Assembly: GCA_017881055.1 (NCBI GenBank)
Contig: JADGRF010000016.1
Location: 1,873 to 65,872 of the forward strand
Length of the DNA stretch: 64,000 nt
From: Sandaracinaceae bacterium
GTDB lineage: Bacteria > Myxococcota_A > Polyangia > Polyangiales > JAFGIB01
Direction: 5' to 3'
Positions 1 to 64,000 of this stretch are shown in pieces. Position 1 is the first letter of the stretch; the number at the start of each line of letters is the position of its first letter. A program made the position numbers and the translations under genes. The notes under the pieces were generated by a model that was given only the letters and a program-made list of their open reading frames with translations, searched no databases and had not been told where the DNA came from.

Positions 1-1645
1 TGTCCCAGCCGATCGAGCGCAGCGACACATGATTCGCAGGATAGGCATCGCTGGCCCAGTGGTACACGGTTCGACCCTGAGCACCCTGCACTTCGTGCAC
101 CACGCGATGGTCGCGCAAGAAACCCAGCGTATCTGCCACGGTTTCCGGAGGCACGTCGCCGAACGCTTCGCCGGCTTCGAACGGCAGCTCGAACGCCGCG
201 CACTTCACGTGCTGCACCATGATCTCGACGTTGTCGGGGTCGATGCGAGCATGCTCGATGGACGCACTGAGCAGCGTGTCGGGGCTCGCGGCGAGATACT
301 GATCGAGCGGTGCGCTCGAGGCGACCAAGAGCGCCAGGCTCTCGGCGCCGCGTCGACCACCGCGACCGAAGCGCTGCCAGAGCGCGGCGATGGAGCCCGG
401 GTAGCCCGCGCACACCACGGCGTCGAGGGAGCCGATGTCGATGCCCAGCTCGAGCGCGTTGGTGGCCACGACGCACGTGATCTCGCCCGCACGCAGCGCA
501 CGCTCGATCTCGCGGCGCTCCTCCGGCAGATACCCGCCGCGATACGCGTGCACCATGCGCGGGTCCATCTTCTCGCGCACGAGCCGCTCGCGCAGGTACT
601 TGAGCATGACCTCGACGTTGTTGCGCGACTGCCCAAACACGAGCGTGCTCACGCCGCTGCGAACGAGATCCGCCGTGAGGCGCACCGCCGTCTTCACGTA
701 GCTGGCGCGGATGCCGAGCTCGGCGTTCACGACCGGCGGGTTGTAGACCATCACGCGACGCGGCCCGCGCGGCGCTCCATTCTGCTCCACCAGCGTCACC
801 TCGCGACCGAGCATGCGCGAGGCGTGCTCGCGCGGATTGCCGATCGTGGCCGAGGCAAAGATGAACTTGGGATCGGCACCGTGGAAGCGCGCTACGCGCA
901 CGAGGCGTCGCAGCACGTTCGCGAGATGCGAGCCAAACACGCCGCGATACGTATGCAGCTCGTCGAGCACCACGTAGCGCAGGTTCGCAAACAGCCGCGC
1001 CCAGGCGGCGTGATGCGGGAGAATCCCGGTGTGCAGCATGTCGGGGTTCGTGAGCACGACCGCGCTCTTGTCACGTGCAGCGCGGCGCGCGTCACCCGGT
1101 GTGTCTCCGTCGTAGGTGATGGCACCGTGCGGCAGGCCTGCTTCACCGAGCAGCGCACGCAGCGCGACCTCTTGGTCACGCGACAGGGCCTTGGTTGGGA
1201 AGAGATACAACGCGCGAGAGTGCCCCGGAGAGCCGGAGGCTGCTCCGGAGGTATGTGACTCATGCTCGCGACTCAGCGCGTCGAGCACGGGTAAGTTGTA
1301 ACAAAGGCTCTTGCCCGACGCGGTCGGCGTGGAGATCACGACATCGTGCCCGGCACGCGCGAGCGAGAACGCTTCACCTTGATGGCTGTACAAGCGCTCG
1401 ACACCGCGGCGCACCAATGCCTCGCGAATGTTCGGCGCTAGCGCATGCGACAGCTCACTCCACTCGGCGTAGCGCGCGGGCTCGGCCGGCAAGCGCTCGG
1501 CGAGCACCACGTTACGCGCAAGCCCCTGGTCGCCCTGCCACTCCTCGATTACTCCGGAGAGCACACCCGAGAGACCGAGCGCGCTTCGCCAGGGCCGCAC
1601 GCGCTCACCGGTAAATGCGCCAAATTCATCGGAGATTTGAGCCAC
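1..1645 (-). CDS. DEAD/DEAH-box helicase, MrfA(YprA)/Hrq1-like; 3' end runs off the window start
   Basis: Absent from the ORF track because it has no stop in the window. Hand translation of the minus strand gives ERLYSHQGEAFSLARAGHDVVISTPTASGKSLCYNLPVL (motif I), YVVLDELHTYRG (DExH), FASATIGNP, VATNALELGIDIG and QRFGRGGRRG (motif VI). Start taken as GTG at 1645, uncertain. Track ORF 29..1258 (+) is its antisense shadow. Confidence 0.85.
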   Translation of the reverse strand, partial: MAQISDEFGAFTGERVRPWRSALGLSGVLSGVIEEWQGDQGLARNVVLAERLPAEPARYAEWSELSHALAPNIREALVRRGVERLYSHQGEAFSLARAGHDVVISTPTASGKSLCYNLPVLDALSREHESHTSGAASGSPGHSRALYLFPTKALSRDQEVALRALLGEAGLPHGAITYDGDTPGDARRAARDKSAVVLTNPDMLHTGILPHHAAWARLFANLRYVVLDELHTYRGVFGSHLANVLRRLVRVARFHGADPKFIFASATIGNPREHASRMLGREVTLVEQNGAPRGPRRVMVYNPPVVNAELGIRASYVKTAVRLTADLVRSGVSTLVFGQSRNNVEVMLKYLRERLVREKMDPRMVHAYRGGYLPEERREIERALRAGEITCVVATNALELGIDIGSLDAVVCAGYPGSIAALWQRFGRGGRRGAESLALLVASSAPLDQYLAASPDTLLSASIEHARIDPDNVEIMVQHVKCAAFELPFEAGEAFGDVPPETVADTLGFLRDHRVVHEVQGAQGRTVYHWASDAYPANHVSLRSIGWD

Positions 1646-1652
1646 GAAGCCA

Positions 1653-1668
1653 CTGTACGTATGTACAG
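1653..1668. promoter_or_regulatory. Perfect palindrome CTGTACGTATGTACAG (CTGT-N8-ACAG), LexA/SOS-box-like operator candidate
   Basis: 6-bp perfect inverted arms with a 4-bp centre. Lies in the AT-richer 1646-1760 gap between the divergent helicase and MarR genes, 8 bp upstream of the putative helicase GTG. Confidence 0.45.
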
Positions 1669-1760
1669 AAGAAAGGCAAGAGCGGCACTTTGGTTGCCAT
1701 TTGAAATCTTTTTCATTGCGCAAATAGTTAACCATGGTAAACCACTTCCCAAGGGTAGCG

Positions 1761-2282
1761 ATGGTCAAGAAGGCGCGTATCGAGACCGTGCACACCGCGA
1801 TCGAGCGGCTCACGCGCCTGTGCGAGCTCTTCCAGGAGCGCCGCGAGCAGCTCGCCAGTCGCGTCGGGCTCACCGAAGCGCAGTGGGAAGTGCTCGAAGA
1901 GATCTCGACCGAGCGCTTCATGCCGTCGATGTTCGCGCAGCGCGAGGAGCAGAGCCGCGCCGCCGTGTCGAAAGTCATTCGCCTGCTGCTCGACCGGGGC
2001 CTGGTACGCGTCGCGATCTCCAGCACGGATGGCCGGCAGCGCGACTACGCGCTCACCGCCGACGGCAAAGCCACCCTCGCCAAGCTCCGTACCGAACGCG
2101 AGAAGGCGATCGCCGCGATCTGGGTCGAGCTCGACCAGGAATCGCTCACGCAGTTCAGTGACTTTTCGGCGCAGCTGATCGAGCGCATCGAGCAGTACGC
2201 GCGCAAGAACGTGAACCACGAGCCAGCAAGCGGCCACTCAAGCGGCCACTCAAGCGGCCACTCAAGCGGCACTAAGGAGTGA
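1761..2282 (+). CDS. MarR-family winged-helix transcriptional regulator
   Basis: ORF 1734..2282. Contains [13 protein letters not shown]...[40 protein letters not shown], a wHTH pattern. Start moved to ATG 1761 (MVKKARIE). C-terminal [14 protein letters not shown] comes from a 12-bp tandem repeat. Confidence 0.75.
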
Positions 2283-2287
2283 CAACC

Positions 2288-3706
2288 ATGGGCAAGAGCC
2301 TCTACGACAAGGTCTTCGACAAACACGCGGTCCGCAAGCTCGACTCCGGGCAGTTCCAGCTGCTCATGGGCTTGCACTTGATCCACGAGGTCACCTCGCC
2401 CCAGGCGTTCGCCATGCTGCGCGACCGCAAGCTACAGGTGCCCTACCCCGAGCGGACATTCGCCACGTGCGATCACATCATCCCGACCAAGTCGCAGCTC
2501 CGGCCGTTTCAGGACGACCTCGCCGAGCAGATGCTGGTCGAGCTCGAGCGCAACTGCGACCACTACGGCATCCGCTACTTGTCGCCGAAGAAGGGCGAGC
2601 AAGGCATCGTGCACGTGGTCGGGCCCGAGCTTGGTTTGACTCAGCCGGGCATGACCGTGTGTTGCGGTGACTCGCATACCTCCACGCACGGCGCGTTCGG
2701 CGCGATCGCGTTCGGCATCGGCACCACGCAGGTGCGCGACGTGCTCGCGACCCAGACGCTCGCGATGGAGAAGCTCAAGGTCCGTCGCATCGAGGTCAAC
2801 GGCAAGCTGCGTCCTGGCGTGTACGCGAAAGACGTCGTGCTCTACGTGATCAACCAGCTCGGCGTGCAGGGCGGCGTGGGCTTCGCGTACGAGTTCGCAG
2901 GCAGCACGTTCGACGCGTTCACGATGGAAGAGCGCATGACCGTGTGCAACATGTCGATCGAAGGCGGCGCGCGCTGCGGCTACGTGAATCCGGATGCAAC
3001 CACGTACGCGTACCTGAAGGGCCGTGAGTATTCGCCGAAGGGCGCCGCGTGGGACAAAGCAGTCGCGTACTGGGACTCGATGCGCTCGGACGACGACGCG
3101 GTCTACGCCGACGTCGTGAAGTACAAGGCCGAAGACATCGAGCCGATGGTCACCTGGGGCATCACACCTGCGCAGTCGACCGCGGTCAACGCCAAGCTGC
3201 CGGCGCCGAGCGCATTCCCGAGCGGGGATCGTGCGCTGATCGAAGAGGCGTATCAGTACATGGGCTTTGCGGCGGATGCTCCCGTCAAGGGCCAGAAGAT
3301 CGACGTCGCGTTCATCGGTTCGTGCACGAACGGGCGCTTCTCCGACTTCGAAGAGGTCGTGAAGCACCTCCAGGCCAGCGGCAAGAAAGTGCATCCCGGC
3401 GTACGCGCGCTCGTGGTACCCGGCTCGCAGACCGTGCGTCAGCGCATGATCGAAGCCGGCTTCGACAAGGTGTTCACCGACGCAGGCTTCGAGTTCCGCG
3501 AGGCCGGCTGCTCGATGTGCTTGGCCATGAACCCGGACAAGCTGGTGGGACGCGAGCTGTGCGCGTCGTCGTCGAACCGTAACTTCAAGGGCCGTCAGGG
3601 CTCACCCACGGGCCGTACCTTGCTCATGTCGCCGGTGATGGTCGCGGCTGCCGCCATCAGCGGCAGCGTGGCGGATGCGCGCGAAGTGTTTGCGTTCTCG
3701 AGCTGA
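2288..3706 (+). CDS. leuC: 3-isopropylmalate dehydratase large subunit
   Basis: ORF 2279..3706. Aconitase-family signature: [13 protein letters not shown]..., [51 protein letters not shown] lies 9 nt before ATG 2288. Confidence 0.95.
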
Positions 3707-3729
3707 GCACGGAAAGAAGAGAAATAGCC

Positions 3730-4344
3730 ATGCAAGACTTCAAGAGAACCCTCATCACCGGCAAAGCCATCTCGGTCGATGGCAACGACATCGACACCGA
3801 TCGCATCATCCCCGCGCGCTTTCTGCGCTGCGTGACGTTCGACGACCTGGGCTCGCACTCGTTCGAGGACGACCGCAAACAGCTGCGCGAAGCCGGCAAG
3901 ACCCACCCGTTCGACGACGCCTCGCGCCAAAAGGCCAAGGTGCTGCTCGTCGATCGCAACTTCGGCTGTGGTTCGTCGCGCGAGCACGCGCCGCAAGCGC
4001 TGATGCGCTGGAACGCGGGCATCACGGCGGTGGTGGGTGAGTCGTTCGCCGAGATCTTCTTCGGCAACTGCGTCGCGCTCGGCATGCCGTGTGTCACGGC
4101 CAGCCGCGACGACGTGCAAGCGCTCAAACGCGCGATCGCGGCCGACCCGAACACCGAGCTGACCGTGGACTTGGTGCACGGCGAAGCCAGCGCCGGCAAT
4201 GTGCGTGTGAAGGTCAGCATGCCGGAAGGCGCGCGCAAGCAGCTGACGACCGGTCGCTGGGACTCGTCAGCCGAGCTGCTCGAGGGCAAGGACGCGGTCG
4301 CCAGCACGGCCAAGGGCCTGCCGTACTTCGCGCACTGGCACTGA
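3730..4344 (+). CDS. leuD: 3-isopropylmalate dehydratase small subunit
   Basis: ORF 3730..4344. Contains DIDTDRIIPARFL and NFGCGSSREHAPQAL, directly downstream of leuC. Confidence 0.93.
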   Translation: MQDFKRTLITGKAISVDGNDIDTDRIIPARFLRCVTFDDLGSHSFEDDRKQLREAGKTHPFDDASRQKAKVLLVDRNFGCGSSREHAPQALMRWNAGITAVVGESFAEIFFGNCVALGMPCVTASRDDVQALKRAIAADPNTELTVDLVHGEASAGNVRVKVSMPEGARKQLTTGRWDSSAELLEGKDAVASTAKGLPYFAHWH

Positions 4345-4415
4345 CCTCAAGTACGCAGCGCGCCCGCCCTGACGAGAACGTCGCGGCGGGCGTGCAGCAG
4401 CAGCCCACACACGAA

Positions 4416-4443
4416 ACGACCGGCCACATTCGCAGCCGGTCGT
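4416..4443 (-). terminator. Hairpin terminator candidate downstream of the VOC gene
   Basis: Perfect 9-bp stem ACGACCGGC/GCCGGTCGT with a 10-nt loop. On the minus strand it is followed by TTCGTGTGT. Lies between convergent leuD and the VOC gene. Confidence 0.4.
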
Positions 4444-4471
4444 CGTCTCACGCCAACAGTTCCAGCTGACC

Positions 4472-5053
4472 CTACTCCGGGCTGCCGTTCTGCCCGTGCT
4501 TGGCCTCTTCGGCGATCATGCGCTTCTTCATCTCGGCCGGTGAGACATCTTCGAAGTGCGTCGCTAAGCCCCATAGGTTTCCAAACGGGTCGCTCACGCG
4601 CGCGAAGCGATCGCCCCAGAACATGTCCTGCGCCGGCATCAGCACGCTGCAGCCTGCGTTCACGGCCTTGGCCAGAGTCTTGTCGACGTCGGGCACATAC
4701 AGAAAGATGCTCGAGACGCGCGCCGGCTCCATCACGGAGTCGGTCAACATCACGACCGAGTCACCGATCTGAATCTCGGCGTGCATGAGCTTTCCGCCGG
4801 GCCCCGGCATCGTGTAGCGCAGCTTGGCGTCGAACACTTCTTGGCAGAACGCGATGGTCGCCGTCGCGTCGGCCTGACACATCGAAGGCGTCGCGGTGTG
4901 GTAGCCGGCGGGGACCGCGCTTACCTTCTTCGCCACGGCCTTCTTCGGAGCTTTCTTCGCCGGCTTCGTGACGGTCTTCGTGGCCGACTTCTTAGCGGGC
5001 GTCTTCGCCGCCGTCTTGGCAGCCTTCTTCGCGGTCTTCTTTTTCGCAGCCAT
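4472..5053 (-). CDS. VOC (glyoxalase/bleomycin-resistance, PhnB-like) protein with N-terminal histone-H1-like Lys/Ala-rich tail
   Basis: ORF 4472..5131 trimmed to ATG 5053 (GGAGGG upstream). N-terminus is MAAKKKTAKKAAKTAAKTPAKKSATKTVTKPAKKAPKKAVAKK. VOC core includes KLMHAEIQIGDSVVMLTD and MFWGDRFARVSDPFGNLWGLAT. Confidence 0.8.
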   Translation of the reverse strand: MAAKKKTAKKAAKTAAKTPAKKSATKTVTKPAKKAPKKAVAKKVSAVPAGYHTATPSMCQADATATIAFCQEVFDAKLRYTMPGPGGKLMHAEIQIGDSVVMLTDSVMEPARVSSIFLYVPDVDKTLAKAVNAGCSVLMPAQDMFWGDRFARVSDPFGNLWGLATHFEDVSPAEMKKRMIAEEAKHGQNGSPE

Positions 5054-5155
5054 CGCAATCCTCCCTAACGATTGGGCGACGATGGTACGCACACGAGAGC
5101 GCCGCAGCCAACGGGGTACGAGCGCGCGCATCCTGCTAACGGTCCGTGTGCGCGA

Positions 5156-6622
5156 CTACGGCGGCAGCGTTTCGATTCTTGGAAACGTGAGGTGCTTGCC
5201 GGCTGGGACGTAGAACAGAAACGCTTTGAATTTTTGGTTCGAGGCCGCGTACACCGGCTGCCACGGCGGGGCCATCCAGAGGTAGTTCGCATCGAGCACG
5301 AGCCAGCGCACGGCGGGATCGCCCGATACGCGTGACGTGTCGGTGACGAGCCCGCCCATGTCGTACACGCGCATGCCCGTGTAGTACGCGAGCGTGCCGA
5401 CCTCGATCGATGCGAACGCATCGCCGGGTGCCGCGTGCGCCTTCAGAAATCCGGACAGGTGCAGGTAGACATCGTGGCGCGCGCCGGTCCAGTAGTCATC
5501 GCGATACGTGGCTGCCAGGAACGAGGTGCGTACACACGCGGCCAGCACCAACGCCGCCAGCGCCGAAGCCATGACCGAGCGTCCACCCCGCGTCGGCAAT
5601 TGCTGCGCGAGCTGGGCCACGCCACCGACCGCGAAGATCGCCGCGGCCAGCTGCAACGGATACAGGTGCCAATCATGGCCGATGAACGGTCGCAGAAACA
5701 GATACGCCACCGCATGCAGAACCGCGTACAGCACGTACAGCGCGAGAGTCTTATCGCGTCGCGCCAAGGCTGTGGCGCCGGCTACGATCACCACCCACGC
5801 CAGCACCAACGCCGGAACGCCGGTCGCGTACGGCACCGCCGTCTCACCCACCAGGGACAGAATGTGCCCGAGGTAGTCCGGCACGCTCGCGCGGTGGAAC
5901 TTGGTGATCGCGCTCTGCGGCAACGGACTGCCGTAGTAGACGGTCGCGAAGATCAACCACGGCAGGAACAGCGCGAAGAAGACTGCAATCGGCGTGAGCG
6001 CGCGACGCCGCAAACGAAACAGACAGACCGCACCGAGCAGCGCAGCCAAGAGCAACGCATCCGGGCGCATCACGCTTGCGAGGCCAGACAGGGCGGCAGC
6101 CAGCGTGAAGCGCTCGCGAGCCACGGCGACGAACGCCCAGAGCGTGAGCGCCGCCACGAGGTTCGTCTCGAACGGCACCCACATGAACGAACGAGCGGCT
6201 CCAAGCAGCAGCGCGAACGAAACGACGATCGAGAGCCGACGACCCAGCTGCGGCGACAGCAGATAGTGAGCCGCGACGGCCTGCGCGGTCCATCCGAGAC
6301 AGCCCAGCACGCTCATCCACGACGGCGTGTGTTCCTGTCCGAACACGAGGTAGACGAGCGCGGACAGCAGCATGTGGCCGGGCGCGGTCGAGCCGAGGAT
6401 GCGCTCGCCGGGATTGAACACGAAGCCGTGACCGAGCACGAGGTTCTGCCCGTACCGGTAGGTGATGAACGGGTCGTCCTGGCGAACCGGGAAGAAGGCG
6501 ATCGCCTGCCCAATGAACGCCAGCAGCGTGACCGCCCGGAGTAACTGGGGGCGGACCTGCTCCGGGCTGAGGGAAGCGGGAACGCGAGCCGGAGCGGGTT
6601 GCCCGGCGTCGGGTTCGGTCAC
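5156..6622 (-). CDS. Multi-pass membrane protein, GT-C-fold glycosyltransferase-like (ArnT/PMT/arabinofuranosyltransferase-like)
   Basis: ORF 5156..6781 trimmed to in-frame GTG 6622, which overlaps the upstream TGA (GTGA at 6619-6622). First-loop motif RQDDPFITYRYGQNLVLGHGFVFNPGERILGST, then many hydrophobic helices. Family assigned from memory of the motif. Confidence 0.65.
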   Translation of the reverse strand: MTEPDAGQPAPARVPASLSPEQVRPQLLRAVTLLAFIGQAIAFFPVRQDDPFITYRYGQNLVLGHGFVFNPGERILGSTAPGHMLLSALVYLVFGQEHTPSWMSVLGCLGWTAQAVAAHYLLSPQLGRRLSIVVSFALLLGAARSFMWVPFETNLVAALTLWAFVAVARERFTLAAALSGLASVMRPDALLLAALLGAVCLFRLRRRALTPIAVFFALFLPWLIFATVYYGSPLPQSAITKFHRASVPDYLGHILSLVGETAVPYATGVPALVLAWVVIVAGATALARRDKTLALYVLYAVLHAVAYLFLRPFIGHDWHLYPLQLAAAIFAVGGVAQLAQQLPTRGGRSVMASALAALVLAACVRTSFLAATYRDDYWTGARHDVYLHLSGFLKAHAAPGDAFASIEVGTLAYYTGMRVYDMGGLVTDTSRVSGDPAVRWLVLDANYLWMAPPWQPVYAASNQKFKAFLFYVPAGKHLTFPRIETLPP

Positions 6623-8661
6623 AGACGTCCTTCGATCGCGCGCAGTCTGCGCTTCTCGCGATACCGGCGAATGCACGGCGCCATGATCTCGCCGATCAAT
6701 GTACGGTACGAGATCCCGACCGCGTCCGCGATTAGGCACATGTCGGAAAAGCCAGGCGACAGGCCGGGCAGCGGATTGCACTCGATGAAGTTCACCCGTC
6801 CCTGCGCATCGATACGCAAATCGACGCGCGCGTAGTCGCGGCAGCCGAGCGCCACGAACGAGCGCTTCGCCACGCGCTCGATCTCGCGCAAGAGCGGATC
6901 GTCGACCTTGGCTGGCACTTCATAACGGATGCCGCGGCCCCGGAACTTGCACTCGAAGTCGTAGATCGGGTGCTTGCGATCGGGGTCGGTGAAGATCACT
7001 TCCATCGGCGGCAGCGCCTTGGGCTTGGTCTCGCCGATCAGCGCGACCGTGAACTCACGACCGGGCAGGTACGTTTCGACCAGCACGTCCTGACGATACT
7101 TCTGGATCAGCTCGCGCGCGAAGTCGCGCAGCTCGGCTTCGGACTCGGCGACCGAGCGCCCGACGATGCCCTTGCTGCTGCCCTCGGCAACGGGCTTCAC
7201 CATCAGCGGGAAGTCGAGGCCCTTCGCCAAGCGCTCCTTGCCTGTGCGCATGACCATCGACGCCGGTGTAGGACACTCGGCCTGCGCGACGATCTGCTTC
7301 GCCAAGCTCTTGTCGAGCGCGAGCGACATGGCGGCCGGGTCCGAGCCTGTATAAGGAATGCCGAGCAGCTCGAGCAGCGCCGGAACCTGCGCTTCACGGT
7401 TGCGACCGCCCATGCCCTCCGCGATGTTGAACACCACGTCGGCCGCGGCGGCCGGCAACAACGTCGACAGCTCGGGTGTCGCTTCGAGCTCTACGACCGT
7501 GTGACCGTAGCTCTCGACCGCTTCGCGGATCGCCGAGATCGTCTGCGGCGTGTCGTACTCGGCGTCGTGATCACGATCTGGCGTGAGCTCCGCGGTGCGC
7601 CGAACGTTGTATGTCAGCCCAACGCGCAATCTCTGCGCACTGCGGCGTGCAGGCATTGCGCTCTGGGACAGCCCATAGCGCTCCGAGGCCGACCTCAAGA
7701 TCGCATCAAGCATGGCTTCTTGCGTCGGCAGGCCCGCGAGCGCGCTCGATGCGTAGATCGCCGCGCCCTTCTCCAAGCTCGGCAGCGCGTTCACTTCGAG
7801 GAAGTAGACCTCACCGTCGTCGCCGAGTCGGAAGTCCACGCGACCCATGTCGCGGATGCCGAGCGCGCGGATCACCTTCTGGGTGAGCTCGATGCAGCGC
7901 GCGCGCTGGGTGGTAGAAAGTCCGGCAGGCACCTTCACGTTCACCGCCTGCGAGCCGATGTTCTTGAGCTCGAAATCGTAGAGTTGGTAGCGCCGTCCGG
8001 CGACCGCAGCCGAGTCGTATTCGTAGCCCGCGGGCTCGAGCACACCCAAGGTCAGCGGCGACGCCTTCTCGATGAACGGCACCGTGAGATCGCGCCCCAC
8101 GATGAACTCTTCGATCAGCACACCGGCGGGGAAGCGCGCGATCAGATCGAGCACGCGCGCAGTCAGTTGCTCGTGCGTCTCCACGACCGAGTCCACCGTG
8201 ATGCCGACTGACGAGCCTTCGAAATTTGGCTTTACGATCAAGGGGAAGCGCAGATGGTTGGCCGCCGTCAGCTGCGTGACGTCTTCGACGTAGCAAAACT
8301 TCGGCGTGGTCACGTTGTGCGACGCGACGACCATCTTGCTCAGGCGCTTGTCGAGCGTGAGCGCGCAGACGTACGCGTCCGATCCGGTGAACGGCAAAGA
8401 CAGCCGATCGAACAGCGCCGGGTAGAACGCTTCGCGGAACCGACCGTGGCTACCCTCGGCGGTGTTGAACACCAGATCGGGTGCCAGCGCCTCGAGCCGA
8501 GCCACCACGCGCGACGCCGGACCCGACACCTCGATCGGCTCGACCTGATGGCCGAGCTTACGCAACGCTGCCGAGATCCCGGCGACGGTCTCTGGCGTGT
8601 CGAACTCGGCCTCTTCCTCGGCGGTGCTGAGCTGAAGGTTGTGGGTGAAAGCAATGCGCAT
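6619..8661 (-). CDS. Fused tandem ATP-grasp ligase (two D-Ala-D-Ala-ligase-like modules)
   Basis: 680 aa in two homologous halves, starting MRIAFTHNLQL... and LRVGLTYNVRR.... Each half has an N-terminal Ddl-like domain, KP(N/V)xEGSSxGI, (I/V)EE/ETY..GRE and a C-terminal R(V/Y)D(F/L)R...EVN/ECNxLPGL. Confidence 0.85.
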   Translation of the reverse strand: MRIAFTHNLQLSTAEEEAEFDTPETVAGISAALRKLGHQVEPIEVSGPASRVVARLEALAPDLVFNTAEGSHGRFREAFYPALFDRLSLPFTGSDAYVCALTLDKRLSKMVVASHNVTTPKFCYVEDVTQLTAANHLRFPLIVKPNFEGSSVGITVDSVVETHEQLTARVLDLIARFPAGVLIEEFIVGRDLTVPFIEKASPLTLGVLEPAGYEYDSAAVAGRRYQLYDFELKNIGSQAVNVKVPAGLSTTQRARCIELTQKVIRALGIRDMGRVDFRLGDDGEVYFLEVNALPSLEKGAAIYASSALAGLPTQEAMLDAILRSASERYGLSQSAMPARRSAQRLRVGLTYNVRRTAELTPDRDHDAEYDTPQTISAIREAVESYGHTVVELEATPELSTLLPAAAADVVFNIAEGMGGRNREAQVPALLELLGIPYTGSDPAAMSLALDKSLAKQIVAQAECPTPASMVMRTGKERLAKGLDFPLMVKPVAEGSSKGIVGRSVAESEAELRDFARELIQKYRQDVLVETYLPGREFTVALIGETKPKALPPMEVIFTDPDRKHPIYDFECKFRGRGIRYEVPAKVDDPLLREIERVAKRSFVALGCRDYARVDLRIDAQGRVNFIECNPLPGLSPGFSDMCLIADAVGISYRTLIGEIMAPCIRRYREKRRLRAIEGRL

Positions 8662-8866
8662 ACGACGGACTCCTGGAAAGCACGCGCGCGTTGTGCAAGG
8701 TGCAGGCCAAGCTCAGCGCTCCGTCGCCACACGCGTCACACAACACCTCGTGATCAACTTTTTGGCCTCGATCATGCAAGGGGGGCAAGCTGTTAACGAG
8801 ACGTGTCGTCGTTCGGGCGCTGTTCAGCGCAATCATTACGGCGCGCGACCAACAGAGGAACAGCGC

Positions 8867-10372
8867 ATGGACGTCGAGCTTGGTCACCCGATGCCTTTCA
8901 TCGAGGAAGAAGAAACGGAGCCTCCTTCAGTAAGCGCTCCGCGAGTCACGGACACTGGACACGCCACTGCCACTGACACCTTCACGAACCCGATCGCGAA
9001 CCTCTTTGACGGGCATCGTCAACTCCTCGAAGGCGACTTCTGGCGCTACATCCCCGCGTACCGCGGCGTCGATCAAGCGACCTTCCTCGATCATCACTGG
9101 CAGAGCCAACACGCCGTGACGCGCGTGGACAAGCTCGCCACCGCGCTCGGCGATCTGCTGCCCAACGCGTTCTTCCGCGACGTGGAAGCCGGCATGGCGC
9201 GCGCACCGATGAGCCTGCGCATCTCGCCGTACATCGTGTCGCTCATCGACTGGCGCGACCCGTACAGCGACCCGCTTCGCAAACAGTTCCTGCCGCTCGC
9301 CTCCGAGCAGCTGGCCGACCACCCGATGGTGGGGTTCGACTCGCTGCACGAGCGCAGCGACTCGCCCGTGCCGGGCCTGGTGCATCGCTATCCCGACAAG
9401 GCGCTGTTCCTCGCGCTCGATCTCTGTCCGGTGTACTGCCGATTCTGCACCCGCAGCTATTCGGTCGGCGTCGACACCGAAGGCGTGTCCAAGTACCACC
9501 TGCGCGCGAAGCCCGAGCGCTGGGAAGTCGCGTTCGAGTACATCCGCGAACACGAGCAGCTCGAAGACATCGTGATCAGCGGTGGCGACGTGCACAATTT
9601 GCGCGCGGACCAGATCGCGGACATCGGCAACACGCTGCTCGACATCCCGCACGTGCGCCGCATGCGCTTCGCGACCAAGGCGATCGCCGTCGCACCCATG
9701 AAGTTCTTGAGTGACGACGAGTGGGTCAACTCGCTCGCGAGCGTCGCGCAACGCGGCCGCAAGCTCGGCAAGGAAGTCGTCGTACACACCCACGTGTCGC
9801 ACCCGCGCGAGATCACGTGGATCACCCAGGCCGCGACGCGCCGCTTGTACGGCGAAGGCGTCACGATCCGCAACCAGTGCGTGCTGCTGCGCGGCGTCAA
9901 CGACGACCCGACCATCTTGCGCACGCTGGTCAAGCGCCTCTCGTACGTGAACGTTCAGCCGTACTACGTGTACCAGCACGATCTCGTGCCCGGCGTCGAA
10001 GACCTGCGTACCAGCCTTGGCACCACGCTCGCGATCGAGAAGCAGGTGCGCGGCTCGACGGCAGGCTTCAACACGCCGACGTTCGTGGTCGACGCCCCAG
10101 GCGGCGGCGGCAAGCGCGACGTGCATTCGTTCGAGCACTACAACCGCACCACCGGAGTGAGCGTGTATCGCTCACCGAACGTGGACGAGAGCGCCGTGTA
10201 CCTGTACTTCGACCCGATCGAGTTCCTGCCCGAGGAGGGCCGGCGCCGCTGGGCCGATCCCGACGAGCACGCCACGATGATCAGCGAAGCCGTACGCGCA
10301 GCAGGTCACGATCCCGCCAGTCTGCCCCGCGGATGGGGAGCCTCCCAACGGCGCCGCCTCCCCGTTATGTGA
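8867..10372 (+). CDS. kamA: KamA-family radical-SAM aminomutase (L-lysine 2,3-aminomutase-like)
   Basis: ORF 8639..10372 trimmed to ATG 8867 (AGAGGAA 6 nt upstream). Contains LCPVYCRFCTRSY (CxxxCxxC), ISGGD, YYVYQHDL and PTFVVDAPGGGGKR. Confidence 0.85.
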   Translation: MDVELGHPMPFIEEEETEPPSVSAPRVTDTGHATATDTFTNPIANLFDGHRQLLEGDFWRYIPAYRGVDQATFLDHHWQSQHAVTRVDKLATALGDLLPNAFFRDVEAGMARAPMSLRISPYIVSLIDWRDPYSDPLRKQFLPLASEQLADHPMVGFDSLHERSDSPVPGLVHRYPDKALFLALDLCPVYCRFCTRSYSVGVDTEGVSKYHLRAKPERWEVAFEYIREHEQLEDIVISGGDVHNLRADQIADIGNTLLDIPHVRRMRFATKAIAVAPMKFLSDDEWVNSLASVAQRGRKLGKEVVVHTHVSHPREITWITQAATRRLYGEGVTIRNQCVLLRGVNDDPTILRTLVKRLSYVNVQPYYVYQHDLVPGVEDLRTSLGTTLAIEKQVRGSTAGFNTPTFVVDAPGGGGKRDVHSFEHYNRTTGVSVYRSPNVDESAVYLYFDPIEFLPEEGRRRWADPDEHATMISEAVRAAGHDPASLPRGWGASQRRRLPVM

Positions 10373-10417
10373 TCGCGGATCGCGTGGCCCTTCACGAGAC
10401 GCGTTGTCACTGCGGCC

Positions 10418-10563
10418 AAAACAGTGGCGCATGGGTCGTGAGCCGCGAGCGAGGCGCCTTCGGTTCCGAGGAGCGCGCGGAGCGGACTTCCCGTCCGTGA
10501 GCACGCACCGCAGGAAGCGAAGGCGGATCGCGAAGTGGATCGCGGCCCAGGCGCCACTGTTTT
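10418..10563. repeat. Palindromic intergenic element, copy A (MITE/REP-like family)
   Basis: Terminal inverted repeats AAAACAGTGGCGC ... GCGCCACTGTTTT. Internal blocks are shared with copy C (56676..56855). The right arm overlaps the TAA stop of the 10562..12079 gene by 2 nt. Confidence 0.7.
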
Positions 10564-12079
10564 AGGGGGAGGTGCGTTCGCAGGTGAGTAGGGAGAGGTA
10601 GTTCTTCCAGGGGTCGCCGCCTTTGGACTTTAGGGCGGCGGCTAGTTCTTGGGTTTCGTAGGCTCGCTTTAGGCGCAGGGTGATCGCTTCTTCGGTTTGG
10701 CCGGCGGCGTAGCGGGCGTCGAGGTCGTCTACTTCTTCGGCAGCTGCGGCGTTGGCCTTGGCCTCGTCGCTGTCGTCCAGGACCTTCTTGATGGCGAGTG
10801 AGTCGCGCGCGAGCGTGGGCGCGAAGTCGGGGTGGTAGGCGTCGTCGAGCACGGGCCAGCGGCCGAGCAGCAAGGCCGACAACGCGCCGTGCTTTTCGTC
10901 GAGGTTGTCCTCGGCGATCGTGAGCTCGTGATCCAGCTGATCGAGCGTGCGCCCGAGCGCGGATAATCGCTCTTCGACGGCCGCTCGCGTGAGTAGCCCA
11001 AGGCGCGCGCCGAGCTGCGTCACGACGGCGGCGTCCTCGGGCAGCAATTTGGCGTCGATCTTGCCGGGTTTCTTCTGCACTTCGCGCAGGTAGCGCTCCG
11101 ACGTGGTGGTCGGCACGTCGATCGATTCGCCCGCGATGCGCGCACGCGTGTGCGCCTCGAACAGGCTCACCCGCCCGTCGCCATCGAAGTCGATGTCGCG
11201 CTTCGCAAGCGGATGGCCATCGCGATCTTCGCCACGCAGCGCGTGCAGCATGTGCATGCTGTAGCCCTCCTGCGCGCGCCGATCAGGGTTCGGATCGCAG
11301 CCGCTGGTCTCGCGGTCCCACGTTCCGGCAAACAGGCCACAGCGTGGCGAGGTCGTGATGCCGCGCGCCGGCTCCGCAGCTTCGAACGCGAGCTCGGCAA
11401 AGCCACCGGAGAAACAACTCGCGATCACCAAGCGCACCGGCCGCTTTGCCTTGCTCGACAGCGCATCGAGCTCGGGCACGGAGAGCTCGTCGCCGCCCCA
11501 GAGCACCACGTGGTTCTCGCGTGCGTGTCCGCCCTGCTCGCCATGAGATGCAATGTAAAGAAGCAGCGGGTCCTTGCCCTCGGCAAGCGCATGGAACAGC
11601 TCGTGGTGGACACTGCTCGAGCTCGCGGGCAGCGCGTTGAGCGAGGGCTTGCGATACCGACTGCCGCGGCCTTTGCGTGGCGTGAAGAAGTCACCGACGC
11701 GCACGAGCACGCTGGTCGCATCCAAGGTCGGGTCGAGCGTGCGCACGCTGTTGGCGTCCGAGCCACCGGCAAACAGCACCCTGCCCGGCCCCGGCAACAC
11801 GCTGACGACCAGCGCAATGTCCTGCTCGAGCGACACTTCCGTCGACTCGGGCGTGGCACCTCCGCCGATTGCGATGAAGCGCAGCGGTCCGCTTGCAGCT
11901 GCCGGCGGCATAGCAGGCGCGGCCACGGTCGGCGCAGCCGTGGCCGACGCGCTCGGCGCGGCTCGTTTCGCCCGCGCTGCTACGGGCGCGACCTCACGCC
12001 GGCGCGGCGCGCCTGCGCACAGCGCGATGAACAGCGCAAACGAAGCGCAGGCGATGGTAGTCCGCAGCATGTCGAGCAC
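10562..12079 (-). CDS. Secreted clan-CD cysteine peptidase-like protein (legumain C13/caspase fold) with EF-hand-like loop and coiled-coil tail
   Basis: Signal peptide MLDMLRTTIACASFALFIALCAGA. His-Gly / Ala-Cys dyad context LLLYIASHGEQGG ... VRLVIASCFSGGF. DIDFDGDGRVSLFEAH is a Ca-binding-type loop. Confidence 0.65.
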   Translation of the reverse strand: MLDMLRTTIACASFALFIALCAGAPRRREVAPVAARAKRAAPSASATAAPTVAAPAMPPAAASGPLRFIAIGGGATPESTEVSLEQDIALVVSVLPGPGRVLFAGGSDANSVRTLDPTLDATSVLVRVGDFFTPRKGRGSRYRKPSLNALPASSSSVHHELFHALAEGKDPLLLYIASHGEQGGHARENHVVLWGGDELSVPELDALSSKAKRPVRLVIASCFSGGFAELAFEAAEPARGITTSPRCGLFAGTWDRETSGCDPNPDRRAQEGYSMHMLHALRGEDRDGHPLAKRDIDFDGDGRVSLFEAHTRARIAGESIDVPTTTSERYLREVQKKPGKIDAKLLPEDAAVVTQLGARLGLLTRAAVEERLSALGRTLDQLDHELTIAEDNLDEKHGALSALLLGRWPVLDDAYHPDFAPTLARDSLAIKKVLDDSDEAKANAAAAEEVDDLDARYAAGQTEEAITLRLKRAYETQELAAALKSKGGDPWKNYLSLLTCERTSP

Positions 12080-12106
12080 CGGTCGCGCAGCATAGCGCGT
12101 GGACCG

Positions 12107-13654
12107 TCACGGCGCTGCGTCAGAACAGCAACGGAAGCCCAAGCTCGGCAACAGCGTGTTCGCGCTCGCCTGCGAGAACGTGGTCTGGCACGTGAGCGCC
12201 CCCGCCGACGAGATGTACGAGCCGCCGCGGGCCACGTAGATCGGAATGTTGGCCGGGGCGCCGGTCGTTCCGTCGGCGTCGCTGGTCCACTCGCGCACGT
12301 TGCCGGAGAGATCGTAGGCGCTCTCCTGGCTGATGCACGCAGCCAGCGATCCCGTCGGCAGCACGGCGCTGTCGAACGCACCCCCGGGAACGGCATCGTG
12401 GTCGGCACCGTTGCAGCTGTCACCGACGTAGCTCGCGCCGTAGGGATACGTGGTCGCGCTCGCGCCTTCACACGCGCCCTGCCATTCGGCGCCGGTGCAC
12501 AGGCGCCGGCCCGATGCCGCGCAAGCCGCGCTCGCCACGGAGTACGACACGAACGTCCAAGGCAACGCGTTGGCCTTCGAGCAGGAGCGCGCGGTCACTC
12601 GCCCTGGCACCGTCGCCAGCGCATCCGGGCGCGAGGCCTCGTAGCGGTACATCCAGTAGTCGAGCCCGCCGCGGACGACGTGCACCATGTCGTCAATCAC
12701 TCGCTTCGGGTCCTGCGGGTCCGGGTTGTCCACGGTGCCGTCGCAGTTGTCGTCGACGCCGTTGCAGGTCTCGACCGCGGCGGGCCCCGAGCCGGGCACG
12801 GGATCGGGCAGCACCGTTAGGTCGCAATAGGTACGCGTGGGATCGACCGGATGGCAGCGGATCATGCCGACGTCGCGGCACGCGCCGAGCGAACCGTCGT
12901 CGCACTCTTTGCCGACCTCGGGCCACGGCTCGTCGACCAAGCCGTCGCAGTCGTTGTCGATACCGTCGCAGCGCGTCTCGTCGGGCACGATCCCGTTCGG
13001 CACGATCGGATCGAACTGCACGCCGGCCGGATAGTCGCAGTACCAGGTGGTGCGTCCGGCCCGCGTATCGCAAACCACGCCGACGTTCTCGCAGGGCGTC
13101 CCGGCGAGATGACGGCAGATGCCGTTGCCCGGCCGGATCAGGTCTTCATCGGTTTGACCGTCGCAGTCGTCGTCGACGCCGTTGCAGTCTTCGCTGCGCG
13201 CAGGAAACACCGGACAGCGGTACTCACAGCCAGCCTTGTGGTCCAGGTCGGCAAAGCCGAGCTGACAGCCCAGGTCCTGGCACTTGCCGCGCACGCACAC
13301 CGCGTCGACGTTCTCGACCGCGCAGGAATGGTTGCAGCTGCCACAGTGCTGCGGGTTGTTCTCGAGCGCGAAATCCTCATCGACCTTGCCATCGCAGTCG
13401 TCGTCGATCTGGTTGCAGATCTCGTCTTGGCCGCTCGAGATGCAGGTGTCGATGCGGCCACTGTCGGGCGTGGGCGTGGCCATGTTGCCCGCGTCGGGGG
13501 ACACAGCGCCGTCGATCACAGCGCCGTCGATCACGCCGCCGGCATCCTCGACACAGTCGAGGCAAAATGCTTCGTTGCGGCAACCGGCTGCGCCGAGGCA
13601 CACCAGCGCACACAGCGACGCGCACACGAGCGCGCGCAGAGCAGCGTCCCTCAC
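12107..13654 (-). CDS. Lipoprotein with 4 MopE-type metal-binding repeats and a C-terminal FGE-sulfatase (SUMF1-like) domain
   Basis: ORF 12107..14248 trimmed to GTG 13654 (GTGA overlap with the upstream stop at 13651-13654). Lipobox in VRDAALRALVCASLCALVCLGAAGC. Repeats CNQIDDDCDGKVDEDF, CNGVDDDCDGQTDEDL, CDGIDNDCDGLVDEPW and CNGVDDNCDGTVDNPD. FGE core includes YWMYRYEASR, LSGNVREWT, RGGSY and LGFRCC. Confidence 0.8.
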   Translation of the reverse strand: MRDAALRALVCASLCALVCLGAAGCRNEAFCLDCVEDAGGVIDGAVIDGAVSPDAGNMATPTPDSGRIDTCISSGQDEICNQIDDDCDGKVDEDFALENNPQHCGSCNHSCAVENVDAVCVRGKCQDLGCQLGFADLDHKAGCEYRCPVFPARSEDCNGVDDDCDGQTDEDLIRPGNGICRHLAGTPCENVGVVCDTRAGRTTWYCDYPAGVQFDPIVPNGIVPDETRCDGIDNDCDGLVDEPWPEVGKECDDGSLGACRDVGMIRCHPVDPTRTYCDLTVLPDPVPGSGPAAVETCNGVDDNCDGTVDNPDPQDPKRVIDDMVHVVRGGLDYWMYRYEASRPDALATVPGRVTARSCSKANALPWTFVSYSVASAACAASGRRLCTGAEWQGACEGASATTYPYGASYVGDSCNGADHDAVPGGAFDSAVLPTGSLAACISQESAYDLSGNVREWTSDADGTTGAPANIPIYVARGGSYISSAGALTCQTTFSQASANTLLPSLGFRCCSDAAP

Positions 13655-16600
13655 GTTCGCCTCCGCGAGCGGCGCACGAACACCCGCGCAAACAACAACG
13701 TCATACCGAAAGGCGCGAGCGAGCGCGGCGCAGGGCGCCCCGGCGCGCTCACGCTGCAGCTCGACAGCCCCGAGCCGCTGGTCGCTACGTACGTTGCAAC
13801 GTGCGGCTTTTCGTTGGGGTTCTTGGGTGGCGCGCAGACCGGCTCCCCATGACCACCGACCGTGCACAGCTCGCTGACCGGACAATGCGTGACTGCGCAC
13901 GGGTCCGCGACGCAGCCGACAGCGGGTAGACACACGTCGCCCGTCACGCATGAAAGACTCGCGCAGGGATCCGCAACGCACTTGCCGCCCCGACACACGT
14001 CCCCCTGGTGCGCCGGACAGGTCACGCTGGCGCACGGGTCCACCTCGCAGCCGCCGCTCGAGCCGCAGCTCTGGCCGCTCGGGCACTTCGCGTCGTCGCA
14101 GTGCGAGAGACACTTGCCGTCCCAGCACAGATCGTTGGTGGCGCACTTCACGCGCGCGCACGGATCCGGTTCGCAGGCGTGGTCGTAGCAGACCTGGCCC
14201 GTCGCACAGCCCGACACCGCGCAGTCCACGCACTGGCCGTTCACGCACGTCGACCCCGAATCACATTTCACGCCCTGACACGCGTCCACACAGTGGTCGA
14301 CCGCGCAGCGTTCGCTCGTCTTGCAGATCGAGCACGCGCTGGGCAAGCAGAAGCCACCGCTGAAGCCAGCCTTCATCACGCAGCTCATACCGACCGGGCA
14401 TGGGAACTCTTGCTTGGGGTCGCAGCCGCGGCGACACGCACCTGACACGCACGCGTTACCCTTCGGACAGACCGCGTCGTCGTCCACCTGCCCGTTGCAA
14501 TTGTCGTCGCGACCGTTGCACAGCTCATCGGTCTTCGAGACGCCCCCGATGCACATGAGCGAGCCCGACACGCAGCGCAGCACGCCGGGCGTGCACTCGC
14601 CCCGCGTCGAGCCGCAAGCGCGGTTCAACGACGGATCCGCTTCGTCGATCTTGCCGTCGCAGTCGTCGTCCTTGCCGTTGCACAGCTCTTCGCCGCTCTG
14701 CACGCAGCTCGTGTCCGTGCAGTCGAGGCTCTCGTCGATGGCGCCGTCGCAGTCGTCGTCCAAGTTGTTGCAGATCTCGACGCCGGGGCTCTGCGGAGGC
14801 GTGCTGATGTTGCACTGCAGCGAGTCACCGGCCGTGTTGCACGCGAGCGCGCCGAGACCTCGGCAAATGCCTCGGCCACCGTCGTTGCAGCTCTGCCCGA
14901 GGCCCGTGAAGTCTTCGTCGATCTTGGAGTCGCAGTCGTCGTCGAGCCCGTTGCAGGTCTCGAAGCGCACGGAGCGCGAGACGATGCTGGTCAGGGCCGG
15001 CATCAACTCCTGTGGCTGCGACACGAACGCGGCGCCGCGCGTGCCGCCGGAGCCCGCCATCGCGATGCCGTTCAGCGCTTGCTGCTCGCTTGGCAGCACG
15101 CTGACCGCGATCACGTTCACGTCGATGCCGAGCACGTCGTGCAGGTGCCGGGCCTGGGACACGGGATCGCCCGCGCAGCTCTCCGCACCGTCCGTCACCA
15201 GGATCACGCTGTAGTCACGACAGCCGGCAACCGGGTCGGTCGCGCGCACCGGGCGGATGTAGTCTTCGACGGCTTGCAACGAGCCTGCGAGCGGCGTCGG
15301 CCCCGCACCGCGCACTTCGCAGTCGCCACCCGTGCGATGGGCGCAGAAGTCGCCTGGCGTGGTGTCGCCGTTCCACGCGGTCTCCTTGCCATCGAGCCAC
15401 TTCACCATCGCTTTGAGTGGTGTGCCGAAGCCAGACAGAATGTCCGCGCCGCGGCGCGCAGGGCCACACGAGCCCGCGTAGTTGATGCACTCGGTGCGAA
15501 CCGGCGGGTTGGGCCCGGCGTTCGGATTGACGAGCACCGAAATCGTATCGCCCGGATTCGGCCCGTAGCTCACGTCGCAGGCGTGCGCGCCGGAGTTGTC
15601 GCGTGGGTCATCGTAGCTGGCGACCAGGCCCTGGCACTCGAACCACGCGGCGGCCTGGCACGAGCGGTTGGGGCCCTCGTCCTGGTGGTAACGCGCGAGC
15701 CCGAAGTCGAGCTCGGGATACGCCGTCATCACTTGCGCCAAGGTCTCGCGCGCGAGGAACAAGCGCGAGTCGTTGGGTTGACCGTCGCCATCGGTGTCGA
15801 TGCCCGGGTGCTCCACGCTTCCGTCACCGAAGGTCGGGTACCCGGTCAAAGTCAGCAGCATCGAAGCGGACGTATCGAGGATCACCATGACGCGCGGCTT
15901 GCCACCGTCAGCTGCAGCCTTGCAGCTTGGATCGCTGGTCACCGTCGGCGCGCACGCGGCTGGCTCGCCCGCGCTGCAGCTCGGGATGCTCTGCGCACAC
16001 ACGCCGAGCCCGCACTGAGAGTTGCTGAAGCCTTCGTCTATGACCCCATCGAAGTCGTTGTCGAAGCCGTCGCACACCTCGCCGATGTACGCACCGTCCA
16101 GCTGCAGCTCGCCCGCGCCGCCGCCCGCTTCGCCCTGGCAAAGCGGACACGTACCGCCGAGCGCACCGCTGACATCGAAGCGCGCGCTCGGATCGAAGCT
16201 CGCACGCACCGAGAGCACGCTGATCACGCCGCCACCGCCGCCGCCACCGCAGTCGTCGCAGCCGGCCACCGTGGTCTGCGCGCCCGCCGGGCAATCCAGG
16301 TAGTCGGGCTGACCGACCGCCGCCGCACGCGCGTCGCCGCCGAGACCGCCAGCCGCGGTGATCAGCGCGGTCGGGCCGAGCTCCACCTTCTCGCCGACCA
16401 CCAGCACCGAGCCGCCCGCACCGCCGCCGCCCGAGTCGTTGTCCACGCCGCAGCCACGCGCGCCGCGTGCGTCGACGGTTCCGTCGATATGCACGGTGCC
16501 GGGTGCGAGGCCGCACGGCGACGCGCTACTGCCGCGGGCGCTGAGGCCCACGAGCGCGACTCGTCCACCGCCGGCTCCACCCACGATCGGCGAGGTGAAG

Positions 16601-17226
16601 CCATCGCCGTCCATGCAACCCTTGTCACCACCGGCCGCACCGAACTCCGGCTGATAGACGTTGTGCTGTGCGCTCACGCCGGCCACCGACGGCCCGAGCC
16701 CGAGCGCACCCGCGCAGTACGCGTAGCTGCTGCAGCCCGTCCCAGTGAACGTGTTCATGCAGTCGTCTTCGAAGTCGGCCGGGAAGCTCATCGGACGATC
16801 GATCGTGCCGCGACCACCGGGGCCGAAGTGCGCGCCACCGCCCGCGGAGTCGCGCAAGCTGCAACCGCCGCGACCGCCCGCGCTCGACGTGGGCCCGTCG
16901 CCGTCGCCGCACAGCTCCGAGGTGTAACCTGCCGCGCGCGCCGTGACCTTGGACGTTGCGTCCACGAAGATCGAGCCCGCGACCAGCTCCAGGTTTCCGT
17001 AGACGTGCTTGTCCGAGCCGTGCACGTACTGAATCACGCGGATCACGCCGCCGTGGATCACGCACACGTTGTCGTAATGGCGCGCGGACGCAGCATCGAC
17101 CGTGAACGTGGCCGGGCCTTGGACACCGGTCCCGTCTACGATCAGATCATTGGCCTGCGCGCGCGCCACGCCCTGCGCTACGCAGCAGGCGCTCGCGATC
17201 GTCAGCCAGCAGAGCAGGCGGCGCAT
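13651..17226 (-). CDS. Giant secreted protein: Gly-rich N-region, vWA domain, MopE-type repeats, Cys-rich repeats, MYXO-CTERM-like tail
   Basis: Signal peptide MRRLLCWLTIASACCVAQGVARAQA. vWA MIDAS VMVILDTSASM. Five C..(D/N)DDC(D/N)G..DE repeats. Long CxxGxxC / DPC repeat region. C-terminal SSCSVSAPGRPAPRSLAPFGMTLLFARVFVRRSRRRT. Confidence 0.85.
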   Translation of the reverse strand: MRRLLCWLTIASACCVAQGVARAQANDLIVDGTGVQGPATFTVDAASARHYDNVCVIHGGVIRVIQYVHGSDKHVYGNLELVAGSIFVDATSKVTARAAGYTSELCGDGDGPTSSAGGRGGCSLRDSAGGGAHFGPGGRGTIDRPMSFPADFEDDCMNTFTGTGCSSYAYCAGALGLGPSVAGVSAQHNVYQPEFGAAGGDKGCMDGDGFTSPIVGGAGGGRVALVGLSARGSSASPCGLAPGTVHIDGTVDARGARGCGVDNDSGGGGAGGSVLVVGEKVELGPTALITAAGGLGGDARAAAVGQPDYLDCPAGAQTTVAGCDDCGGGGGGGVISVLSVRASFDPSARFDVSGALGGTCPLCQGEAGGGAGELQLDGAYIGEVCDGFDNDFDGVIDEGFSNSQCGLGVCAQSIPSCSAGEPAACAPTVTSDPSCKAAADGGKPRVMVILDTSASMLLTLTGYPTFGDGSVEHPGIDTDGDGQPNDSRLFLARETLAQVMTAYPELDFGLARYHQDEGPNRSCQAAAWFECQGLVASYDDPRDNSGAHACDVSYGPNPGDTISVLVNPNAGPNPPVRTECINYAGSCGPARRGADILSGFGTPLKAMVKWLDGKETAWNGDTTPGDFCAHRTGGDCEVRGAGPTPLAGSLQAVEDYIRPVRATDPVAGCRDYSVILVTDGAESCAGDPVSQARHLHDVLGIDVNVIAVSVLPSEQQALNGIAMAGSGGTRGAAFVSQPQELMPALTSIVSRSVRFETCNGLDDDCDSKIDEDFTGLGQSCNDGGRGICRGLGALACNTAGDSLQCNISTPPQSPGVEICNNLDDDCDGAIDESLDCTDTSCVQSGEELCNGKDDDCDGKIDEADPSLNRACGSTRGECTPGVLRCVSGSLMCIGGVSKTDELCNGRDDNCNGQVDDDAVCPKGNACVSGACRRGCDPKQEFPCPVGMSCVMKAGFSGGFCLPSACSICKTSERCAVDHCVDACQGVKCDSGSTCVNGQCVDCAVSGCATGQVCYDHACEPDPCARVKCATNDLCWDGKCLSHCDDAKCPSGQSCGSSGGCEVDPCASVTCPAHQGDVCRGGKCVADPCASLSCVTGDVCLPAVGCVADPCAVTHCPVSELCTVGGHGEPVCAPPKNPNEKPHVATYVATSGSGLSSCSVSAPGRPAPRSLAPFGMTLLFARVFVRRSRRRT

Positions 17227-17318
17227 CCTGGCAAGTCTACCACGTGCGCATCATGCCGCGCGTCACGAGACTCGGTCGTCGCTTGAGACAATCGCCTACC
17301 CCGCCTACCCTGCAACCC

Positions 17319-17671
17319 ATGACGAGCACAAAGCCGCTGCTCTCACTGCTGGCTGCAGTCAGTTTCCTACTCCTGTCCGCATGCGGAGGAAGCAGGGAGG
17401 CGGCGCCGGAGGCAGTGGGGCTGGCGCCGGCATCGGCGAGCCGTGCCTCGGCAGCTGTCAGCCCGGCTTGATCTGCAGCGGCGCGATCTTCGACCGGCTG
17501 TGCACGGCGCAGTGCGGCGGCGACTCCGCGTGCGAGCAGTTCAGCACGAACGCACGCTGCTTCGGAGGCGAATGCGCGCTGCGCTGCGACACGAGCGCCG
17601 ACTGCCCAGCCGAGACCACGTGCGCCGCCGTCAGCGGGGGCACGACCCCGATGGCCTGCATCCAGAACTGA
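17319..17671 (+). pseudogene. Small Cys-rich lipoprotein apparently split by a frameshift near 17394-17400
   Basis: Frame A (ATG 17319) encodes the lipoprotein signal MTSTKPLLSLLAAVSFLLLSACGG, then stops at 17471. Frame B (to 17671) encodes GGGAGGSGAGAGIGEPCLGSCQPGLICSG...CALRCDTSADCPAETTCAA...MACIQN with no signal peptide of its own. The frames differ by -1 in a purine run GGAGGAAGCAGGGAGG. Confidence 0.5.
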
Positions 17672-17689
17672 CTCAGCGGAGAGCCGAAC

Positions 17690-17743
17690 GCTGCTCCGAG
17701 GGTATAAAGCACGGAGCAGCCACCGTACCCGGCAGCTGCTCCG
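17690..17743. terminator. Three-arm hairpin region between convergent genes (bidirectional terminator candidate)
   Basis: GCTGCTCCG (17690-98), CGGAGCAGC (17712-20) and GCTGCTCCG (17735-43). The central arm can pair perfectly (9 bp) with either flank. Confidence 0.45.
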
Positions 17744-17762
17744 CATGCGTGTCAGTCGCCAA

Positions 17763-19706
17763 TCACTGCGGAACGGGCAGGCCGCAGAAGCCGCCGATGC
17801 AGGCCAGGCCTTGGCCCGGGCAGCAGTCCGCCGTCTTGGTGCACTTCTCGTCGATCATCGAGCAAGCCGCCGTCGATTCGCCGCACTTGCCCATCACGCA
17901 GTGACCGCTGCAGCAGTCGATGCCCGACTCGCATGAGTCGCCATCCACGTGGCACGGCGAGAGCGCCGCGAACGCGCGGATGTTGCCTGACACGCCCTCT
18001 TGACCGGGCAAGAAGAACGCGGGGTGGCTCGGGTCAGCACCGGGTGCGGCGTGAATGTCGATCGCAGCAACCCAGATCTTCTTCGCCGAGTTGTCCTGCA
18101 CGTTCGTGTACGTGTACTTGTTGCCGTACTGACGACGGCTGCTGAAGAACATCCAGAAGTAGCCGCCAGCCGCAACCGGGCTGATGGTCGGGATGTAGTC
18201 GACGTGCGCATCGCGATCGCCGTACGGCATGAAGTTCGTGGTGCCTTCGAAGCCACCCGCGCGACTGAGTGGCGCGACCATGCCCGTGTCCAGGTCGATC
18301 CAAAACAGATCGCTCGGATGCGGGGTCACGCCGGCGGGCGCGTCCTGCGTCACGTAGTCACCGCTCTTACCGAGCGCGAACACGAGCCGACGACCGGCCT
18401 TCTGCGCGTTCTCGGAGCTCGTGTCCTGCACGTCCGGCAAGAACTGCGGCCAGCCGACGTACCTGCTCGGGTCGGTGTAGGCCGTCTTCAAGTTCGTGAA
18501 CTTGTTGCTCGCCTTGTCGAAGTCCATGGTCGCGAGCTCGTGACCGCCGGTGCCGGCATCCGCGAGGTGGTTGAACGCGATCACTCTTCCGTCGGTCGAG
18601 AACATCGGCATCATCACGTACTTCGGCGCGCCGCTGCCCGCGATCTCCATGCCGGTCTTCGAGTCGTAGAGCTTCGTGTTTTCGGGGCCGAACGTACCCG
18701 GCACGTTGCCGGTGCCACCGAACGGACCGAGCTGCGGACGACCCATGGTCAAGTACACGCTGCCGTCCGGATACAAGCCGCTGAAGCCCGCGCGCTTGAG
18801 GTTGCTGAACACCGGCGGCGGGAACGTCGCGGTGCCCGCAGCCTTCAGGTTGAACAAGAAGCTCGAGCCCTCCACGAGGCCGAGGGCCGCGTGCTCTTCC
18901 GCGACCATCGTGCTGCCGTCGGCGGAGACCGAGTGGCAACCGATGCAGAAGCCGGCGACCGTATCGTGGCCCTTCAGGAACACGTCGGGCTGTGGCTGCT
19001 TCGGGCTGATGCGCATGACCACGCCGCCGACAGCGCCCATCTGCATCGCGAGCGCCGAGCCGTAGGTATTGTAATAGATCGACGTCTTCAGCTCGGCGAG
19101 CGCGAACACGACCTTGCGGGTGGGCAGCTTGCTGGCCTTGCCGGCCGCGACTGCCACGAGATCGATCGAGAGTGGATCGGTGCCGCCCCGGCTCTGCACA
19201 CCGGCGGTGTCCCAGACATCCTGTGGCAGTTGCAGCTGACCGGCCTTGGTCGGGGGCAAGCAGCCCTTGTAGTCGAACAGGTTCGAGTGCATATGCACGT
19301 AGACGGCATCGGAGGCCGTGCCGCCGCCGACCTCGTCCCACTGCAGGAGCGGGGCTTCGAGGCCGCGCGGGAAGACCGTGTTCTCGTAGGGGTACAGCCA
19401 GCGCATCGGCGCGACCGTCATCACAGCGGGATTCTGCAGTGCGGTCACGTTGGTCGCCGAGACCATGCCGGGACACGCATTGAGGTTGATTGGCTGGTCT
19501 GAGCCCACGGGCGCACCACCAGTGCCGCCGTTCCGAGCGCCGCTGCCGCCAATTGGCCCACCACCGACGCCAGAGACGCCGCTGCCCGAGCCGCCACCGT
19601 TGGCTGCGCCGCCTTGTCCACCGTGCCGAACGGTATTGGCGGAACAAGCCGTCAGGGCGGCGAAGATCATCAAGCGCGCAGCGAGCGCTGGGGGCGAAAG
19701 CGTCAT
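17763..19706 (-). CDS. Secreted lipoprotein of unknown function with one CxxCH motif and a C-terminal Cys-knot module
   Basis: ORF 17763..19889 trimmed to ATG 19706 (AGGAGG 7 nt upstream). Lipobox MTLSPPALAARLMIFAALTACS, then a Gly-rich linker. CIGCH motif. C-terminus CHVDGDSCESGIDCCSGHCVMGKCG...CCPGQGLACIGGFCG. Confidence 0.75.
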   Translation of the reverse strand: MTLSPPALAARLMIFAALTACSANTVRHGGQGGAANGGGSGSGVSGVGGGPIGGSGARNGGTGGAPVGSDQPINLNACPGMVSATNVTALQNPAVMTVAPMRWLYPYENTVFPRGLEAPLLQWDEVGGGTASDAVYVHMHSNLFDYKGCLPPTKAGQLQLPQDVWDTAGVQSRGGTDPLSIDLVAVAAGKASKLPTRKVVFALAELKTSIYYNTYGSALAMQMGAVGGVVMRISPKQPQPDVFLKGHDTVAGFCIGCHSVSADGSTMVAEEHAALGLVEGSSFLFNLKAAGTATFPPPVFSNLKRAGFSGLYPDGSVYLTMGRPQLGPFGGTGNVPGTFGPENTKLYDSKTGMEIAGSGAPKYVMMPMFSTDGRVIAFNHLADAGTGGHELATMDFDKASNKFTNLKTAYTDPSRYVGWPQFLPDVQDTSSENAQKAGRRLVFALGKSGDYVTQDAPAGVTPHPSDLFWIDLDTGMVAPLSRAGGFEGTTNFMPYGDRDAHVDYIPTISPVAAGGYFWMFFSSRRQYGNKYTYTNVQDNSAKKIWVAAIDIHAAPGADPSHPAFFLPGQEGVSGNIRAFAALSPCHVDGDSCESGIDCCSGHCVMGKCGESTAACSMIDEKCTKTADCCPGQGLACIGGFCGLPVPQ

Positions 19707-19890
19707 CGTAATCCTCCTAGAGAAACTCAAGAGACTCGGGAAACTCGACAAGTCGCGAAGGCGCTTCGTAACCCCGTGCCCGTCCGGAACGCAAACGGAA
19801 CCTCGTACGTCGGTGTACGAACCTTGCACGTTTGATCGTATCTGGTTTGGGCCAGTTGTCACGGACCTTTCGGCAGAACGCGCGCTCACT

Positions 19891-19930
19891 TAACGACATC
19901 AAGCGCCGGATAACGACGTCAAGCGTCGGA
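19891..19930. repeat. Tandem 20-bp direct repeats in a divergent promoter region
   Basis: TAACGACATCAAGCGCCGGA followed by TAACGACGTCAAGCGTCGGA (18/20 identical). About 126-165 bp upstream of the cbEGF lipoprotein start. Confidence 0.6.
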
Positions 19931-20055
19931 CGTCGGTCAAGGAAGCTGGCAGCCGACGTGTGAGTCAGCATCTGCGCAACACCCGTACAATGGACTTGTG
20001 GAGTTGCTCGCTTCCCGGCAGAATCCCGAGTCAGGGACGCGTAAAAGGCAGCGGC

Positions 20056-22266
20056 GTGGTGCGAACCAAGTTTCAACTCGGCTTCGAATACTGGGCGGTC
20101 GTGGGTTGTGTGGTCTCGCTCGTCGCGTGCGGTTCGCCGCAAAAAAACGCGCAGCGCGGTGCCCATGACTCCGGCACGGATGTAGGGGACGGCTCGACCG
20201 CCGTTGGCGGAAAGAAGGACAGTGGGACCGACTCCGGGTCGCCCCTGCTGACCTGTGCAGCCGCCGCCTGCGACAAGCACGCGACCTGCTCCGACGTGGC
20301 GAACGATGCCACCTGCAGCTGCAACGCTGGCTACCGCGGCAGTGGCACGAGTTGCAGCGACGTCGACGAGTGCAAGCAAGCAAAGCTGAACGACTGCGCG
20401 GCGAACGCAAGCTGCACCAATACCGCAGGCGGCTACACGTGCGAGTGCAAGGCCGGCTTCCAGGGCGACGGCCGGGCCTGCAGCGACGTCGATGAGTGCA
20501 GCACGGGCGTGAAAACCTGTGACATCAACGCGACCTGCAAGAACACGGTCGGTGGTGCGCTCTGCAAGTGCGCAGCGGGTTACGTGGCCAGTGGCGCAAC
20601 CTGCATCGACGTGAACGAGTGCACTGCCGCCAGCCCGAAGACGTGCGGCGCAGACGCCAGCTGCGTGAACACACCCGGCTCCGCGTTCTGCAAGTGTGAC
20701 GACGGCTATCACGGCGACGGCCAGACGTGCGCGAAGAACATCGCCTGCCCGAACGGCAACGGATGCGGCACACACGCAACGTGCAGCACGAGCGCAATCT
20801 GCGTATGCGCCAACGGCTACGAGACCAGCGACGGCGTCAACTGCACCAACATCGATGAGTGCGCGACTGACATGGATACCTGTGCTTCGGCCGCCACCTG
20901 CACGGACACCGACGGCTCGTACACCTGCGGCTGCATGCCCGGGTTCACGGGCGACGGCATGACCTGCACCGACATCGACGAGTGCAAAGCCAAGACGGAC
21001 AACTGCGGCGCGCTCGCCACCTGCATGAACACGGCCGGCTCGTTCACCTGCACGTGCCCCGACGGCTACTCCGGCGGCACCGGCAGCGACTGCAAGAACA
21101 TCAACGAGTGCGCGACCCCGAGCGCCAACAACTGCACCATCAACGCCGACTGCACCGACAAGACACCCGGCTTCAGCTGCAAGTGCAAGCCCGGCTTCAC
21201 CGGCGATGGCGTCGCGCACTGCGACGACATCGACGAGTGCGCCAACAGCACGCTCAACACGTGCGCCGCCACCGAGACCTGCACGAACACCGCGGGCAGC
21301 TACCTGTGCGGCTGCAACTCGCCGTACGTAAAGAAGGGCAGCGCCTGCTACTGCGATCTGAGCGGCATGTGGGGCATGCGGCAGGATGTGACGACCCGTT
21401 GGCCGCACGTCACCGGTATTGGTGGCGTCGAAGTGATCAAGGCCGGCACGCTGCACACGACCGTGTGGGAGCTCCATCGCATGAGCTACGACGGCACCAC
21501 CGTGAAGGTCGACAAGAAGGGCTGCGGTCCCTCGCTGACGGCTGACTTGCTCGGCTCCGGAGCGCTCAGCGGCCAGACCTACGGCGCCTACATTCCCAAG
21601 AGCGTGTGGGATGCCTTTGCGCTGATTCACGGCGGGGATGTTCCGCTGTCCAATGCCAAGCCCGGAACCGCGTTCGTGTCGCCCAAGGAAGCGGCTGTAC
21701 TCGGCATCAAACTGGCGAACCCGTTGACGGACGCCTGGCCGACGCCGGCCGCGGCTGTGAAGGACGATGCGGACGGCGACGGGATCCCTGGGCTGATGGT
21801 TTGGACCCATACGCCGTCGGAACAGACGCAGCTCAGCATGCCCGCCAGCAAGAAGTACTACAGCTATCCGTACATCAGCTTGAACCGTGCGGTATGCGTC
21901 TCGACGGCCACGCGCGCGATAGGTCATCTCGACGGCATGGTCGTGGACTGCAGCAACATCAGTGGAACGGTCAAGCGCGACATCGTGCCGGGGCAAAAGG
22001 TCGGCGACAGCCCAATCGCGCAACAACATACCTACGATTGCCGCATCCCGGTCGACAGTGCGAAGTCGTATGGCTGCACGGCTGCGGAGTGGAACGATAA
22101 ATCGAAGATGACGCCTTGCTCCTCGGGCGACATCACCGGTCTGGATGCGCAAGTGGACCAAACGACCAGCACCGCGACCTTCGAGCTGGTCAAACTGTCG
22201 GGTGATCCGAACGACACCAGCATCACCTGCCAGACCGTCCGCACCATGCTGCCGGCCTATCCGTGA
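20056..22266 (+). CDS. Lipoprotein with about 9 EGF-like modules (7 with calcium-binding cbEGF consensus) plus a C-terminal domain of unknown function
   Basis: ORF 19960..22266, start set at GTG 20056 (uncertain). Lipobox VGCVVSLVACGS. Repeated D(V/I)(D/N)EC...C.NT.G(S/G)(Y/F).C.C..G(Y/F).G(D)G..C. Track ORF 19717..22404 (-) is an antisense shadow. Confidence 0.85.
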   Translation: MVRTKFQLGFEYWAVVGCVVSLVACGSPQKNAQRGAHDSGTDVGDGSTAVGGKKDSGTDSGSPLLTCAAAACDKHATCSDVANDATCSCNAGYRGSGTSCSDVDECKQAKLNDCAANASCTNTAGGYTCECKAGFQGDGRACSDVDECSTGVKTCDINATCKNTVGGALCKCAAGYVASGATCIDVNECTAASPKTCGADASCVNTPGSAFCKCDDGYHGDGQTCAKNIACPNGNGCGTHATCSTSAICVCANGYETSDGVNCTNIDECATDMDTCASAATCTDTDGSYTCGCMPGFTGDGMTCTDIDECKAKTDNCGALATCMNTAGSFTCTCPDGYSGGTGSDCKNINECATPSANNCTINADCTDKTPGFSCKCKPGFTGDGVAHCDDIDECANSTLNTCAATETCTNTAGSYLCGCNSPYVKKGSACYCDLSGMWGMRQDVTTRWPHVTGIGGVEVIKAGTLHTTVWELHRMSYDGTTVKVDKKGCGPSLTADLLGSGALSGQTYGAYIPKSVWDAFALIHGGDVPLSNAKPGTAFVSPKEAAVLGIKLANPLTDAWPTPAAAVKDDADGDGIPGLMVWTHTPSEQTQLSMPASKKYYSYPYISLNRAVCVSTATRAIGHLDGMVVDCSNISGTVKRDIVPGQKVGDSPIAQQHTYDCRIPVDSAKSYGCTAAEWNDKSKMTPCSSGDITGLDAQVDQTTSTATFELVKLSGDPNDTSITCQTVRTMLPAYP

Positions 22267-23948
22267 AGCGCACTGCCCTCGCACGTGCAGGTTGGTGTCT
22301 GGCGTTGCTGCTGGCGGCGGCATCGCGGGCGCACGCGTTTGGTGGACTCGAGCTTTCACCCGGCGGCGCGCGCTCGCTCGCTCGCGGCGGCGCCAACGTC
22401 GCACGCGCCGAGGATGGCTTCTCCGTCCTGCAGAACCCTGCCGGGCTGGCCGCGCTGCAAGGCGATTCCTTCATGCTGAACGTGGACACCGCGTTCCACA
22501 GCATGTGCGTGACACCGTACGGCTATTACGGCTGGGGCGAGTACACGACCGGCAAATCGGATTTTGGCGACACGGCCAGTGCCAAGTACCAGAACGACCC
22601 GCTCGACCGCGTCTGTAACTCTGCTGCCGTCGCGGCCGTCCCCGGTATCGCGTACACGTTGAAGCTGAACGACGATCTCGGGCTGGGCTTCGGTATGCTC
22701 GCGCCCACCGGCCTGCCAGGCCTGCAGTACGGTGGCGCCGACGGCACGATCGACACGCCGGACGGCGCGCGCCCCACTCCGACGCGTTACCAGCTCGTGC
22801 GGCAGCGCGTGACCTTCGTCCTAGGGCCGTCGGTTGCCGTCGGCTATCGCGTGTTGCCTCGCGTCCGCGTGGGCATGACATTCACGTGGATCGCCGTCGC
22901 GTCAGAGCTCAGCATCGTTCAAGCGCTGGCGATTGGCACCTCGCCACACAGCGACATGCTGGCGACCCTCAAGGCGCACGACTACTTCATACCGGCTGCG
23001 ACGTTCGGCGTTCTTGCATCCCCTCTCGACATGCTGGATGTCGGCCTCACCTTCCGCATAGTCGACAGCTTCAACGGCACGGGTCAGCTGCAATACACGA
23101 CCAACACGTTCCAGCAGAGCTCAGCGTCCGGCTACGTCGCCTACAAGAACGACGCCATCAAGCTGACGAGAGTGAAGACGGGCGTGCCTTGGCTGCTTAC
23201 GGGCGGCGTGCGTTATGCCAGTCCGGTTCCGAGCGCCCCGCGCGATGCCAAGGGAATGCTTCTGCGGGGCGATCCCCTCACGCAGGAACAATTTGACGTC
23301 GAGTTGGACGGTGCGTTCCAGATGAACACACCGACAAACTCGTCCCACGTGAGCTTCGCGCCCGGCGAGATCATCTTTCAGAAGTCCGACGGAACCTCGG
23401 ATCCGCCCATCAAAGTGCCGGACCCGGACGTCAACGATTTCAGCTCCAGCCGCCACGCCGAGAATGCCTTTACGGTGCGGCTCGGTGCTACCTACAACCT
23501 GCTCCCCGGCGTAGTCGGCGTGAGCGCTGGCGGCTTCTACGAGTCCCGTTCGGTCGACCCTGCCTACGCGAGCATCGATACGTTTGGCTTCGCCCGTGTC
23601 GGCTTCGGCGTCGGCGCGATGGCGCGCGCAGGGAGCTGGGATTTCGCGCTCGGCCTGGGCCACGTGTTCCAGGAGACGCTCTTCGTCGGAACGCCGCCTC
23701 AGCAATCGTTCCAGAGCGCTACCACGGACCCGACCACCGGCTTCGACAAGCGTGTGAACATCGACGCCGGCGGCAACGGTGGCACCGTGAAGCAGGAACC
23801 GAACCCACCTGCGCACCCAGACGGGGTGGCCCGGCTGCAGCAATCAGCCGTCTACACGTTCAAGGGCCAACACGCGCGCGTCGTGAATGCTGGAGTGTAC
23901 AGAGCCAGCTTCAACATATTGGCGATCAACATTTCGCATCGGTTTTGA
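22263..23948 (+). CDS. Outer-membrane beta-barrel, FadL/OmpP1/TodX-like transport protein
   Basis: GTG 22263 overlaps the upstream TGA (GTGA). Signal peptide ...LLLAAASRAHA. N-terminal GARSLARGGANVARAEDGFSVLQNPAGLAAL. Alternating beta pattern. C-terminal ...NISHRF. Confidence 0.75.
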   Translation: MKRTALARAGWCLALLLAAASRAHAFGGLELSPGGARSLARGGANVARAEDGFSVLQNPAGLAALQGDSFMLNVDTAFHSMCVTPYGYYGWGEYTTGKSDFGDTASAKYQNDPLDRVCNSAAVAAVPGIAYTLKLNDDLGLGFGMLAPTGLPGLQYGGADGTIDTPDGARPTPTRYQLVRQRVTFVLGPSVAVGYRVLPRVRVGMTFTWIAVASELSIVQALAIGTSPHSDMLATLKAHDYFIPAATFGVLASPLDMLDVGLTFRIVDSFNGTGQLQYTTNTFQQSSASGYVAYKNDAIKLTRVKTGVPWLLTGGVRYASPVPSAPRDAKGMLLRGDPLTQEQFDVELDGAFQMNTPTNSSHVSFAPGEIIFQKSDGTSDPPIKVPDPDVNDFSSSRHAENAFTVRLGATYNLLPGVVGVSAGGFYESRSVDPAYASIDTFGFARVGFGVGAMARAGSWDFALGLGHVFQETLFVGTPPQQSFQSATTDPTTGFDKRVNIDAGGNGGTVKQEPNPPAHPDGVARLQQSAVYTFKGQHARVVNAGVYRASFNILAINISHRF

Positions 23949-24110
23949 GCTGACGGTTCGGGAGAGTTACGCGGTCGGATCGATGCTGCGCCCGCGGGCA
24001 TCACTTCCCGGTGCCGCGTGCCGCACACGCCCCCTGGCGCCTTTTGCACCCCCGGCCGGCGCGCTCTGCCCGTTGCGCTCCTTCCGGCCCGCTGAAATAG
24101 TGCCGCACAC

Positions 24111-24866
24111 GTGTCGGCCCTCCCCTCCACCACGATCGTCGTGCCTTGCTACAACGAAGCGGGACGCCTCCCGGTCGACGCCTTCCGGGAGTTCAGCGAC
24201 CAGCACCCCGAGGTGCGTTTTTTGTTCGTGAACGACGGCAGCAGCGACGGGACCGACGCCGTGCTCGAAGCCCTGCGCAGGGCCGACCCGAACCACTTCT
24301 CGACCCTGCCTCAGCCGAGGAACCGCGGCAAAGCCGAGACCGTGCGCCTCGGCATGCTGCACGCGCTCGCACAGGCGCCGCGCTACGCCGGCTACTGGGA
24401 CGCTGACCTCGCCACCCCGCTCGACGAGATCCCACGCTTCATAGGCGCGCTCGAAGCCCACCCCGAGCGCGACGTGTGCTTCGGCGCGCGTGTGCAGCTG
24501 CTCGGTCGCACGATCGAGCGGCGCGCGCTGCGCCATTACCTGGGGCGTGTCTTCGCCACGGTCGCGTCGCTCATGCTGGAGCTGCCCGTGTACGACACCC
24601 AGTGCGGTGCGAAGCTGTTTCGCTCATCGCCGCAAACCAGCGCGCTCTTCGCCGAGCCGTTCTGTGTCAGCTGGACCTTCGACGTCGAGCTGATCGCGCG
24701 CATGAAGCGCGACGCCGCGGCCGGAAGCGAGTCCGATCCGGGCCAGCGCATCTACGAGCTGCCCTTGGACCGCTGGCGCGACGTCGCGGGGTCGAAAGTG
24801 AAGAGTGGCGACTTCGTGAAGGCGCTGCTCGAGATGCTGCGCATCTGGCACAAATATCTGCGTTGA
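24111..24866 (+). CDS. GT2-family glycosyltransferase (polyprenol/dolichol-phosphate glycosyltransferase-like)
   Basis: TTIVVPCYNEAGRL, FVNDGSSDGT, NRGKAETVRLG, WDADLATP and YDTQCGAKLF. Confidence 0.85.
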   Translation: MSALPSTTIVVPCYNEAGRLPVDAFREFSDQHPEVRFLFVNDGSSDGTDAVLEALRRADPNHFSTLPQPRNRGKAETVRLGMLHALAQAPRYAGYWDADLATPLDEIPRFIGALEAHPERDVCFGARVQLLGRTIERRALRHYLGRVFATVASLMLELPVYDTQCGAKLFRSSPQTSALFAEPFCVSWTFDVELIARMKRDAAAGSESDPGQRIYELPLDRWRDVAGSKVKSGDFVKALLEMLRIWHKYLR

Positions 24867-24892
24867 AGTGGCACGAACAAAAGGGAACGGCA

Positions 24893-26440
24893 ATGAACGG
24901 TGCACAAAGCTTGATTCGTACGCTCGTGGGTTGCGGCGTCGACGTGTGCTTCATGAACCCGGGCACGTCCGAGATGCACTTCGTGGCGGCGCTCGACGCC
25001 GTGCCCGAGATGCGCTCGTCGCTCGCGCTGTTCGAGGGCGTGGTCACGGGCGCAGCCGATGGCTACGGCCGCATGGCCGACAAGCCCGCTGCGACGCTCT
25101 TGCACCTAGGTCCCGGCCTGACCAACGGGCTTGCGAACGTGCACAACGCGCGGCGCGCCTTTACACCGATGCTCAACATCGTGGGTGATCACGCGACCTA
25201 TCACAAAGTCTACGACGCACCGCTCAACAGCGACGTCGACGGCTTGGCTCGCCCGATGTCGGACTGGCTGCGCACCGCGCAGTCGGGCACTGCGATTGGA
25301 CACGACGCGGCCGAAGCGGTCGCCGCAGCGCGCACGGCGCCAGGCCAGATCGCCACGCTAATCCTGCCGGCCGACATCTCCTGGGGCGAGTCGAGCGGCC
25401 CCGCGCAGCCCATCGCGCCGGCAGCGCGCAAGAAAGCCGATGACGCCACGATCAAGCAGATCGCCGAGGTGTTGCGCAGCGGCCAGAAGGCCACGCTCCT
25501 GCTCAACGGCTACGCGCTGCGCGAGCGCGGCCTGATTGCAGCCACGCGCATCGGCGAGAAGACCGGCGCGCGCGTGACCTGTGACACCTTCCCATCGCGC
25601 CTGGAGCGCGGTGCGGGCCTACCGAGTGTCGCGCGCATGAACTACTTCGCCGAGTTGGCAGCTGACGAGCTCAAGGACACGCAGCACTTGATCCTGGTCG
25701 GCACCAAGTCACCCGCCGCGTTCTTCGCGTACCCGGGAAAGCCCAGCGATCTGGTTGCGCCGGGCTGCAAGGTCTACACGCTCGCGACGCCTGCGGAAGA
25801 CGCCATCGAAGCGCTGGAACATCTGGCCGAAGCAGTTGGTGCGCCGAAGACGGGCTACCGCGTCGAGCCCGCAAGAAGGAGCGACAAGCCCACGGGCGCG
25901 CTGACCTCTGCCGCTGTCGGTACCGCCATCGGCGCGCTCTTGCCCGAGCACGCAATCGTCGTCGACGAAGGCAACACCGAGGGCATCTTCACGCCGTACT
26001 ACACGGTTGGCGCACCGCGGCACGATTGGCTGTTCAACACGGGCGGCTCGATCGGCTTGGGACTTCCGCTGGCGACGGGTGCGGCGGTCGCCTGTCCCGG
26101 TCGCAAAGTCGTCTGTCTCGAAGGCGACGGCAGCGCGATGTACACGATCCAGGCGCTCTGGACGATGGCGCGCGAGCAGCTCGACGTCACCACGATCATC
26201 TTCGCCAACCGCTCGTACAAGATCCTGAACATCGAGCTGATGCGCGTTGGCGTCGAAGGCGGACCGGGCGCGCGCGCGCGCGACATGCTCGACATCTCGC
26301 GGCCCGACCTCGACTTCGTAGCGCTGGCGCGGGGCATGGGCGTCTCCGCTTCGCGCCCGGATGGCGCCGAGGCGTTCTGCGCCGCGTTCGAGCACGCGAT
26401 GCGCGAGCCGGGTCCGCATCTGATCGAGTGCCTGGTCTAA
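24893..26440 (+). CDS. Thiamine-pyrophosphate-dependent enzyme (acetolactate synthase large-subunit family)
   Basis: ORF 24476..26440 trimmed to ATG 24893 (MNGAQSLIRTLVGCGVDVCFMNPGTSE). TPP motif GGSIGLGLPLATGAA...CLEGDGSAMYTIQALWT...IFANRSY. Confidence 0.85.
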   Translation: MNGAQSLIRTLVGCGVDVCFMNPGTSEMHFVAALDAVPEMRSSLALFEGVVTGAADGYGRMADKPAATLLHLGPGLTNGLANVHNARRAFTPMLNIVGDHATYHKVYDAPLNSDVDGLARPMSDWLRTAQSGTAIGHDAAEAVAAARTAPGQIATLILPADISWGESSGPAQPIAPAARKKADDATIKQIAEVLRSGQKATLLLNGYALRERGLIAATRIGEKTGARVTCDTFPSRLERGAGLPSVARMNYFAELAADELKDTQHLILVGTKSPAAFFAYPGKPSDLVAPGCKVYTLATPAEDAIEALEHLAEAVGAPKTGYRVEPARRSDKPTGALTSAAVGTAIGALLPEHAIVVDEGNTEGIFTPYYTVGAPRHDWLFNTGGSIGLGLPLATGAAVACPGRKVVCLEGDGSAMYTIQALWTMAREQLDVTTIIFANRSYKILNIELMRVGVEGGPGARARDMLDISRPDLDFVALARGMGVSASRPDGAEAFCAAFEHAMREPGPHLIECLV

Positions 26441-26592
26441 CGCGCTCGGATCGGGACGCGGCGGGGCTTGCGCGGCCAATCCGCGGACCTATGTGGAGCG
26501 CAACGGCTTCAGGCACGGCCTGAAATAGTCCGCAATGTTTCCGCGTCTTTGGGCGTATCCCTCGTTGCGACACCCCTTCAGGAGACACCCAC

Positions 26593-27189
26593 ATGTCCAA
26601 GCTCTTGTTTGCCCTTCCGCTGCTGCTCTTGGTTTCCCAGGTGAAGGCTCAAGCGGTCGACTGGAACGTCGATCCGAATCACTCGCACATCGGCTTTTCG
26701 GCGCGCCACCTGGGCTTCTCCAAGGTCGAAGGGCAGTTCCGAAAATATGCGGCCCAGATCACAGCCGACGCCAAGACGGGCAAGATCACGGCGCTCACGG
26801 CCACGGCGGAGACCGCCTCGGTCGACACCGACAACGAGAAGCGCGACGCGCATCTGCGCACCGACGACTTTTTCAACGCCGAGAAGTTTCCTCAGCTCAA
26901 GCTGAAGCTGAAGTCGATCAAGTGGAGGGGCGACAAGTTCACGGCCAAGGCCGACCTCACGATGCGCGACGTGACCAAGGAAGTCGTGTTCGCCGGCGAG
27001 CTGCTCGGCGTCCACGAAGTCGACTTCGGCCAGGGCAAGCACATGCGCGCCGCGTACGAAGCGACGACCAAGGTCAACCGCAAGGACTTCGGCCTGAAGT
27101 TCGGCGGCGTCGCCGAAGGCCTGTCGATCGTCGGCGACGAAGTCCAGCTCAACCTCTCGATCGAGATCAGCTACAAGCCCACCGCATGA
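26593..27189 (+). CDS. YceI-family periplasmic polyisoprenoid-binding protein
   Basis: Signal peptide, then DPNHSHIGFSARHLGFSKVEGQF, DTDNEKRDAHLRTDDFFNAEKFP and a C-terminal beta pattern. Confidence 0.85.
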   Translation: MSKLLFALPLLLLVSQVKAQAVDWNVDPNHSHIGFSARHLGFSKVEGQFRKYAAQITADAKTGKITALTATAETASVDTDNEKRDAHLRTDDFFNAEKFPQLKLKLKSIKWRGDKFTAKADLTMRDVTKEVVFAGELLGVHEVDFGQGKHMRAAYEATTKVNRKDFGLKFGGVAEGLSIVGDEVQLNLSIEISYKPTA

Positions 27190-27211
27190 TTCGAACAACG
27201 ATACCAGAAAC

Positions 27212-27244
27212 AAAAACGGCGCCCCGAAAGGGAGCGCCGTTTTT
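27212..27244. terminator. Bidirectional intrinsic terminator
   Basis: AAAAACGGCGCCCC-GAAA-GGGAGCGCCGTTTTT. GC stem with one bulge and a GNRA loop, with an A5 run upstream and a T5 run downstream. Lies 23 nt after the YceI stop. Confidence 0.75.
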
Positions 27245-27418
27245 CATTTCTGCACCAACGTCCGGAGCGGTCTATTTGCCCCGAGCCGCGAGCGCGCCCG
27301 CAACGAGCCGAGGGAGCGTACTTCCTGTACGTGACCGAGGTGAGAGAGGACGTAAGCCGCGGCCTCAGTTGGGGTCGGGGCGCCAACCCCGACTAAATGG
27401 CAAAGAGACCGTTCCGGC

Positions 27419-27670
27419 TCAGCCGTCTTGGGCTTCCATCAGGGCTTTCGTCTCGACGATGTACTCGCCGATCAAGTCGTTGACCAAGCGCGAGTACTTC
27501 ACGCGGGTCGCTGCGATCTCACGCAGGGCCGTGACGGCCGCGCGGTTCTTGCTCTCGACCAGCGCGGGCACGCCGCGGTTCAGCTGGCGCGTGCGGCGCG
27601 AGGCCAGGATGCACAACGCAAAACGGTTTTCTTCGTGTACGAGGCAGTCTTCGACGGTTACGCGGGCCAT
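27419..27670 (-). CDS. rpoZ: DNA-directed RNA polymerase omega subunit
   Basis: ORF 27419..27958 trimmed to ATG 27670. MARVTVEDCLVHEENRFALCILASRRTRQL is the canonical omega N-terminus. GGGAG RBS. Confidence 0.9.
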   Translation of the reverse strand: MARVTVEDCLVHEENRFALCILASRRTRQLNRGVPALVESKNRAAVTALREIAATRVKYSRLVNDLIGEYIVETKALMEAQDG

Positions 27671-27803
27671 GGAAACTCCCGGAAAATCTAGAGGCGCGGA
27701 CCCTAGCAGAGCCCCCAAACCGGAGCAAGTCGCGCGCGCCAGGCCGGGTTTCGCGGCCGGAACCGCGCAGCGCTGGTGTAGACTCGCCGCGTCAGAGCGA
27801 ACG

Positions 27804-28892
27804 ATGGGCGTGCGATCAAGTGCCAAACGCGGGCTGTGGCGGGCCCTTCTGTTCGTGTCGTGCGTGCTCGGCAATGGCGCGTGGGCTGCTCCCTCGCAGG
27901 CGCAGAGTGTCACGGCCCAGCCAGAGTACCTGCCCAACGATCCCGACGAGCGCGACAAGCAGGCGCGTCAGGCGTTCGAGGAAGGCAAGAAGTCCTACGA
28001 GAACGGCGAGTACCGCGACGCGTGGGGGCATTTTCACGACGCCTATCAGCTGAGCAGCCGTCCCGAGCTGCTCTACAACATCGGGCAGACCGCGGACCGG
28101 CTCGGCATGGATGCCGATGCGCGGAAGGCGTTCAAGCTCTACCTGGAGCGACTGCCGAACGCGCAGAACCGACGCGAGGTCGAAAACCGCATCCGCGCGC
28201 TCGAAGACCGCGTGGCCCGACGCGCCGACGCACCTGCGCCACCGGGCGGCGATGCCAACAGCGCAGATGCGATCTTTGGTCCGAACAGCGCGACGGGTAA
28301 GGACGGTGGCAAGACCAGTACGGACGCCCCCGCACCGCCCAGCGGTGGGCCGCGCCGTCAGGGCTGGTACTTCCGCGGTGCGCTTGGCCTTGGTCTGCGA
28401 CGCGATGGGCTGTCAGGTGGAAGCATCAGCGGCAGCGCGACGGGTGCGGGTGCGTCGCTCGATCTCGCGGTGGGCACCACGATCCTGCCGGGCCTCGTGC
28501 TCGGAGGAGGCCTCTTCGTCGACGCCACGAGTCGTCCCACGCTGTCGTTGAAAGGGATGGGCGATTCCACGTTCGACACCTCGACGCTGAGCGTGATCGC
28601 CGCGATGGGAGACTGGTACTTGCGCCACGAGCTCGACGGCTGGCACGTGCAGGGAGCGCTCGGCCTGGCGTTGCTCAGCTATTCCCGCAGCAGCGTGACT
28701 CCCGGCAGCTCGGTGGGCACCAACTCCGGCAGCGGCGGCGCGCTGATTCTTGGCGGTGGCTACGAGTGGCCGATCGATGGCGACTGGGCGATCGGTGCGC
28801 TCGGCCGCTTCGTGTTCGCGAGTGTGTCCGAGGGCGTTTTCAGCCACGGCGTGTTCACGACGTCGGTGCTGGCATCAGTGACCTGGTACTGA
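27804..28892 (+). CDS. Secreted protein with N-terminal TPR-like region and C-terminal beta-barrel-like region
   Basis: This is the last part of the 785-aa read-through ORF 26535..28892, starting at ATG 27804. Signal peptide MGVRSSAKRGLWRALLFVSCVLGNGAWA. TPR-like EGKKSYENGEYRDAWGHFHDAY. Gly/Ser-rich alternating strands ending SVTWY. Confidence 0.65.
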   Translation: MGVRSSAKRGLWRALLFVSCVLGNGAWAAPSQAQSVTAQPEYLPNDPDERDKQARQAFEEGKKSYENGEYRDAWGHFHDAYQLSSRPELLYNIGQTADRLGMDADARKAFKLYLERLPNAQNRREVENRIRALEDRVARRADAPAPPGGDANSADAIFGPNSATGKDGGKTSTDAPAPPSGGPRRQGWYFRGALGLGLRRDGLSGGSISGSATGAGASLDLAVGTTILPGLVLGGGLFVDATSRPTLSLKGMGDSTFDTSTLSVIAAMGDWYLRHELDGWHVQGALGLALLSYSRSSVTPGSSVGTNSGSGGALILGGGYEWPIDGDWAIGALGRFVFASVSEGVFSHGVFTTSVLASVTWY

Positions 28893-28899
28893 CAGCCAC

Positions 28900-30108
28900 T
28901 CACTTCAGCTCGGCCGACGACTTCCCAAGCAAGCGACGCGCGACGATCAGCTGCTGGATCTGCTGCGTGCCTTCGAAGATGTCGAGGATCTTCGAGTCGC
29001 GCGCGAACTTCTCGAGCAGCGTGTCCTCGCCGTACCCAATCGAGCCGCACAGCTCGACGCAGCGCAGCGTGATGGCGTTGCCGACGCGACCGGCTTTCGC
29101 CTTCGCCATGCTGGCTTCCATCGAGTTCGGTTGGCCGTTGTCGGCCATCCAGGCCGCACGCAGCACGAGCAAGCGCGCCGCTTCCCAGTCGGCCTCCATG
29201 CGGTACAGCTCGGCCTCGGCCGCTGACGCATCCCAGAGCGGCTTGTCGTAGTCGAAGCGCAGCCCATCTTTTTCGAGCAGCTCACGAGCCAGGTCGAGCG
29301 CGGCGCGCGCGCAGCCGATCGACATGGCCGCGACGCCGGGCCGCGTGTTGTCGAACGTCTGCATGACCTTGCCGAACGCCGCGCGCTTCTCGCCTTCGGC
29401 GACCTCGGCGTGGCCGAGCAGATTGCCCTTCGGCACACGGCAGCCCGTGAACAGAATAGTCGCCGTGTCGGAGGCGCGAATGCCCAGCTTGTGCTCGAGC
29501 TTGACGACCTCCATGCCCGGCGTGCCCTTCGGCACGACGAACGACTTGATCGCGGCCTTGCCCTTGTGCTTGTCGAGCGTCGCCCAAACCACGACCGCGT
29601 TGCAGCGCCCACCCGCCGTCACGAAGATCTTCTCGCCGTCGATCACCCACTCGTCGCCATCGAGGCGCGCGGTGGTGCTGATGCTGCCCGAGTCCGAGCC
29701 CGACGCCGGTTCCGTGATCGCCATGGAGGCATATAGCGATCCGAAGCGCTCTTTCTGCTCCGCGGTGGCGACCGCGTTGATCGCCGCGTTGCCGAGGCCA
29801 CCACCCGGGATCGACAGCATCAAGCCCACGTCGCCCCACGCCATGTGTTCGATCGACACGACGGCCGCCATGGCCGGCCCGTTCTTCACCTGGCGCGGCT
29901 GCGTCGGATCCTTTTCTTTCTTCTCGCCGGCCGGAGCAGCACCGCTCGCCTGCCGCTGACGGCTGCGGTCCAAGACCTTCAGCTCGACGGGTACGTCGTG
30001 CTCCTGCTTGTCGTATTTACGCGAGATCGGCCGCATGACGTTGGTCGCAACCGAACGCATCAGCGTCTCGAGGCCAGCCAGCTGTTCCGAAAGCTCCAAG
30101 TTAATCAT
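28900..30108 (-). CDS. Acyl-CoA dehydrogenase
   Basis: ORF 28900..30246 trimmed to ATG 30108 (MINLELSEQ). Contains AITEPASGSD, GEKIFVT and ILDIFEGTQQIQQLIVAR. Confidence 0.85.
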   Translation of the reverse strand: MINLELSEQLAGLETLMRSVATNVMRPISRKYDKQEHDVPVELKVLDRSRQRQASGAAPAGEKKEKDPTQPRQVKNGPAMAAVVSIEHMAWGDVGLMLSIPGGGLGNAAINAVATAEQKERFGSLYASMAITEPASGSDSGSISTTARLDGDEWVIDGEKIFVTAGGRCNAVVVWATLDKHKGKAAIKSFVVPKGTPGMEVVKLEHKLGIRASDTATILFTGCRVPKGNLLGHAEVAEGEKRAAFGKVMQTFDNTRPGVAAMSIGCARAALDLARELLEKDGLRFDYDKPLWDASAAEAELYRMEADWEAARLLVLRAAWMADNGQPNSMEASMAKAKAGRVGNAITLRCVELCGSIGYGEDTLLEKFARDSKILDIFEGTQQIQQLIVARRLLGKSSAELK

Positions 30109-30136
30109 GATGTCCTCACACGCAGAGCGGGCCTTC

Positions 30137-31279
30137 TCATACGCACAGCGTGCCTTCGAGCAGCGGGACGGCCCGCAGGTTGCGATACCAGAGCTCGACC
30201 ATGTGTTCGCGAATGAATCCGTGGCCACCCAGCAGCTGGACACCATCGGTGCCGATCTTCATGCCCTTCTCGACCGCCTGGATGCGCGCGAGATAGGCTT
30301 CGCGATGGAACGGCAAGCCCCGCTCGGCGCGCGCCGCGGCGCGATAGGTAAGCAGGCGCAGCGCGTCGAGCTCGATCGCGATGTCGGCGATCATGAACGC
30401 GACCGACTGCCGGTTCGTGATCGGCTCACCGAACGCGATGCGCTCGTTGCAATAGCTCTTGACGTAGTCGAGCACGGCCTGGCAGGTGCCGACGGTGAGC
30501 GCGGCCGCACCGATGCGAGACAGATCGACGAGCCGTGACAGCTGAAACGGAACATCGCCGCCGAGCCGAGCGCTCTCGGGCACTTGGACACCATCGAGCT
30601 GCATGCGATGCAGCGGTGCAGGTCGTAGACCCATGAACGCCTCGCGGCTCCACGAGACGCCAGCCTGTCCACGCGGAACCACGAACGCGCCAGCTTCGCC
30701 AGGGGCACCGTGCGGGGGCCGCGCGATCACCAGCACGTGCTCGGCTTCCGGCCCGAACGCCACGAGCGTCTTTGCGCCCTGCAACACGTAGCCGCCTTGG
30801 TTGCCCGTCGCACTCGTCGCACGTGTCGCAGTAGTGGCCAACTTCAGCGGATCGAAGCGGGTGCCCGGCTCGGCCAGCGCAACTGCGGCGGGGTGAAAGC
30901 CGTCCGCGGCGCATGCGGAGAGCAGCTGCGCCTTTTGCGAGGCGTTACCGAAGTCGAGCAGGCAGTTCACGAAGGACAGTGTGGAGAGCGCGGAGAGTGC
31001 CAGTGACATGTCGCCGCGTGCGAGATCCTCGGCGAGCAGCGTGTTCGAGATCGGTGAGCGCGTCGAACCGAAGCCGCCCTGCTCTTCTGGGATCTGCACG
31101 GCGTTCACGCCGAGCTCGAGCGTCTTCTGCCAGAGCTCGCGCGGTGTCGCGCCGGCTTCGTCGTATTTTCGTGCGAAGGGCCGCACCTCGGCGTCGACGA
31201 ACTTGCGGACCGTCTCGCGCATCAGCGCTTGCTCGTCGGTCAACGTGAGATCGAACAGCAGCTTTCCGGCTTCGCTCAT
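30137..31279 (-). CDS. Acyl-CoA dehydrogenase family protein
   Basis: MSEAGKLLFDLTLTDEQALMRETVRKFVDAEV..., ALAEPG and GGHGFIREHMVELWYRNLRAVPLLEGT. The stop lies 28 nt upstream of the second ACAD gene. Confidence 0.8.
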   Translation of the reverse strand: MSEAGKLLFDLTLTDEQALMRETVRKFVDAEVRPFARKYDEAGATPRELWQKTLELGVNAVQIPEEQGGFGSTRSPISNTLLAEDLARGDMSLALSALSTLSFVNCLLDFGNASQKAQLLSACAADGFHPAAVALAEPGTRFDPLKLATTATRATSATGNQGGYVLQGAKTLVAFGPEAEHVLVIARPPHGAPGEAGAFVVPRGQAGVSWSREAFMGLRPAPLHRMQLDGVQVPESARLGGDVPFQLSRLVDLSRIGAAALTVGTCQAVLDYVKSYCNERIAFGEPITNRQSVAFMIADIAIELDALRLLTYRAAARAERGLPFHREAYLARIQAVEKGMKIGTDGVQLLGGHGFIREHMVELWYRNLRAVPLLEGTLCV

Positions 31280-31495
31280 GGTGCCCAGCAGAATACACGA
31301 GCGGACCGGCTTTGCGAGGGTATTGCGCTGACTAACTGACAGAAATGTAAGCCGTGAGATCGTGAGTGACGTCGACCCGCTACGCTACCAAAGACAGCGT
31401 GCACCCAGCCCAGCTGCGGAGTCCGACGAGCGGCTCACCAGGCAGCGCCTCGCTCGAGCTCGTGCAAGACATCGCGCGCAACGCGGCCGGCGCTC

Positions 31496-31660
31496 TAAAT
31501 GACCGAGCGTGATTCGGGAACGGTGGATCGCGAAGGACCGGGCGCCGCGATCAAGGAGGAGCGCCGAAGGAAGGGTGGCTCCCCGTTTGAGGCGCTCCGA
31601 CGCCGAGCGGGGCGCCCGGACCGAGCGAGGCGCCGTTCCTGAATCACGCTCGGTCATTTA
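31496..31660. repeat. Palindromic intergenic element, copy B (28-bp terminal inverted repeats)
   Basis: Arms TAAATGACCGAGCGTGATTCGGGAACGG and CCGTTCCTGAATCACGCTCGGTCATTTA (27/28 complementary). The interior shares GTGGATCGCG, GAGGAGCGC and CGAGCGAGGCGCC with copies A and C. Confidence 0.75.
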
Positions 31661-31704
31661 GCCGCCACTAGCCGCGCTTGCCAAGGCTCTGCTAAAAACG
31701 TGCG

Positions 31705-33039
31705 GTGGTTGGACAAACCGTCGCGGCGTTGCAAGAACAGGCAGACGCGCAGCTGTTCGCGCGACAGTACACGGCAGCGCTCGACGGCTACCTGCGGATC
31801 ACGAGTCAGCAGCCCGGCAACCTCGACGCGCGGCTGCGTATCGCGGACGCGCTCATGGCCATGGGCGAGCTGCAGCGTGCAGCTGTCGTGTACACGGCGC
31901 TCGCGCGTCACGCGGCGCTCGCGGGCTACCCGCTGCGCTCGCTGGTCGCGTTGAAGATGCTTTCCGCCCTCGAGCCGCGCTTGGGCGTGCTGCTGCACGA
32001 CTTTGCCGGGTTGTATGCACGCAACTCTCCGCGCCTCGGCAAGAGCGTGCGTCGCGCGCTGCCAGATCCCAACGACCCGCTCAGCGCACCCACGCCGCCC
32101 GCGCGCAGTCCCGACGCGCTCGCCGTGGAGGCCGAGCGCGTCGCAAGCAACTACGACACGGCGGGCCTCGTGTATCCGGAGAAGCTAATCCCGCTGCCGC
32201 TGTTCTCGCTGCTCGACGCACACGAGTTCGGTGCGGTGTTGGAAGCGCTGCGGCTCCTGCGCGTTCGGCCGGGGACGGTGATCCTGCGAGAGGGCGAGCC
32301 GGGCACCCGCTTCTTCGTGCTCGCGCGCGGCCATGCGCATGTGAGCTCGCTGCGCGGCGGCGAGACCAAGCACTTGGGCGAGCTGCTCGAGGCCGCGATC
32401 TTCGGTGAGATGGCGCTGCTCTCGGCAGCACCGCGCACCGCCACGATCACCGCGCACAGCGAGTGCGACCTGCTCGAGTTCGACTGCGGGGCGCTCTCGC
32501 ACGCGTCGAGCACGCTGGCGAATCTCGCGGGTGCGCTCTCGGGCTTCGCGCGCGAGCGCTTGCTGCGCAACGTCGTGACGACGTCACCGTTGTTCGGTCC
32601 GCTAGACAGCAAGCAGCGCATGGACCTGATGCGCCGGTTCGTCGCTGTCGATGCAGCTGCGGGGAGCGTAGTGATCCGCGAGGGCGAGCCGGGAGTCGGC
32701 CTTTACGTATTGCTGCGTGGCAACGTGAATGTAACGCGCGCGGGCATCGACATCGCGCACCTCGGCCCCGGCGAAATGTTCGGCGAGATCTCGCTCATTC
32801 AAGGCGAGGCCACGACGGCCACCGTGACCGCGGAGCACGGCGGCGCCAGTCTCTTGTTCCTGAGCCGCGACTACTTCGAGCGGCTCTTGCAAGCCGTGCC
32901 CGAGCTTCGTGCCTATCTCGAACGCCTCACCGAGGAGCGCCTGATGGATCAGCGCATCAGCCTGGCACCCGGCGACTCCTACGGCGACTCTGTCCCACCG
33001 GACGACGCGGGCGAGATGGAAATCGAGATCGAGCCGTGA
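31705..33039 (+). CDS. TPR-like N-domain plus two cyclic-nucleotide-binding (cNMP/Crp-type) domains
   Basis: GTG start. First cNMP domain: LRVRPGTVILREGEPGTRFFVLARG...IFGEMALLSAAPRTATITA. Second: AAAGSVVIREGEPGVGLYVLLRG...MFGEISLIQGEATTATVTA. Confidence 0.8.
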   Translation: MVGQTVAALQEQADAQLFARQYTAALDGYLRITSQQPGNLDARLRIADALMAMGELQRAAVVYTALARHAALAGYPLRSLVALKMLSALEPRLGVLLHDFAGLYARNSPRLGKSVRRALPDPNDPLSAPTPPARSPDALAVEAERVASNYDTAGLVYPEKLIPLPLFSLLDAHEFGAVLEALRLLRVRPGTVILREGEPGTRFFVLARGHAHVSSLRGGETKHLGELLEAAIFGEMALLSAAPRTATITAHSECDLLEFDCGALSHASSTLANLAGALSGFARERLLRNVVTTSPLFGPLDSKQRMDLMRRFVAVDAAAGSVVIREGEPGVGLYVLLRGNVNVTRAGIDIAHLGPGEMFGEISLIQGEATTATVTAEHGGASLLFLSRDYFERLLQAVPELRAYLERLTEERLMDQRISLAPGDSYGDSVPPDDAGEMEIEIEP

Positions 33040-33040
33040 G

Positions 33041-33127
33041 TATGTAACCTACGCGCAGAGCCGCAGGCTGCTGCGCGGGTATGTAACCTACGCGCAGAGC
33101 CGCAGGCTGCTGCGCGGGTATGTAACC
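33041..33127. repeat. 39-bp tandem repeat (2.2 copies), each unit carrying a GC hairpin, between convergent genes
   Basis: Unit TATGTAACCTACGCGCAGAGCCGCAGGCTGCTGCGCGGG at 33041-33079 and 33080-33118, plus a partial TATGTAACC. Each unit folds as GCGCAGAGCC-GCA-GGCT(G)CTGCGC. Likely terminators. Confidence 0.8.
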
Positions 33128-33130
33128 AGC

Positions 33131-33367
33131 TCAGCTCTTGCGCTCGGCCGGCGTCGCTTCAGCCGGTTGCTTCAGCTCGGATGCGCCCGAACCTGAGGAC
33201 ACCTGCTTGTCGGCCGGCGTCACGTCGTCATCGAGGTCGGTCATGCCGCGCTTGAAGTTGCGGATGGCCTTGCCCATGCCTTCAGCGAGGTCCGGCAGAC
33301 GCTTGGCGCCGAACAGCAGCATGAAGATCGCCAAGATGACCAGTAATTCGCTGAATCCTAAACGCAT
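33131..33367 (-). CDS. tatA: Twin-arginine translocase TatA/TatE subunit
   Basis: [41 protein letters not shown], followed by an acidic/polar tail. Confidence 0.9.
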
Positions 33368-33490
33368 GGCATCGGCTCCTAACTGCGGGCACTCTAGCTC
33401 CGTTTACAGGAGAATCCAAACCGGCGCGGTTGATGGCGGCGGAGCCTTACGGTAACTACGCGGACTCACTTTGCTCGTACAGGAGAGAAC

Positions 33491-33973
33491 ATGCCGACGA
33501 ACGCCGAAAAGGCCATCGAGATCTGGAAGAAGTTGGAAGGAAAGCCGGAGGGCACCGGCGAGTGGCTGCTGGTCGACCAGGCCCGCATCAACATGTTTGC
33601 CGACGCCACGCTCGACCATCAGTTCATCCACGTGGACCCCGAGAAAGCGGCGCAGTTTTCGCCCTTCAAGGTGACGATCGCTCATGGCTACCTCACGCTC
33701 TCGCTGATCCCGCACCTTCAGGGCGGTATCCCGATGGCCGACCCCAAGGGCTACGAAGGCATCATGATGGGCATCAACTACGGGCTCGATAAGGTCCGTT
33801 TCCCATCGCCCGTCAAGGTGAACTCGCGCGTGCGCGCTCACCGCGAGCTGATGACCGCCGAACTGGTCAATCCGAGCACTATCCAGCTGAAGCAGAAGAT
33901 CACGATCGAGATCGAGAACGAGCCCAAGCCTGCCTGCGTCGCGGAGACACTCGTGCGCTTGATCTTCGCTTGA
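33491..33973 (+). CDS. MaoC-like (R)-specific enoyl-CoA hydratase / hot-dog dehydratase
   Basis: FADATLDHQFIHVDPEKA...TIAHGYLTLSL and a C-terminal hot-dog pattern. Confidence 0.8.
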   Translation: MPTNAEKAIEIWKKLEGKPEGTGEWLLVDQARINMFADATLDHQFIHVDPEKAAQFSPFKVTIAHGYLTLSLIPHLQGGIPMADPKGYEGIMMGINYGLDKVRFPSPVKVNSRVRAHRELMTAELVNPSTIQLKQKITIEIENEPKPACVAETLVRLIFA

Positions 33974-34005
33974 TTTTCCTCGTAATTTCGAACGGTTGAC
34001 GTTTC

Positions 34006-34797
34006 ATGTCGGCCCACCGACAGGCAGGATCCACGGTGGGCCGACACCTTCCATCGGCCTCCGAAGCGCCGAGCGAGCACCCGATGCGGCGCTATCTGGC
34101 CGGCGCGGAGTCGATTCGGCACGCCCTAAATGAGGGACGCTCCGTTCGAGTCGTACTGGTCCAAAGGGACGATGTGACCTCTCCAGTTGCGGAGCTGGTA
34201 CGTGAAGCCGAGGCGCGCGGGATCACGCTCTGGCGGGGTGGGCCGGGTGACCTGCGGCGCATGAGTCGAACGAGCGAGGTGCCCGATGCCATCGCCATGC
34301 TGGGGCCCGAGCCGGAGGCGGACCTCGACGGCCTCTTGGGGCGAGGTGGCATCACCTGGCTCGTCCACCGCGCCGCCTACCCGAGCAACGTGGGCTTCGT
34401 GGTGCGCACCGCCGAGGTCTCGGGAGCCGATGGCGTGGTCATCGACGGAGCGTGGAATCATGAGGACCGCGGGCGCATCCGGCACGTGTCGATGGGCGCG
34501 AGCATGCTCTTGCCGGTGCTGTTCCACGACACGCACGAGGTGCTCGATCGGGCACGACACCTCGGAGTGCGCATCGTGGCGATCGAGGACGTGGGCGCGT
34601 GTGCACCGTGGGACACGGATCTGCGAGGCCCGGTGCTGTGCATCATCGGCGGTGAGCGCGACGGCATCGATGCGAGCGTGCTCGCGCGCTGCGATCAAGT
34701 CGTGCGCGTGCCGATGGCAGGCTTTGTACCGTCGTACAACTTGCAAGCTGCGATGAGCGCGATAGCGACCGAGCGGCTGCGTCAGCTGTTTACATGA
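34006..34797 (+). CDS. SpoU/TrmH-family RNA 2'-O-methyltransferase
   Basis: PSNVGFVVRTAEVSGADGVV, LCIIGGERDGI and RVPMAGFVPSYNLQAAMSAIATE. An alternative start at ATG 34084 is possible. Confidence 0.8.
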   Translation: MSAHRQAGSTVGRHLPSASEAPSEHPMRRYLAGAESIRHALNEGRSVRVVLVQRDDVTSPVAELVREAEARGITLWRGGPGDLRRMSRTSEVPDAIAMLGPEPEADLDGLLGRGGITWLVHRAAYPSNVGFVVRTAEVSGADGVVIDGAWNHEDRGRIRHVSMGASMLLPVLFHDTHEVLDRARHLGVRIVAIEDVGACAPWDTDLRGPVLCIIGGERDGIDASVLARCDQVVRVPMAGFVPSYNLQAAMSAIATERLRQLFT

Positions 34798-35713
34798 AGA
34801 GATCGTCGATCTGCGCGAGCAGTCGCACAGCGCGTCGACGTGCGACCTTGTTGCCGAGCCGATAGAGCGCGCCTTGGTCGCCCGCTTCGATCACTTCCTG
34901 CAGTAGCTTCGCGAAGAGCACGCGATCCTGTGCAGGCACGGCGTAGAGGTTCGCGTAGTTGACGAGCAAGATGTGGTTCTTGCGGTGTGTCAGCGCGAGC
35001 GCACGTTCGAAGTACTCGCGCCCCTTCGCCGGATCGCCGCCGACTTGCTTCGGATACGACGACGCGAGCCCACCGAGAAAGACCAAGGCCCCAGCGTCTT
35101 CGTAGCCCTCGTCTGCGTGCTGCACCCACTCGGCGATCGTCTTGAGCGTGGGCATGTCGACGAGGTCGTCCATCGACGGGCTGCTATTGATCACGGAGCT
35201 CCACGCCATCATCAACCAGAAGAGCGGGGCGACGTCGTCCTTTGGGTCGTCGAACTGCTTGTCGAGGTAGGCGCGGAACACTTTGGTTTCTTGACGCGCC
35301 ATGTCTAGAAAACGAGGGTCCCGCTGGATGAGCACGTGCAGCGCGAGATCACGTGCGCGGCTGTACATCAAGTACGCACGCTGACGCTCGTGAGCTGCGA
35401 GCGCCTCGTTACCGTTCTGCAGCGCGACCTCGTAGGCGTCCATGACCCAGCCGTAGCCGTAGGCCATGTAGCTCTTCGCGAGCGCGAGCGAGAGGTCTTC
35501 GTTGTCGGAGCTGACCGAATGCAGGCCTTCGAGCTGCATGATGCCGGCGCCGGCCGCGTAGCCGGCGCTTTCCCAATCGAAGTAACTGCGCGTGCTCGGG
35601 GCGGCGGCGACGAGCACGTTCGCGGTGGTATTCACAGCAACGCGATTGAACGAACAGCCGCCAAACGCGGCGAGCAGGACAATCGCGAGAGCAAAGTGAC
35701 AACGTACGTGCAT
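34790..35713 (-). CDS. Helical (TPR-like) lipoprotein, TatT-like family
   Basis: ORF 34790..35827 trimmed to ATG 35713. Lipobox MHVRCHFALAIVLLAAFGGCS. C-terminal GGDPAKGREYFERALALTHRKNHILLVNYANLYAVPAQDRVLFAKLLQEV. Family name from memory. Lies 7 nt after the kinase gene. Confidence 0.6.
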   Translation of the reverse strand: MHVRCHFALAIVLLAAFGGCSFNRVAVNTTANVLVAAAPSTRSYFDWESAGYAAGAGIMQLEGLHSVSSDNEDLSLALAKSYMAYGYGWVMDAYEVALQNGNEALAAHERQRAYLMYSRARDLALHVLIQRDPRFLDMARQETKVFRAYLDKQFDDPKDDVAPLFWLMMAWSSVINSSPSMDDLVDMPTLKTIAEWVQHADEGYEDAGALVFLGGLASSYPKQVGGDPAKGREYFERALALTHRKNHILLVNYANLYAVPAQDRVLFAKLLQEVIEAGDQGALYRLGNKVARRRAVRLLAQIDDLFM

Positions 35714-35720
35714 GGTCGAC

Positions 35721-37499
35721 TCAGAGTGGGATCTCGATTCGGAACGTGGCGCCATGGCCTGGCCTGGAGCGCACGCCGATCTGACCGCAGTGCGCGTCGA
35801 TGATCTTCTTCGCCATCGCGAGGCCAAGACCCGTGCCGCCGGTTTTGCCGTGGGTCGCGAACGATTCGAACAGCCGACCTTCCATTTCTTTCGGAATGCC
35901 GGGGCCCGTATCGGCGCACTCGAACACCAGCTGCTCGCCGACGCGGTCGATCGTCCAGCGGAAGTGGCCGCCTCGCCCCATCGCCTGGCAGGCGTTGCGC
36001 GCCAGGTTGAAGATCACGCGCTTGACCTTGCTCTCATCGAAGCGCGCGACCCCGTCGTACTTGGCTTCGACCTCGAGCGTGACGCCGGCGCGCGCGGTCT
36101 CCGGCACCAGCATCTCGCGCACCTCTTCCACGAACTTGTTCAAATACACCTTGCCGATCAGCACTTCGCGCTGACCGCGCGCAAACGAGAGCACCTCGTG
36201 CGTCATCGCTTCCATGTGCTCGAGCGCGCGGCCGACGCGCGCGGCGTGCTCGCGCCTCACCTCGGTGGAGGGTTCGGCGGTCATCAGCTCGACGTAGCCG
36301 GCAACGGCGGTGAGCGGCGTGCGCATGTCGTGCAGGATCGCGCCGACCGAGTGACCGAGCAACGCGAGCCGCTCGGCGCGCTCGCCGGCCTCACGCTCGT
36401 GCAGCGCGACGATACCGCGCGCCAGCTGCGCCGACACGAGCGCAAGCAGCCGCAGCATCGACGGCTCGTCGATATCGAGCGCGGCCGCGCCCAGCTTGCG
36501 TACGCGATTGCCGACCTGGAGCACGCCGATCAGCACGCGTCCGTCGAACACGGGAGCGCTATAGGTCTCGCGCACGTCGAGCGCCGTATCCTTGGCGATC
36601 AACAGCTCTGCCACGGCACCGCTTTCGTCGGCGTACCGGGCGACCGGTAGTTGCGCGTGCAAGAGCAGCTGCTGCGTCTCACGCGCATCGACGGCACGCA
36701 CATCGAACGAAGGCGTGTCGCGGCGCAGCGAGAACACTTGCGAGCCGTTCGCGTTGCACAGTAAGAGCGCGGCGAGCTCGACTTTCATCAAGGTCTGCAA
36801 GCGCTCGAGCACACCGCTCAGCATGGTGTGCAGGTCATGCGCGCCAGCGATCTCCTGCTCGACGTCGTACAGAACTTGGAGCTCTGCGTTGGCATGAGCC
36901 AGCGATGCGTAGAGAAACGCATTTTCGATCGCGACCGCGCACTGCGTGCCGATGCACGCCAGCAAGTGCTCGTCCTCGGCGTCGAAGCCACGGCCGCGCT
37001 TGTTCAAGCACTGGATCACGGCCACGACGTCGCCATCTTTGTCGGTGATCGGAACGCACAGGAGCGAGCGCGTGCGGTAGCCGCTCTTCTCGTCCCAGGT
37101 CTTGTCGAAGCGCGCGTCGGTGTAGACGTCGTCGAGCTTCATGCCCTGGTTGTGCTCCGCGACCCAGCCGGCGATGCCGTCGCCGATGCGCAGCGTGATG
37201 GTGTGCGGCTCGTTGCCCTGCATGACCTTCGACCAGAGCTCACCCTTTTCCGCGTCGACCACGAACAGCGTCGAGCGATCGGCCTGCATCAAGTCCGTGG
37301 TTCGTTCCATGATCCGCAGCAGCAGCGCATCGATGTGGAGCGTCGAGCTGACCGCGCGCGAGATGTCGATGATCGCGTCGAGCTCGCGACGCACGCGTAC
37401 GAGCGCAGGCTCTGCGCTCACCACACTGACAGGCGCGGGTCGCGAGCCCGCGGGCTGCGTTGCATCACCGGGCGGAGGGTTTACGGAGGTTGCGCTCAT
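35721..37499 (-). CDS. Cytoplasmic sensor histidine kinase (GAF-GAF-HisKA-HATPase)
   Basis: ORF 35721..37544, start probably ATG 37499. Two GAF-like regions. H-box LLGHSVGAILHDMRTPLTAV. N/G boxes NLARNACQAM, DTGPGIP and GTGLGLAMAK. Confidence 0.85.
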   Translation of the reverse strand: MSATSVNPPPGDATQPAGSRPAPVSVVSAEPALVRVRRELDAIIDISRAVSSTLHIDALLLRIMERTTDLMQADRSTLFVVDAEKGELWSKVMQGNEPHTITLRIGDGIAGWVAEHNQGMKLDDVYTDARFDKTWDEKSGYRTRSLLCVPITDKDGDVVAVIQCLNKRGRGFDAEDEHLLACIGTQCAVAIENAFLYASLAHANAELQVLYDVEQEIAGAHDLHTMLSGVLERLQTLMKVELAALLLCNANGSQVFSLRRDTPSFDVRAVDARETQQLLLHAQLPVARYADESGAVAELLIAKDTALDVRETYSAPVFDGRVLIGVLQVGNRVRKLGAAALDIDEPSMLRLLALVSAQLARGIVALHEREAGERAERLALLGHSVGAILHDMRTPLTAVAGYVELMTAEPSTEVRREHAARVGRALEHMEAMTHEVLSFARGQREVLIGKVYLNKFVEEVREMLVPETARAGVTLEVEAKYDGVARFDESKVKRVIFNLARNACQAMGRGGHFRWTIDRVGEQLVFECADTGPGIPKEMEGRLFESFATHGKTGGTGLGLAMAKKIIDAHCGQIGVRSRPGHGATFRIEIPL

Positions 37500-37623
37500 G
37501 CGGCTCCGCGCAAGGACCGGCGGAACGCAAATGATGGCCGCCAAACGGGGACCATTTCAACCGAGACCATCGGTTCACGTGATCGGCGGTGGGTGCTATC
37601 CTGCTAGCGATAGGGAGGCGCGG

Positions 37624-38088
37624 ATGATCCAGCGTGCGTATCACGGGGTGACTTTCGGACTCGTCGCGCTGGCGCTGGCTGCCGCCGCGGTCAGTAGTAC
37701 CGCGATGGGCTGTGGCAGCGACCCCGTCAAGTCCATGGACGCGGGGCCAGCGGGCGAACCCTGTCTTTCGCCAGGCCTCACCTCGAACGACTGCGTGTGT
37801 TCGAACCACGTGATGGGAAGTCGTACCTGCGCAGACGCGGGCGTCTGGGGCGCGTGCTCATGCGCCAACCCGCTGCCCGACGGACAGGTCTGCTTCGAAG
37901 GACAGAGGCTGATCTGCCGCGCCTGCCCTGGCGAGAAAGAAGGGCGCATCACGCGCTGCCTTGCGGGTGGCGTGTTCGACTGTGGCTGCGACAGGGACGC
38001 GGGCTCGATCAAAGATGGCGGCGCCGCGGGCTCGGGTGCGGCCAAAGATGCTGGGCACGATGCAGCCGGCAGCGGCGACGCCGGCTGA
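37624..38088 (+). CDS. Small Cys-rich lipoprotein with D/A/G-rich tail
   Basis: ORF 37141..38088 trimmed to ATG 37624. Lipobox LAAAAVSSTAMGCGS. Contains 12 Cys after the lipobox cysteine. Confidence 0.6.
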   Translation: MIQRAYHGVTFGLVALALAAAAVSSTAMGCGSDPVKSMDAGPAGEPCLSPGLTSNDCVCSNHVMGSRTCADAGVWGACSCANPLPDGQVCFEGQRLICRACPGEKEGRITRCLAGGVFDCGCDRDAGSIKDGGAAGSGAAKDAGHDAAGSGDAG

Positions 38089-38107
38089 GCGAAGTGACTA
38101 CCAGTCC

Positions 38108-39007
38108 ATGCAGATCGGGATCGATCTAGGAGGCACGAAGATCGAGCTGGTCGCTCTCGAAGGGGGCGCGGTGCGCTACCGCAAGCGCATAGCCACACCC
38201 ACGCACGACTACGCCGCGATCGTAGAGGCCTTGGCCGCGCTCGTCGAAGATGCGGAGCGCGAGCTCGGCGTGCGCGCGAGCGTGGGTATCGGCACACCGG
38301 GTGCGCTGTCGGTTGCCACCGGTTGTCTCAAGAACTCGAACACGTTGTGCTTGAACGGCAAGCCGCTGCACGTGGACCTGGCTGCGCGACTGGCCCGCCC
38401 AATCAAGCTCGAGAACGACGCGAACTGCTTCACGTTGTCCGAAGCAACCGATGGCGCAGCGCAAGGCGCGGCGGTGGTGTTCGGCGTCATCCTCGGAACG
38501 GGCGTGGGTGGTGGCGTCGTCGTGCACGGACGCGTTCTCACTGGGCGTAACGCGATCGCGGGCGAGTGGGGACACAATGCGCTCCCGCGGCCAACCGACG
38601 ACGAGCGCCCGGGCCCTGCCTGCTACTGCGGCAGAGCCGGCTGCATCGAGACGTTCCTGTGCGGACCAGCGCTGAGTCGCATGTTCGCGCAGGCAACCGG
38701 CGTGATGGCAGCTCCAACCGAGATCGCAGCGCGTGCGACGCTCGGCGAGCGCGAAGCCGTGCGTGCGCTCGAGCGCTATCACGATCGCTTGGCGCGTGGC
38801 TTGGCCAGCGTGATCAACGTCCTCGATCCCGACGTGATCGTGCTCGGTGGAGGCGTCTCCAATCTCGACTCACTTTACGTGGCAGTACCCGATCTTCTGC
38901 CGCGCTACGTATTCTCCGATCGCGTCGACACAGCGCTCGTGCGCGCCAAGCACGGCGATTCGAGCGGTGTGCGGGGCGCCGCCTGGCTCTGGCCGGTGCC
39001 ACGCTGA
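38108..39007 (+). CDS. mak: ROK-family sugar kinase, Mak(YajF)-type fructokinase/mannokinase-like
   Basis: ORF 37961..39007 trimmed to ATG 38108. MQIGIDLGGTKIE, NDANCFTLSEA, ILGTGVGGG, GEWGHN, CYCGRAGCIETF and KHGDSSGVRGAAWLWP. Close to my recollection of E. coli Mak. Confidence 0.85.
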   Translation: MQIGIDLGGTKIELVALEGGAVRYRKRIATPTHDYAAIVEALAALVEDAERELGVRASVGIGTPGALSVATGCLKNSNTLCLNGKPLHVDLAARLARPIKLENDANCFTLSEATDGAAQGAAVVFGVILGTGVGGGVVVHGRVLTGRNAIAGEWGHNALPRPTDDERPGPACYCGRAGCIETFLCGPALSRMFAQATGVMAAPTEIAARATLGEREAVRALERYHDRLARGLASVINVLDPDVIVLGGGVSNLDSLYVAVPDLLPRYVFSDRVDTALVRAKHGDSSGVRGAAWLWPVPR

Positions 39008-39046
39008 TTCGGTCAGCGGACGGCCGCGGCGATGCGCTGAACGACT

Positions 39047-39682
39047 CTACGTGCTGCTCGCAGCCGGCGGCGTTACCAAGAACGGACCTTCGACGTGAAC
39101 GTAGGGCGGCGCGCTGAACTTCCAGGCTTCGTGCACACCGAAGCCTAGCAAGATCAGCGTCACGAGGTTCTTGCGCCACCACAACATCACGAGCGGCAGG
39201 TACAACGAGCGTAACGCTGCGTCGAATGCGCCGGTCACTTCGGAGAGCTCGGCAAGCGCGTGCGCGTAGGTCGCCGCGACCGCAACGTACGTCAACACAA
39301 CCGCCAGCCAGCGGTAGCCCAGACGATTGCTCACCCGGGCGCCGCGTCGAACCGCGCCGCCGATCAGTACGCCCGCGATCACGGCGACGAATACGAACTT
39401 GATGTGCCACGCGAAGAAGATGCCGTAGTAGAGCGCGATGCTCAGCAGAGCCGCGCCGAGACCGTAGGCGAGCGCCTCGCGAAACGAGCCCTCTTGCGCG
39501 GTGAGGCAGCTCGGACAGATCGCTTCGCCGTTGCGCACGAAGAACTGATCCATGATCGGTTGCCTGCAGCCGCTGCAGGGCGCACCGGCCTGCAAGGGCG
39601 CGTGACCCGGCAGCGGAAGCGGAGCCACGTCCGCCGCAGGCGGAACCGACGAAGTGGAGCCTTCCATCGTACCGTCCATCAT
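39047..39682 (-). CDS. Membrane protein with N-terminal zinc-ribbon (CxxC...CxxC) and about 4 TM helices
   Basis: ORF 39047..40174 trimmed to ATG 39682. CSGCRQPIMDQFFVRNGEAICPSCL, then hydrophobic helices. Confidence 0.6.
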   Translation of the reverse strand: MMDGTMEGSTSSVPPAADVAPLPLPGHAPLQAGAPCSGCRQPIMDQFFVRNGEAICPSCLTAQEGSFREALAYGLGAALLSIALYYGIFFAWHIKFVFVAVIAGVLIGGAVRRGARVSNRLGYRWLAVVLTYVAVAATYAHALAELSEVTGAFDAALRSLYLPLVMLWWRKNLVTLILLGFGVHEAWKFSAPPYVHVEGPFLVTPPAASST

Positions 39683-39758
39683 GCCGTAGATGGACGCACA
39701 TGGCCGACAACTCGGCAATGTGTGTGGTGCCACCACATGCCATCGGCAATTGTCCTGG

Positions 39759-42700
39759 CTAACTGACGGTGGGTGCCAACATGCGCACGACCCGATCAGG
39801 GGACTCGATGCCCTGGCTCGCAATGCTCGAAAAAGCGGCTGCAACGCCGACTTTACCCTCGTCGCCGCCGAGCAGCTGTCCGAGTCGGTAGCGCGCAATC
39901 GACGCGTGCATCGCCATATCGTGGGCATCGAACCCGGCGATCGCGTCGTTGAAATGGACGCGCGCCGCGTCAGGGGCGCTGGCTTGCATGGCACACAGAC
40001 CAAACACGAGGTCGGCAAGGGGCTGTGCCCACGGTCGACGCGTCCGCGCGATTCGTTGCGCATCGCGGCGGGCCTCGCGCAGGAGCTCTGGCCGCCGTTC
40101 GGGAGCCGCGACACCCGCGGCAAGCGCTGAACAGGCACGCAACGTGAAGGCCTCGATCCGCACCACTTGAACATTCAACACCAGCGAGCGTTCGAGGGCG
40201 GGCCACGCCGCGCACACGCGAGCATGCGCGCTCTCACCCTCGCCTGCGTGAAGATCGATCAGGTTCTCGGCCAGCAGCTGGTTCCAGTGCTGCAGGTGGA
40301 AGCCTTCGTGCGACCAGCGGCGCTTCTCTTCATCGAGCACGCCGCGCGCCGCGGTCACATCGTTGGTCGCGAGGTAGCGCAACACATGGATGCCCGTGCG
40401 CAGATCAGATGCCGCGTATTGGTCGCCGCGCTCGATGGCCTCGCGCAGGTGCGCGAGCGAGCGTTGGCAGAGCGTGCGCCAGTCACCAACGTAGTAGCGC
40501 GCGACCGCCTCGAAGACCTGACTCGTGGCGATCTCCCAGGTGGCGCCGCGGCATTGCTCACGGAAGACGCGCTCGGCCTCCTCGCACAGCGGCATGCTCT
40601 TTTGCCAGTGGCCCAGGTGCCACGCGGCCATGGCGCGCGCCAGGTGGGTGAGCCCGCGTGCGTGGGGATGCGCGTGCTGATCGAGGATTCGATCGGCCAA
40701 GTCGAGCACATCGCGCACGCGCGTTTCGGTCTTGCCGCCGTCAGCTGCAAGGTAGCCCGCTTCGAGCGCGAGCGCGCGCGCCAAGCGATACGGCTCACCC
40801 GCCTCGAGCGCCAAGAGGCAGTGCCGTGTCTGGAAGTCACCGCCGCGCACGAAGTCGACGAGGCCCAGGCCGACCGACGCGGACCAGCAGGTGTCGATGC
40901 GTGCCAAGAGCTCGCGCGGCACGTTCTTTTCTTCGCGTTCCACGTAGTCGAGCCCGCGCAGGCCGAGCCGGACGCGCCGCAGCAGCAGCGATACGAGCGC
41001 CCTGCGCGGCGACTTTGGGAGCGCCAGATCGAACGCTGAAAGCACGCGACGCAACAGAGGCAAACCCTGGTCCACGTGGCCGGAGCGCAGGAAGTGCTCG
41101 GCCGCTTTACGCTCGTGCTCGAACGCGAGCTGGCCGGTCGCCAACTTGCTCGCTTCGAGATAGGCCGCGGCCGCGTCGGCGCCGCGCCCGGCGTACACGA
41201 GCACGTCGCCCAAGCTCGCAAACAGCGTGGCGCGCTCGGCGCGCTCGATCGCGCCGAGCTCGAGCACGCGGCGATACAGGAGCGCAGCACGATCGAACGC
41301 CAGCGCGTCAGTTGCTTCGCGGGCGGCGTTCAAGGCATGGTGCGCAGCTCGCGGCATGTCGCCCGCCAGGAAGTAGTGCTCGGCAAGCGCGTCCGATTGG
41401 AAACGGCCAGCTTGCTCGATCAGCTCGCCGAGCCGCAGGTGGTGTCTGCGCAACACGTCGGGCTCGATCTGGCCGAGCACCGCTTGCCGCACGCGATCGT
41501 GGTAGCACTCGAGCGGATCGCGGTCGCGACTGCCATGCGTGCGCACGAAGTGGGCTGAACGCAGCGCATCGAGATCCGACATGCCGCGGATCCCCGAGTC
41601 GGCCACCGCGAGCGCGAGGCCCTGTTCGATCGGTCGACCGGCCGTAGCCACGACCTCGAGCAAGCGCCGGGCGGAAGCCGGCAAGAGCAGGATGCGATCG
41701 CGCAGCACGTGCTCGAGCGAGAGCGGTGTGTTCGGCGGAAGCCGCGACGAGCGCGCCTCACGCTGAAACGCCAACACGAGCTCGCCGATGAAGTACGGGC
41801 TGCCTTCGGCTTCGGCGGCGATGCGGTCGGAGGTGAGCTCCGATTCCGACGTGGACTCCATGCCGAGCGCGGCCAGCTCGCGCCGCACCAACACGACGGC
41901 CTCGCTCTCGGGCAAGGGGCCGAGCTCGATCGTGCAGAGCGGGATGCTCTGGTCGAGCTTGGCGATCTCGTGCACGAGCGGGCCGTCGGCGCCGTCTTCG
42001 CGGTGGCAGCACAGTAAAAGAAGTGCGGGGGCATCCGGCGGCTGCAAGATGTGCTGCAGCAGCTGTGCGCTGTCTTCGTCGCCCCAGTGCACGTCGTCGA
42101 TGCTGATCACGATCGGACGCAAGTCGGACAGGCGCGCGAGCAGCTCCTTGAGCGCGGCAAAACCGCGGCGGCGTTGCTCTTGAGGGTCGAGGATCTCGGT
42201 CACGCGAAAGCGCGTTTTCTCGATCACTTCGACCTGACGCAGCACCGGGAACAGGCGCGCCAGCGCGCGCACGTCGCGCGGGAGAAGACGCGACACGTCG
42301 GCGTCGGAGAGCCGCACCAAGTAGTGACACAGCGAGTCGATCACGCTGTCGATGCCCTTGAACGGCAGCGACTCGCGCTCGTAGCAGCGGCCAGCGAAGA
42401 CCACGGCGCGATCTTCCTTGCGCAGCGACTCGACGAAGCTGCGAACGAGCGCGGACTTGCCGATGCCGGAGCGCCCCGTGACCACGACGGCCGATGGGCA
42501 CGCCGTGCGCGTCTGCGCGAACGCGTGCCGCAGCTGGGCCAGCTCGCGTTCGCGACCGACGAAGCTGGCTCGCGCCTGCGAGCGCGGCGCCAGGTCGGCT
42601 GCTGATGGCTGCAGACCCTCGCGCGTCAAGCACGTGAGCACGTCCGAGCCGGTGGGACGAGCTGCGGGCTCGCGGGCGAGCAGGGCCACGCACAGCGCCT

Positions 42701-43553
42701 CGAGATCTGCCGGGATGCCGCCAGCCAGCGACGAAGGCGAAGGCGCATCCGTGCTCTGCTTGCGAAGCAGAATGTCGAGCACCGAGCCGTCGAACGGCAG
42801 TCGGCCCGTAAGCGCCTCGAACAACATCGCGCCAAAGCTGTACCAATCCGAGGCCTCTGCCGTGGCGACGCCCGCCGCCTGTTCGGGAGACATGTACGCG
42901 GGGGTGCCGAACAGTTTGTCGTCGAGCGTGACGTCCACGCGATCGGTGCTGTCGTCGATCATGCCGAAGTCGAGCAGCACGACGCGCCCTTCGTCGGTGA
43001 CCATGACGTTGCTGGGCTTGATGTCCTTGTGCAGCTTGCCGGCCGCATGCAACGCGGAAATGCCTAGTGCCAGCTGACGCAATGCGTCACGCAAGCGCGG
43101 CTCGTTGGCGATCGGACTCCTCAGTTTGGTCGAGGTTCCAACCGGAACGACCATGCTGGTCATGGGCGCGAGGCCCAGCGGCTCGGTCGGGCTCGCCTCA
43201 CGTTGCCCGAGCACATGCAGGTCGCAGACATGCGCGAGAAAATCGACCCCTTCCACGTACTCCATCGTGAAGAACCACACGTCGCGATCCAGGATCAGCT
43301 CATGCAGCACGACCAGGTTCGGGTGACTCACGCCGGCGAGCGCGCGAAACTCTTTCTTGAAGCGATAGAGACTGCTTGGATCGACGCGGGACAGGGTCTT
43401 GAGCGCGACGCGGCGGTTCTGCTCGCGGTCGTGCACGAGATACACCACGCCCACGCCGCCCTCGCCCAGCGTCTGCTCCACGACGAAGCGCTCGTTGCCG
43501 CGCCACGACTCGTGCGAGCCGAAACGACCGGAGACCTGTTCGAGCGGGGACAT
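39759..43553 (-). CDS. Ser/Thr protein kinase fused to a STAND/AAA ATPase and TPR-like C-terminal region
   Basis: ORF 39759..43649 trimmed to ATG 43553. Kinase motifs LGEGGVGVVYLV...VALK, HKDIKPSNVMV, DFG and GTPAYMSPEQ. P-loop VVVTGRSGIGKSALV, Walker B IVISIDDVHWGD. Long helical repeat tail. Confidence 0.85.
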   Translation of the reverse strand: MSPLEQVSGRFGSHESWRGNERFVVEQTLGEGGVGVVYLVHDREQNRRVALKTLSRVDPSSLYRFKKEFRALAGVSHPNLVVLHELILDRDVWFFTMEYVEGVDFLAHVCDLHVLGQREASPTEPLGLAPMTSMVVPVGTSTKLRSPIANEPRLRDALRQLALGISALHAAGKLHKDIKPSNVMVTDEGRVVLLDFGMIDDSTDRVDVTLDDKLFGTPAYMSPEQAAGVATAEASDWYSFGAMLFEALTGRLPFDGSVLDILLRKQSTDAPSPSSLAGGIPADLEALCVALLAREPAARPTGSDVLTCLTREGLQPSAADLAPRSQARASFVGRERELAQLRHAFAQTRTACPSAVVVTGRSGIGKSALVRSFVESLRKEDRAVVFAGRCYERESLPFKGIDSVIDSLCHYLVRLSDADVSRLLPRDVRALARLFPVLRQVEVIEKTRFRVTEILDPQEQRRRGFAALKELLARLSDLRPIVISIDDVHWGDEDSAQLLQHILQPPDAPALLLLCCHREDGADGPLVHEIAKLDQSIPLCTIELGPLPESEAVVLVRRELAALGMESTSESELTSDRIAAEAEGSPYFIGELVLAFQREARSSRLPPNTPLSLEHVLRDRILLLPASARRLLEVVATAGRPIEQGLALAVADSGIRGMSDLDALRSAHFVRTHGSRDRDPLECYHDRVRQAVLGQIEPDVLRRHHLRLGELIEQAGRFQSDALAEHYFLAGDMPRAAHHALNAAREATDALAFDRAALLYRRVLELGAIERAERATLFASLGDVLVYAGRGADAAAAYLEASKLATGQLAFEHERKAAEHFLRSGHVDQGLPLLRRVLSAFDLALPKSPRRALVSLLLRRVRLGLRGLDYVEREEKNVPRELLARIDTCWSASVGLGLVDFVRGGDFQTRHCLLALEAGEPYRLARALALEAGYLAADGGKTETRVRDVLDLADRILDQHAHPHARGLTHLARAMAAWHLGHWQKSMPLCEEAERVFREQCRGATWEIATSQVFEAVARYYVGDWRTLCQRSLAHLREAIERGDQYAASDLRTGIHVLRYLATNDVTAARGVLDEEKRRWSHEGFHLQHWNQLLAENLIDLHAGEGESAHARVCAAWPALERSLVLNVQVVRIEAFTLRACSALAAGVAAPERRPELLREARRDAQRIARTRRPWAQPLADLVFGLCAMQASAPDAARVHFNDAIAGFDAHDMAMHASIARYRLGQLLGGDEGKVGVAAAFSSIASQGIESPDRVVRMLAPTVS

Positions 43554-43581
43554 GCTTGCAACGAACCAACGAACCGGCGAG

Positions 43582-45255
43582 CTAGCTGCGCGGCTCGGCG
43601 AGAGACAGCCATTCGCCAGTCGGCAACGCGATCTGGAACGACACCTCACCGAGGTCGTCGTACCGCGCGCGGGCGCGGGTCTGGCGCGCGCCCTGCACTT
43701 CGAGCAGCCAGACTTCCCCCGGCTTCATGGCGCGACCGCCGTGCGGCGCGACCACGTGGTGCTCGGCGTCGTCGCGCGCGGCGAGCAGCGTGCGGCCGTG
43801 TGCGTCGCGCGCGTCGACCTCGGTGATGCGCACGTCGACGATCACAGGTAGCGGATCGAGCAGCGGGGGCAAGCGCGAAGCATCGATGGCGTCGACTCGC
43901 GCGAGCTGCTGCTCGACCCAGCGCACGAGCTCGTGCTGACGATCCACGTTCGACATGTCGAACGCGCGACCCAGGAACGCATCGCCCGCCGGGAGAAGAT
44001 CGAGCGCGGCGGCACGACGCGCGAGCGCATAGAGCGGCGCAGGCCACGCGTGGTAGAGAGGCTGATGGGTGAGTTGGTCGCCGCGCGGCTCACTGTGCAC
44101 GGCTAGCGCAGCAGCAATCTGAGCTGGGTTCTGCCAACCCGCGCGCTCGACGAGGGGCAAGAGCTCGCGCAGGCGCCCAACGGCACGCGCGCGTGCGTCG
44201 CCACGCAGGAAGGCTCCAAGATCGAACCACGCGCGCTGACGTGAGGAAACCGTTCCGCGCTCCTCCGCACGCACCCACTCGTCATCCAGCAGAGCAGCCG
44301 CGCGCTTGGCCTCCGGCTGCGCATCCAGCGCCGAGAAGATGAACCACGACCACGTCAGCTGCCCGAGGCCGAGCACGCCTTGAGCCGACATGCCGGGATT
44401 TTGCCGTGCGGCCAGCACATCCCAGTGCGCGCCGAGCGTGCTGACCAGCGCGAACCGATAGAGCACGTTGGCGAGCGCGGCGCCGTCGTCGTTCGCGAGC
44501 GCGCGCGAGAGCGGCTCGGCGGCCAAGAGCGCGCTCAGCTCGAAGAAGTCGTCGCCGGGCGGACGGCGCTGGCCGTCGGGCCACGCGACGCGCGGATCGT
44601 AGCGGCGCACGCGCGCCCACGCGGAATCGAACAACGTGCTGGAGCCGGCATCCGGCACGCGACCGCGAAAGCGCTGCGCGAGGTCAGGGATGAGCACGCG
44701 ATCGAGCGGGATCTCGTTGCAGGTGACGGTCGTCAGCTCGTGCTCCGGCTGCGCGAGCACGGAGGCGAGCGCGCTGATGTCGGTCGCTTCGCACAGGCGC
44801 GCGTAGCTCTCGCGATCGAGGATCACGAGGGGCAGCGCGTCGCCGGCGTCGTAGTCGAGCGCCAACAGGATCTGGTGCGTCTCTGGAACCAGCTGCGCTA
44901 CCGCTCGCACCAACCCGTCGAGGTCGGAGTCAGCTGAAAACACGACTTGGTACGCACATTCCGGCAACTCGCCGAACAAGAGCGCGGAGCCCGCCGAAGT
45001 CTGACCGAGCGCGAGCGCGACCCCGGCTTGGCGCAGGCCATCGACGAGCTCGAACAGCGCGCTGTCGAGGTCGTCGCTGCGAGCCAGCATCACGCCGGCC
45101 TCGGACTCGGCAGCCAGCGCCGCGATCTCCGAGACCTGCTCGCGATAGCCGTCCGCAACAGCCAGCTGATCGTCGATCGTATCCGCGCCGACCCCGAGCG
45201 CGCCGAGCACATCGTTCAGTTCCGCGCGATTGATCTCGGTCCGCCCTTCATCCAC
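43582..45255 (-). CDS. Hypothetical protein (557 aa), no recognisable motifs
   Basis: Long ORF with a GTG start and high third-position GC. Its stop lies 28 nt upstream of the kinase-STAND gene. No signal peptide or TM helix seen. Confidence 0.6.
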   Translation of the reverse strand: MDEGRTEINRAELNDVLGALGVGADTIDDQLAVADGYREQVSEIAALAAESEAGVMLARSDDLDSALFELVDGLRQAGVALALGQTSAGSALLFGELPECAYQVVFSADSDLDGLVRAVAQLVPETHQILLALDYDAGDALPLVILDRESYARLCEATDISALASVLAQPEHELTTVTCNEIPLDRVLIPDLAQRFRGRVPDAGSSTLFDSAWARVRRYDPRVAWPDGQRRPPGDDFFELSALLAAEPLSRALANDDGAALANVLYRFALVSTLGAHWDVLAARQNPGMSAQGVLGLGQLTWSWFIFSALDAQPEAKRAAALLDDEWVRAEERGTVSSRQRAWFDLGAFLRGDARARAVGRLRELLPLVERAGWQNPAQIAAALAVHSEPRGDQLTHQPLYHAWPAPLYALARRAAALDLLPAGDAFLGRAFDMSNVDRQHELVRWVEQQLARVDAIDASRLPPLLDPLPVIVDVRITEVDARDAHGRTLLAARDDAEHHVVAPHGGRAMKPGEVWLLEVQGARQTRARARYDDLGEVSFQIALPTGEWLSLAEPRS

Positions 45256-45333
45256 GGGCGATAGGATAGCGGCGCAGCGCTCGGCTCGTCTAGCGCTCGG
45301 GCGCTCGTAGACCGCCAGCTGGTGCGCCTGCCG

Positions 45334-46416
45334 CTAGACCGCGACTGCGCGGTCGCCACCGCCCCGCTTGGCGGCATAGACGCCTTCATCGGCTCGCCGC
45401 ACCAGACTGGCGGCGTCGTCGTCGGGCCGCGCGGTGGCGATGCCTACGCTGGCCGTCACGGGCATCGCCGGGAAGGTCTCGCGGCCGACGTCGCGGGCGT
45501 GGTCGACGATGCGCGCCGCCACGGCCTGGCAGCCCTCGGGTCCGGTGTCCGGCAGCAGCACCACGAACTCGTCGCCACCGTAGCGGGCGACCACGTCGGA
45601 CCTGCGGGTGGCGCGAATCAACGCATCGGCCACGGCTTGCAAGACGTTGTCGCCTGCGCTGTGGCCTTCCTCGTCGTTCACGCGCTTGAAGCCGTCGAGG
45701 TCGATCATGAGCAGCATCAGCTTGCCGCCGCGCTTCACGCGCGCGAGCTCGGCGTCGAGGCGGGCGTGCATGTAGCGACGGTTGTACAGCACCGTCAGCT
45801 CGTCCCGCTGACTCAGGTCGCGCAGGCGGGTGTTGGCGTTGCGCAGCGCGGAGATCAACTGGCTCACGAAGCGTGTAGTGGCAAGGATCGCGATCACCAC
45901 GGTCAGCGTGGAGAAGAACCGCAGCGTGTTGGAGGGCGGCGGCGAGCCCGGCAACGCGGGTGCGAACGGCAGCACGCGGAACGCTTCCAGCACCTGCAGC
46001 ACGACGTATGCCGAGGCTGCGAGCGTCGCCAGCGTCATCGAGACGCGCTTGCGCGACGTGGTCGTGGCGAAGACGATCGGGATCAGCAGATACAGGAAGC
46101 TGAGCACCGTCTCGGTGCTACCTAGCAGGTGCACGAGGAAGGTGACGAACGCCACGTCGAGCGTTCCCATCGCGACCACGACCCACGTCTTGCGCACGCG
46201 GCTGCGGATCACGAGCTGCAGCACGACGCTCGCGACGAGGTTCGCGACGAACACCGGAAGGTACGACGCGAGCGCCGGGATGAAGTAGCCGGCGACCACG
46301 CCTTGCAGCGCGAACACGATGCGTAGAAGGCCGGCCCGGAAGCTGTTCCACAGATAACGCCTGCTCTCGATCATACCGACGCGCGGTGCGAGAGGCTGTG
46401 AGTCATCTGCGGCCAT
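45334..46416 (-). CDS. Membrane-anchored diguanylate cyclase (GGDEF)
   Basis: ORF 45334..46584, start ATG 46416 or 46374. About 5-6 TM helices. Contains DELTVLYNRRY, IDLDGFKRVND and ARYGGDEFVVLL. Confidence 0.85.
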   Translation of the reverse strand: MAADDSQPLAPRVGMIESRRYLWNSFRAGLLRIVFALQGVVAGYFIPALASYLPVFVANLVASVVLQLVIRSRVRKTWVVVAMGTLDVAFVTFLVHLLGSTETVLSFLYLLIPIVFATTTSRKRVSMTLATLAASAYVVLQVLEAFRVLPFAPALPGSPPPSNTLRFFSTLTVVIAILATTRFVSQLISALRNANTRLRDLSQRDELTVLYNRRYMHARLDAELARVKRGGKLMLLMIDLDGFKRVNDEEGHSAGDNVLQAVADALIRATRRSDVVARYGGDEFVVLLPDTGPEGCQAVAARIVDHARDVGRETFPAMPVTASVGIATARPDDDAASLVRRADEGVYAAKRGGGDRAVAV

Positions 46417-46495
46417 TCTGTGCGGCGTGTCCCCCGGGTCGCGTGAAGCCACAGCATACTGCGGGCACGGCTTCCTTTTACAGAGGGGGCTGCCT

Positions 46496-48019
46496 ATGCT
46501 GCCGCCACAAGCCGACGAAGCCGACGAAGCCAACGAGGCGACCATGCGCGACGAGAGGCCGGGGGCCAAGAACGAGGACACCACGACCCGCGTCGAGCTC
46601 GCGGCCGCGCCTGCCGCGGCCGATGGCAGGCGCGGCGCCGAGCCGGAGGCTCAGACCACGGTGCGGTGTGCGTTCCCCGAGCAAGCCGCAGCCACGCTGC
46701 GCTTGCCTGGCAACGGCAATGCAAACGCAGCGCCTGCTGTGCTGCCGACGCAGCGCTTCGAGGACCGCGGCGAGATCGCCCGCGGCGGCATGTCTTCGGT
46801 GCGCGCCGTCTTCGACAAGGTGATCCTGCGCGAAATTGCGATGAAAGAGCTGGCGCCGGAACGCACGATCGACGAGCTCTCGCGCTTCATCGAGGAAGCC
46901 CAGATCACCGGCCAGCTCGACCACCCGAACATCGTGCCCGTGCACGATCTCGAGATGGACGAACAGGGCCTGCCCACGCGCTTCACGATGAAGCTCGTGC
47001 GCGGCCAGACGCTCTTTCGGTACTTGAGCGATCGGGAGAACCGCGAGCTCAGCAGCGACGAGCTGGAAGAACTCCTGCGTGCATTTCTGAAGATCTGCGA
47101 CGCGATCGCCTTCGCCCACAGCCGCGGCGTGATTCACCGCGACCTCAAGCCGAGCAACATCATGATCGGCACGCACGGCCAGGTCTACGTAATGGACTGG
47201 GGCATCGCGCTCTTACGCGCGTCTCGGCACCAAGACACACGCCCTTCGGAGAGTCCGCCCGCAGAGCCGCCCACCGTGCACCGTTCGCCGGACACGCTAC
47301 CCGAAGCCGCCGGCACGTTGTCGGGCACACCTTCGTACATGGCGCCCGAACAAGCTCATGCGCGCACCGACCAGATCGACGAGCGCACCGACGTCTACGG
47401 CTTGGGCGGCCTGCTCTACTCGATCCTCACGGCGCGCGCACCGCACGAAGGCAAAGACGCGCACGACGACCTGCGCTTGGCGCGCCTCGGCGAGGTGCCG
47501 CCACCCGGTGAAGTCGCACCACACCGGCAACTGCCACCGCTCTTGTGTCGGATCGCGATGAAGGCGCTGTCCGCAGAGCCCGCGCAGCGCTACGCCAGCG
47601 TCGACGAGCTCAAGCGCGAGGTCGAGCACTTCCTGCGCGGCGGCGGCTGGTTCGCGCAGAAGCGCTTCGAGCCGGGCGCCGTGATCGTACGTGAAGGCGA
47701 CGACGCCGACGCAGCCTACGTCGTGCTCGAAGGACAGTGCGAGCTCTCGCGGCTGGTCGACGGACGTCGGCAATTCGTGCGGCTCTTGGCTCCGGGCGAT
47801 GTGTTCGGCGAGACCGCGATCTTCGGCTCGTCCAAGCGCAGCGCCACGATCACCGCGCAGAGCGCGGTCACGACCTTGGTCATCACCCGCGCGACGCTGG
47901 AGCGCGAGCTCGATCGCAGCCTGTGGCTGCGCGCCTTCGTCGAAGCCGTGGCGGAGCGCTTCCTCGAGCTGGACCGCACGCTGCGGCGCATGACGAGCGC
48001 GCCCCCGCGCGAGTCCTGA
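46496..48019 (+). CDS. Ser/Thr protein kinase with C-terminal cyclic-nucleotide-binding domain
   Basis: ORF 46427..48019 trimmed to ATG 46496. Kinase motifs HRDLKPSNIMI, DWGIA and GTPSYMAPEQ. cNMP domain FEPGAVIVREGDDADAAYVVLEG...VFGETAIFGSSKRSATITA. Confidence 0.85.
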   Translation: MLPPQADEADEANEATMRDERPGAKNEDTTTRVELAAAPAAADGRRGAEPEAQTTVRCAFPEQAAATLRLPGNGNANAAPAVLPTQRFEDRGEIARGGMSSVRAVFDKVILREIAMKELAPERTIDELSRFIEEAQITGQLDHPNIVPVHDLEMDEQGLPTRFTMKLVRGQTLFRYLSDRENRELSSDELEELLRAFLKICDAIAFAHSRGVIHRDLKPSNIMIGTHGQVYVMDWGIALLRASRHQDTRPSESPPAEPPTVHRSPDTLPEAAGTLSGTPSYMAPEQAHARTDQIDERTDVYGLGGLLYSILTARAPHEGKDAHDDLRLARLGEVPPPGEVAPHRQLPPLLCRIAMKALSAEPAQRYASVDELKREVEHFLRGGGWFAQKRFEPGAVIVREGDDADAAYVVLEGQCELSRLVDGRRQFVRLLAPGDVFGETAIFGSSKRSATITAQSAVTTLVITRATLERELDRSLWLRAFVEAVAERFLELDRTLRRMTSAPPRES

Positions 48020-48040
48020 ATCAACCGGGCGTGCCCGGAT

Positions 48041-48430
48041 CTACGCGCCGACGCCCAAGCGCTTCCACAGCCAGGCGTTCTTGCGATTCAGGATGCGTAG
48101 CTCGCGGCACAGCTGCACCACCGACGCTACCGACCGCTGCACGTTTGCCTTGTGCGCGGGGTTGTCCATGAACGCCTCCCGGATCACGGCGCTCGGAATC
48201 TGGTAGCGGCGAATGAGCGTGCCCGAGGGCTCCAGCATCATGCGCGCCATCTCCCTCAGGATGAAAGGCGCGGCGATGCCGAGACGAATCCGCTTCGCTT
48301 TCGAGAGCCGCGGCACACGCTCTTCGAGAAAGTTGCGTGCGAAGCACAGATGCCGCGCTTCCTCGGTGATGTGGATCGACGAGACTGTCAACAAGATCCC
48401 GGACGCATCGGCTATCGTCGACTGCGAACC
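48041..48430 (-). pseudogene. C-terminal remnant of an AurF-like diiron oxygenase
   Basis: Only the last ~115-130 codons of ORF 48041..48682 look protein-like (SSIHITEEARHLCFARNFLEE ... to the stop). The remaining ORF is antisense to the convincing PaaI gene. My recollection is that full-length family members are ~300 aa with two ExxH motifs; only one is present here. Confidence 0.45.
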
Positions 48431-48442
48431 TGAGAGGCCAAC

Positions 48443-48892
48443 ATGAGCGACGCACGCAGCCCGGAGAAGCTGAGAGAGAAATTGATCGCCTTCGCGCGCG
48501 ATTTCCCTTTCTTCCAGTTGGTCGGGTACAGCGTGCTGGACTGCGGCCCAACCTGGGCCAAGTGCCAGCTGACGTGCCGGGACGAGCTCAAGAATCCCAA
48601 CGGGGTGCTGCACGGCGGTGTGATCGCCACGCTGATCGACGCGAGCATCACCCAAGCGATGCTCATGACCGACGAGTACCAAGTGGTGCGCGACACGCGC
48701 GGCTTGCTCACCACGATCGATCTACGCGTGAAGTATCTGCGCCCGGTCGCGGGAGGCACACTGCACTGCGATGCCACGATCGCGCACCTCGGCAAGCGCG
48801 TGATCCACGCGCAGGCGACTGTGCGCGATGACGCCGGCAAAGACATCGCGCTCGGGGACGCGACGCTGATGATCGTGCCGGGGAAGGCGTAA
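48443..48892 (+). CDS. PaaI-family hot-dog thioesterase
   Basis: NPNGVLHGGVIATLIDASITQA, with a C-terminal GKRVIHAQATVRDDAGKDIALGDATLMIV. Confidence 0.85.
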   Translation: MSDARSPEKLREKLIAFARDFPFFQLVGYSVLDCGPTWAKCQLTCRDELKNPNGVLHGGVIATLIDASITQAMLMTDEYQVVRDTRGLLTTIDLRVKYLRPVAGGTLHCDATIAHLGKRVIHAQATVRDDAGKDIALGDATLMIVPGKA

Positions 48893-48912
48893 GCGCTCCC
48901 GCACGCGTCACG

Positions 48913-49773
48913 TCAGTCACGTCGCTGCCAGGTCAGCGCGTCGTACGCGGTCATCAGCCGCTCGACCACGTCGGAAGGACGGGTGTTTCCGATCAGCTCT
49001 CCGTCCAAGCTCTTCACACGCACGATGCCCGCGCCCGTGCCCGTGAGGAACGCCTCATCCGCGGAGAACAGGTCCATGCGACCGAGCGTCTTCTCTTCGG
49101 CGTGCAACCCGGCGCGACGCGCGAGCTCGAGCACAGCCGTACGCGTGATGCCATCGAGCGCCCCGTCGGTGGTGGGCGGCGTGAGCACGCGGTCGCCCTG
49201 CACCACGAACACGTTCGCGACGCTGGCTTCGGCGATCGTGCCGTGCTGGTTGAGCATCAGCGCTTCGTCGGCATTGCGCTGCCGACACTCGATGCGGGCC
49301 AACGCGTTGTTCAAGTAATTGAGGCTCTTCACGCGCGGATCGAGCACGTCGGACGTCGGCCTGCGCGTGCTGACCGTGGCGAGCGAGACGCCACTCTTGC
49401 GCTTGTCCTCGGGAAAGATCTGCACGCGGTCGACGATGCAGATCACACGCGGCGTAGGACAGCTGATCGGATCCACGCCGAGCGCACCGTCACCGCGCGT
49501 CACGATCAAGCGCACGTACACATCTGGCGCGCCAAACGCGTTCACGGTGGTGGCGACGGCTTCACGCAAGCTCGGCAGGCCGCCCGGCAAGTGCAAGTGC
49601 ACCGCGCGCAGCCCGTGCGACAAGCGCAACAAGTGTTCTTCGAGCAGAAACGGCGACGTCCCGAACACACGGATGCCTTCGAATACTCCGTCGCCGTAGA
49701 GCAGACCGTGATCCACGACCGGAATGCGCCCCGCTTTGCCGTCGAACAACTCGCCGTCGATGAAGACCTTCAT
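48913..49773 (-). CDS. ilvE: Class IV aminotransferase (branched-chain amino-acid aminotransferase-like)
   Basis: ORF 48913..49950 trimmed to ATG 49773 (ATGA overlap with the IclR stop). HGLLYGDGVFEGIRVF, RVKSLNYLNNALA, EASVANVFVV and LDGITR. Confidence 0.7.
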   Translation of the reverse strand: MKVFIDGELFDGKAGRIPVVDHGLLYGDGVFEGIRVFGTSPFLLEEHLLRLSHGLRAVHLHLPGGLPSLREAVATTVNAFGAPDVYVRLIVTRGDGALGVDPISCPTPRVICIVDRVQIFPEDKRKSGVSLATVSTRRPTSDVLDPRVKSLNYLNNALARIECRQRNADEALMLNQHGTIAEASVANVFVVQGDRVLTPPTTDGALDGITRTAVLELARRAGLHAEEKTLGRMDLFSADEAFLTGTGAGIVRVKSLDGELIGNTRPSDVVERLMTAYDALTWQRRD

Positions 49774-50516
49774 GCCTGCCTGCCCTCCAAACGCGCACCG
49801 ACCCTGGCCGACGCGCTCACCACTCGCTGCGCGATGGCCTTGCGATCGACACGCTCCGCGCGCGTCGTCGGCAACGCCGTCGCCACTGCACCAAACAGGC
49901 GCCCGTTCATGAACACCGGCGCCGCCACGACGAACATGCCCTCGATCCACTCGCCTAGGTTCTCGGCGTAGCCGCGCTTGCGCACGGCCGAGAGCTCGCG
50001 CTCCAGCTGCGCCTCGGGCAACGCGCGCACCGCAACGCGATCGCGCTTGCGCTCGCTCTCCGAGATCGCGTCAGGTGCAAACGCGAGATACAGCTTGCCT
50101 ACCGCCGTGACCTGCACGGGGATCGCCGAGCCCACGCGCGGTGCAGCGCGCACGAAGCCGGTGCCCTCGACCTTGTCGAGCACCGTGAGTCGGCCGCCGC
50201 GCGCGGCCACGACGAAGAACGTCTCGCCGAGCTCTTCCGCAGCGCTCTCGAGCACGGGACGTGCTGCAGCCACGAGGGGCTCGCGTTCGAGCACACCGAG
50301 GCCGAGCGCGAGCAAGCCGATGCCGGGACGATAGCGCCCGCGCTCGTCGCGCTCCACGAGGCCACGACGACGCAGGGACACGAGCAAGCGATGCGCGCTG
50401 CTCTTCGGAATGTCGAGCGCGCGCCCGAGCTCACTCACGCCTTGCGGCTCGGCACGCTCGTGCAAGTGAAACAGCACGTCGATCGCTTTGTCGACGGTGG
50501 CTGCAGTGTGTTCCAT
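49770..50516 (-). CDS. IclR-family transcriptional regulator
   Basis: VDKAIDVLFHL...GVSELGRALDIPKSSAHRLLVSLRRRGLVERD, plus a C-terminal effector domain. Confidence 0.85.
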   Translation of the reverse strand: MEHTAATVDKAIDVLFHLHERAEPQGVSELGRALDIPKSSAHRLLVSLRRRGLVERDERGRYRPGIGLLALGLGVLEREPLVAAARPVLESAAEELGETFFVVAARGGRLTVLDKVEGTGFVRAAPRVGSAIPVQVTAVGKLYLAFAPDAISESERKRDRVAVRALPEAQLERELSAVRKRGYAENLGEWIEGMFVVAAPVFMNGRLFGAVATALPTTRAERVDRKAIAQRVVSASARVGARLEGRQA

Positions 50517-50647
50517 ATGTCAGAACGCTAGTCAGTATCTCGGAACAACGTATCCTACCGCCGAGTTGCCGACAAGGGATCGCGTGACATGCGAACGCCC
50601 CATACTCGGGACGTGTTGCAGGGTGATTCCTTTGCTAGGGTCCAGCG

Positions 50648-51820
50648 ATGGAAGACCGGTCCAGGAGCGTGTTGGCGGCGGCGCTGGCGTTCGTGTGCAC
50701 CGCGACGCTCAGCGCCTGCGGCGACGACGCAAGTGCGCGAAACAACACGGATGCTGGGCGCGACGCAGGGGCCGCACGCGACGCGGGCGGCAAGCCCCAC
50801 GATGCCGGCCGCGATACCGTCATGGACGCGAGCCACACGCACGACGCCGCGCCTCGACCGCGCCCTGACGCGAGCAGCCCCCACCGCGACGCTGGCGACG
50901 ACGCCGGCAACGAGGACGCCGGCCCTGCGCAGATGACGCTCGCCGACACCGGCCTCTACAGCGACTTCGCAAGCGAGACGCTCGCGCCCGGTGTCCACGC
51001 GTTCGAGCCGCAGTTCTTCCTGTGGTCCGACGGGGCCGCCAAGAAGCGCTACTTCTATCTGCCGCCGAACACGCAGATCGACACGAGCACCATGGACGCC
51101 TGGAAGTTTCCGGTCGGCACGAAGGCTTGGAAAGAATTCACGCGCGACGGAGTGCGCGTCGAGACGCGGCTCTTGGAGAAGACCGCGCAGGGCTGGTTCA
51201 TGATGGCGTTCCTGTGGAACAAAGCGCAGACCGAAGCCGTGGCCGCGCCGTATGGCATGAAGAACGCGAACGGTACGCAGCACGACGTGCCTGCGAGCAG
51301 CGCGTGCCACGTCTGCCATGACGGAATGCCCGACCGCTTGCTCGGCGTGAGCGCGATTCAGCTCTCGCACAACAAGCCTGGACTCACGATCACCACGCTG
51401 CAGAACGCGAGCCTGCTGACCAACGCTCCCTCGCGGGCGTTCGTGGTGCCCGGCACGCAAGCCGACCAAGATGCGCTCGGCGCGCTGCACGCGAACTGCG
51501 CGCACTGCCACAACCCCGGCGGCGCTGCAGTGGACAGAGCGCGAGGCATGGACCTGCGCTTGCTCACGGGCAGCCTCGCGAGCGTGACCGGCACACCCGC
51601 CTACTCGACCACCGTCGGCGTCGCGCTGGTGTCGAAGACCGTTCCCGGCGCCACGCTGCGCATCGCCAAGAACGATCCGAGCATGAGCGGCCTGTACCTG
51701 CGCCTGACCGCAATGCGCGGACCCGTGCAAGACGACCTCGCGATGCCACCGCTCGCCACCGAGCTCGCCGATTCGAGCACCGAAGCGAAGGTCGCCACTT
51801 GGATCACGAACTTTCCCTGA
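50648..51820 (+). CDS. Lipoprotein with two CxxCH haem-c motifs (putative dihaem cytochrome c)
   Basis: Lipobox AFVCTATLSACG, then a DAG-rich linker. Motifs CHVCH and CAHCH. Confidence 0.65.
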   Translation: MEDRSRSVLAAALAFVCTATLSACGDDASARNNTDAGRDAGAARDAGGKPHDAGRDTVMDASHTHDAAPRPRPDASSPHRDAGDDAGNEDAGPAQMTLADTGLYSDFASETLAPGVHAFEPQFFLWSDGAAKKRYFYLPPNTQIDTSTMDAWKFPVGTKAWKEFTRDGVRVETRLLEKTAQGWFMMAFLWNKAQTEAVAAPYGMKNANGTQHDVPASSACHVCHDGMPDRLLGVSAIQLSHNKPGLTITTLQNASLLTNAPSRAFVVPGTQADQDALGALHANCAHCHNPGGAAVDRARGMDLRLLTGSLASVTGTPAYSTTVGVALVSKTVPGATLRIAKNDPSMSGLYLRLTAMRGPVQDDLAMPPLATELADSSTEAKVATWITNFP

Positions 51821-51849
51821 CGCCCTGAGCCCTAGAGGAGAGCTTGCGT

Positions 51850-53331
51850 ATGCGAACCCTCATGCAGACCTTGATGTGTGCCGCGTGCGGCAGCCTGTTG
51901 GTCTTGTCTGCGTGCAGCAGCAAGAGCAAGCACGGAACCGGGAGCACGGGCCAAGGCGGAAGTGGCGGCAGCGTTTCAGCTGACGCGGGAAGACACGACA
52001 GCGGGCTGAAGCAGGACGCGGGCAGCACGACCGTCGGCAGCCACGACGCGGGAAAGGCCGCCGACGCAGGCCCACCCGACGCCGGTGGCTCGACTGACGC
52101 CGGTCACGATGCCGGCCCCGCGCTGCTCACGTGCCAAGCTCCGAAGCCAGCGACCAACGCGGGCAACACCTGCCCCTCGGGCGCGCCCGTCGCGCTCAAA
52201 GCAACGTCGGTCGGCACCGGTTTCAACGTGCCCCTCTTGGTCACGCACTCGCCCAACGATCCCGCCAAGCGCTTGTTCGTCGTGGAGCGCTTCGGAAAAA
52301 TTCGCATCATCAAGAACGGGGCGACGCTGAGTAAGCCGTTCATCGACCTCTCGAAGGCCGTGGTGAGCGGTCAGAACGAGCAAGGGTTGCTCGGCTTGGC
52401 GTTCGATCCGAACTTCGAGACCACCGGTCGGTTCTTCGTGAACTACATCGGGCAAAACGGCGGTCTCGGGACGCAGAGCGTCGTCGAGTCCTACACGATC
52501 TCGAGCGATGCGGACGTCGCCGATACGACCTCGCCGAAACCGCTGCTCACGCTCGAGGATCCCGAGTCGAACCACAACGGCGGCATGCTCGCGTTCGGTC
52601 CGGACGCGTGCTTGTACATCTCCGACGGCGACGGCGGTGGCCACGACGATCAACACAGCAACAACGGGCCCGACGGAAACGGCCAGAGCTTGTCCACGGG
52701 CCTCGGGAAGATCCTGAGGGTCGACGTCGATCACGTGAACAAGGTGCCGAAAGGCAATGTCACCGGCGCAACCGTGCCGTGGATCTGGGACTTCGGCATG
52801 CGCAATCCGTGGCGCTTCAGCTTCGATCGCCAGACCGGCGACCTATACATCGGTGACGTGGGCCAGGACCAATGGGAAGAGATCGACGTGGAAGCGCGTG
52901 GCCACGGGCGCAACAACTACGGTTGGCGCTTCATCGAAGGCAAGAACCACTGCGACGGGGATCTCGACACGGCGCCGCTGCCAACCACGTGTCCCGTCGG
53001 AGCCACCGGCACGGCGGCGCACCCCGTCACCGACTTCGTCCCGCCGATCCACGACTACTACCACAAGAACGGGAACAACTGCGTCATCGGCGGCTACGTG
53101 TATCGCGGTGCGAACATCCCGTCGCTCAACGGGTATTACCTGTTCGGCGACAACGGCAGCAGTCACATCTGGGCGCTCGTGTGGAACGGCAGCGCGGCTT
53201 GTGCAGCACCGATCGATCTCAGCTCGCAGCTCAACGTCACTGGCGGCGTCACGTCGTTCGGTGAAGACGTCGACGGCGAGCTGTACGTGACCACGGGCAG
53301 CGGCAACGTGTACCGGATCGACGCAAAGTAG
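51850..53331 (+). CDS. PQQ-dependent soluble sugar (glucose/sorbosone) dehydrogenase-like beta-propeller lipoprotein
   Basis: ORF 51844..53331, ATG 51850 with AGGAG 9 nt upstream. Lipobox LLVLSACSS. Contains RLFVVERFGKIRII, EQGLLGLAFDPNF, NHNGGMLAFGPD, LYISDGDGG and FGMRNPWRFSFD. Confidence 0.8.
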   Translation: MRTLMQTLMCAACGSLLVLSACSSKSKHGTGSTGQGGSGGSVSADAGRHDSGLKQDAGSTTVGSHDAGKAADAGPPDAGGSTDAGHDAGPALLTCQAPKPATNAGNTCPSGAPVALKATSVGTGFNVPLLVTHSPNDPAKRLFVVERFGKIRIIKNGATLSKPFIDLSKAVVSGQNEQGLLGLAFDPNFETTGRFFVNYIGQNGGLGTQSVVESYTISSDADVADTTSPKPLLTLEDPESNHNGGMLAFGPDACLYISDGDGGGHDDQHSNNGPDGNGQSLSTGLGKILRVDVDHVNKVPKGNVTGATVPWIWDFGMRNPWRFSFDRQTGDLYIGDVGQDQWEEIDVEARGHGRNNYGWRFIEGKNHCDGDLDTAPLPTTCPVGATGTAAHPVTDFVPPIHDYYHKNGNNCVIGGYVYRGANIPSLNGYYLFGDNGSSHIWALVWNGSAACAAPIDLSSQLNVTGGVTSFGEDVDGELYVTTGSGNVYRIDAK

Positions 53332-53711
53332 CGCGGCATTGCTACCGAAAACAGCGCGCAAGCTGCGGCGAAATTGTCACCCGCGAGGGTGATGGTCGTC
53401 CTAAGTTCAGCTGCTACGGTCGCGTTGTGTTTCGAAGGTTACGCGGTCGGTGTTCACCGAACGGCCGGCCTATGAAATACCCCGGAGTGGGTCACGTGAC
53501 GCCGCATACCGGAAACATGGAGGTGACATGTTGCGCCCACGCTCAATGTCATTAAATAACTGTAACACGCTTGTAGTTTCACCCGCGCGTAACCGCGTGA
53601 TTTTCCGCATGAAATTCGCCAGGTGTAGCTAATTCTGGGGATTCTTCCCATCCATGTCCTCTCTTAAGCTCGCGCCGGAAGTTTCGGCGGCCGCGCCAAG
53701 AAAGAAACCTC

Positions 53712-54749
53712 GTGAGCGCCATCTCCTCCCTACTCCGCTCTGAGCTCGATCGATTCGCAGATCGGCACGAGCTCACTGCCCGCGAATACGACGTCGTGTT
53801 TCTGCTGATCTCCGGCCTCAGCACGGTCGCGCAGATCGCTGAGCGCCTCGGCCTCAGTCAGAACACGGTTCACAATCATTTCAAGAACGTGTTCCGCCGC
53901 ACGTCTACGAATTCGAAAGCGGGGCTGCTGTCCCTGTTCTTGAAGGATACGTTCGGCAGGCAGGTGGGGCTTCAGCCCTTCATCAAGCGGCCGTCCGTGC
54001 TCTTGATCGAGCCGGACTTGAAGACCCGCACGGCCATTCGCGAAGCGCTGACGGCGCGCAACATGCGCGTCGAAGAAGAGAGCGACTCGCGACGCGCCCT
54101 CTCGCGCATCGCCGAGCTGCGCACCGACATCGTGGTGGCAGACCTCGCGCTGCCGGGCAGCGGCACGCAGACCTTGCTCGCCGAGATCGTCGCTCGCTAC
54201 GGCAAGCAGCCGATCGTGATGCTGACGACCAGCGACGGCACCGCATCTCGTCGCGAGTGGATGGAACGCGGCGCAGGCGGCGTCTTCGCGAAGCCGGTGT
54301 CGGTCGATCGACTCGTGTTCGCGATCCTCGAGAGCTTCGTCGACACGCCGTACGATCGCAGCCGCTTGGTGCGCGTGGAAGTCGACGTGCCGGCGCGGAT
54401 CGACGATCGCGTCGACGCGCACATCGGCAATCTCGGTTTTGGTGGTGCGTTCGTGCCGCTGCCCAACGATCAAATGGGTCGCGAGTCGTTCGTGGTCGGT
54501 CAGCGAGTGCGCGTCAGCTTCACGCTGGACAGCGGTGAGCAGATCAACACGACGAGCGAGATCATGTGGCGTCGCGCCAGCTCCAGGCCATCTGCGCCCG
54601 CAGGCATCGGCGTGCGCTTCTTGAACTTGGACGATCCGCATCGCGCTGCGGTCGAAGAGTTCGTGCGACGGCGCAAGCTGCTCGGGGTCACGCCATGGAC
54701 GGATCCCCAGCCGGCTCACCCGAAGCACCATCGTCGCGCTCAGGCTTAG
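53712..54749 (+). CDS. Three-domain regulator: N-terminal LuxR/GerE HTH, central receiver (REC), C-terminal PilZ-like domain
   Basis: GTG start. HTH: LTAREYDVVFLLISGLSTVAQIAERLGLSQNTVHNHFKNVFRR. REC: VLLIEPD...IVVADLALPG...MLTTS...FAKP. PilZ-like: RVEVDVPARI...IGNLGFGGAFV...MWRR...GIGVRF. Confidence 0.75.
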   Translation: MSAISSLLRSELDRFADRHELTAREYDVVFLLISGLSTVAQIAERLGLSQNTVHNHFKNVFRRTSTNSKAGLLSLFLKDTFGRQVGLQPFIKRPSVLLIEPDLKTRTAIREALTARNMRVEEESDSRRALSRIAELRTDIVVADLALPGSGTQTLLAEIVARYGKQPIVMLTTSDGTASRREWMERGAGGVFAKPVSVDRLVFAILESFVDTPYDRSRLVRVEVDVPARIDDRVDAHIGNLGFGGAFVPLPNDQMGRESFVVGQRVRVSFTLDSGEQINTTSEIMWRRASSRPSAPAGIGVRFLNLDDPHRAAVEEFVRRRKLLGVTPWTDPQPAHPKHHRRAQA

Positions 54750-54888
54750 TGTAAGAGCAGCCTGCGGCTCTCCGGTTGGTTGCAAGGCTACCGACGGTTG
54801 GTCGGGCGCACACGGGCGCACCTGAGCTCGGCGTGTTTGAACAGGTAACTTTGCGGGGCGTGGGCTAAAGGCTCTATGCTTTCGTCGT

Positions 54889-56589
54889 GTGAGCTCGTCG
54901 AAACTCCGTAAAGATGCACGCGCCGCCGTTTCCCTGGTGGCCCGCTATCGCAGCCCGGCGACCTTCGAGTACGTCGACGAGGAGTGCTACGACCTTTCGG
55001 CCGGGGGCATGTTCATCAAGTCGTCGGCGCCGGCCGCTGCCGGCACGCTGCTGAAGCTCGAGTGCGAGGCCGACGGGGGGGGCAAGATCCGCGGCGTCGC
55101 GCGCGTCGTCTGGCTGCGCCGCACCGACAGCGACCACGGCCCAGGCGGCATGGGCGTGAAGTTCGTGAAGCTCGAAGGCAAGAGCCGCAGCATGATCGAG
55201 CAGCTCGTCGCACGCATGAGCGAAGCGGGGCACCTCGCTCCGAGTATGAGCATTCCGCCGGAAGCGCGCGAGCCGAGCGCGACAGACGCGAAGCCTGAAG
55301 TCGTCGCAGAGGTCGTTACCACGGCACCTGCGGCCGCGAGCGTAGTCGCACCCATACTTGCTGCGACACCTGCCGTGAGCGGCGCGCCGAGCGTGCGCGA
55401 AGCCGCGATCGTGCGTGCGGAGCTCGTGCCTGAAGGGGCCGACTTCGGCGGCGAGAAGACGCCGGGAGCCGACGCAGCGGGCACCGAGGTAGACCCCATC
55501 ACCGGAAGCATCCGGCCGAAGAGCCATGCGTGGAAAGTCTGGGCCTGGACGATCGCAGGTGCCGTCGCGTTCTTCGCGATCGCGTCGTCGGAGTGGTTCC
55601 TCGGCGAAGGCGGCGGCGAGCCAGAAGACGTGCCGCTGCCGCCAATGGCTGCGCAGAACGAAACCAAGCTCGGGCTGTCACCGAGCGAGGCCAGGGTGGC
55701 CGCGCCGGTGGCCGCAGCGCATTCGGCGGCCAAGCCTGGGAGTCCAGCAGCCAACGTGCCTGTCGCACCGCCGGCGCCGTTGGAACCGACGACGCCAGCG
55801 CCCGAGCCACCCGCCGCGGCGCTACCCGCCGCCGAGCCAACGCCCGTGCCGCCCGCATCAACACCCGCGCCTCGCGCCCGAGCCCCGGCCGCGCGGACGG
55901 CGCCAGCTGCCGGCACCGAGTACGTGATCGACATCATCTCGAACCCGACGGGTGCCACGGTGCGCGTGGCCGACAAAACGGTGACCGCGCCGGCGCGCGC
56001 GAGTCTCGGCGCGTTCCCGCAGCGCGTTCGCGTTGCTGCCGAGAAAGACGGCTACCAGCCTGCCTTGATCTGGGTCGAGCGCACCGGCTTCAGCCCGGAC
56101 AACGGCGTGCAGACGCGGCGCGTGTTCATCACCCTGAAGCCCAGCGGCGTTGCCGCCGTCAGCGGCAAGCCTGTGCAGCCGTCAGCTGCCACCGTCACGC
56201 CGCCCGCACCGGAGCGGAAGCCTGCTGCGGCACCCGTAGCGAACGCGCCACCTGCACCGAAGCCTGCACCGAAGCCTGCACCGAAGCCTGCAGCGGAGCC
56301 CAAGCCCGCAGCAACCAAAGGCAGACCGATGGAGATCGCGACAGCGTGTCTCGCCCAAGGCGACAACACCTGTGTAATCCAAGCACTCGACGGCAAGGCC
56401 AAGACCGCGCGCGAATACGAGCTGCTGATCGAGACGCTGCGCGCCATCGGACGCTCGAAGGATGCCCAGTCGTACATGGCTGCCTACGTGAAGCGTTTCC
56501 CGGACGAGCGTCGCGCCACTTCGTACCGCCGCACGCTGGAGCTCCAGGCCAACACGGCCCCGAGGCCAGCCGACCCGCCCGCCAACTGA
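54889..56589 (+). CDS. PilZ domain - TM helix - Pro/Ala-rich linker - PEGA-like domain - TPR-like tail protein
   Basis: GTG start. Canonical PilZ RKDAR ... DLSAGGMFI ... GMGVKF. TM helix WKVWAWTIAGAVAFFAIA. PEGA-like YVIDIISNPTGATVRVADK. (PKPA)x3 comes from a 12-bp tandem repeat. Confidence 0.8.
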   Translation: MSSSKLRKDARAAVSLVARYRSPATFEYVDEECYDLSAGGMFIKSSAPAAAGTLLKLECEADGGGKIRGVARVVWLRRTDSDHGPGGMGVKFVKLEGKSRSMIEQLVARMSEAGHLAPSMSIPPEAREPSATDAKPEVVAEVVTTAPAAASVVAPILAATPAVSGAPSVREAAIVRAELVPEGADFGGEKTPGADAAGTEVDPITGSIRPKSHAWKVWAWTIAGAVAFFAIASSEWFLGEGGGEPEDVPLPPMAAQNETKLGLSPSEARVAAPVAAAHSAAKPGSPAANVPVAPPAPLEPTTPAPEPPAAALPAAEPTPVPPASTPAPRARAPAARTAPAAGTEYVIDIISNPTGATVRVADKTVTAPARASLGAFPQRVRVAAEKDGYQPALIWVERTGFSPDNGVQTRRVFITLKPSGVAAVSGKPVQPSAATVTPPAPERKPAAAPVANAPPAPKPAPKPAPKPAAEPKPAATKGRPMEIATACLAQGDNTCVIQALDGKAKTAREYELLIETLRAIGRSKDAQSYMAAYVKRFPDERRATSYRRTLELQANTAPRPADPPAN

Positions 56590-56675
56590 CCGCGCGACCG
56601 CCGCCCCAGAACGACGCTCCGGGCCTGGCGTAAAACCTGGAATCGACTAGTAGTGACAGAGTCGACGGCCGGAAA

Positions 56676-56855
56676 CTAAACAGGAACGCATGGGCTGTGA
56701 GATACGAGCGAGGCGCCTTGTCTTCGGGCCGTGCAAGCACGACCCGCAAACCGCGTTTCGAGGAGCGCGCGCAGGCTACTCCTGTAGCTGAGCACGCACC
56801 GGAGAAAGCGAAGGCGGATCGCGACGTGGATCGCAGCCCAGGCGTTCCTGTTTAG
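56676..56855. repeat. Palindromic intergenic element, copy C
   Basis: Terminal inverted repeats CTAAACAGGAACGC ... GCGTTCCTGTTTAG. Shares with copy A the blocks GCATGGG, GTGAG, CGAGCGAGGCGCCTT, CGAGGAGCGCGC, GAGCACGCACCG, AAGCGAAGGCGGATCGCGA, GTGGATCGC and GCCCAGGCG, in the same order. Confidence 0.75.
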
Positions 56856-56883
56856 CTGGACCGTCGCGCTTGCTCGAGTAATC

Positions 56884-58383
56884 GTGACACCTCCCCCCTC
56901 CCCACACGAGCATGAGAATCCGCCCGGGCCCGAGTCGTTCGTTCCGGTGGACGCGGCCAGGGAATCCGCGCGTCCTGGCCGTTCCGGCGTGAGCCAGAGC
57001 ACGCGCGAGATCATCGCGCTCACCTGGCCGGTCGTGCTCGGCCAGATCATGGCGAACGCGGTGCCGCTGATCGACATCGTGATGCTCGGCAAGCTCGGAA
57101 CGCCCACGCTCGCCGCAGTCGGCTACGCCTCGCAGTTCTTGATGCTCGCACAAGCCTCGCTGATGGCCATCGGCTCGGCCTGCGTGGCCATGATGGCACG
57201 CGCGATCGGTGCGCGGGACCCGGTCCATGCGCGACAAGCCTTCGGCGCGAACCTGTGGTTGGCGCTCGGAGTCACTGCGCTCTTCTGCGCCATCACGATT
57301 CCGTTCCCCCACCAGCTGCTGCACCTCTTGGCGGTGAAAGAAGAAGTGATCGACCTGGCCGTGCCGTACTTCCGGCTCACGATCGCGTCGTCGTTACCGA
57401 TGGCGCTCGCGCTCACGTACGAGCACGCGTTTCGCGCCGCGAAAAACACGATCGTACCGATGGTGATCGCGTCGCTCGTGTCGGTGCTGAAAGTCGTCTG
57501 CAACTACTACCTCATCTTCGGGCACTCGGGCTTTCCGCAGCTGGGCCTCGCAGGCGCAGGCATCGCCACGCTGGTCTCACAGAGCGTGGCGGTCGTGCTT
57601 TTCTTGGTCGCCAGCGCTCGCGCGCGTGCCACGCAGCCCGGTGTGCACCTCGGCCTTGCCGACCTGCGCAGCAAGCGGGCATCGCTCAACGAAGCGTTCT
57701 ACGTGGCCTTGCCCGCGGTCGGCGAGCGCTTCGTGATGAACATCGCCATGATGGCGTACTTTCGCTTCCTCGGCGGGTACGGCGTGCACGCCGTTGCAGC
57801 ATACAACGTCGGCGTGCGCATCTTGGCCTTTACGTGGATCCCCGGGCTCGGCCTGTCCGTGGCGGCGGCAACGCTCGTCGGTCACGCGCTCGGCGCGGGC
57901 GATGCCGTGCTCGCGCGCAAGTCGGGCTGGGAGTCGATGCGCATCGGTCTCGTGATCGCGGTCGTGCTGGGCGCGTTGTTCATCACGCTGCGCGTGCCGA
58001 TGGCCAAGGTGTTCACCAACGACCCGAACGTGATCGCCGACCTCGACCCGTTCATTCTGCTGCTTGGCTGCGCGCTGCCGTTCCTGGTCACGCACTTCAC
58101 GCTGGGTGGCGCGCTGCGCGGGGCCGGCGATACGATGACGCCGCTCAAAGCAGCCGCGATCGGCAACTGGGTGTTCCGCGTTCCTCTGGGTTACCTGTTC
58201 GGGCAGGTGCTGCATCTCAACTTGTTCTGGGTTTGGCTGATCATGCTGATCGATCATCTCGCGCGCGCGATTTGGCTCGTGTGGTCGTTTCAGTTCGGCA
58301 ATTGGCACCTACGTGTGGGGACGCGCACCTCACGCAAGGTGTCGACCGCCGCGGGCGCCGCGAGCGCCGCGAGCCCGAGCTGA
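56884..58383 (+). CDS. MATE-family efflux transporter
   Basis: REIIALTWPVVLGQIMANAVPLIDIVMLGKLG and 12 predicted TM helices with internal two-fold repeat. Confidence 0.85.
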   Translation: MTPPPSPHEHENPPGPESFVPVDAARESARPGRSGVSQSTREIIALTWPVVLGQIMANAVPLIDIVMLGKLGTPTLAAVGYASQFLMLAQASLMAIGSACVAMMARAIGARDPVHARQAFGANLWLALGVTALFCAITIPFPHQLLHLLAVKEEVIDLAVPYFRLTIASSLPMALALTYEHAFRAAKNTIVPMVIASLVSVLKVVCNYYLIFGHSGFPQLGLAGAGIATLVSQSVAVVLFLVASARARATQPGVHLGLADLRSKRASLNEAFYVALPAVGERFVMNIAMMAYFRFLGGYGVHAVAAYNVGVRILAFTWIPGLGLSVAAATLVGHALGAGDAVLARKSGWESMRIGLVIAVVLGALFITLRVPMAKVFTNDPNVIADLDPFILLLGCALPFLVTHFTLGGALRGAGDTMTPLKAAAIGNWVFRVPLGYLFGQVLHLNLFWVWLIMLIDHLARAIWLVWSFQFGNWHLRVGTRTSRKVSTAAGAASAASPS

Positions 58384-58390
58384 GTTCCGT

Positions 58391-59176
58391 GTGACCGCAG
58401 CCGAATCGCTCCTCTTTTTTGAGCGGCACGCGGCGGCGCACTATTCTGCGCGCGTGGACCGCGAGTCGTTCAAAGAGGCGCTACTCGAGATCATGGAACG
58501 CAAGGTTCATTGGGCCTGGCCGGCGTTTGCCAAAGGACGCGTGCCCAAAGAGCTGTTCCACATCCACCTCGAGCAGGAATACGCCACGTACGTGCGCGAC
58601 TTTCCGGTGCTGCTCGGTTGGGCCTACGTAAGCTGTCCGATCGCCAAGGTGCGGCAGGAGCTGGCGGAAAACCTGTACGAGGAAGAGACCGGAGGCATCT
58701 CTGCCGGCCGGCCCCATCCCGAGCTGTTTCTCGAGTACCCGCGCGGCCTCGGCATGGATCTCGCGCGTTTCTCGTGCGTCGAGCTTTTGCCGAAAGCCGC
58801 TGCGTTTCGTGCCGTGCTCGACGACGCGACACGCAACCGCGGCTGGCAAGCGGCGACGGCCGTGACGACGATCTTCCTAGAAGGCACCAGCTTCGAGCGC
58901 GGCGAGATCGACGAGAGCGCGCCGAAGCGACCTGTGCCACCGCTCTCGGAGCACCCACTCGTGAAGTACTACGGTCTGCCGATCGAGGCGCTCGCGCTGA
59001 CCAAAGCACATCGCAGCGTGGAAGGTAGTCACCGCGCGGCCGCCTGGCGCGTGATCATGAACCACATCGAGGAGCCCGCGCGCCGCGGTGTCGTCGCGGC
59101 CATGCACGACGCGCTCGAGGCCTGGCAGGCTTACCGCGACGACGTGGCGCACGCGTGCGGCGTGACGCGGGTTTAA
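58391..59176 (+). CDS. Haem-oxygenase-like iron-dependent redox enzyme (PqqC/TenA/CADD-like)
   Basis: ORF 58313..59176 trimmed to GTG 58391. HLEQEYATYVRDF, LYEEETGG...HPELF, FLEGTSFE and AHRSVEGSHRAAAW (E/H ligand-type pattern). Confidence 0.65.
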   Translation: MTAAESLLFFERHAAAHYSARVDRESFKEALLEIMERKVHWAWPAFAKGRVPKELFHIHLEQEYATYVRDFPVLLGWAYVSCPIAKVRQELAENLYEEETGGISAGRPHPELFLEYPRGLGMDLARFSCVELLPKAAAFRAVLDDATRNRGWQAATAVTTIFLEGTSFERGEIDESAPKRPVPPLSEHPLVKYYGLPIEALALTKAHRSVEGSHRAAAWRVIMNHIEEPARRGVVAAMHDALEAWQAYRDDVAHACGVTRV

Positions 59177-61194
59177 TTCAACACGTCGAGATTCAACCCT
59201 CCGACGTACGCGTAGCTGACGAAGCGATCGAAGCCGTAGACGACGATACCGATCGCGAGGTTCGAGACCAGCGTGTGCACGCCATCGTTTTGCACGCCGG
59301 GCAAGACCTTGGAGTTCGGGCCGGCGGTCACCTGCGGGAACGACAGCTGGCAACGATGCGCAACCCAGTCAGCTGACGGATCTCCGGACATCTGCGCCGC
59401 GGTGGAGATCGGCGCAGTCACGCAGGTGTCAGGCATCGGCTTGCCATCGAGCCGTATCTCGGCGTCGCGGTGCGCGACGATCGTCACGAAGTCGAACCCG
59501 TAGTAGTCCGGCGTGAGGAAGATGTAGTCCTTCCGGAACTGCTCGACCGGCGGCACGGTCAAGATCGACGGATCGCCGCCGGGATACTGGCGCGGAATGC
59601 CGGTGACGCCCTGGCTCGGCAGTGCCTGCAGCACCGCGATCGCGCGATCCGAATCGATCACGAAGTCTTGATCGGCGCGCAGAATGACATCGGCGCCGGT
59701 GGCCAACGTAATCTTGTCGTGCGGCGCGGGCAGCGTGGTCGTGATGTGGGTGTCGCCTTTGCCGATACCTTGCAGGCGAATCCATTCCGGCTCGTTGACC
59801 ACCGAGATGCCGAGCGGCATGCCTGGCAGCGCGGCGGCCGCGAGCGCGCGTGTGCGCGGTGGCATGCGCGCGATCACGAAGTGACTGCCAGCGCTGACGT
59901 CCGGGATCAGCTGTGCCTCGAGATGATCCGCGCAGCACTGACGCGTCTCGTACGTGCCGAAGATCGGTACATCGGAGGCTTCGCTGCCGACGAACACGGT
60001 CACGGGCTTGCTCGTGCGCACGTGCGAGCCGGTGAAGTCCGCGTTGAAGCCGCCGGTCTCGAGGTTCACCACGTCGAACGGACCGATGTCGAGGTCGACG
60101 CTACCGCCCGGGCCCGCGGCTGGGATCGGTCCGCCTCCGACCACGGCCACGACCTTCTGGCCGTAGTCGACATGCATGTGCGTGCCGCTGCTGACGCCCA
60201 CGATCGTCAGAAACGCGCGCAGATCTTCGTTGCTCGAGGTGTGATCGAAGTCCTTGGCGGGGTCCGACGAGTTGCCGATCGTTTGCGGCCACGACACCAC
60301 GCTGTAGTCGGAGCCGAGCGCGGACACGGGCAGCAAGAGCGACGCGTCGTTCGAGAACACGCCGACGTTCTGCAGCGGGTTGAACTGATACGCGGTGATC
60401 GGGTGCGTCGAGAGCACGTGGTACGCGTTCGAGGTAACCGCCGTGTTGGTGCCGTTGTTGAGGCCGCCGGGCGTGGAGCCGTCCACCTCGCGCTGCGGCA
60501 GCTTGAACACCTCGAGGTCTCCCGGCGGCACGAGCTTCTCGAGCACGAGCTTCGACTTCACGGGCTTGCCGAACGGCGCGGTGTTCTCATCGATCTGGAC
60601 CCGCACCGGGACGCGCTGGGGGTTGGCGACGACCACGGCATACTGCTGCGCAGCGGCGTTGTTCATGTCGTCGATCGCGGCGTTGTCGAGATCGACCGCG
60701 TAGAATTCGCAACCCACGTACGAGCGGTTCTGCGTGGCGAGGTCGCACGCATTCACGCAGCGACCATCGTGACAGGTGTTGGCCTTGGTGATGTCGCACG
60801 TGGTTACGTCGTGCCAGACGCGCTGTGCATCGCACTTCTGCACGGTGTCGGTCGTGCACGTGGTGTCGTTCGCAGCGCAGACCTTGCAGCGCAGCTCGTC
60901 GGGCTGACACACGACGCAGCCGGTGTCCACGTCGCATACTTGGCCCTTCGCCGCGCAGGCATCCTCGACCACTTGCAGGAACTCCTCGACGCGCTTGCAC
61001 GCGTAGTGCGTGCCAGCGAGACAGGCGTGCGAGGTCTCGCGCTCGCAGGTGAAGACCGACGGACCCGCATCGACCGCGCGCGCGGTGAGCGCCGGCAATT
61101 CGATGCGCCGTGGGCCGGTGTCGCAGCCGAGCACGCAGGGCAACGCGCATGCACCAAGGCCGATCAACGCGAGCACGAGACGAGCGCGGATCAT
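59173..61194 (-). CDS. Lipoprotein with Cys-rich N-region and IgGFc-binding-protein-N-terminal-like beta-helix domain
   Basis: Lipobox LIGLGACALPCVLGCD. YVGCEFYAV..., ...LLLP and the C-terminal IGIVVYGFDRFVSYAYVGG pattern. ATG 61194 overlaps the upstream stop (ATGA). Confidence 0.65.
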   Translation of the reverse strand: MIRARLVLALIGLGACALPCVLGCDTGPRRIELPALTARAVDAGPSVFTCERETSHACLAGTHYACKRVEEFLQVVEDACAAKGQVCDVDTGCVVCQPDELRCKVCAANDTTCTTDTVQKCDAQRVWHDVTTCDITKANTCHDGRCVNACDLATQNRSYVGCEFYAVDLDNAAIDDMNNAAAQQYAVVVANPQRVPVRVQIDENTAPFGKPVKSKLVLEKLVPPGDLEVFKLPQREVDGSTPGGLNNGTNTAVTSNAYHVLSTHPITAYQFNPLQNVGVFSNDASLLLPVSALGSDYSVVSWPQTIGNSSDPAKDFDHTSSNEDLRAFLTIVGVSSGTHMHVDYGQKVVAVVGGGPIPAAGPGGSVDLDIGPFDVVNLETGGFNADFTGSHVRTSKPVTVFVGSEASDVPIFGTYETRQCCADHLEAQLIPDVSAGSHFVIARMPPRTRALAAAALPGMPLGISVVNEPEWIRLQGIGKGDTHITTTLPAPHDKITLATGADVILRADQDFVIDSDRAIAVLQALPSQGVTGIPRQYPGGDPSILTVPPVEQFRKDYIFLTPDYYGFDFVTIVAHRDAEIRLDGKPMPDTCVTAPISTAAQMSGDPSADWVAHRCQLSFPQVTAGPNSKVLPGVQNDGVHTLVSNLAIGIVVYGFDRFVSYAYVGGLNLDVLN

Positions 61195-63302
61195 GGTTGC
61201 TGCATCGTGAATTGATTGCCCGCGCTGTGCGTGAAGCGACGTGGGGTGAGATCGGCGTAGTGGAACTGGTTGTACACGAAGCTGTCGAGCCGAATGCTCG
61301 TGACGGTCCAGGAGAGCTCACCCGCGGCGACGTCGCCCACCGTCTTCGCGAGATCCGGAATCGGCGCGGCTCGCGCGTCGCCGGGCAAGACCAGGTTCCA
61401 CGCGGGATTGCCATCGCCGCCGGTGATCTCGATCCGCAGGAGGTCGGGCGTAGGGCCCGCGATCTCGAAGCGCAGCATGCGATCGCTTGGAATACGCGCA
61501 CCCGCGGCCGGCGCCACCAGCTGGGGAATCCCGAGAAAGCCCGCCAGCGCGAACGCGTCGCTGGTCTGCTTCACGCCAATGCGTGTCTGTTCCGTGTACG
61601 GCATGTCTTGGCCTTCCGTGTAGAAGCCGGCGACCAGGCCGTAGCTCGCGTCCTGCAAGGCATTCACGAATGCGGGCTGACCGATGAAGCGGAACACGCC
61701 GTCCGCTGTGTAGCGCGAGATCAAGTCGAGGTTGACGCCCGCGACCTTGCGCACGATCACGCCTTCACCGCCGAGATCCACGTAGCTCTGCACGCGATAC
61801 TGGTTCGGCGTGCCGCTGACGGCGGCAGGCAGGCCACCCAAGCTCACGGCCAGCTCGCGATCGAGCGTGATCGTCATCTGGAGGTCGACGTTCTTGGTGT
61901 CGTCGCCGGGCGATGTCACCAGGTCGCGCGCCACACCCATCGCGTACGGTGTGAAGCGACCCGTATCGGAGCGCTCGAGCCCCGCGAGCGCGTACACGGC
62001 CAGGCCTGCCGGGCGCGCGAAGATCGAGTACAGATAGCCGCGATCGCCGTGCAGCGCAGACTGCTCTTCGAGCCGTGCCATCCCGCCGCTGACGTCAGGT
62101 GGCGGATTGCCCGCCGCCAGCGACGCTTGCGTCGTGAACACGTACGCCACGCGCGCTTCGCCGGCTTTCGGCTTCGGCACGATATCCCATGGATTCACGC
62201 CAAACTCGTCGGCGCCTGGGAAGATCAGCTGCCCGGACACGGTGGAGCCCAGCTGACCGTGGCCTCCCGCGTCGGGTTTGCCTTTGTCGGCGCACGAGAA
62301 GTCGAGGATCGGCGAGAGGAACAGCGTCACGTTCTCGGCGTCGAATGAGACGATCGAGCTGCGCTCGAAGCACTTCAGCGCCGCGTGAACGGTGACCGGC
62401 GCCGTGATGTCTGCGCCGGAGAACGTGATCTTGCCGGACTTGTCGGTGAGGCCTTGGTACTTGCCCTTGGGATCGTTGCCCAGCAGCACGTACGCGCCGG
62501 GCAACACGAAGCCGCCGCCGCTGTCGATCACGCTCACGTTGAGCGTGCCGTGGATCGGATCGCCTGAAAGACCACCGCGGTTGTCGTCCGCGGTGTCGAC
62601 GTATTCGAAGGCCGCCTTCGCGCTGATCGTCTTCGTGAGTGACTTTGGAAAACGCACGAGCGCATCGACCACACCCGCGGCGTGAGCAGGCGTGCGGCAA
62701 CGAACACGGTACGGCGTGAGCACCTGCAGCTTCGTGCACGGAAGGCCATCGAGTTCGAGGCTGCCGCCCGTGGGAAACGCCGTGCCCGAAAGAGTGATCT
62801 CGACGAACGTGCCACCTGCGCTCGAGCCGCGCGCCGGATCGAACGCGAGCGCGTTGTACTGATACGCCTTGGCGAGCTTCGCGGTGTGTCCAGCGTCGGT
62901 GACGCTGACCTCGGCGAGACCGACCTTGCCGGGCGGCACGACCACTGACAAGCGCCCGGTGCCCGTCAGCGTGATCGAAGCCGGCTGAACCATCGTGCCG
63001 CCGATGCGCACGATCGCGTTCTTGTCGAAACCGCTGCCTCGCACGATCGCCGTGTTGCCGCCGGAAAACGGCCCGCTCTCGGGATCGACGCCGGTCACCC
63101 TCAAGTCGCTGCTACCGATGCCCGTCACCGGGAAACCAGGCGCTGACGCAGCCGCATCCAAACCCGAGCCCGCGTCGGCGAGCTGCGAGACGCGGTACGT
63201 CGCGCGCGAGCACGCGCACAAGCACAAGCACAAGAGCGCTCTGACAAGCGGCGCTCTGCCTATTGCTCGGGTGCGATCTGCGTTTGTACTATGAGACCGC
63301 AT
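61191..63302 (-). CDS. Lipoprotein with N-terminal IPT/TIG-like Ig-fold repeats and a large C-terminal domain of unknown function
   Basis: Lipobox LLCLCLCACS. Two IPT/TIG-like units: VTGVDPESGPFSGGNTAIVRGSGF and FDPARGSSAGGTFVEITLSGTAF. Confidence 0.65.
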   Translation of the reverse strand: MRSHSTNADRTRAIGRAPLVRALLCLCLCACSRATYRVSQLADAGSGLDAAASAPGFPVTGIGSSDLRVTGVDPESGPFSGGNTAIVRGSGFDKNAIVRIGGTMVQPASITLTGTGRLSVVVPPGKVGLAEVSVTDAGHTAKLAKAYQYNALAFDPARGSSAGGTFVEITLSGTAFPTGGSLELDGLPCTKLQVLTPYRVRCRTPAHAAGVVDALVRFPKSLTKTISAKAAFEYVDTADDNRGGLSGDPIHGTLNVSVIDSGGGFVLPGAYVLLGNDPKGKYQGLTDKSGKITFSGADITAPVTVHAALKCFERSSIVSFDAENVTLFLSPILDFSCADKGKPDAGGHGQLGSTVSGQLIFPGADEFGVNPWDIVPKPKAGEARVAYVFTTQASLAAGNPPPDVSGGMARLEEQSALHGDRGYLYSIFARPAGLAVYALAGLERSDTGRFTPYAMGVARDLVTSPGDDTKNVDLQMTITLDRELAVSLGGLPAAVSGTPNQYRVQSYVDLGGEGVIVRKVAGVNLDLISRYTADGVFRFIGQPAFVNALQDASYGLVAGFYTEGQDMPYTEQTRIGVKQTSDAFALAGFLGIPQLVAPAAGARIPSDRMLRFEIAGPTPDLLRIEITGGDGNPAWNLVLPGDARAAPIPDLAKTVGDVAAGELSWTVTSIRLDSFVYNQFHYADLTPRRFTHSAGNQFTMQQP

Positions 63303-63360
63303 CTCCGACCGCCGTTTGGAGTAGCACGGTAGTTAAGCGCACGCGGGCACCCGAGGCAAG

Positions 63361-64000
63361 ATGAAGCTCCTGCGCATCGTCGTGAGCGACCTACACCTGG
63401 GTACGGGTGTCGAGCAGGGCAAGCTCAACCCGCACGAGGACTTCTACGAGGACGACCGGTTCGCGGAGCTGATTTCGCACTACGACACGCTCGCCGGCGA
63501 AGAAGCCGAGGTGGAGCTCATCCTCAACGGCGACATCTTCGACTTGCTCAAGGTGCGCGTCGACGGCGCGTGGCCGATCGAGATCACCGAAGAAGTCGCA
63601 GTCGAGAAGCTGCGTGCCTGCCTCGAGGGGCATCCGCGCGTGGTCCGCGCGCTGCGCCGCTTCACCGCCCGCGAGCGCAGAAAGATCGTGTACCTGCCAG
63701 GCAACCACGATCTCGACATGTGTTTCCTCGAAGCGCAGGAGCTGTTCTGTCGCTACGTCGCCCCCGGTGACCTGCGCGAGCGAGTGCGCTTCGTCACGCA
63801 GACCGACACGTACTATCTGCCGGAGGGCATCCAAATTCGGCACGGGCATCAGCTGGAACGCATTCACCGCGTGGACTACGCGCGCCTGTTTCGCAAGCGC
63901 CGTGACGGCAAGCCGGTTCTGGACTTGCCGTACGGCAGCTTGTGGATCTTGGAAGTGATGAATCCGGCCAAGGAGCTCCGCAACAACGTCGACCGGATCG
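63361..64000 (+). CDS. Calcineurin-like metallophosphoesterase; 3' end runs off the window
   Basis: Not in the track because it has no stop in the window. Hand translation gives MKLLRIVVSDLHLGTG...LILNGDIFDLL...VYLPGNHD...IRHGHQ. Confidence 0.8.
   Translation, partial: MKLLRIVVSDLHLGTGVEQGKLNPHEDFYEDDRFAELISHYDTLAGEEAEVELILNGDIFDLLKVRVDGAWPIEITEEVAVEKLRACLEGHPRVVRALRRFTARERRKIVYLPGNHDLDMCFLEAQELFCRYVAPGDLRERVRFVTQTDTYYLPEGIQIRHGHQLERIHRVDYARLFRKRRDGKPVLDLPYGSLWILEVMNPAKELRNNVDRI

What the first reader, a model, noticed from the sequence alone, without database searches (positions are those of the whole stretch)
5156..10372. KamA-type aminomutase facing a fused double ATP-grasp ligase coupled to a GT-C membrane enzyme: candidate beta-lysine conjugation system
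The divergent arrangement has three parts.
- On the plus strand is a KamA-family radical-SAM aminomutase (CPVYCRFCTRSY). It retains both Asp positions (YQHDL and VVDAPGGGGK) that I recall binding the lysine epsilon-amine in Clostridium KamA, so beta-lysine is the likely product rather than beta-glutamate.
- On the minus strand is a 680-aa protein made of two complete Ddl-like ATP-grasp modules.
- Its TGA overlaps the GTG of a multi-pass GT-C-type membrane protein with an RQDDPFITYRYGQNLVLGHGFVFNPGE loop motif.

This is none of the contexts I know for KamA. There is no aaRS-like EpmA (EF-P lysylation), no GNAT (ablAB osmolyte pathway), and no kamDE/kdd/kce (lysine fermentation). My inference is that beta-lysine is made and then ligated by ATP-grasp chemistry into a di- or oligo-peptide or onto an envelope acceptor, with the GT-C enzyme acting on the same envelope target.
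Basis: partly seen in the sequence, partly recalled or inferred. Interest (0 to 1): 0.7.

Follow-up and report, generated by a model that had tools for sequence, protein, structure and literature searches.

The report
Lysine aminomutase beside tandem amino-acid ligase
A beta-lysine-making enzyme sits next to an uncharacterised double peptide-bond-forming ligase. The ligase's usual partner in hundreds of predatory-bacteria genomes is a beta/D-aminopeptidase, so this looks like a cytoplasmic pathway for an unusual small peptide, and the neighbouring membrane sugar-transferase is a local add-on rather than part of it.

Summary
All three genes are real and correctly typed:
- A KamA-family radical-SAM aminomutase, 8867-10372 (+). 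Both lysine-binding Asp, the PLP Lys and the carboxylate Arg are conserved.
- A 680-aa fusion of two intact Ddl-like ATP-grasp modules, 6619-8661 (-).
- A GT-C-fold membrane protein, 5156-6622 (-), whose GTG overlaps the ligase TGA.

The three-part "envelope conjugation" reading fails on conservation. The GT-C gene is next to the ligase in none of 84 related loci, including relatives with 87-90% identical ligase. GT-C homologues elsewhere have unrelated neighbours.

The ligase family occurs in more than 587 species (Myxococcota, Bdellovibrionota). Its conserved operon partner is a Peptidase_S58 (DmpA/BapA) aminopeptidase, found in about 60 of 84 loci but absent from this window.

KamA adjacency is confined to one Polyangia subclade. 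There it persists in divergent, convergent and co-directional (kamA-ligase-S58) arrangements. In one lineage a different, classical lysine 2,3-aminomutase overlaps the ligase start instead.

In contrast, 0 of 80 other KamA-clade loci carry the ligase.

Best reading: beta-lysine feeds an ATP-grasp ligase that makes a short cytoplasmic peptide, which S58 hydrolyses. This is inferred, not shown. I found no literature on such a system.

The parts
8867..10372 (+). KamA-family radical-SAM/PLP aminomutase, 501 aa; probable lysine 2,3-aminomutase of an uncharacterised subfamily
   Evidence: TIGR00238 scores 226.5 bits (cut-off 199.2), but no equivalog cut-off is met. 2A5H aligns at E 1e-64 with R134, D293, D330 and K337 conserved; Zn-site Cys268 is Pro and there are no C-terminal Cys. 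The four residues are invariant in 22 clade members.
8662..8866 (.). 205-bp divergent intergenic region between the ligase and KamA starts
   Evidence: Sequence read. No Rfam match at E<=1. No sigma-70-like promoter match.
7663..8661 (-). Tandem ligase, module 1 (residues 1-333): Ddl-like ATP-grasp
   Evidence: Pfam/NCBIfam stretch 60-321. PDB Ddl/VanA alignments. Invariant K144, EGSS148-151, E184/E185, R274, D276, E289, N291. The omega-loop Lys is kept but the Tyr is Asn.
6619..7638 (-). Tandem ligase, module 2 (residues 342-680 plus stop): Ddl-like ATP-grasp
   Evidence: Pfam stretch 475-660. Pseudomonas DdlA 8evx matches at E 6e-33. Invariant K489, EGSS493-496, E529, R612, D614, E627, N629. 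The omega-loop Tyr is Phe. The AlphaFold linker 334-341 is disordered.
5156..6622 (-). GT-C-fold membrane glycosyltransferase-like protein, 488 aa. It is co-directional with the ligase and overlaps its stop by 4 nt, but is a lineage-specific neighbour and not a conserved part of the module
   Evidence: AlphaFold pLDDT 93.7. Foldseek finds ArnT 5f15, AftB 9dlf and OST subunits. D49/D50 invariant. Absent from 84 ligase loci. Its homologues sit in unrelated contexts.

Best explanation
KamA and the tandem ligase belong to a cytoplasmic small-peptide module. Its full form in related Polyangia is kamA + tandem Ddl-like ligase + S58 aminopeptidase.

Proposed steps:
1. KamA converts L-lysine to beta-lysine. 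This is inferred from conserved substrate residues.
2. The fused ligase has two diverged but catalytically intact Ddl-type active sites on one chain (Ddl itself works as a homodimer). It uses ATP to form acyl-phosphates and make one or two amide bonds, giving a di- or tripeptide or short oligomer that contains beta-lysine. This is inferred from gene context only.
3. An S58 (DmpA/BapA-type) N-terminal nucleophile aminopeptidase releases an N-terminal beta- or D-amino acid and turns the product over. This parallels cyanophycin synthetase and cyanophycinase. The S58 gene is usually the next gene after the ligase, but it is missing from this locus.

The GT-C gene was inserted downstream of the ligase only in this lineage. 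It is probably co-transcribed but functionally separate.
For: Ligase-S58 pairing:
- The pair is immediately adjacent and co-directional, often with overlapping stop and start, in about 60 of 84 loci across Myxococcota and Bdellovibrionota.
- S58 is 64-73% identical across phyla.
- S58 is a genuine DmpA/BapA relative: Pfam E 1e-119, BapA 3N2W E 2e-77, DmpA 1B65 E 3e-72, and the Gly-Ser self-cleavage site is present.

KamA next to the ligase, in four layouts:
- Divergent: window, L001-3, L081, L091.
- Between S58 and the ligase: L086.
- Convergent: L012.
- kamA->ligase->S58 operon: L090.

Independent recruitment: in L006 a classical LAM-type gene (TIGR03820 478 bits; only 37% identical to the window KamA) ends 7 nt inside the ligase gene, and S58 lies downstream.

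Lysine chemistry:
- Lys-type residues are invariant in both KamA types.
- Relatives of the KamA clade sit in kdd-kamA bicistrons in 6 of 80 loci (Kdd equivalog 255 bits against a cut-off of 200). This ties the clade to beta-lysine chemistry.

Same ligase function across the family: ligases from KamA-linked and unlinked genomes differ at only 2 conservative group-specific positions out of 680.
Against: - Only 5 of 80 species-level ligase loci have KamA within 8 kb.
- None of 80 metagenomic KamA-clade loci has the ligase or S58; 26 of these have at least 2.5 kb on both sides.
- All KamA-linked ligases fall in one part of the ligase tree. The window-type adjacency may therefore have arisen once and persisted.
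- No S58 gene lies in this 64-kb window.
- No substrate was determined for any of the proteins.
- S58 enzymes also cleave N-terminal D-Ala, which would fit a D-Ala-type ligase product without beta-lysine.
- Genome-wide co-occurrence of KamA with the ligase could not be tested.
Confidence: 0.5

Rival explanations
1. The KamA adjacency is historical rather than functional. The ligase+S58 pair handles other amino acids, for example a D-Ala-X or other unusual dipeptide that is made and recycled. KamA independently supplies beta-lysine for catabolism or another use.
For: - Ligase-S58 is the only widely conserved pairing.
- The KamA clade is mostly stand-alone or paired with a kdd-like gene or a WYL regulator, with 0 of 80 loci near the ligase.
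- KamA-linked ligases are monophyletic.
- DmpA-type enzymes are D-Ala aminopeptidases/amidases (established knowledge of the family).
- The ligase's nearest solved relatives are Ddl and VanA.
Against: - Adjacency survived at least three rearrangements while the ligases diverged to about 59% identity.
- In L006 a non-orthologous LAM-type gene is translationally coupled to the ligase.
- L090 is a tight kamA-ligase-S58 operon.
Confidence: 0.3
2. KamA, the tandem ligase and the GT-C enzyme form one system that attaches beta-lysine or a beta-lysyl peptide to an envelope glycoconjugate.
For: - The 4-nt GTGA overlap and shared strand imply co-transcription in this genome. An identical contig exists in an independent assembly (L087).
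- GT-C codon usage is native, with GC3 of 0.83.
Against: - GT-C is next to the ligase in 0 of 84 loci, including relatives with 87-90% identical ligase.
- GT-C homologues have unrelated neighbours.
- The ligase, KamA and S58 have no signal peptides or membrane segments.
- The ligase is functionally uniform across the family.
Confidence: 0.07
3. The 680-aa protein is simply a duplicated housekeeping D-Ala-D-Ala ligase for peptidoglycan.
For: - It exceeds the broad NCBIfam PRK01372 and TIGR01205 'D-alanine--D-alanine ligase' subfamily cut-offs (332 and 282 bits), but only by summing two modules.
- Sources name it Ddl.
Against: - No Ddl equivalog cut-off is met.
- No Dala_Dala_lig_N domain is detected.
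- The omega-loop Tyr216 equivalent is Asn in one half and Phe in the other.
- The gene is not in a mur/fts cluster.
- Its constant partner is an aminopeptidase, not cell-wall genes.
Confidence: 0.05

Closest known systems
AblA/AblB (lysine 2,3-aminomutase + beta-lysine acetyltransferase; N-epsilon-acetyl-beta-lysine osmolyte of methanogens)
   Same: A KamA-type enzyme makes beta-lysine, and a neighbouring gene product then N-acylates or ligates it in the cytoplasm.
   Different: The partner here is an ATP-grasp ligase, not a GNAT. The KamA scores 260 bits against a cut-off of 525 for the AblA equivalog. The product is unknown.
EpmB/EpmA (YjeK/PoxA) beta-lysylation of EF-P
   Same: A KamA-family aminomutase is coupled to an ATP-dependent ligase that forms a beta-lysyl amide.
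   Different: EpmA is a class II LysRS paralogue and the acceptor is EF-P Lys34. No EpmA or efp gene is here, and the EpmB equivalog scores 159 bits against a cut-off of 369.
D-Ala-D-Ala / D-Ala-D-Lac ligases (DdlA/B, VanA)
   Same: The ATP-grasp fold and catalytic Lys/Glu/Arg/Asp/Asn set are shared. The best PDB matches are Pseudomonas DdlA/B, VanA and E. coli DdlB.
   Different: This is a tandem fusion whose halves are 37% identical to each other. The N-domain is divergent, with an AE(F/Y)DTP motif and NxAEGxxGRxRE in place of HGxxGEDG. The omega-loop Tyr is lost. It is paired with S58 rather than mur genes.
Cyanophycin synthetase / cyanophycinase (CphA/CphB)
   Same: One polypeptide with two ligase active sites is encoded next to a dedicated peptidase that degrades its product.
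   Different: The families differ: CphA is an ATP-grasp plus Mur-ligase fusion and CphB is an S51 peptidase. No polymer has been shown here.
Beta-aminopeptidases BapA / DmpA (MEROPS S58/P1)
   Same: The ligase's conserved partner belongs to this family (E 2e-77 to BapA, 3e-72 to DmpA) and keeps the self-cleaving Gly-Ser site.
   Different: That partner is not in this window. The natural substrates of BapA and DmpA are unknown, and no ATP-grasp or KamA partner has been described for them in the searched literature.
Lysine fermentation genes kamA-kamDE-kdd-kce-kal
   Same: Relatives of this KamA clade form kdd-kamA bicistrons in 6 of 80 metagenome loci.
   Different: No kdd, kamDE or kce gene lies in this window. 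Even the kdd-kamA loci show no kamDE nearby.
GT-C glycosyltransferases ArnT / AftB / PglB
   Same: The fold matches (Foldseek E 1.6e-8 to 5e-8, TM about 0.55) and there is an invariant DD motif in the first loop.
   Different: Sequence identity is only 14-21%. There is no Pfam hit and only weak NCBIfam LA_3751/2 similarity (E 7.5e-6). Donor and acceptor are unknown.

Membership tests
KamA family radical SAM proteins (TIGR00238) | Score above the curated subfamily cut-off | tested here: met
   226.5 bits against 199.2
KamA family radical SAM proteins (TIGR00238) | CxxxCxxC [4Fe-4S] motif and PLP-binding Lys | tested here: met
   C187/C191/C194 and K416 (= K337 of 2A5H), invariant in 22 sequences
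Lysine 2,3-aminomutase proper (TIGR03820 equivalog; C. subterminale LAM) | Equivalog HMM cut-off | tested here: not met
   260.2 bits against 525.4
Lysine 2,3-aminomutase proper (TIGR03820 equivalog; C. subterminale LAM) | Asp293 and Asp330 (epsilon-amine) and Arg134 (carboxylate) | tested here: met
   D372, D409 and R196 align to them and are invariant in the clade
Lysine 2,3-aminomutase proper (TIGR03820 equivalog; C. subterminale LAM) | Zn site (Cys268 plus C-terminal Cys375/377/380) | tested here: not met
   Pro stands at the Cys268 position, and there is no Cys in the C-terminal 80 residues
Lysine 2,3-aminomutase proper (TIGR03820 equivalog; C. subterminale LAM) | Converts L-lysine to beta-lysine | not testable with these tools
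   Needs an anaerobic enzyme assay
D-Ala-D-Ala ligase (EC 6.3.2.4) | ATP-grasp catalytic residues (K144, E180, R255, D257, E270, N272 equivalents) | tested here: met
   Present and invariant in both halves
D-Ala-D-Ala ligase (EC 6.3.2.4) | Dala_Dala_lig_N domain with the Glu15 region, and the HGxxGEDG motif | tested here: not met
   No PF01820 hit. PDB alignments start after the N-domain. The motif is NxAEGxxGRxRE instead.
D-Ala-D-Ala ligase (EC 6.3.2.4) | Omega-loop Lys215-Tyr216 | tested here: not met
   Lys is kept. Tyr is Asn in half 1 (ELKN) and Phe in half 2 (ECKF).
D-Ala-D-Ala ligase (EC 6.3.2.4) | Equivalog-level HMM cut-offs | tested here: not met
   For example PRK14571 scores 245.8 against 404, and PRK01966.1-3 scores 196.6 against 310
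GT-C glycosyltransferases | Multi-pass GT-C fold | tested here: met
   Model pLDDT 93.7. Foldseek probability 1.0 to ArnT, AftB, STT3, PglB and ALG9.
GT-C glycosyltransferases | Acidic motif in the first extracytoplasmic loop | tested here: met
   D49 and D50 are invariant in 39 homologues
GT-C glycosyltransferases | Polyprenyl-phosphate-sugar-dependent transfer | not testable with these tools
   Needs biochemistry
   GT-C is adjacent in 0 of 84 ligase loci, and in 0 of 2 GT-C homologue loci with the ligase or KamA
kamA + tandem ligase + S58 module (defined here) | KamA adjacent to the ligase | tested here: met
   Divergent, 205 bp apart. The same pairing occurs in L001-3, L081, L091, L012, L086, L090 and L006.
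kamA + tandem ligase + S58 module (defined here) | S58 aminopeptidase gene adjacent | tested here: not met
   No tblastn hit in the 64-kb window (best E 2.9)
ablAB / epmAB / lysine-fermentation contexts | GNAT, EpmA-like aaRS, or kamDE/kdd/kce next to kamA | tested here: not met
   None among the neighbours in 1-26 kb

The most novel reading that the evidence does not exclude
The tandem Ddl-like ligase and its S58 partner are a widespread (more than 587 species) system that synthesises and hydrolyses a natural beta-peptide. In it, beta-lysine from KamA is ligated by ATP-grasp chemistry, for example to a beta-lysyl di- or tripeptide or a short oligo-beta-lysine. This would give beta-aminopeptidases of the BapA/DmpA family their first physiological substrate. 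It would also define a non-ribosomal, non-NRPS route to beta-amino-acid peptides in predatory bacteria.
Probability: 0.3. Interest if true: 0.8.

Novelty: new variant of a known kind. Interest (0 to 1): 0.58.

Why it matters
- **Beta-aminopeptidases.** BapA and DmpA have been studied for decades as the only enzymes that cleave N-terminal beta-amino acids, yet their natural substrates are unknown (established knowledge of the family). A conserved operon pairs such an enzyme with an uncharacterised two-site ATP-grasp ligase, and in some lineages with a beta-lysine-forming aminomutase. That gives a directly testable hypothesis for a natural beta-peptide.
- **Annotation.** The ligase family is conserved at 55-65% identity across Myxococcota and Bdellovibrionota and is routinely mis-annotated as D-Ala-D-Ala ligase.
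- **Possible phenotype.** A Myxococcus xanthus KamA-family gene (MXAN_4699) was recently linked to evolved predatory swarming (bioRxiv 10.64898/2026.05.15.725110). Beta-lysine metabolism in these organisms may therefore have a phenotype to follow.

Tried and rejected
- **Exact look-ups.** Searches for the window's ligase and KamA found no contig. Only the GT-C protein was found, on a 3.6-kb Logan contig identical to the window.
- **RNA and signals.** An Rfam scan of 4000-11000 for a lysine riboswitch or other RNA gave no match at E<=1. The promoter and terminator scan gave nothing above shuffled expectation.
- **Literature.** Searches covered aminomutase / ATP-grasp / beta-lysine; beta-aminopeptidase / DmpA / ATP-grasp; and tandem or double ATP-grasp. 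None describes such a cluster.
- **Taxonomic placement of KamA.** I used the representative-library search plus cluster names to place the KamA clade in named Myxococcus or Bdellovibrio genomes. The names returned were only metagenomic, plus unexpected fungal homologues. Genome-level co-occurrence therefore remains untested.
- **Extra genes in L006.** The AlaDh/PNT-like, GCS2-like and C26 peptidase genes are unique to that locus and not part of a conserved set.
- **Horizontal acquisition of GT-C.** Rejected, because its GC3 (0.83) equals its neighbours'.
- **Early gene assignment.** My initial call of + strand ORFs at 29-2161 was wrong. GC3 analysis and Pfam show a - strand DEAD/HRQ1-type helicase there.
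Full report
**Observation**

The region holds three real genes.
- The + strand gene 8867-10372 (ATG preceded by AGAGGAA) encodes a 501-aa KamA-family protein.
  - It passes the KamA subfamily model (226.5 bits against a cut-off of 199.2).
  - It passes none of the function-specific equivalogs: lysine 260/525, glutamate 198/650, arginine 190/600, EpmB 159/369.
  - Aligned to the only solved relative, Clostridium LAM 2A5H (E 1e-64), it keeps the CxxxCxxC cluster motif, Arg134, Asp293, Asp330 and the PLP Lys337.
  - It lacks the Zn-site cysteines.
  - The four substrate and cofactor residues are invariant in 22 clade members.
- The - strand gene 6619-8661 encodes 680 aa with two Dala_Dala_lig_C stretches.
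  - The halves are 37% identical to each other and about 30% identical to Ddl/VanA structures.
  - Both halves keep the ATP-grasp catalytic set. These residues are invariant in 15 homologues spanning 58-78% identity.
  - AlphaFold gives two complete modules joined by a disordered linker at 334-341 (pLDDT 87, pTM 0.52).
- The ligase TGA overlaps the GTG of the 488-aa membrane protein at 5156-6622 as GTGA.
  - That protein has no Pfam hit, but its model (pLDDT 93.7) matches ArnT, AftB and the oligosaccharyltransferase catalytic subunits.
  - The DD of the RQDDPFITYRY motif is invariant.

**Is the trio conserved?**

The tandem ligase family is large. A species-level genome scan found more than 587 species encoding it (Myxococcus, Corallococcus, Archangium, Anaeromyxobacter, Enhygromyxa, Polyangiales, Bdellovibrionota), at 54-65% identity outside the three closest relatives (87-90%).

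I searched 80 of these loci plus extra contigs with the window's proteins.
- The GT-C protein was found next to the ligase in none.
- Close relatives already differ in the downstream position:
  - L081 and L003 (87% identical ligase) have a 279-aa hypothetical.
  - L002 (89%) has DUF3570 and cytochrome-like genes on the other strand, even though leuCD beyond them is syntenic with the window.
- GT-C homologues at 52% and 46% identity sit among transporters and signalling genes.
- The GT-C gene has native codon usage. It is probably co-transcribed here, but it is a lineage-specific neighbour.

**The conserved partner**

I clustered all ORFs of the ligase loci.
- One family lies immediately downstream and co-directional in 56 of 82 loci, with a median gap of about 20 bp.
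- tblastn finds it in about 60 loci at 64-73% identity, across phyla.
- It is Peptidase_S58 (E 1e-119).
- Its closest solved relatives are a Pyrococcus D-aminopeptidase (2DRH), the beta-peptidyl aminopeptidase BapA (E 2e-77) and DmpA (E 3e-72). The Gly-Ser self-processing site is intact.
- In Bdellovibrionota and other lineages, nothing else around the pair is conserved.
- There is no S58 gene in the 64-kb window.

**KamA linkage**

KamA lies within 8 kb of the ligase in only 5 of 80 species loci. Further look-ups show a pattern.
- Divergent: window, L001-3, L081, L091.
- Convergent: L012.
- KamA wedged between S58 and the ligase: L086.
- Tight kamA->ligase->S58 operon: L090 (Polyangiaceae), with a 4-nt overlap between the ligase and S58 genes.
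- In L006 the gene ahead of the ligase is a different, classical LAM-type KamA. It scores 478 bits to TIGR03820 and is only 37% identical to the window's KamA. Its stop lies 7 nt inside the ligase gene, and S58 follows two genes later.

All these ligases fall in one region of the ligase tree. The window-type adjacency may therefore have arisen once. It has nevertheless survived several rearrangements while the ligases diverged to about 59% identity. The L006 replacement by a non-orthologous lysine aminomutase is hard to explain without a functional need.

Against a general link:
- An unbiased metagenome sample of 80 KamA-clade loci (46-64% identity) contains no ligase and no S58. Of these, 26 have at least 2.5 kb on both sides.
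- Instead, those loci show stand-alone genes, a WYL regulator upstream (10 loci), or a kdd-kamA bicistron (6 loci; Kdd equivalog 255 bits against a cut-off of 200).
- The kdd pairing independently ties the clade to beta-lysine chemistry.

Ligases from KamA-linked and unlinked genomes differ at only two conservative group-specific positions out of 680 (R/K354, F/W638). The enzyme therefore does the same thing everywhere. If beta-lysine is a substrate, unlinked genomes must supply it from elsewhere. M. xanthus does encode KamA-family genes (MXAN_4699/4698; bioRxiv 10.64898/2026.05.15.725110).

**Mechanism proposed**

Shown:
- Domain identities.
- Intact catalytic residues in both ligase modules.
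- Lys-type residues in KamA.
- The operon structures.

Inferred:
- KamA makes beta-lysine.
- The tandem ligase acts as a covalent heterodimer of two Ddl-like sites and forms one or two amide bonds by acyl-phosphate chemistry, giving a short beta-lysine-containing peptide.
- S58 removes an N-terminal beta- (or D-) amino acid and turns the product over, as cyanophycinase does for cyanophycin.

The ligase is not an ordinary Ddl:
- No equivalog cut-off is met.
- No Ddl N-domain is detected.
- The HGxxGEDG motif is replaced by NxAEGxxGRxRE.
- An AE(F/Y)DTP motif is present in both halves.
- The omega-loop Tyr is Asn in one half and Phe in the other.

None of the proteins has a signal peptide or membrane segment, which argues for a cytoplasmic product rather than an envelope target.

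**Rivals**

1. The KamA adjacency is historical, and the ligase-S58 pair works on other (for example D-Ala-type) substrates. Confidence 0.3.
2. Confidence 0.07.
3. An ordinary duplicated Ddl. Confidence 0.05.

**Novelty**

Three full-text searches found no description of a tandem Ddl-like ligase, or of a KamA/ATP-grasp/S58 cluster. The parts belong to known families, but the combination and the fused ligase family are uncharacterised. I rate it a new variant of a known kind, with interest 0.58. The GT-C part of the original claim should be dropped.

Noticed in passing
window 4472-5131 (-): A VOC/glyoxalase-family protein (Pfam E 1e-14) carries a histone-H1-like Lys/Ala-rich N-terminal tail (AAKKKTAKKAAKTAAKTPAKKSATKTVTKPAKKAPKKAVAKK). 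It lies 25-100 bp downstream of the GT-C gene on the same strand, and the same GT-C-then-VOC pair is on the independent contig L087.
   Followed up: partly
L122, L125, L129, L132, L134, L143 (e.g. L143 6874-9323): A kdd-like gene (L-erythro-3,5-diaminohexanoate dehydrogenase equivalog, 255 bits) overlaps the start of a KamA-clade gene by 4 nt. No kamDE, kce or kal is nearby. The homologue may act directly on beta-lysine, or the rest of the pathway is elsewhere.
   Followed up: partly
P0353, P0357, P0502, P0503: Fungal (Ceratocystis, Plenodomus) proteins annotated as L-lysine 2,3-aminomutase are among the closest 50%-cluster representatives of this bacterial KamA clade (about 48% identity, full length). 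This is an unexpected eukaryotic distribution.
   Followed up: no
L006 1084-8638: An extended co-directional cluster: LAM-type kamA, tandem ligase, AlaDh/PNT-like protein, S58, GCS2-like carboxylate-amine ligase, Peptidase_C26 (gamma-glutamyl hydrolase type). The three extra genes were found in no other locus.
   Followed up: partly
window 10562-12079 (-): A 505-aa protein with only a weak match to an EACC1-associated caspase-type domain (NCBIfam E 1e-4). It is conserved (68% identity) next to kamA in L001 but not in L081.
   Followed up: no
window 12107-17226 (-): Two large Cys-rich proteins with MopE-type metal-binding repeats, one of which ends in an FGE-sulfatase domain. The longest ORFs overlap by about 600 bp, so the start of the 12107-14248 gene is probably later than the first GTG. 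The pair is syntenic in L081 and L003.
   Followed up: no
window 19960-23948 (+): A 768-aa protein with seven or more calcium-binding EGF-type repeats is followed by a FadL/TodX-like outer-membrane protein whose start overlaps the first gene's stop.
   Followed up: no
window 1-2026 (-): A DEAD/HRQ1-type helicase runs off the window start. The + strand ORFs listed at 29-1258 and 1445-2161 are spurious shadows of it (GC3 test).
   Followed up: yes
L045, L050, L062, L040: A sub-lineage of tandem ligases (MAGs labelled Desulfobacteraceae or Deltaproteobacteria) lacks the S58 partner. It has its own conserved flanking set of four small genes (clusters c65, c66, c68, c69), which I did not annotate.
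   Followed up: no

Follow-up and report, generated by a model that had tools for sequence, protein, structure and literature searches.

The window, that is the whole stretch of 64,000 nucleotides that was analyzed, carries three genes on the minus strand between positions 10562 and 17226, which according to the list of open reading frames (ORFs) follow each other as g1, g2 and g3 in the order of transcription. The ORF coordinates confirm the tight linkage reported in a preliminary description of this DNA: at 13654-13651 the sequence GTGA places the start of g2 on top of the g1 stop codon, while g2 and g3 are separated by 27 nt (12080-12106). No terminator-like site beyond chance was detected between the three genes. 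The 3' end of the string is closed by a long imperfect hairpin with a minimum free energy of -106 kcal/mol (z -9.3), of which a second copy lies at 56675-56856, with 8 compensatory pairs between the copies; comparison of the hairpin with Rfam gave no match. The features of the locus are the following:

13651-17226, minus strand: g1, ORF of 1191 aa (stop codon counted in), secreted giant protein
17155-17226, minus strand: predicted signal peptide of g1, aa 1-24, MRRLLCWLTIASACCVAQGVARAQ, read from the sequence; helix 2-17 in the model
16087-17154, minus strand: Gly-rich N-terminal domain of g1, aa 25-380 (sequence; model)
16033-16080, minus strand: degenerate fifth MopE copy of g1, aa 385-398 (regular expression)
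14971-15900, minus strand: vWA domain of g1, aa 443-752, with large Cys-containing insertions (Foldseek; conserved MIDAS)
14479-14967, minus strand: four canonical MopE/TSP3-like repeats of g1, aa 754-916 (PF11617; DNA repeat family D1; regular expression)
13822-14475, minus strand: Cys-rich stalk of g1, aa 918-1135, about nine 21-aa units of four Cys each (Cys ladder; model)
13654-13788, minus strand: MYXO-CTERM-type tail of g1, aa 1147-1191, SGSGLSSC ... LAPFGMTLLFARVFV RRSRRRT (three-part layout)
12107-13654, minus strand: g2, ORF of 515 aa, lipoprotein, GTG start
13580-13654, minus strand: lipoprotein signal peptide of g2, aa 1-25, lipobox LGAAG-C25 (sequence)
12710-13441, minus strand: four MopE repeats of g2, at aa 80, 157, 229 and 297 (PF11617, 65.9 bits)
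12110-12667, minus strand: FGE-fold domain of g2, aa 330-515 (PF03781, 66.4 bits against a cut-off of 23.3)
10562-12079, minus strand: g3, ORF of 505 aa, caspase-fold protein
12005-12079, minus strand: N-terminal hydrophobic segment of g3, signal peptide or membrane anchor (homologue comparison)
11075-11896, minus strand: caspase-like (clan CD) domain of g3, aa 62-335 (Foldseek; conserved dyad)
10577-11041, minus strand: C-terminal helical bundle of g3, aa 347-501 (long helices, pLDDT 94-98)
10415-10566, no strand: long imperfect hairpin beginning at the g3 stop codon

Hundreds of homologues exist for each of the three genes, and their features thus lie far beyond chance. More than 375 homologues of g1 were found across Myxococcota, named in their sources 'VWA domain-containing', 'MopE-related' or 'MYXO-CTERM domain-containing'. 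In the AF2 model of g1 (pLDDT 68.7) the Gly-rich N-terminal domain is predicted to form short beta-strands and is probably a beta-solenoid; many of its G, C, D, H and R residues are invariant among 27 homologues, and it matched no family in Pfam, NCBIfam or PDB sequences. With so many invariant polar residues, this 350-aa domain could have a catalytic role, which would change the adhesin picture drawn below. The vWA domain carries a complete MIDAS set (D451, S453, S455, T644 and D679), invariant in the same 27 homologues, with the DTSAS motif at aa 451-455 (nt 15862-15876). Every top Foldseek match of the g1 model is a vWA domain (BatB 3ibs, E 1.2e-5), and TFIIH p44, factor B, the LapA vWFA and TEM8 are among the further ones; the Pfam VWA model reaches only 15.3 bits on g1 and matches 11 of the 27 homologues (best 2.7e-7). 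Repeats of the CxxDDDCDGxxDE type start at aa 385 (degenerate), 758, 819, 849 and 903, and PF11617 (MopE) scores 54.5 bits on the protein against a cut-off of 27. The Cys ladder of the stalk, modelled as paired beta-hairpins, is invariant in the homologue alignment. In the tail a Cys, a hydrophobic stretch and RRSRRR follow each other, with G1151 and C1157 conserved; the MYXO-CTERM HMM gives it only 8.1 bits, far under the cut-off of 20, pointing to a degenerate tag. The homologous segment scores 19.8-21.6 bits in g1 homologues, and in one of them (P0196) a match above the cut-off lies at the position homologous to the g1 tail. All parts of g1 named in the preliminary description, from the Gly-rich region to the MYXO-CTERM-like tail, are therefore present, the first of the five repeats and the tail in degenerate form.

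As regards g2, the lipobox is conserved at the equivalent place in its homologues, and the lipoprotein nature, the four MopE repeats and the FGE-sulfatase fold described earlier are borne out by the lipobox and the Pfam scores listed above. Among solved structures, the inactive paralogue pFGE/SUMF2 stands nearest to the FGE domain (E 3e-9). When aligned to FGE, RGGSYISSAGALTC of g2 stands where FGE has its CxxxxC catalytic site, and the catalytic Cys pair is also missing from the FGE domain of all homologues in which g1 and g2 are fused; the domain is therefore probably a binding module. It is well conserved among homologues rather than hypervariable, and a repeat search found no template repeat for DGR-type diversification. 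The ligand-sensing role once suggested for the FGE fold thus retains its binding part, although in the setting of an adhesin and not of a conflict system.

At least 680 homologues of g3 were found, every one labelled 'hypothetical' and without a Pfam domain. The family comprises 1275 clusters at 50% identity (E<=1e-3) and is known from Polyangiales metagenome-assembled genomes only; it is thus a large, unannotated family that is widespread in Polyangiales. In the AF2 model (pLDDT 87.4) all top Foldseek matches belong to clan CD (metacaspase 9, caspase-8, caspase-3, clostripain, a legumain-like ligase and Raptor), with E-values near 1e-3 and accompanying HMM matches below threshold. None of the curated family models of Pfam and NCBIfam passes its cut-off on g3 (the NCBIfam caspase model gives 1.3e-4), profile searches against PDB sequences gave no match, and weak CHAT, C13, C14 and EF-hand matches occur in members of the family. 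The dyad consists of His179 (nt 11543-11545), within SHG, and Cys222 (nt 11414-11416), within IASCFSGG; not one of 242 family sequences deviates at His179, Gly180 or Cys222 (100% conservation). The His-Gly/Cys dyad of the preliminary description therefore stands, while the real context of the Cys is A-S-C-x-S-G and not A-C-x-S-G. At aa 297-302 (nt 11156-11191) the protein has an EF-hand-like loop, DFDGDG, an RCG...SGCD segment is invariant in the family, and the helical bundle ends in a conserved LLxCER motif with C500 and E501 conserved. An N-terminal hydrophobic segment is present in 184 of 203 full-length homologues (91%) and a lipobox in 52 of them (26%). The public gene calls of the contig agree with ours for g1 and g2 and start g3 at Met57 (449 aa); GC3 of codons 1-56 is 0.79, similar to the remainder of the gene. 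In this genome the topology of g3 is ambiguous, since the hydrophobic segment is followed by a PRRR motif and the lipobox departs from the typical form. We infer that g3 most likely acts in the envelope as a cysteine endopeptidase influenced by Ca2+. Taken together, profile HMMs, structure models and Foldseek support the domains first recognized by eye (vWA/MIDAS, MopE, FGE fold, lipoprotein, clan-CD-like fold), and an extracytoplasmic site is plausible for all three proteins.

Conservation separates g3 from its neighbors. Among 41 metagenome loci found for g1, 23 extend far enough to show g2, and every one of them has the FGE domain of g2 behind g1 (26/26 if L001, L004 and L005 are added). 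The two genes form a single continuous ORF in 7 of these 26 loci, and 23 of the 120 g1 homologues listed are fusions carrying PF03781; the fused homologues have an internal MYXO-CTERM tag with a lipoprotein signal peptide directly after it, which is a new point. No conserved neighbor of g1 other than g2 was seen in related loci, and g1-g2 is a module conserved across Myxococcota. In contrast, g3 occurs in only 4 of the 26 g1-g2 loci. It stands immediately behind g2 in L004 and L005 only, the order in L001 being g1-g2-PGI-g3, and it is missing from the sampled flank in 13 of the 14 metagenome loci whose sequence runs 3 kb or more past g2, the exception having g3 8.5 kb away. Conversely, g1-g2 adjoin g3 in 3 of 24 g3 loci, plus the window, and not in the other 21; L002 and L003, which hold the two nearest relatives of g3, have the same flanking genes and lack g1-g2. 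Grouped by upstream neighbors, the arrangements around g3 in the 24 loci are TPP-EGF-FadL-g3 (4), FtsH-g3-KAM (2), FtsH-g1-g2-(PGI)-g3 (3), LMF1-g3-ADH (4) and other (11). The FtsH gene beside g1 in five loci lies on the opposite strand and encodes an ordinary, full-length protein. The three genes are thus not co-conserved as the operon that had been proposed, and the reading as a three-gene system fails with g3, whose position behind g2 is sub-lineage-specific synteny and no conserved functional triad. Nevertheless, g2-g3 spacing is 24-100 nt in L004, L005 and the window, three genomes at only 58-65% identity; given this tight recurring spacing, the terminator-free gap and the strong hairpin past g3, g3 is possibly co-transcribed with g2 and a local functional link may exist.

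We thus believe, with a probability of about 0.6, that the stretch holds two independent units, a two-part surface adhesin encoded by g1-g2 (12107-17226) and a separate envelope peptidase encoded by g3 (10562-12079). From the architecture we infer that g1 and g2 act as partners and are most likely a cation (Ca2+/MIDAS)-dependent, integrin-like surface adhesin or receptor. In such a scheme g1 would be exported via its signal peptide, and its head, made of the Gly-rich solenoid-like domain and the vWA domain, whose metal-ion-dependent adhesion site is complete, would be carried by the Ca2+-binding MopE repeats and the disulfide-rich stalk. The MYXO-CTERM-type tag would retain the protein in the membrane. 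MYXO-CTERM sorting involves lipidation, cleavage by MrtX and the T2SS (type II secretion system) (PMC11980579); by analogy to TraA, the invariant Cys of g1 would be lipidated, a myxosortase would remove the transmembrane helix and the T2SS would bring the protein to the cell surface. The stop/start overlap here, and the shared reading frame in many relatives, may keep g1 and g2 in fixed proportion. The lipoprotein g2 would add further MopE repeats, together with a C-type-lectin-like domain of FGE fold which, having lost the copper-binding cysteines, more likely binds a ligand than performs catalysis. Finally, g3 would have a caspase-fold domain that is held by a membrane or lipid anchor and carries the invariant His-Cys dyad, and in addition the EF-hand-like loop and the helical domain at the C-terminus.

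Processing of C-terminal sorting signals is known from the clan-CD enzymes PorU and GPI8, and on this model g3 may have been recruited in this sub-lineage as a protease that matures or sheds g1-g2, or Cys-rich Ca2+-binding surface proteins generally. The invariant dyad and the short g2-g3 gap in three genomes agree with this, as do the neighbors of g3 elsewhere, which are envelope or Cys-rich Ca2+-binding secreted proteins (an EGF_CA-repeat protein alongside a FadL-like outer-membrane protein, and LMF1). We regard such a recruitment as unlikely, however, since the g3 family has no consistent partner, g1-g2 are widespread without g3 in the sampled flanks, Sandaracinaceae and Kofleriaceae contigs included, and MYXO-CTERM has its own protease, MrtX (PMC11980579). 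It is also rather improbable that g2 is an active FGE-superfamily enzyme which modifies g1 as its substrate, for example by oxidizing or cross-linking residues of the Cys-rich or MopE repeats. The obligatory pairing, the in-frame fusions and the strong conservation of the FGE domain would suit an enzyme-substrate couple, and FGE-fold proteins of the EgtB, SenA and PvdO type function without the Cys pair of FGE, with weak SenA matches found here. Against it, the copper-binding pair is absent throughout the family, the nearest solved structure is an inactive protein, the DinB-like iron-binding domain needed by EgtB and SenA is not present, and FGE-fold lipoproteins such as PorK and GldK are structural. 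Least probable of all, and in our opinion very unlikely, is a single extracytoplasmic system akin to the vWA/FGS/caspase conflict or cell-death systems, as first envisaged, in which FGE senses a ligand, vWA serves as scaffold and the caspase-like peptidase acts as effector: the presence of all three domains, the tight one-strand packing, the g1-g2-g3 order in L004 and L005 (and, with PGI inserted, in L001) and the published combination of vWA-FGS fusions with caspase effectors favor it, but the missing co-conservation weakens it, the published systems are cytoplasmic and centered on NTPases of the MoxR, STAND or GTPase type (Kaur et al., 2020; PMC7159879), genes of which are not conserved at this locus, PADLOC gave no match, and the conserved FGE domain shows no DGR signature.

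Regarding known systems, the MoxR-vWA ternary systems (VMAP, iSTAND, FtsH) occur in multicellular bacteria, deltaproteobacteria included, and share with this locus the combination of vWA and FGS, sometimes with caspase-like peptidases (PMC7159879). The MoxR ATPase, the VMAP, iSTAND or double-FtsH third component, the effector-associated domains (EADs) and a DGR are not found here, and the proteins of g1, g2 and g3, unlike those systems, are predicted to be secreted. The FGE-sulfatase fold without catalytic Cys pair is common to g2, pFGE/SUMF2 and PorK/GldK, and the latter two are also lipoproteins; g2 differs by its MopE repeats and its pairing with a vWA protein, the GldK model, whose cut-off is 350, gives it 23 bits, and none of its conserved neighbors is a gene of the type IX secretion system (T9SS).

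The fold of g3 matches clan CD peptidases (C14 metacaspases/caspases, C13 legumain, C11 clostripain, CHAT), and it has likewise a His-Gly and a later Cys, each behind a hydrophobic beta-strand, as well as an acidic Ca2+-type loop as in metacaspases. The dyad residues are 43 residues apart in g3, against 42 in caspase-3; hhalign places H179 on H121 and C222 on C163, in an alignment that is not significant. In contrast to clan CD enzymes, g3 is predicted to be exported or membrane-anchored and has a helical C-terminal domain of about 160 aa and the RCG...SGCD segment.

The surface receptor for outer-membrane exchange, TraA, is encoded like g1 in a two-gene operon with a partner protein (TraB), and it likewise carries its head on a Cys-rich repeat stalk with a MYXO-CTERM tag at the end. 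The TraA head is a PA14-like variable domain, whereas that of g1 would be solenoid plus vWA; TraB is OmpA-like, whereas g2 is an FGE-fold lipoprotein; and the g1 tag is degenerate, and internal in fused homologues. CglD and CglB, surface adhesins of the Myxococcus xanthus gliding machinery, are large myxobacterial surface proteins with vWA and MIDAS as in g1. CglD is a surface lipoprotein that combines an EGF-like Cys stalk with Ca2+ repeats of the DxDxDG type (bioRxiv 10.1101/2023.10.19.562135), comparable to the Asp-rich DDDCDGxxDE repeats of g1, and a disulfide-rich EGF-like stalk with a lipid anchor is common to CglD/CglB and g1. CglB matches the vWA segment of g1 faintly (E 0.0025), and neither protein is an orthologue (CglB model 16.9 bits, cut-off 200); a full-length NCBIfam scan of g1 found no family at E<=0.01, and no link of g1-g2 to Glt genes was seen. 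Domain order also differs, and g1 has the additional Gly-rich domain and an obligatory FGE-fold lipoprotein partner, and in place of an N-terminal lipobox it has its anchor, of MYXO-CTERM type, at the C-terminus. In its architecture, the adhesin proposed for g1-g2 resembles CglD, CglB and TraA.

The genes g1, which encodes a giant secreted vWA/MopE protein, and g2, which encodes a MopE-repeat lipoprotein with an FGE fold, constitute an obligatory pair, while the caspase-like gene g3 is conserved independently of them. All three are long, GC3-rich open reading frames arranged as follows.

Positions of the three genes in the window
13651-17226, minus strand: g1, vWA/MopE giant protein, 1191 aa
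12107-13654, minus strand: g2, MopE and FGE-fold lipoprotein, 515 aa
10562-12079, minus strand: g3, caspase-like protein, 505 aa

The pair and the independence of g3 follow from the locus counts. A search starting from g3 recovered 24 loci (23 from genomes and one from a metagenome), and g1-g2 was found upstream of g3 in only three of them, namely L001, L004 and L005. The pair is located directly upstream of g3 in L004 and L005, while L001 carries a fused g1-g2 gene (3123-8204), followed by an inserted phosphoglucose isomerase gene and then g3. The closest relatives of g3, in L002 and L003 (67% identity), share with the window the downstream lysine-2,3-aminomutase-like (KAM-like) and D-Ala-D-Ala-ligase-like (Ddl-like) genes, have FtsH directly upstream of g3 and lack g1-g2. 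Four further g3 loci exhibit the order TPP-enzyme, EGF-repeat protein, FadL-like outer-membrane protein and g3, another four the order LMF1, g3 and alcohol dehydrogenase, and the remaining 11 none of these arrangements. Starting from g1, 41 metagenome loci were obtained. The FGE domain of g2 follows g1 in all 23 that reach far enough, and the two genes thus occur together in 26/26 informative loci (these 23 plus L001, L004 and L005). On the other hand, g3 was detected in one of the 14 g1 metagenome loci extending at least 3 kb past g2, and there at a distance of 8.5 kb. Clustering of all flanking ORFs of the 41 + 3 g1 loci revealed no conserved partner besides g2. The preliminary description had proposed a three-gene operon; with g3 accompanying g1-g2 in 3/24 and 1/14 loci, co-conservation fails, and the triad is not one system. 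It appears that g3 became a neighbor of g1-g2 in one sub-lineage, through insertion of the pair between FtsH and g3.

We consider a functional link restricted to this lineage, for example the trimming of g1 or g2 by g3, to be unlikely. As to the arrangement in the window, the coordinates and junctions described earlier agree with the ORFs: the GTG start of g2 shares 4 nt with the TGA stop of g1 (GTGA at 13654-13651) and the spacer between g2 and g3 is 27 nt. Counts of promoter- and terminator-like sites across the gene string were no higher than in shuffled sequence, in a scan that excludes myxobacterial promoters. In this genome, g3 may be transcribed together with g1-g2: terminator-like sites between the three genes do not exceed chance, three related genomes keep the distance from g2 to g3 short, and the stop codon of g3 marks the start of a very stable hairpin. 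The public gene calls for the contig are the same as the ORFs for g1 and g2, while the call for g3 begins at Met57 (449 aa), leaving out window 11912-12079 and with it a hydrophobic N-terminal segment. The annotation probably starts g3 too late and the longer ORF is better supported, because codons 1-56 have a GC3 equal to that of the remainder of the gene and the hydrophobic segment is present in 184 of 203 full-length g3 homologues (91%). In a public cluster look-up, the proteins of the window had neither names nor accessions.

The three genes had also been likened to conflict or cell-death systems. Published systems in which vWA, FGE-fold (FGS) and caspase domains come together act in the cytoplasm, depend on NTP and are built on MoxR plus a third component, and their FGS domains are often DGR-diversified (PMC7159879). 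No core NTPase (MoxR, STAND or GTPase) was found among the conserved neighbors in the 41 + 3 g1 loci, and the neighbors of g1-g2-g3 in the window are KAM-like, Ddl-like, EGF, FadL and TPP-enzyme genes. A PADLOC screen gave no matches, the C-terminal region of the FGE domain is conserved across homologues and not hypervariable, and no DGR-like template repeat of this domain was found within the window. The defining parts of the systems of PMC7159879, i.e., the NTPase, hypervariable FGS/DGR and recognised defence proteins, were therefore not found with g1-g2-g3, and the analogy is not supported. An FtsH ternary system, considered on account of FtsH upstream of g1 in five loci, was also rejected, as this is a normal FtsH of single-copy architecture, encoded on the opposite strand, with no MoxR. 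Overall, the genes, domains and fold originally described hold, whereas the single three-gene system does not. For annotation, this keeps out a seemingly plausible "secreted caspase/vWA/FGE death system", the caspase-like gene being a bystander by the co-conservation test.

Concerning g3 itself, structure prediction supported the clan-CD fold suggested for it at the outset, although no curated model was passed. The AlphaFold model, built with 36 homologues, is confident (pLDDT 87), and Foldseek ranks 1-24 were all clan CD or caspase-like (best E 1e-3; probability 0.44-1.0, and at least 0.9 in all but three), including metacaspase 9, caspase-8, -3 and -1, clostripain, a legumain-like ligase and Raptor. 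In the model, a strand at 172-178 is followed by H179-G180 and a strand at 215-219 by C222, both strands being hydrophobic. His179, Gly180, Cys222, Cys247 and Cys261 are 100% conserved in 242 sequences, and the C-terminus forms a helical bundle of ~160 residues. The model thus predicts a caspase/hemoglobinase, clan-CD-like fold. At the sequence level, no Pfam family was reported for the window protein, and NCBIfam caspase_w_EACC1 matched weakly, below its cut-off (E 1.3e-4; 21.5 bits vs. 140). Among 36 family members, only weak matches were obtained to CHAT (five), C13 (four) and C14 (one), in addition to weak EF-hand matches, while single-sequence and profile searches of g3 against PDB sequences returned only spurious matches, e.g., PsbW and prefoldin. 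An hhalign comparison of the g3 profile with human caspase-3 was non-significant (E 0.32), although the one alignment reported pairs both dyads. No bridge to annotated caspases was found among the best 150 matches listed for remote relatives. The family has at least 680 matches, every one "hypothetical" and from Polyangiales metagenome-assembled genomes, and an exhaustive representative search placed it at 1275 clusters at 50% identity. It is a new, unannotated clan-CD-like family: with more than 1,200 such clusters and an invariant predicted catalytic dyad, it is without a Pfam or NCBIfam model. Given the clear lipobox in about a quarter of the homologues, the family is most likely envelope-anchored, the window copy being ambiguous. 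The g3 protein is probably an envelope cysteine endopeptidase, possibly modulated by Ca2+ via a DxDxDG loop. Conserved acidic residues surround its predicted pocket and may point to a metacaspase-like preference for a basic residue at P1.

Some features of the g3 surroundings were also recorded. In Polyangiaceae (L066 5600-9503, also L067 and L070; L008, L009 and L012), an 800-aa membrane protein of the lipase maturation factor-like LMF1 family precedes the g3 homologue, with a 1-nt gap in one case and a zinc alcohol dehydrogenase after it; this protein may serve the caspase-like gene as an alternative operon partner. At 19960-23945, the window encodes a protein in which calcium-binding EGF domains occur seven times and, after it, an outer-membrane protein resembling FadL/TodX (cf. 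L007, L020, L021, L023 and L068). In four other genomes, this EGF-FadL pair immediately precedes g3 in the same orientation (TPP-EGF-FadL-g3); in the window it is inverted relative to g3. Of a divergent pair at 6619-10372, one protein (680 aa) has two ATP-grasp halves resembling D-Ala-D-Ala ligase and the other resembles lysine-2,3-aminomutase. The pair shows 82-90% identity to L002, L003 and L005, against 58-67% for g3, and could form a short conserved pathway of amino-acid modification.

A repeated intergenic element of ~150-185 nt (10415-10566 and 56675-56856) folds into a single long imperfect hairpin (-106 kcal/mol, z -9.3). Its copies are eight compensatory base-pair changes apart, and one has a 33-nt insertion forming a small hairpin of its own. 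The first copy, flanked by convergent genes, starts at the stop codon of g3, and the second lies upstream of a MatE transporter gene. The element has no Rfam match and was not found in the related loci. Elsewhere in the window (39759-45255, minus strand), a STAND-type AAA_16/NACHT-like NTPase is part of a 1296-aa fusion with a Ser/Thr protein kinase, and an overlapping 557-aa ORF without a Pfam match lies upstream on the same strand. A paralogous pair was considered here and rejected, as the two genes are this kinase-STAND protein and an unrelated ORF. The kinase-STAND protein is the sole STAND NTPase of the window and is unrelated to the g1-g2-g3 finding.

Regarding g1, a Pfam scan detected only the MopE motif (PF11617; 54.5 bits vs. 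a cut-off of 27), and the CxxxDDDCDGxxDE copies number five in g1 and four in g2, with the DNA repeat family and a regular expression in agreement; the repeat counts originally reported are thus correct. The vWA segment scored 15.3 bits against PF00092, below the gathering score of 23.8, because large Cys-containing insertions split the domain. Of 27 g1 homologues, 11 matched PF00092 at E<=0.01 (best 2.7e-7), and the MIDAS residues (DxSxS...T...D: D451, S453, S455, T644 and D679) are invariant in all 27. The AlphaFold model (pLDDT 68.7) yielded 44 PDB matches at E<=1e-3 in Foldseek; nearly all of the 50 listed were vWA-fold proteins, among them BatB, TFIIH p44, factor B, the LapA vWFA domain and TEM8, with TM(target) of 0.6-0.76 for single-domain vWA targets. 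The vWA/MIDAS assignment is therefore sustained, and g1 is predicted to hold a Rossmann-like alpha/beta vWA fold, a call for which the structural evidence was needed. The N-terminal 350 residues are Gly-rich and strongly conserved; scans of Pfam and NCBIfam and a profile search of PDB gave no match for them. An invariant Cys ladder of ~21-residue units, modelled by AlphaFold as stacked hairpins, is encoded 3' of the MopE repeats.

The C-terminus of g1 had been described as MYXO-CTERM-like. This sorting tag comprises three parts, i.e., a signature with an invariant Cys, a transmembrane helix and an Arg-rich cluster (PMC11980579). The three-part layout is present in g1 (...SGSGLSSC...LAPFGMTLLFARVFV-RRSRRRT), with a helix at 1171-1190 in the model and G1151 and C1157 conserved among homologues, but the tail reached only 8.1 bits against a cut-off of 20 with the MYXO-CTERM models (TIGR03901/TIGR03382). 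The homologous segment passes the models in P0196 (21.6 vs. 20 and 17.5 vs. 15.85) and one model in P0198 (15.9 vs. 15.85), while four further g1 homologues are borderline, a relative reaching 19.8 bits. Judging from these sequences, the predicted tag belongs to the g1 family and the window copy is degenerate.

Two observations concern the g1 family and its flank. P0229, a g1 homologue from a Myxococcales MAG, bears the NCBI name 'Tryptophan synthase alpha chain' and is evidently a misannotated vWA/MopE surface protein. Upstream of g1, separated from it by a non-coding gap of 536 nt, lies a 708-aa ORF (17763-19889, minus strand) with a long N-terminal extension, then an internal hydrophobic stretch, a Gly-rich linker and a Cys-rich C-terminus; it had no Pfam or PADLOC match and no counterpart in the 65 related loci searched.

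The description of g2 as a lipoprotein with four repeats and an FGE fold was also borne out: its lipoprotein signal peptide includes Cys25, and it carries MopE repeats in four copies (PF11617; 65.9 bits vs. 27) and an FGE-sulfatase domain (PF03781; 66.4 bits vs. 23.3, aa 358-510). The closest solved relative of this domain is pFGE/SUMF2, a catalytically inactive FGE paralogue. In an alignment to 2aft, the catalytic copper-binding Cys pair (human FGE C336/C341) is absent from g2, in which SSAGAL sits opposite the S/C-HRSY-C site and the sole Cys pairs with a structural Cys. The active-site pair is also missing in all 23 fused homologues examined. Because the nearest relative is inactive and both active-site Cys are missing, we conclude that the g2 domain would have a binding or structural role and would not be a formylglycine-generating enzyme.

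The organization of the fused relatives bears on how the pair may be anchored. A sizeable minority of lineages encode the pair as a single polypeptide: among the g1 homologues listed, 23 of 120 are proteins of 1630-1760 aa that also hold the FGE domain, and g1-g2 is one continuous ORF in 7 of 26 related loci. In the fused proteins the tag lies ~490 residues from the C-terminus, with a lipoprotein signal peptide and lipobox Cys directly after it; in P0196 the NCBIfam MYXO-CTERM models score above their cut-offs at this internal position (residues 1122-1154 of 1643). Domain fusions without sorting signals can be ruled out, as 20 of 25 long proteins retain all five junction elements in order (Cys signature, hydrophobic helix, Arg cluster, second hydrophobic stretch and lipobox Cys). 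With these signals retained, the split form (GTGA in the window) and the fused form would encode the same two anchored ectodomains, fusion merely deleting a stop codon in a predicted cytoplasmic Arg-rich linker. Such a junction supports a fixed 1:1 output of two separately anchored partners. We tentatively propose, with a probability of roughly 0.4, that the fused precursor forms a membrane hairpin and is cut by myxosortase and signal peptidase II into two differently lipid-anchored surface partners at 1:1. The Arg cluster would have two roles, ending the tag on the cytoplasmic side and supplying the signal peptide with its positively charged n-region, and the GTGA overlap in the window would be the split version of this dual-signal design. 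If true, MYXO-CTERM can act as an internal signal; a term search limited to the myxosortase discovery paper found no mention of internal action of this "C-terminal" tag. The fused relatives thus represent a natural experiment, in which a mid-protein MYXO-CTERM tag beside a lipoprotein signal either works or fails, and they are suited to the published assays of the myxosortase MrtX by specialists in surface-protein sorting.

A functional model for g1 and g2 can be inferred from their architecture, by analogy with the published MYXO-CTERM pathway and with CglB and CglD, adhesins of M. xanthus. Initially, g1 would be exported by Sec and retained by its tag, the Cys of which would be lipidated. 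Subsequently, myxosortase would release g1 and the T2SS would carry it to the surface, where Ca2+-binding repeats and a disulfide stalk may carry its head of a solenoid plus MIDAS-vWA. The lipoprotein g2, with MopE repeats of its own, would add an FGE-fold domain that is lectin-like, and jointly the two could function as a cation-dependent adhesin or receptor of integrin-like type. The pair defines a two-component family of surface proteins that is widespread in Myxococcota and uncharacterised, and its integrin-like features (MIDAS vWA, Ca2+ repeats and Cys stalk) bear on adhesion, motility, predation or kin contact. The g1-g2 pair would be a new variant of the known myxobacterial surface adhesins, distinguished by an unusual dual-signal junction.
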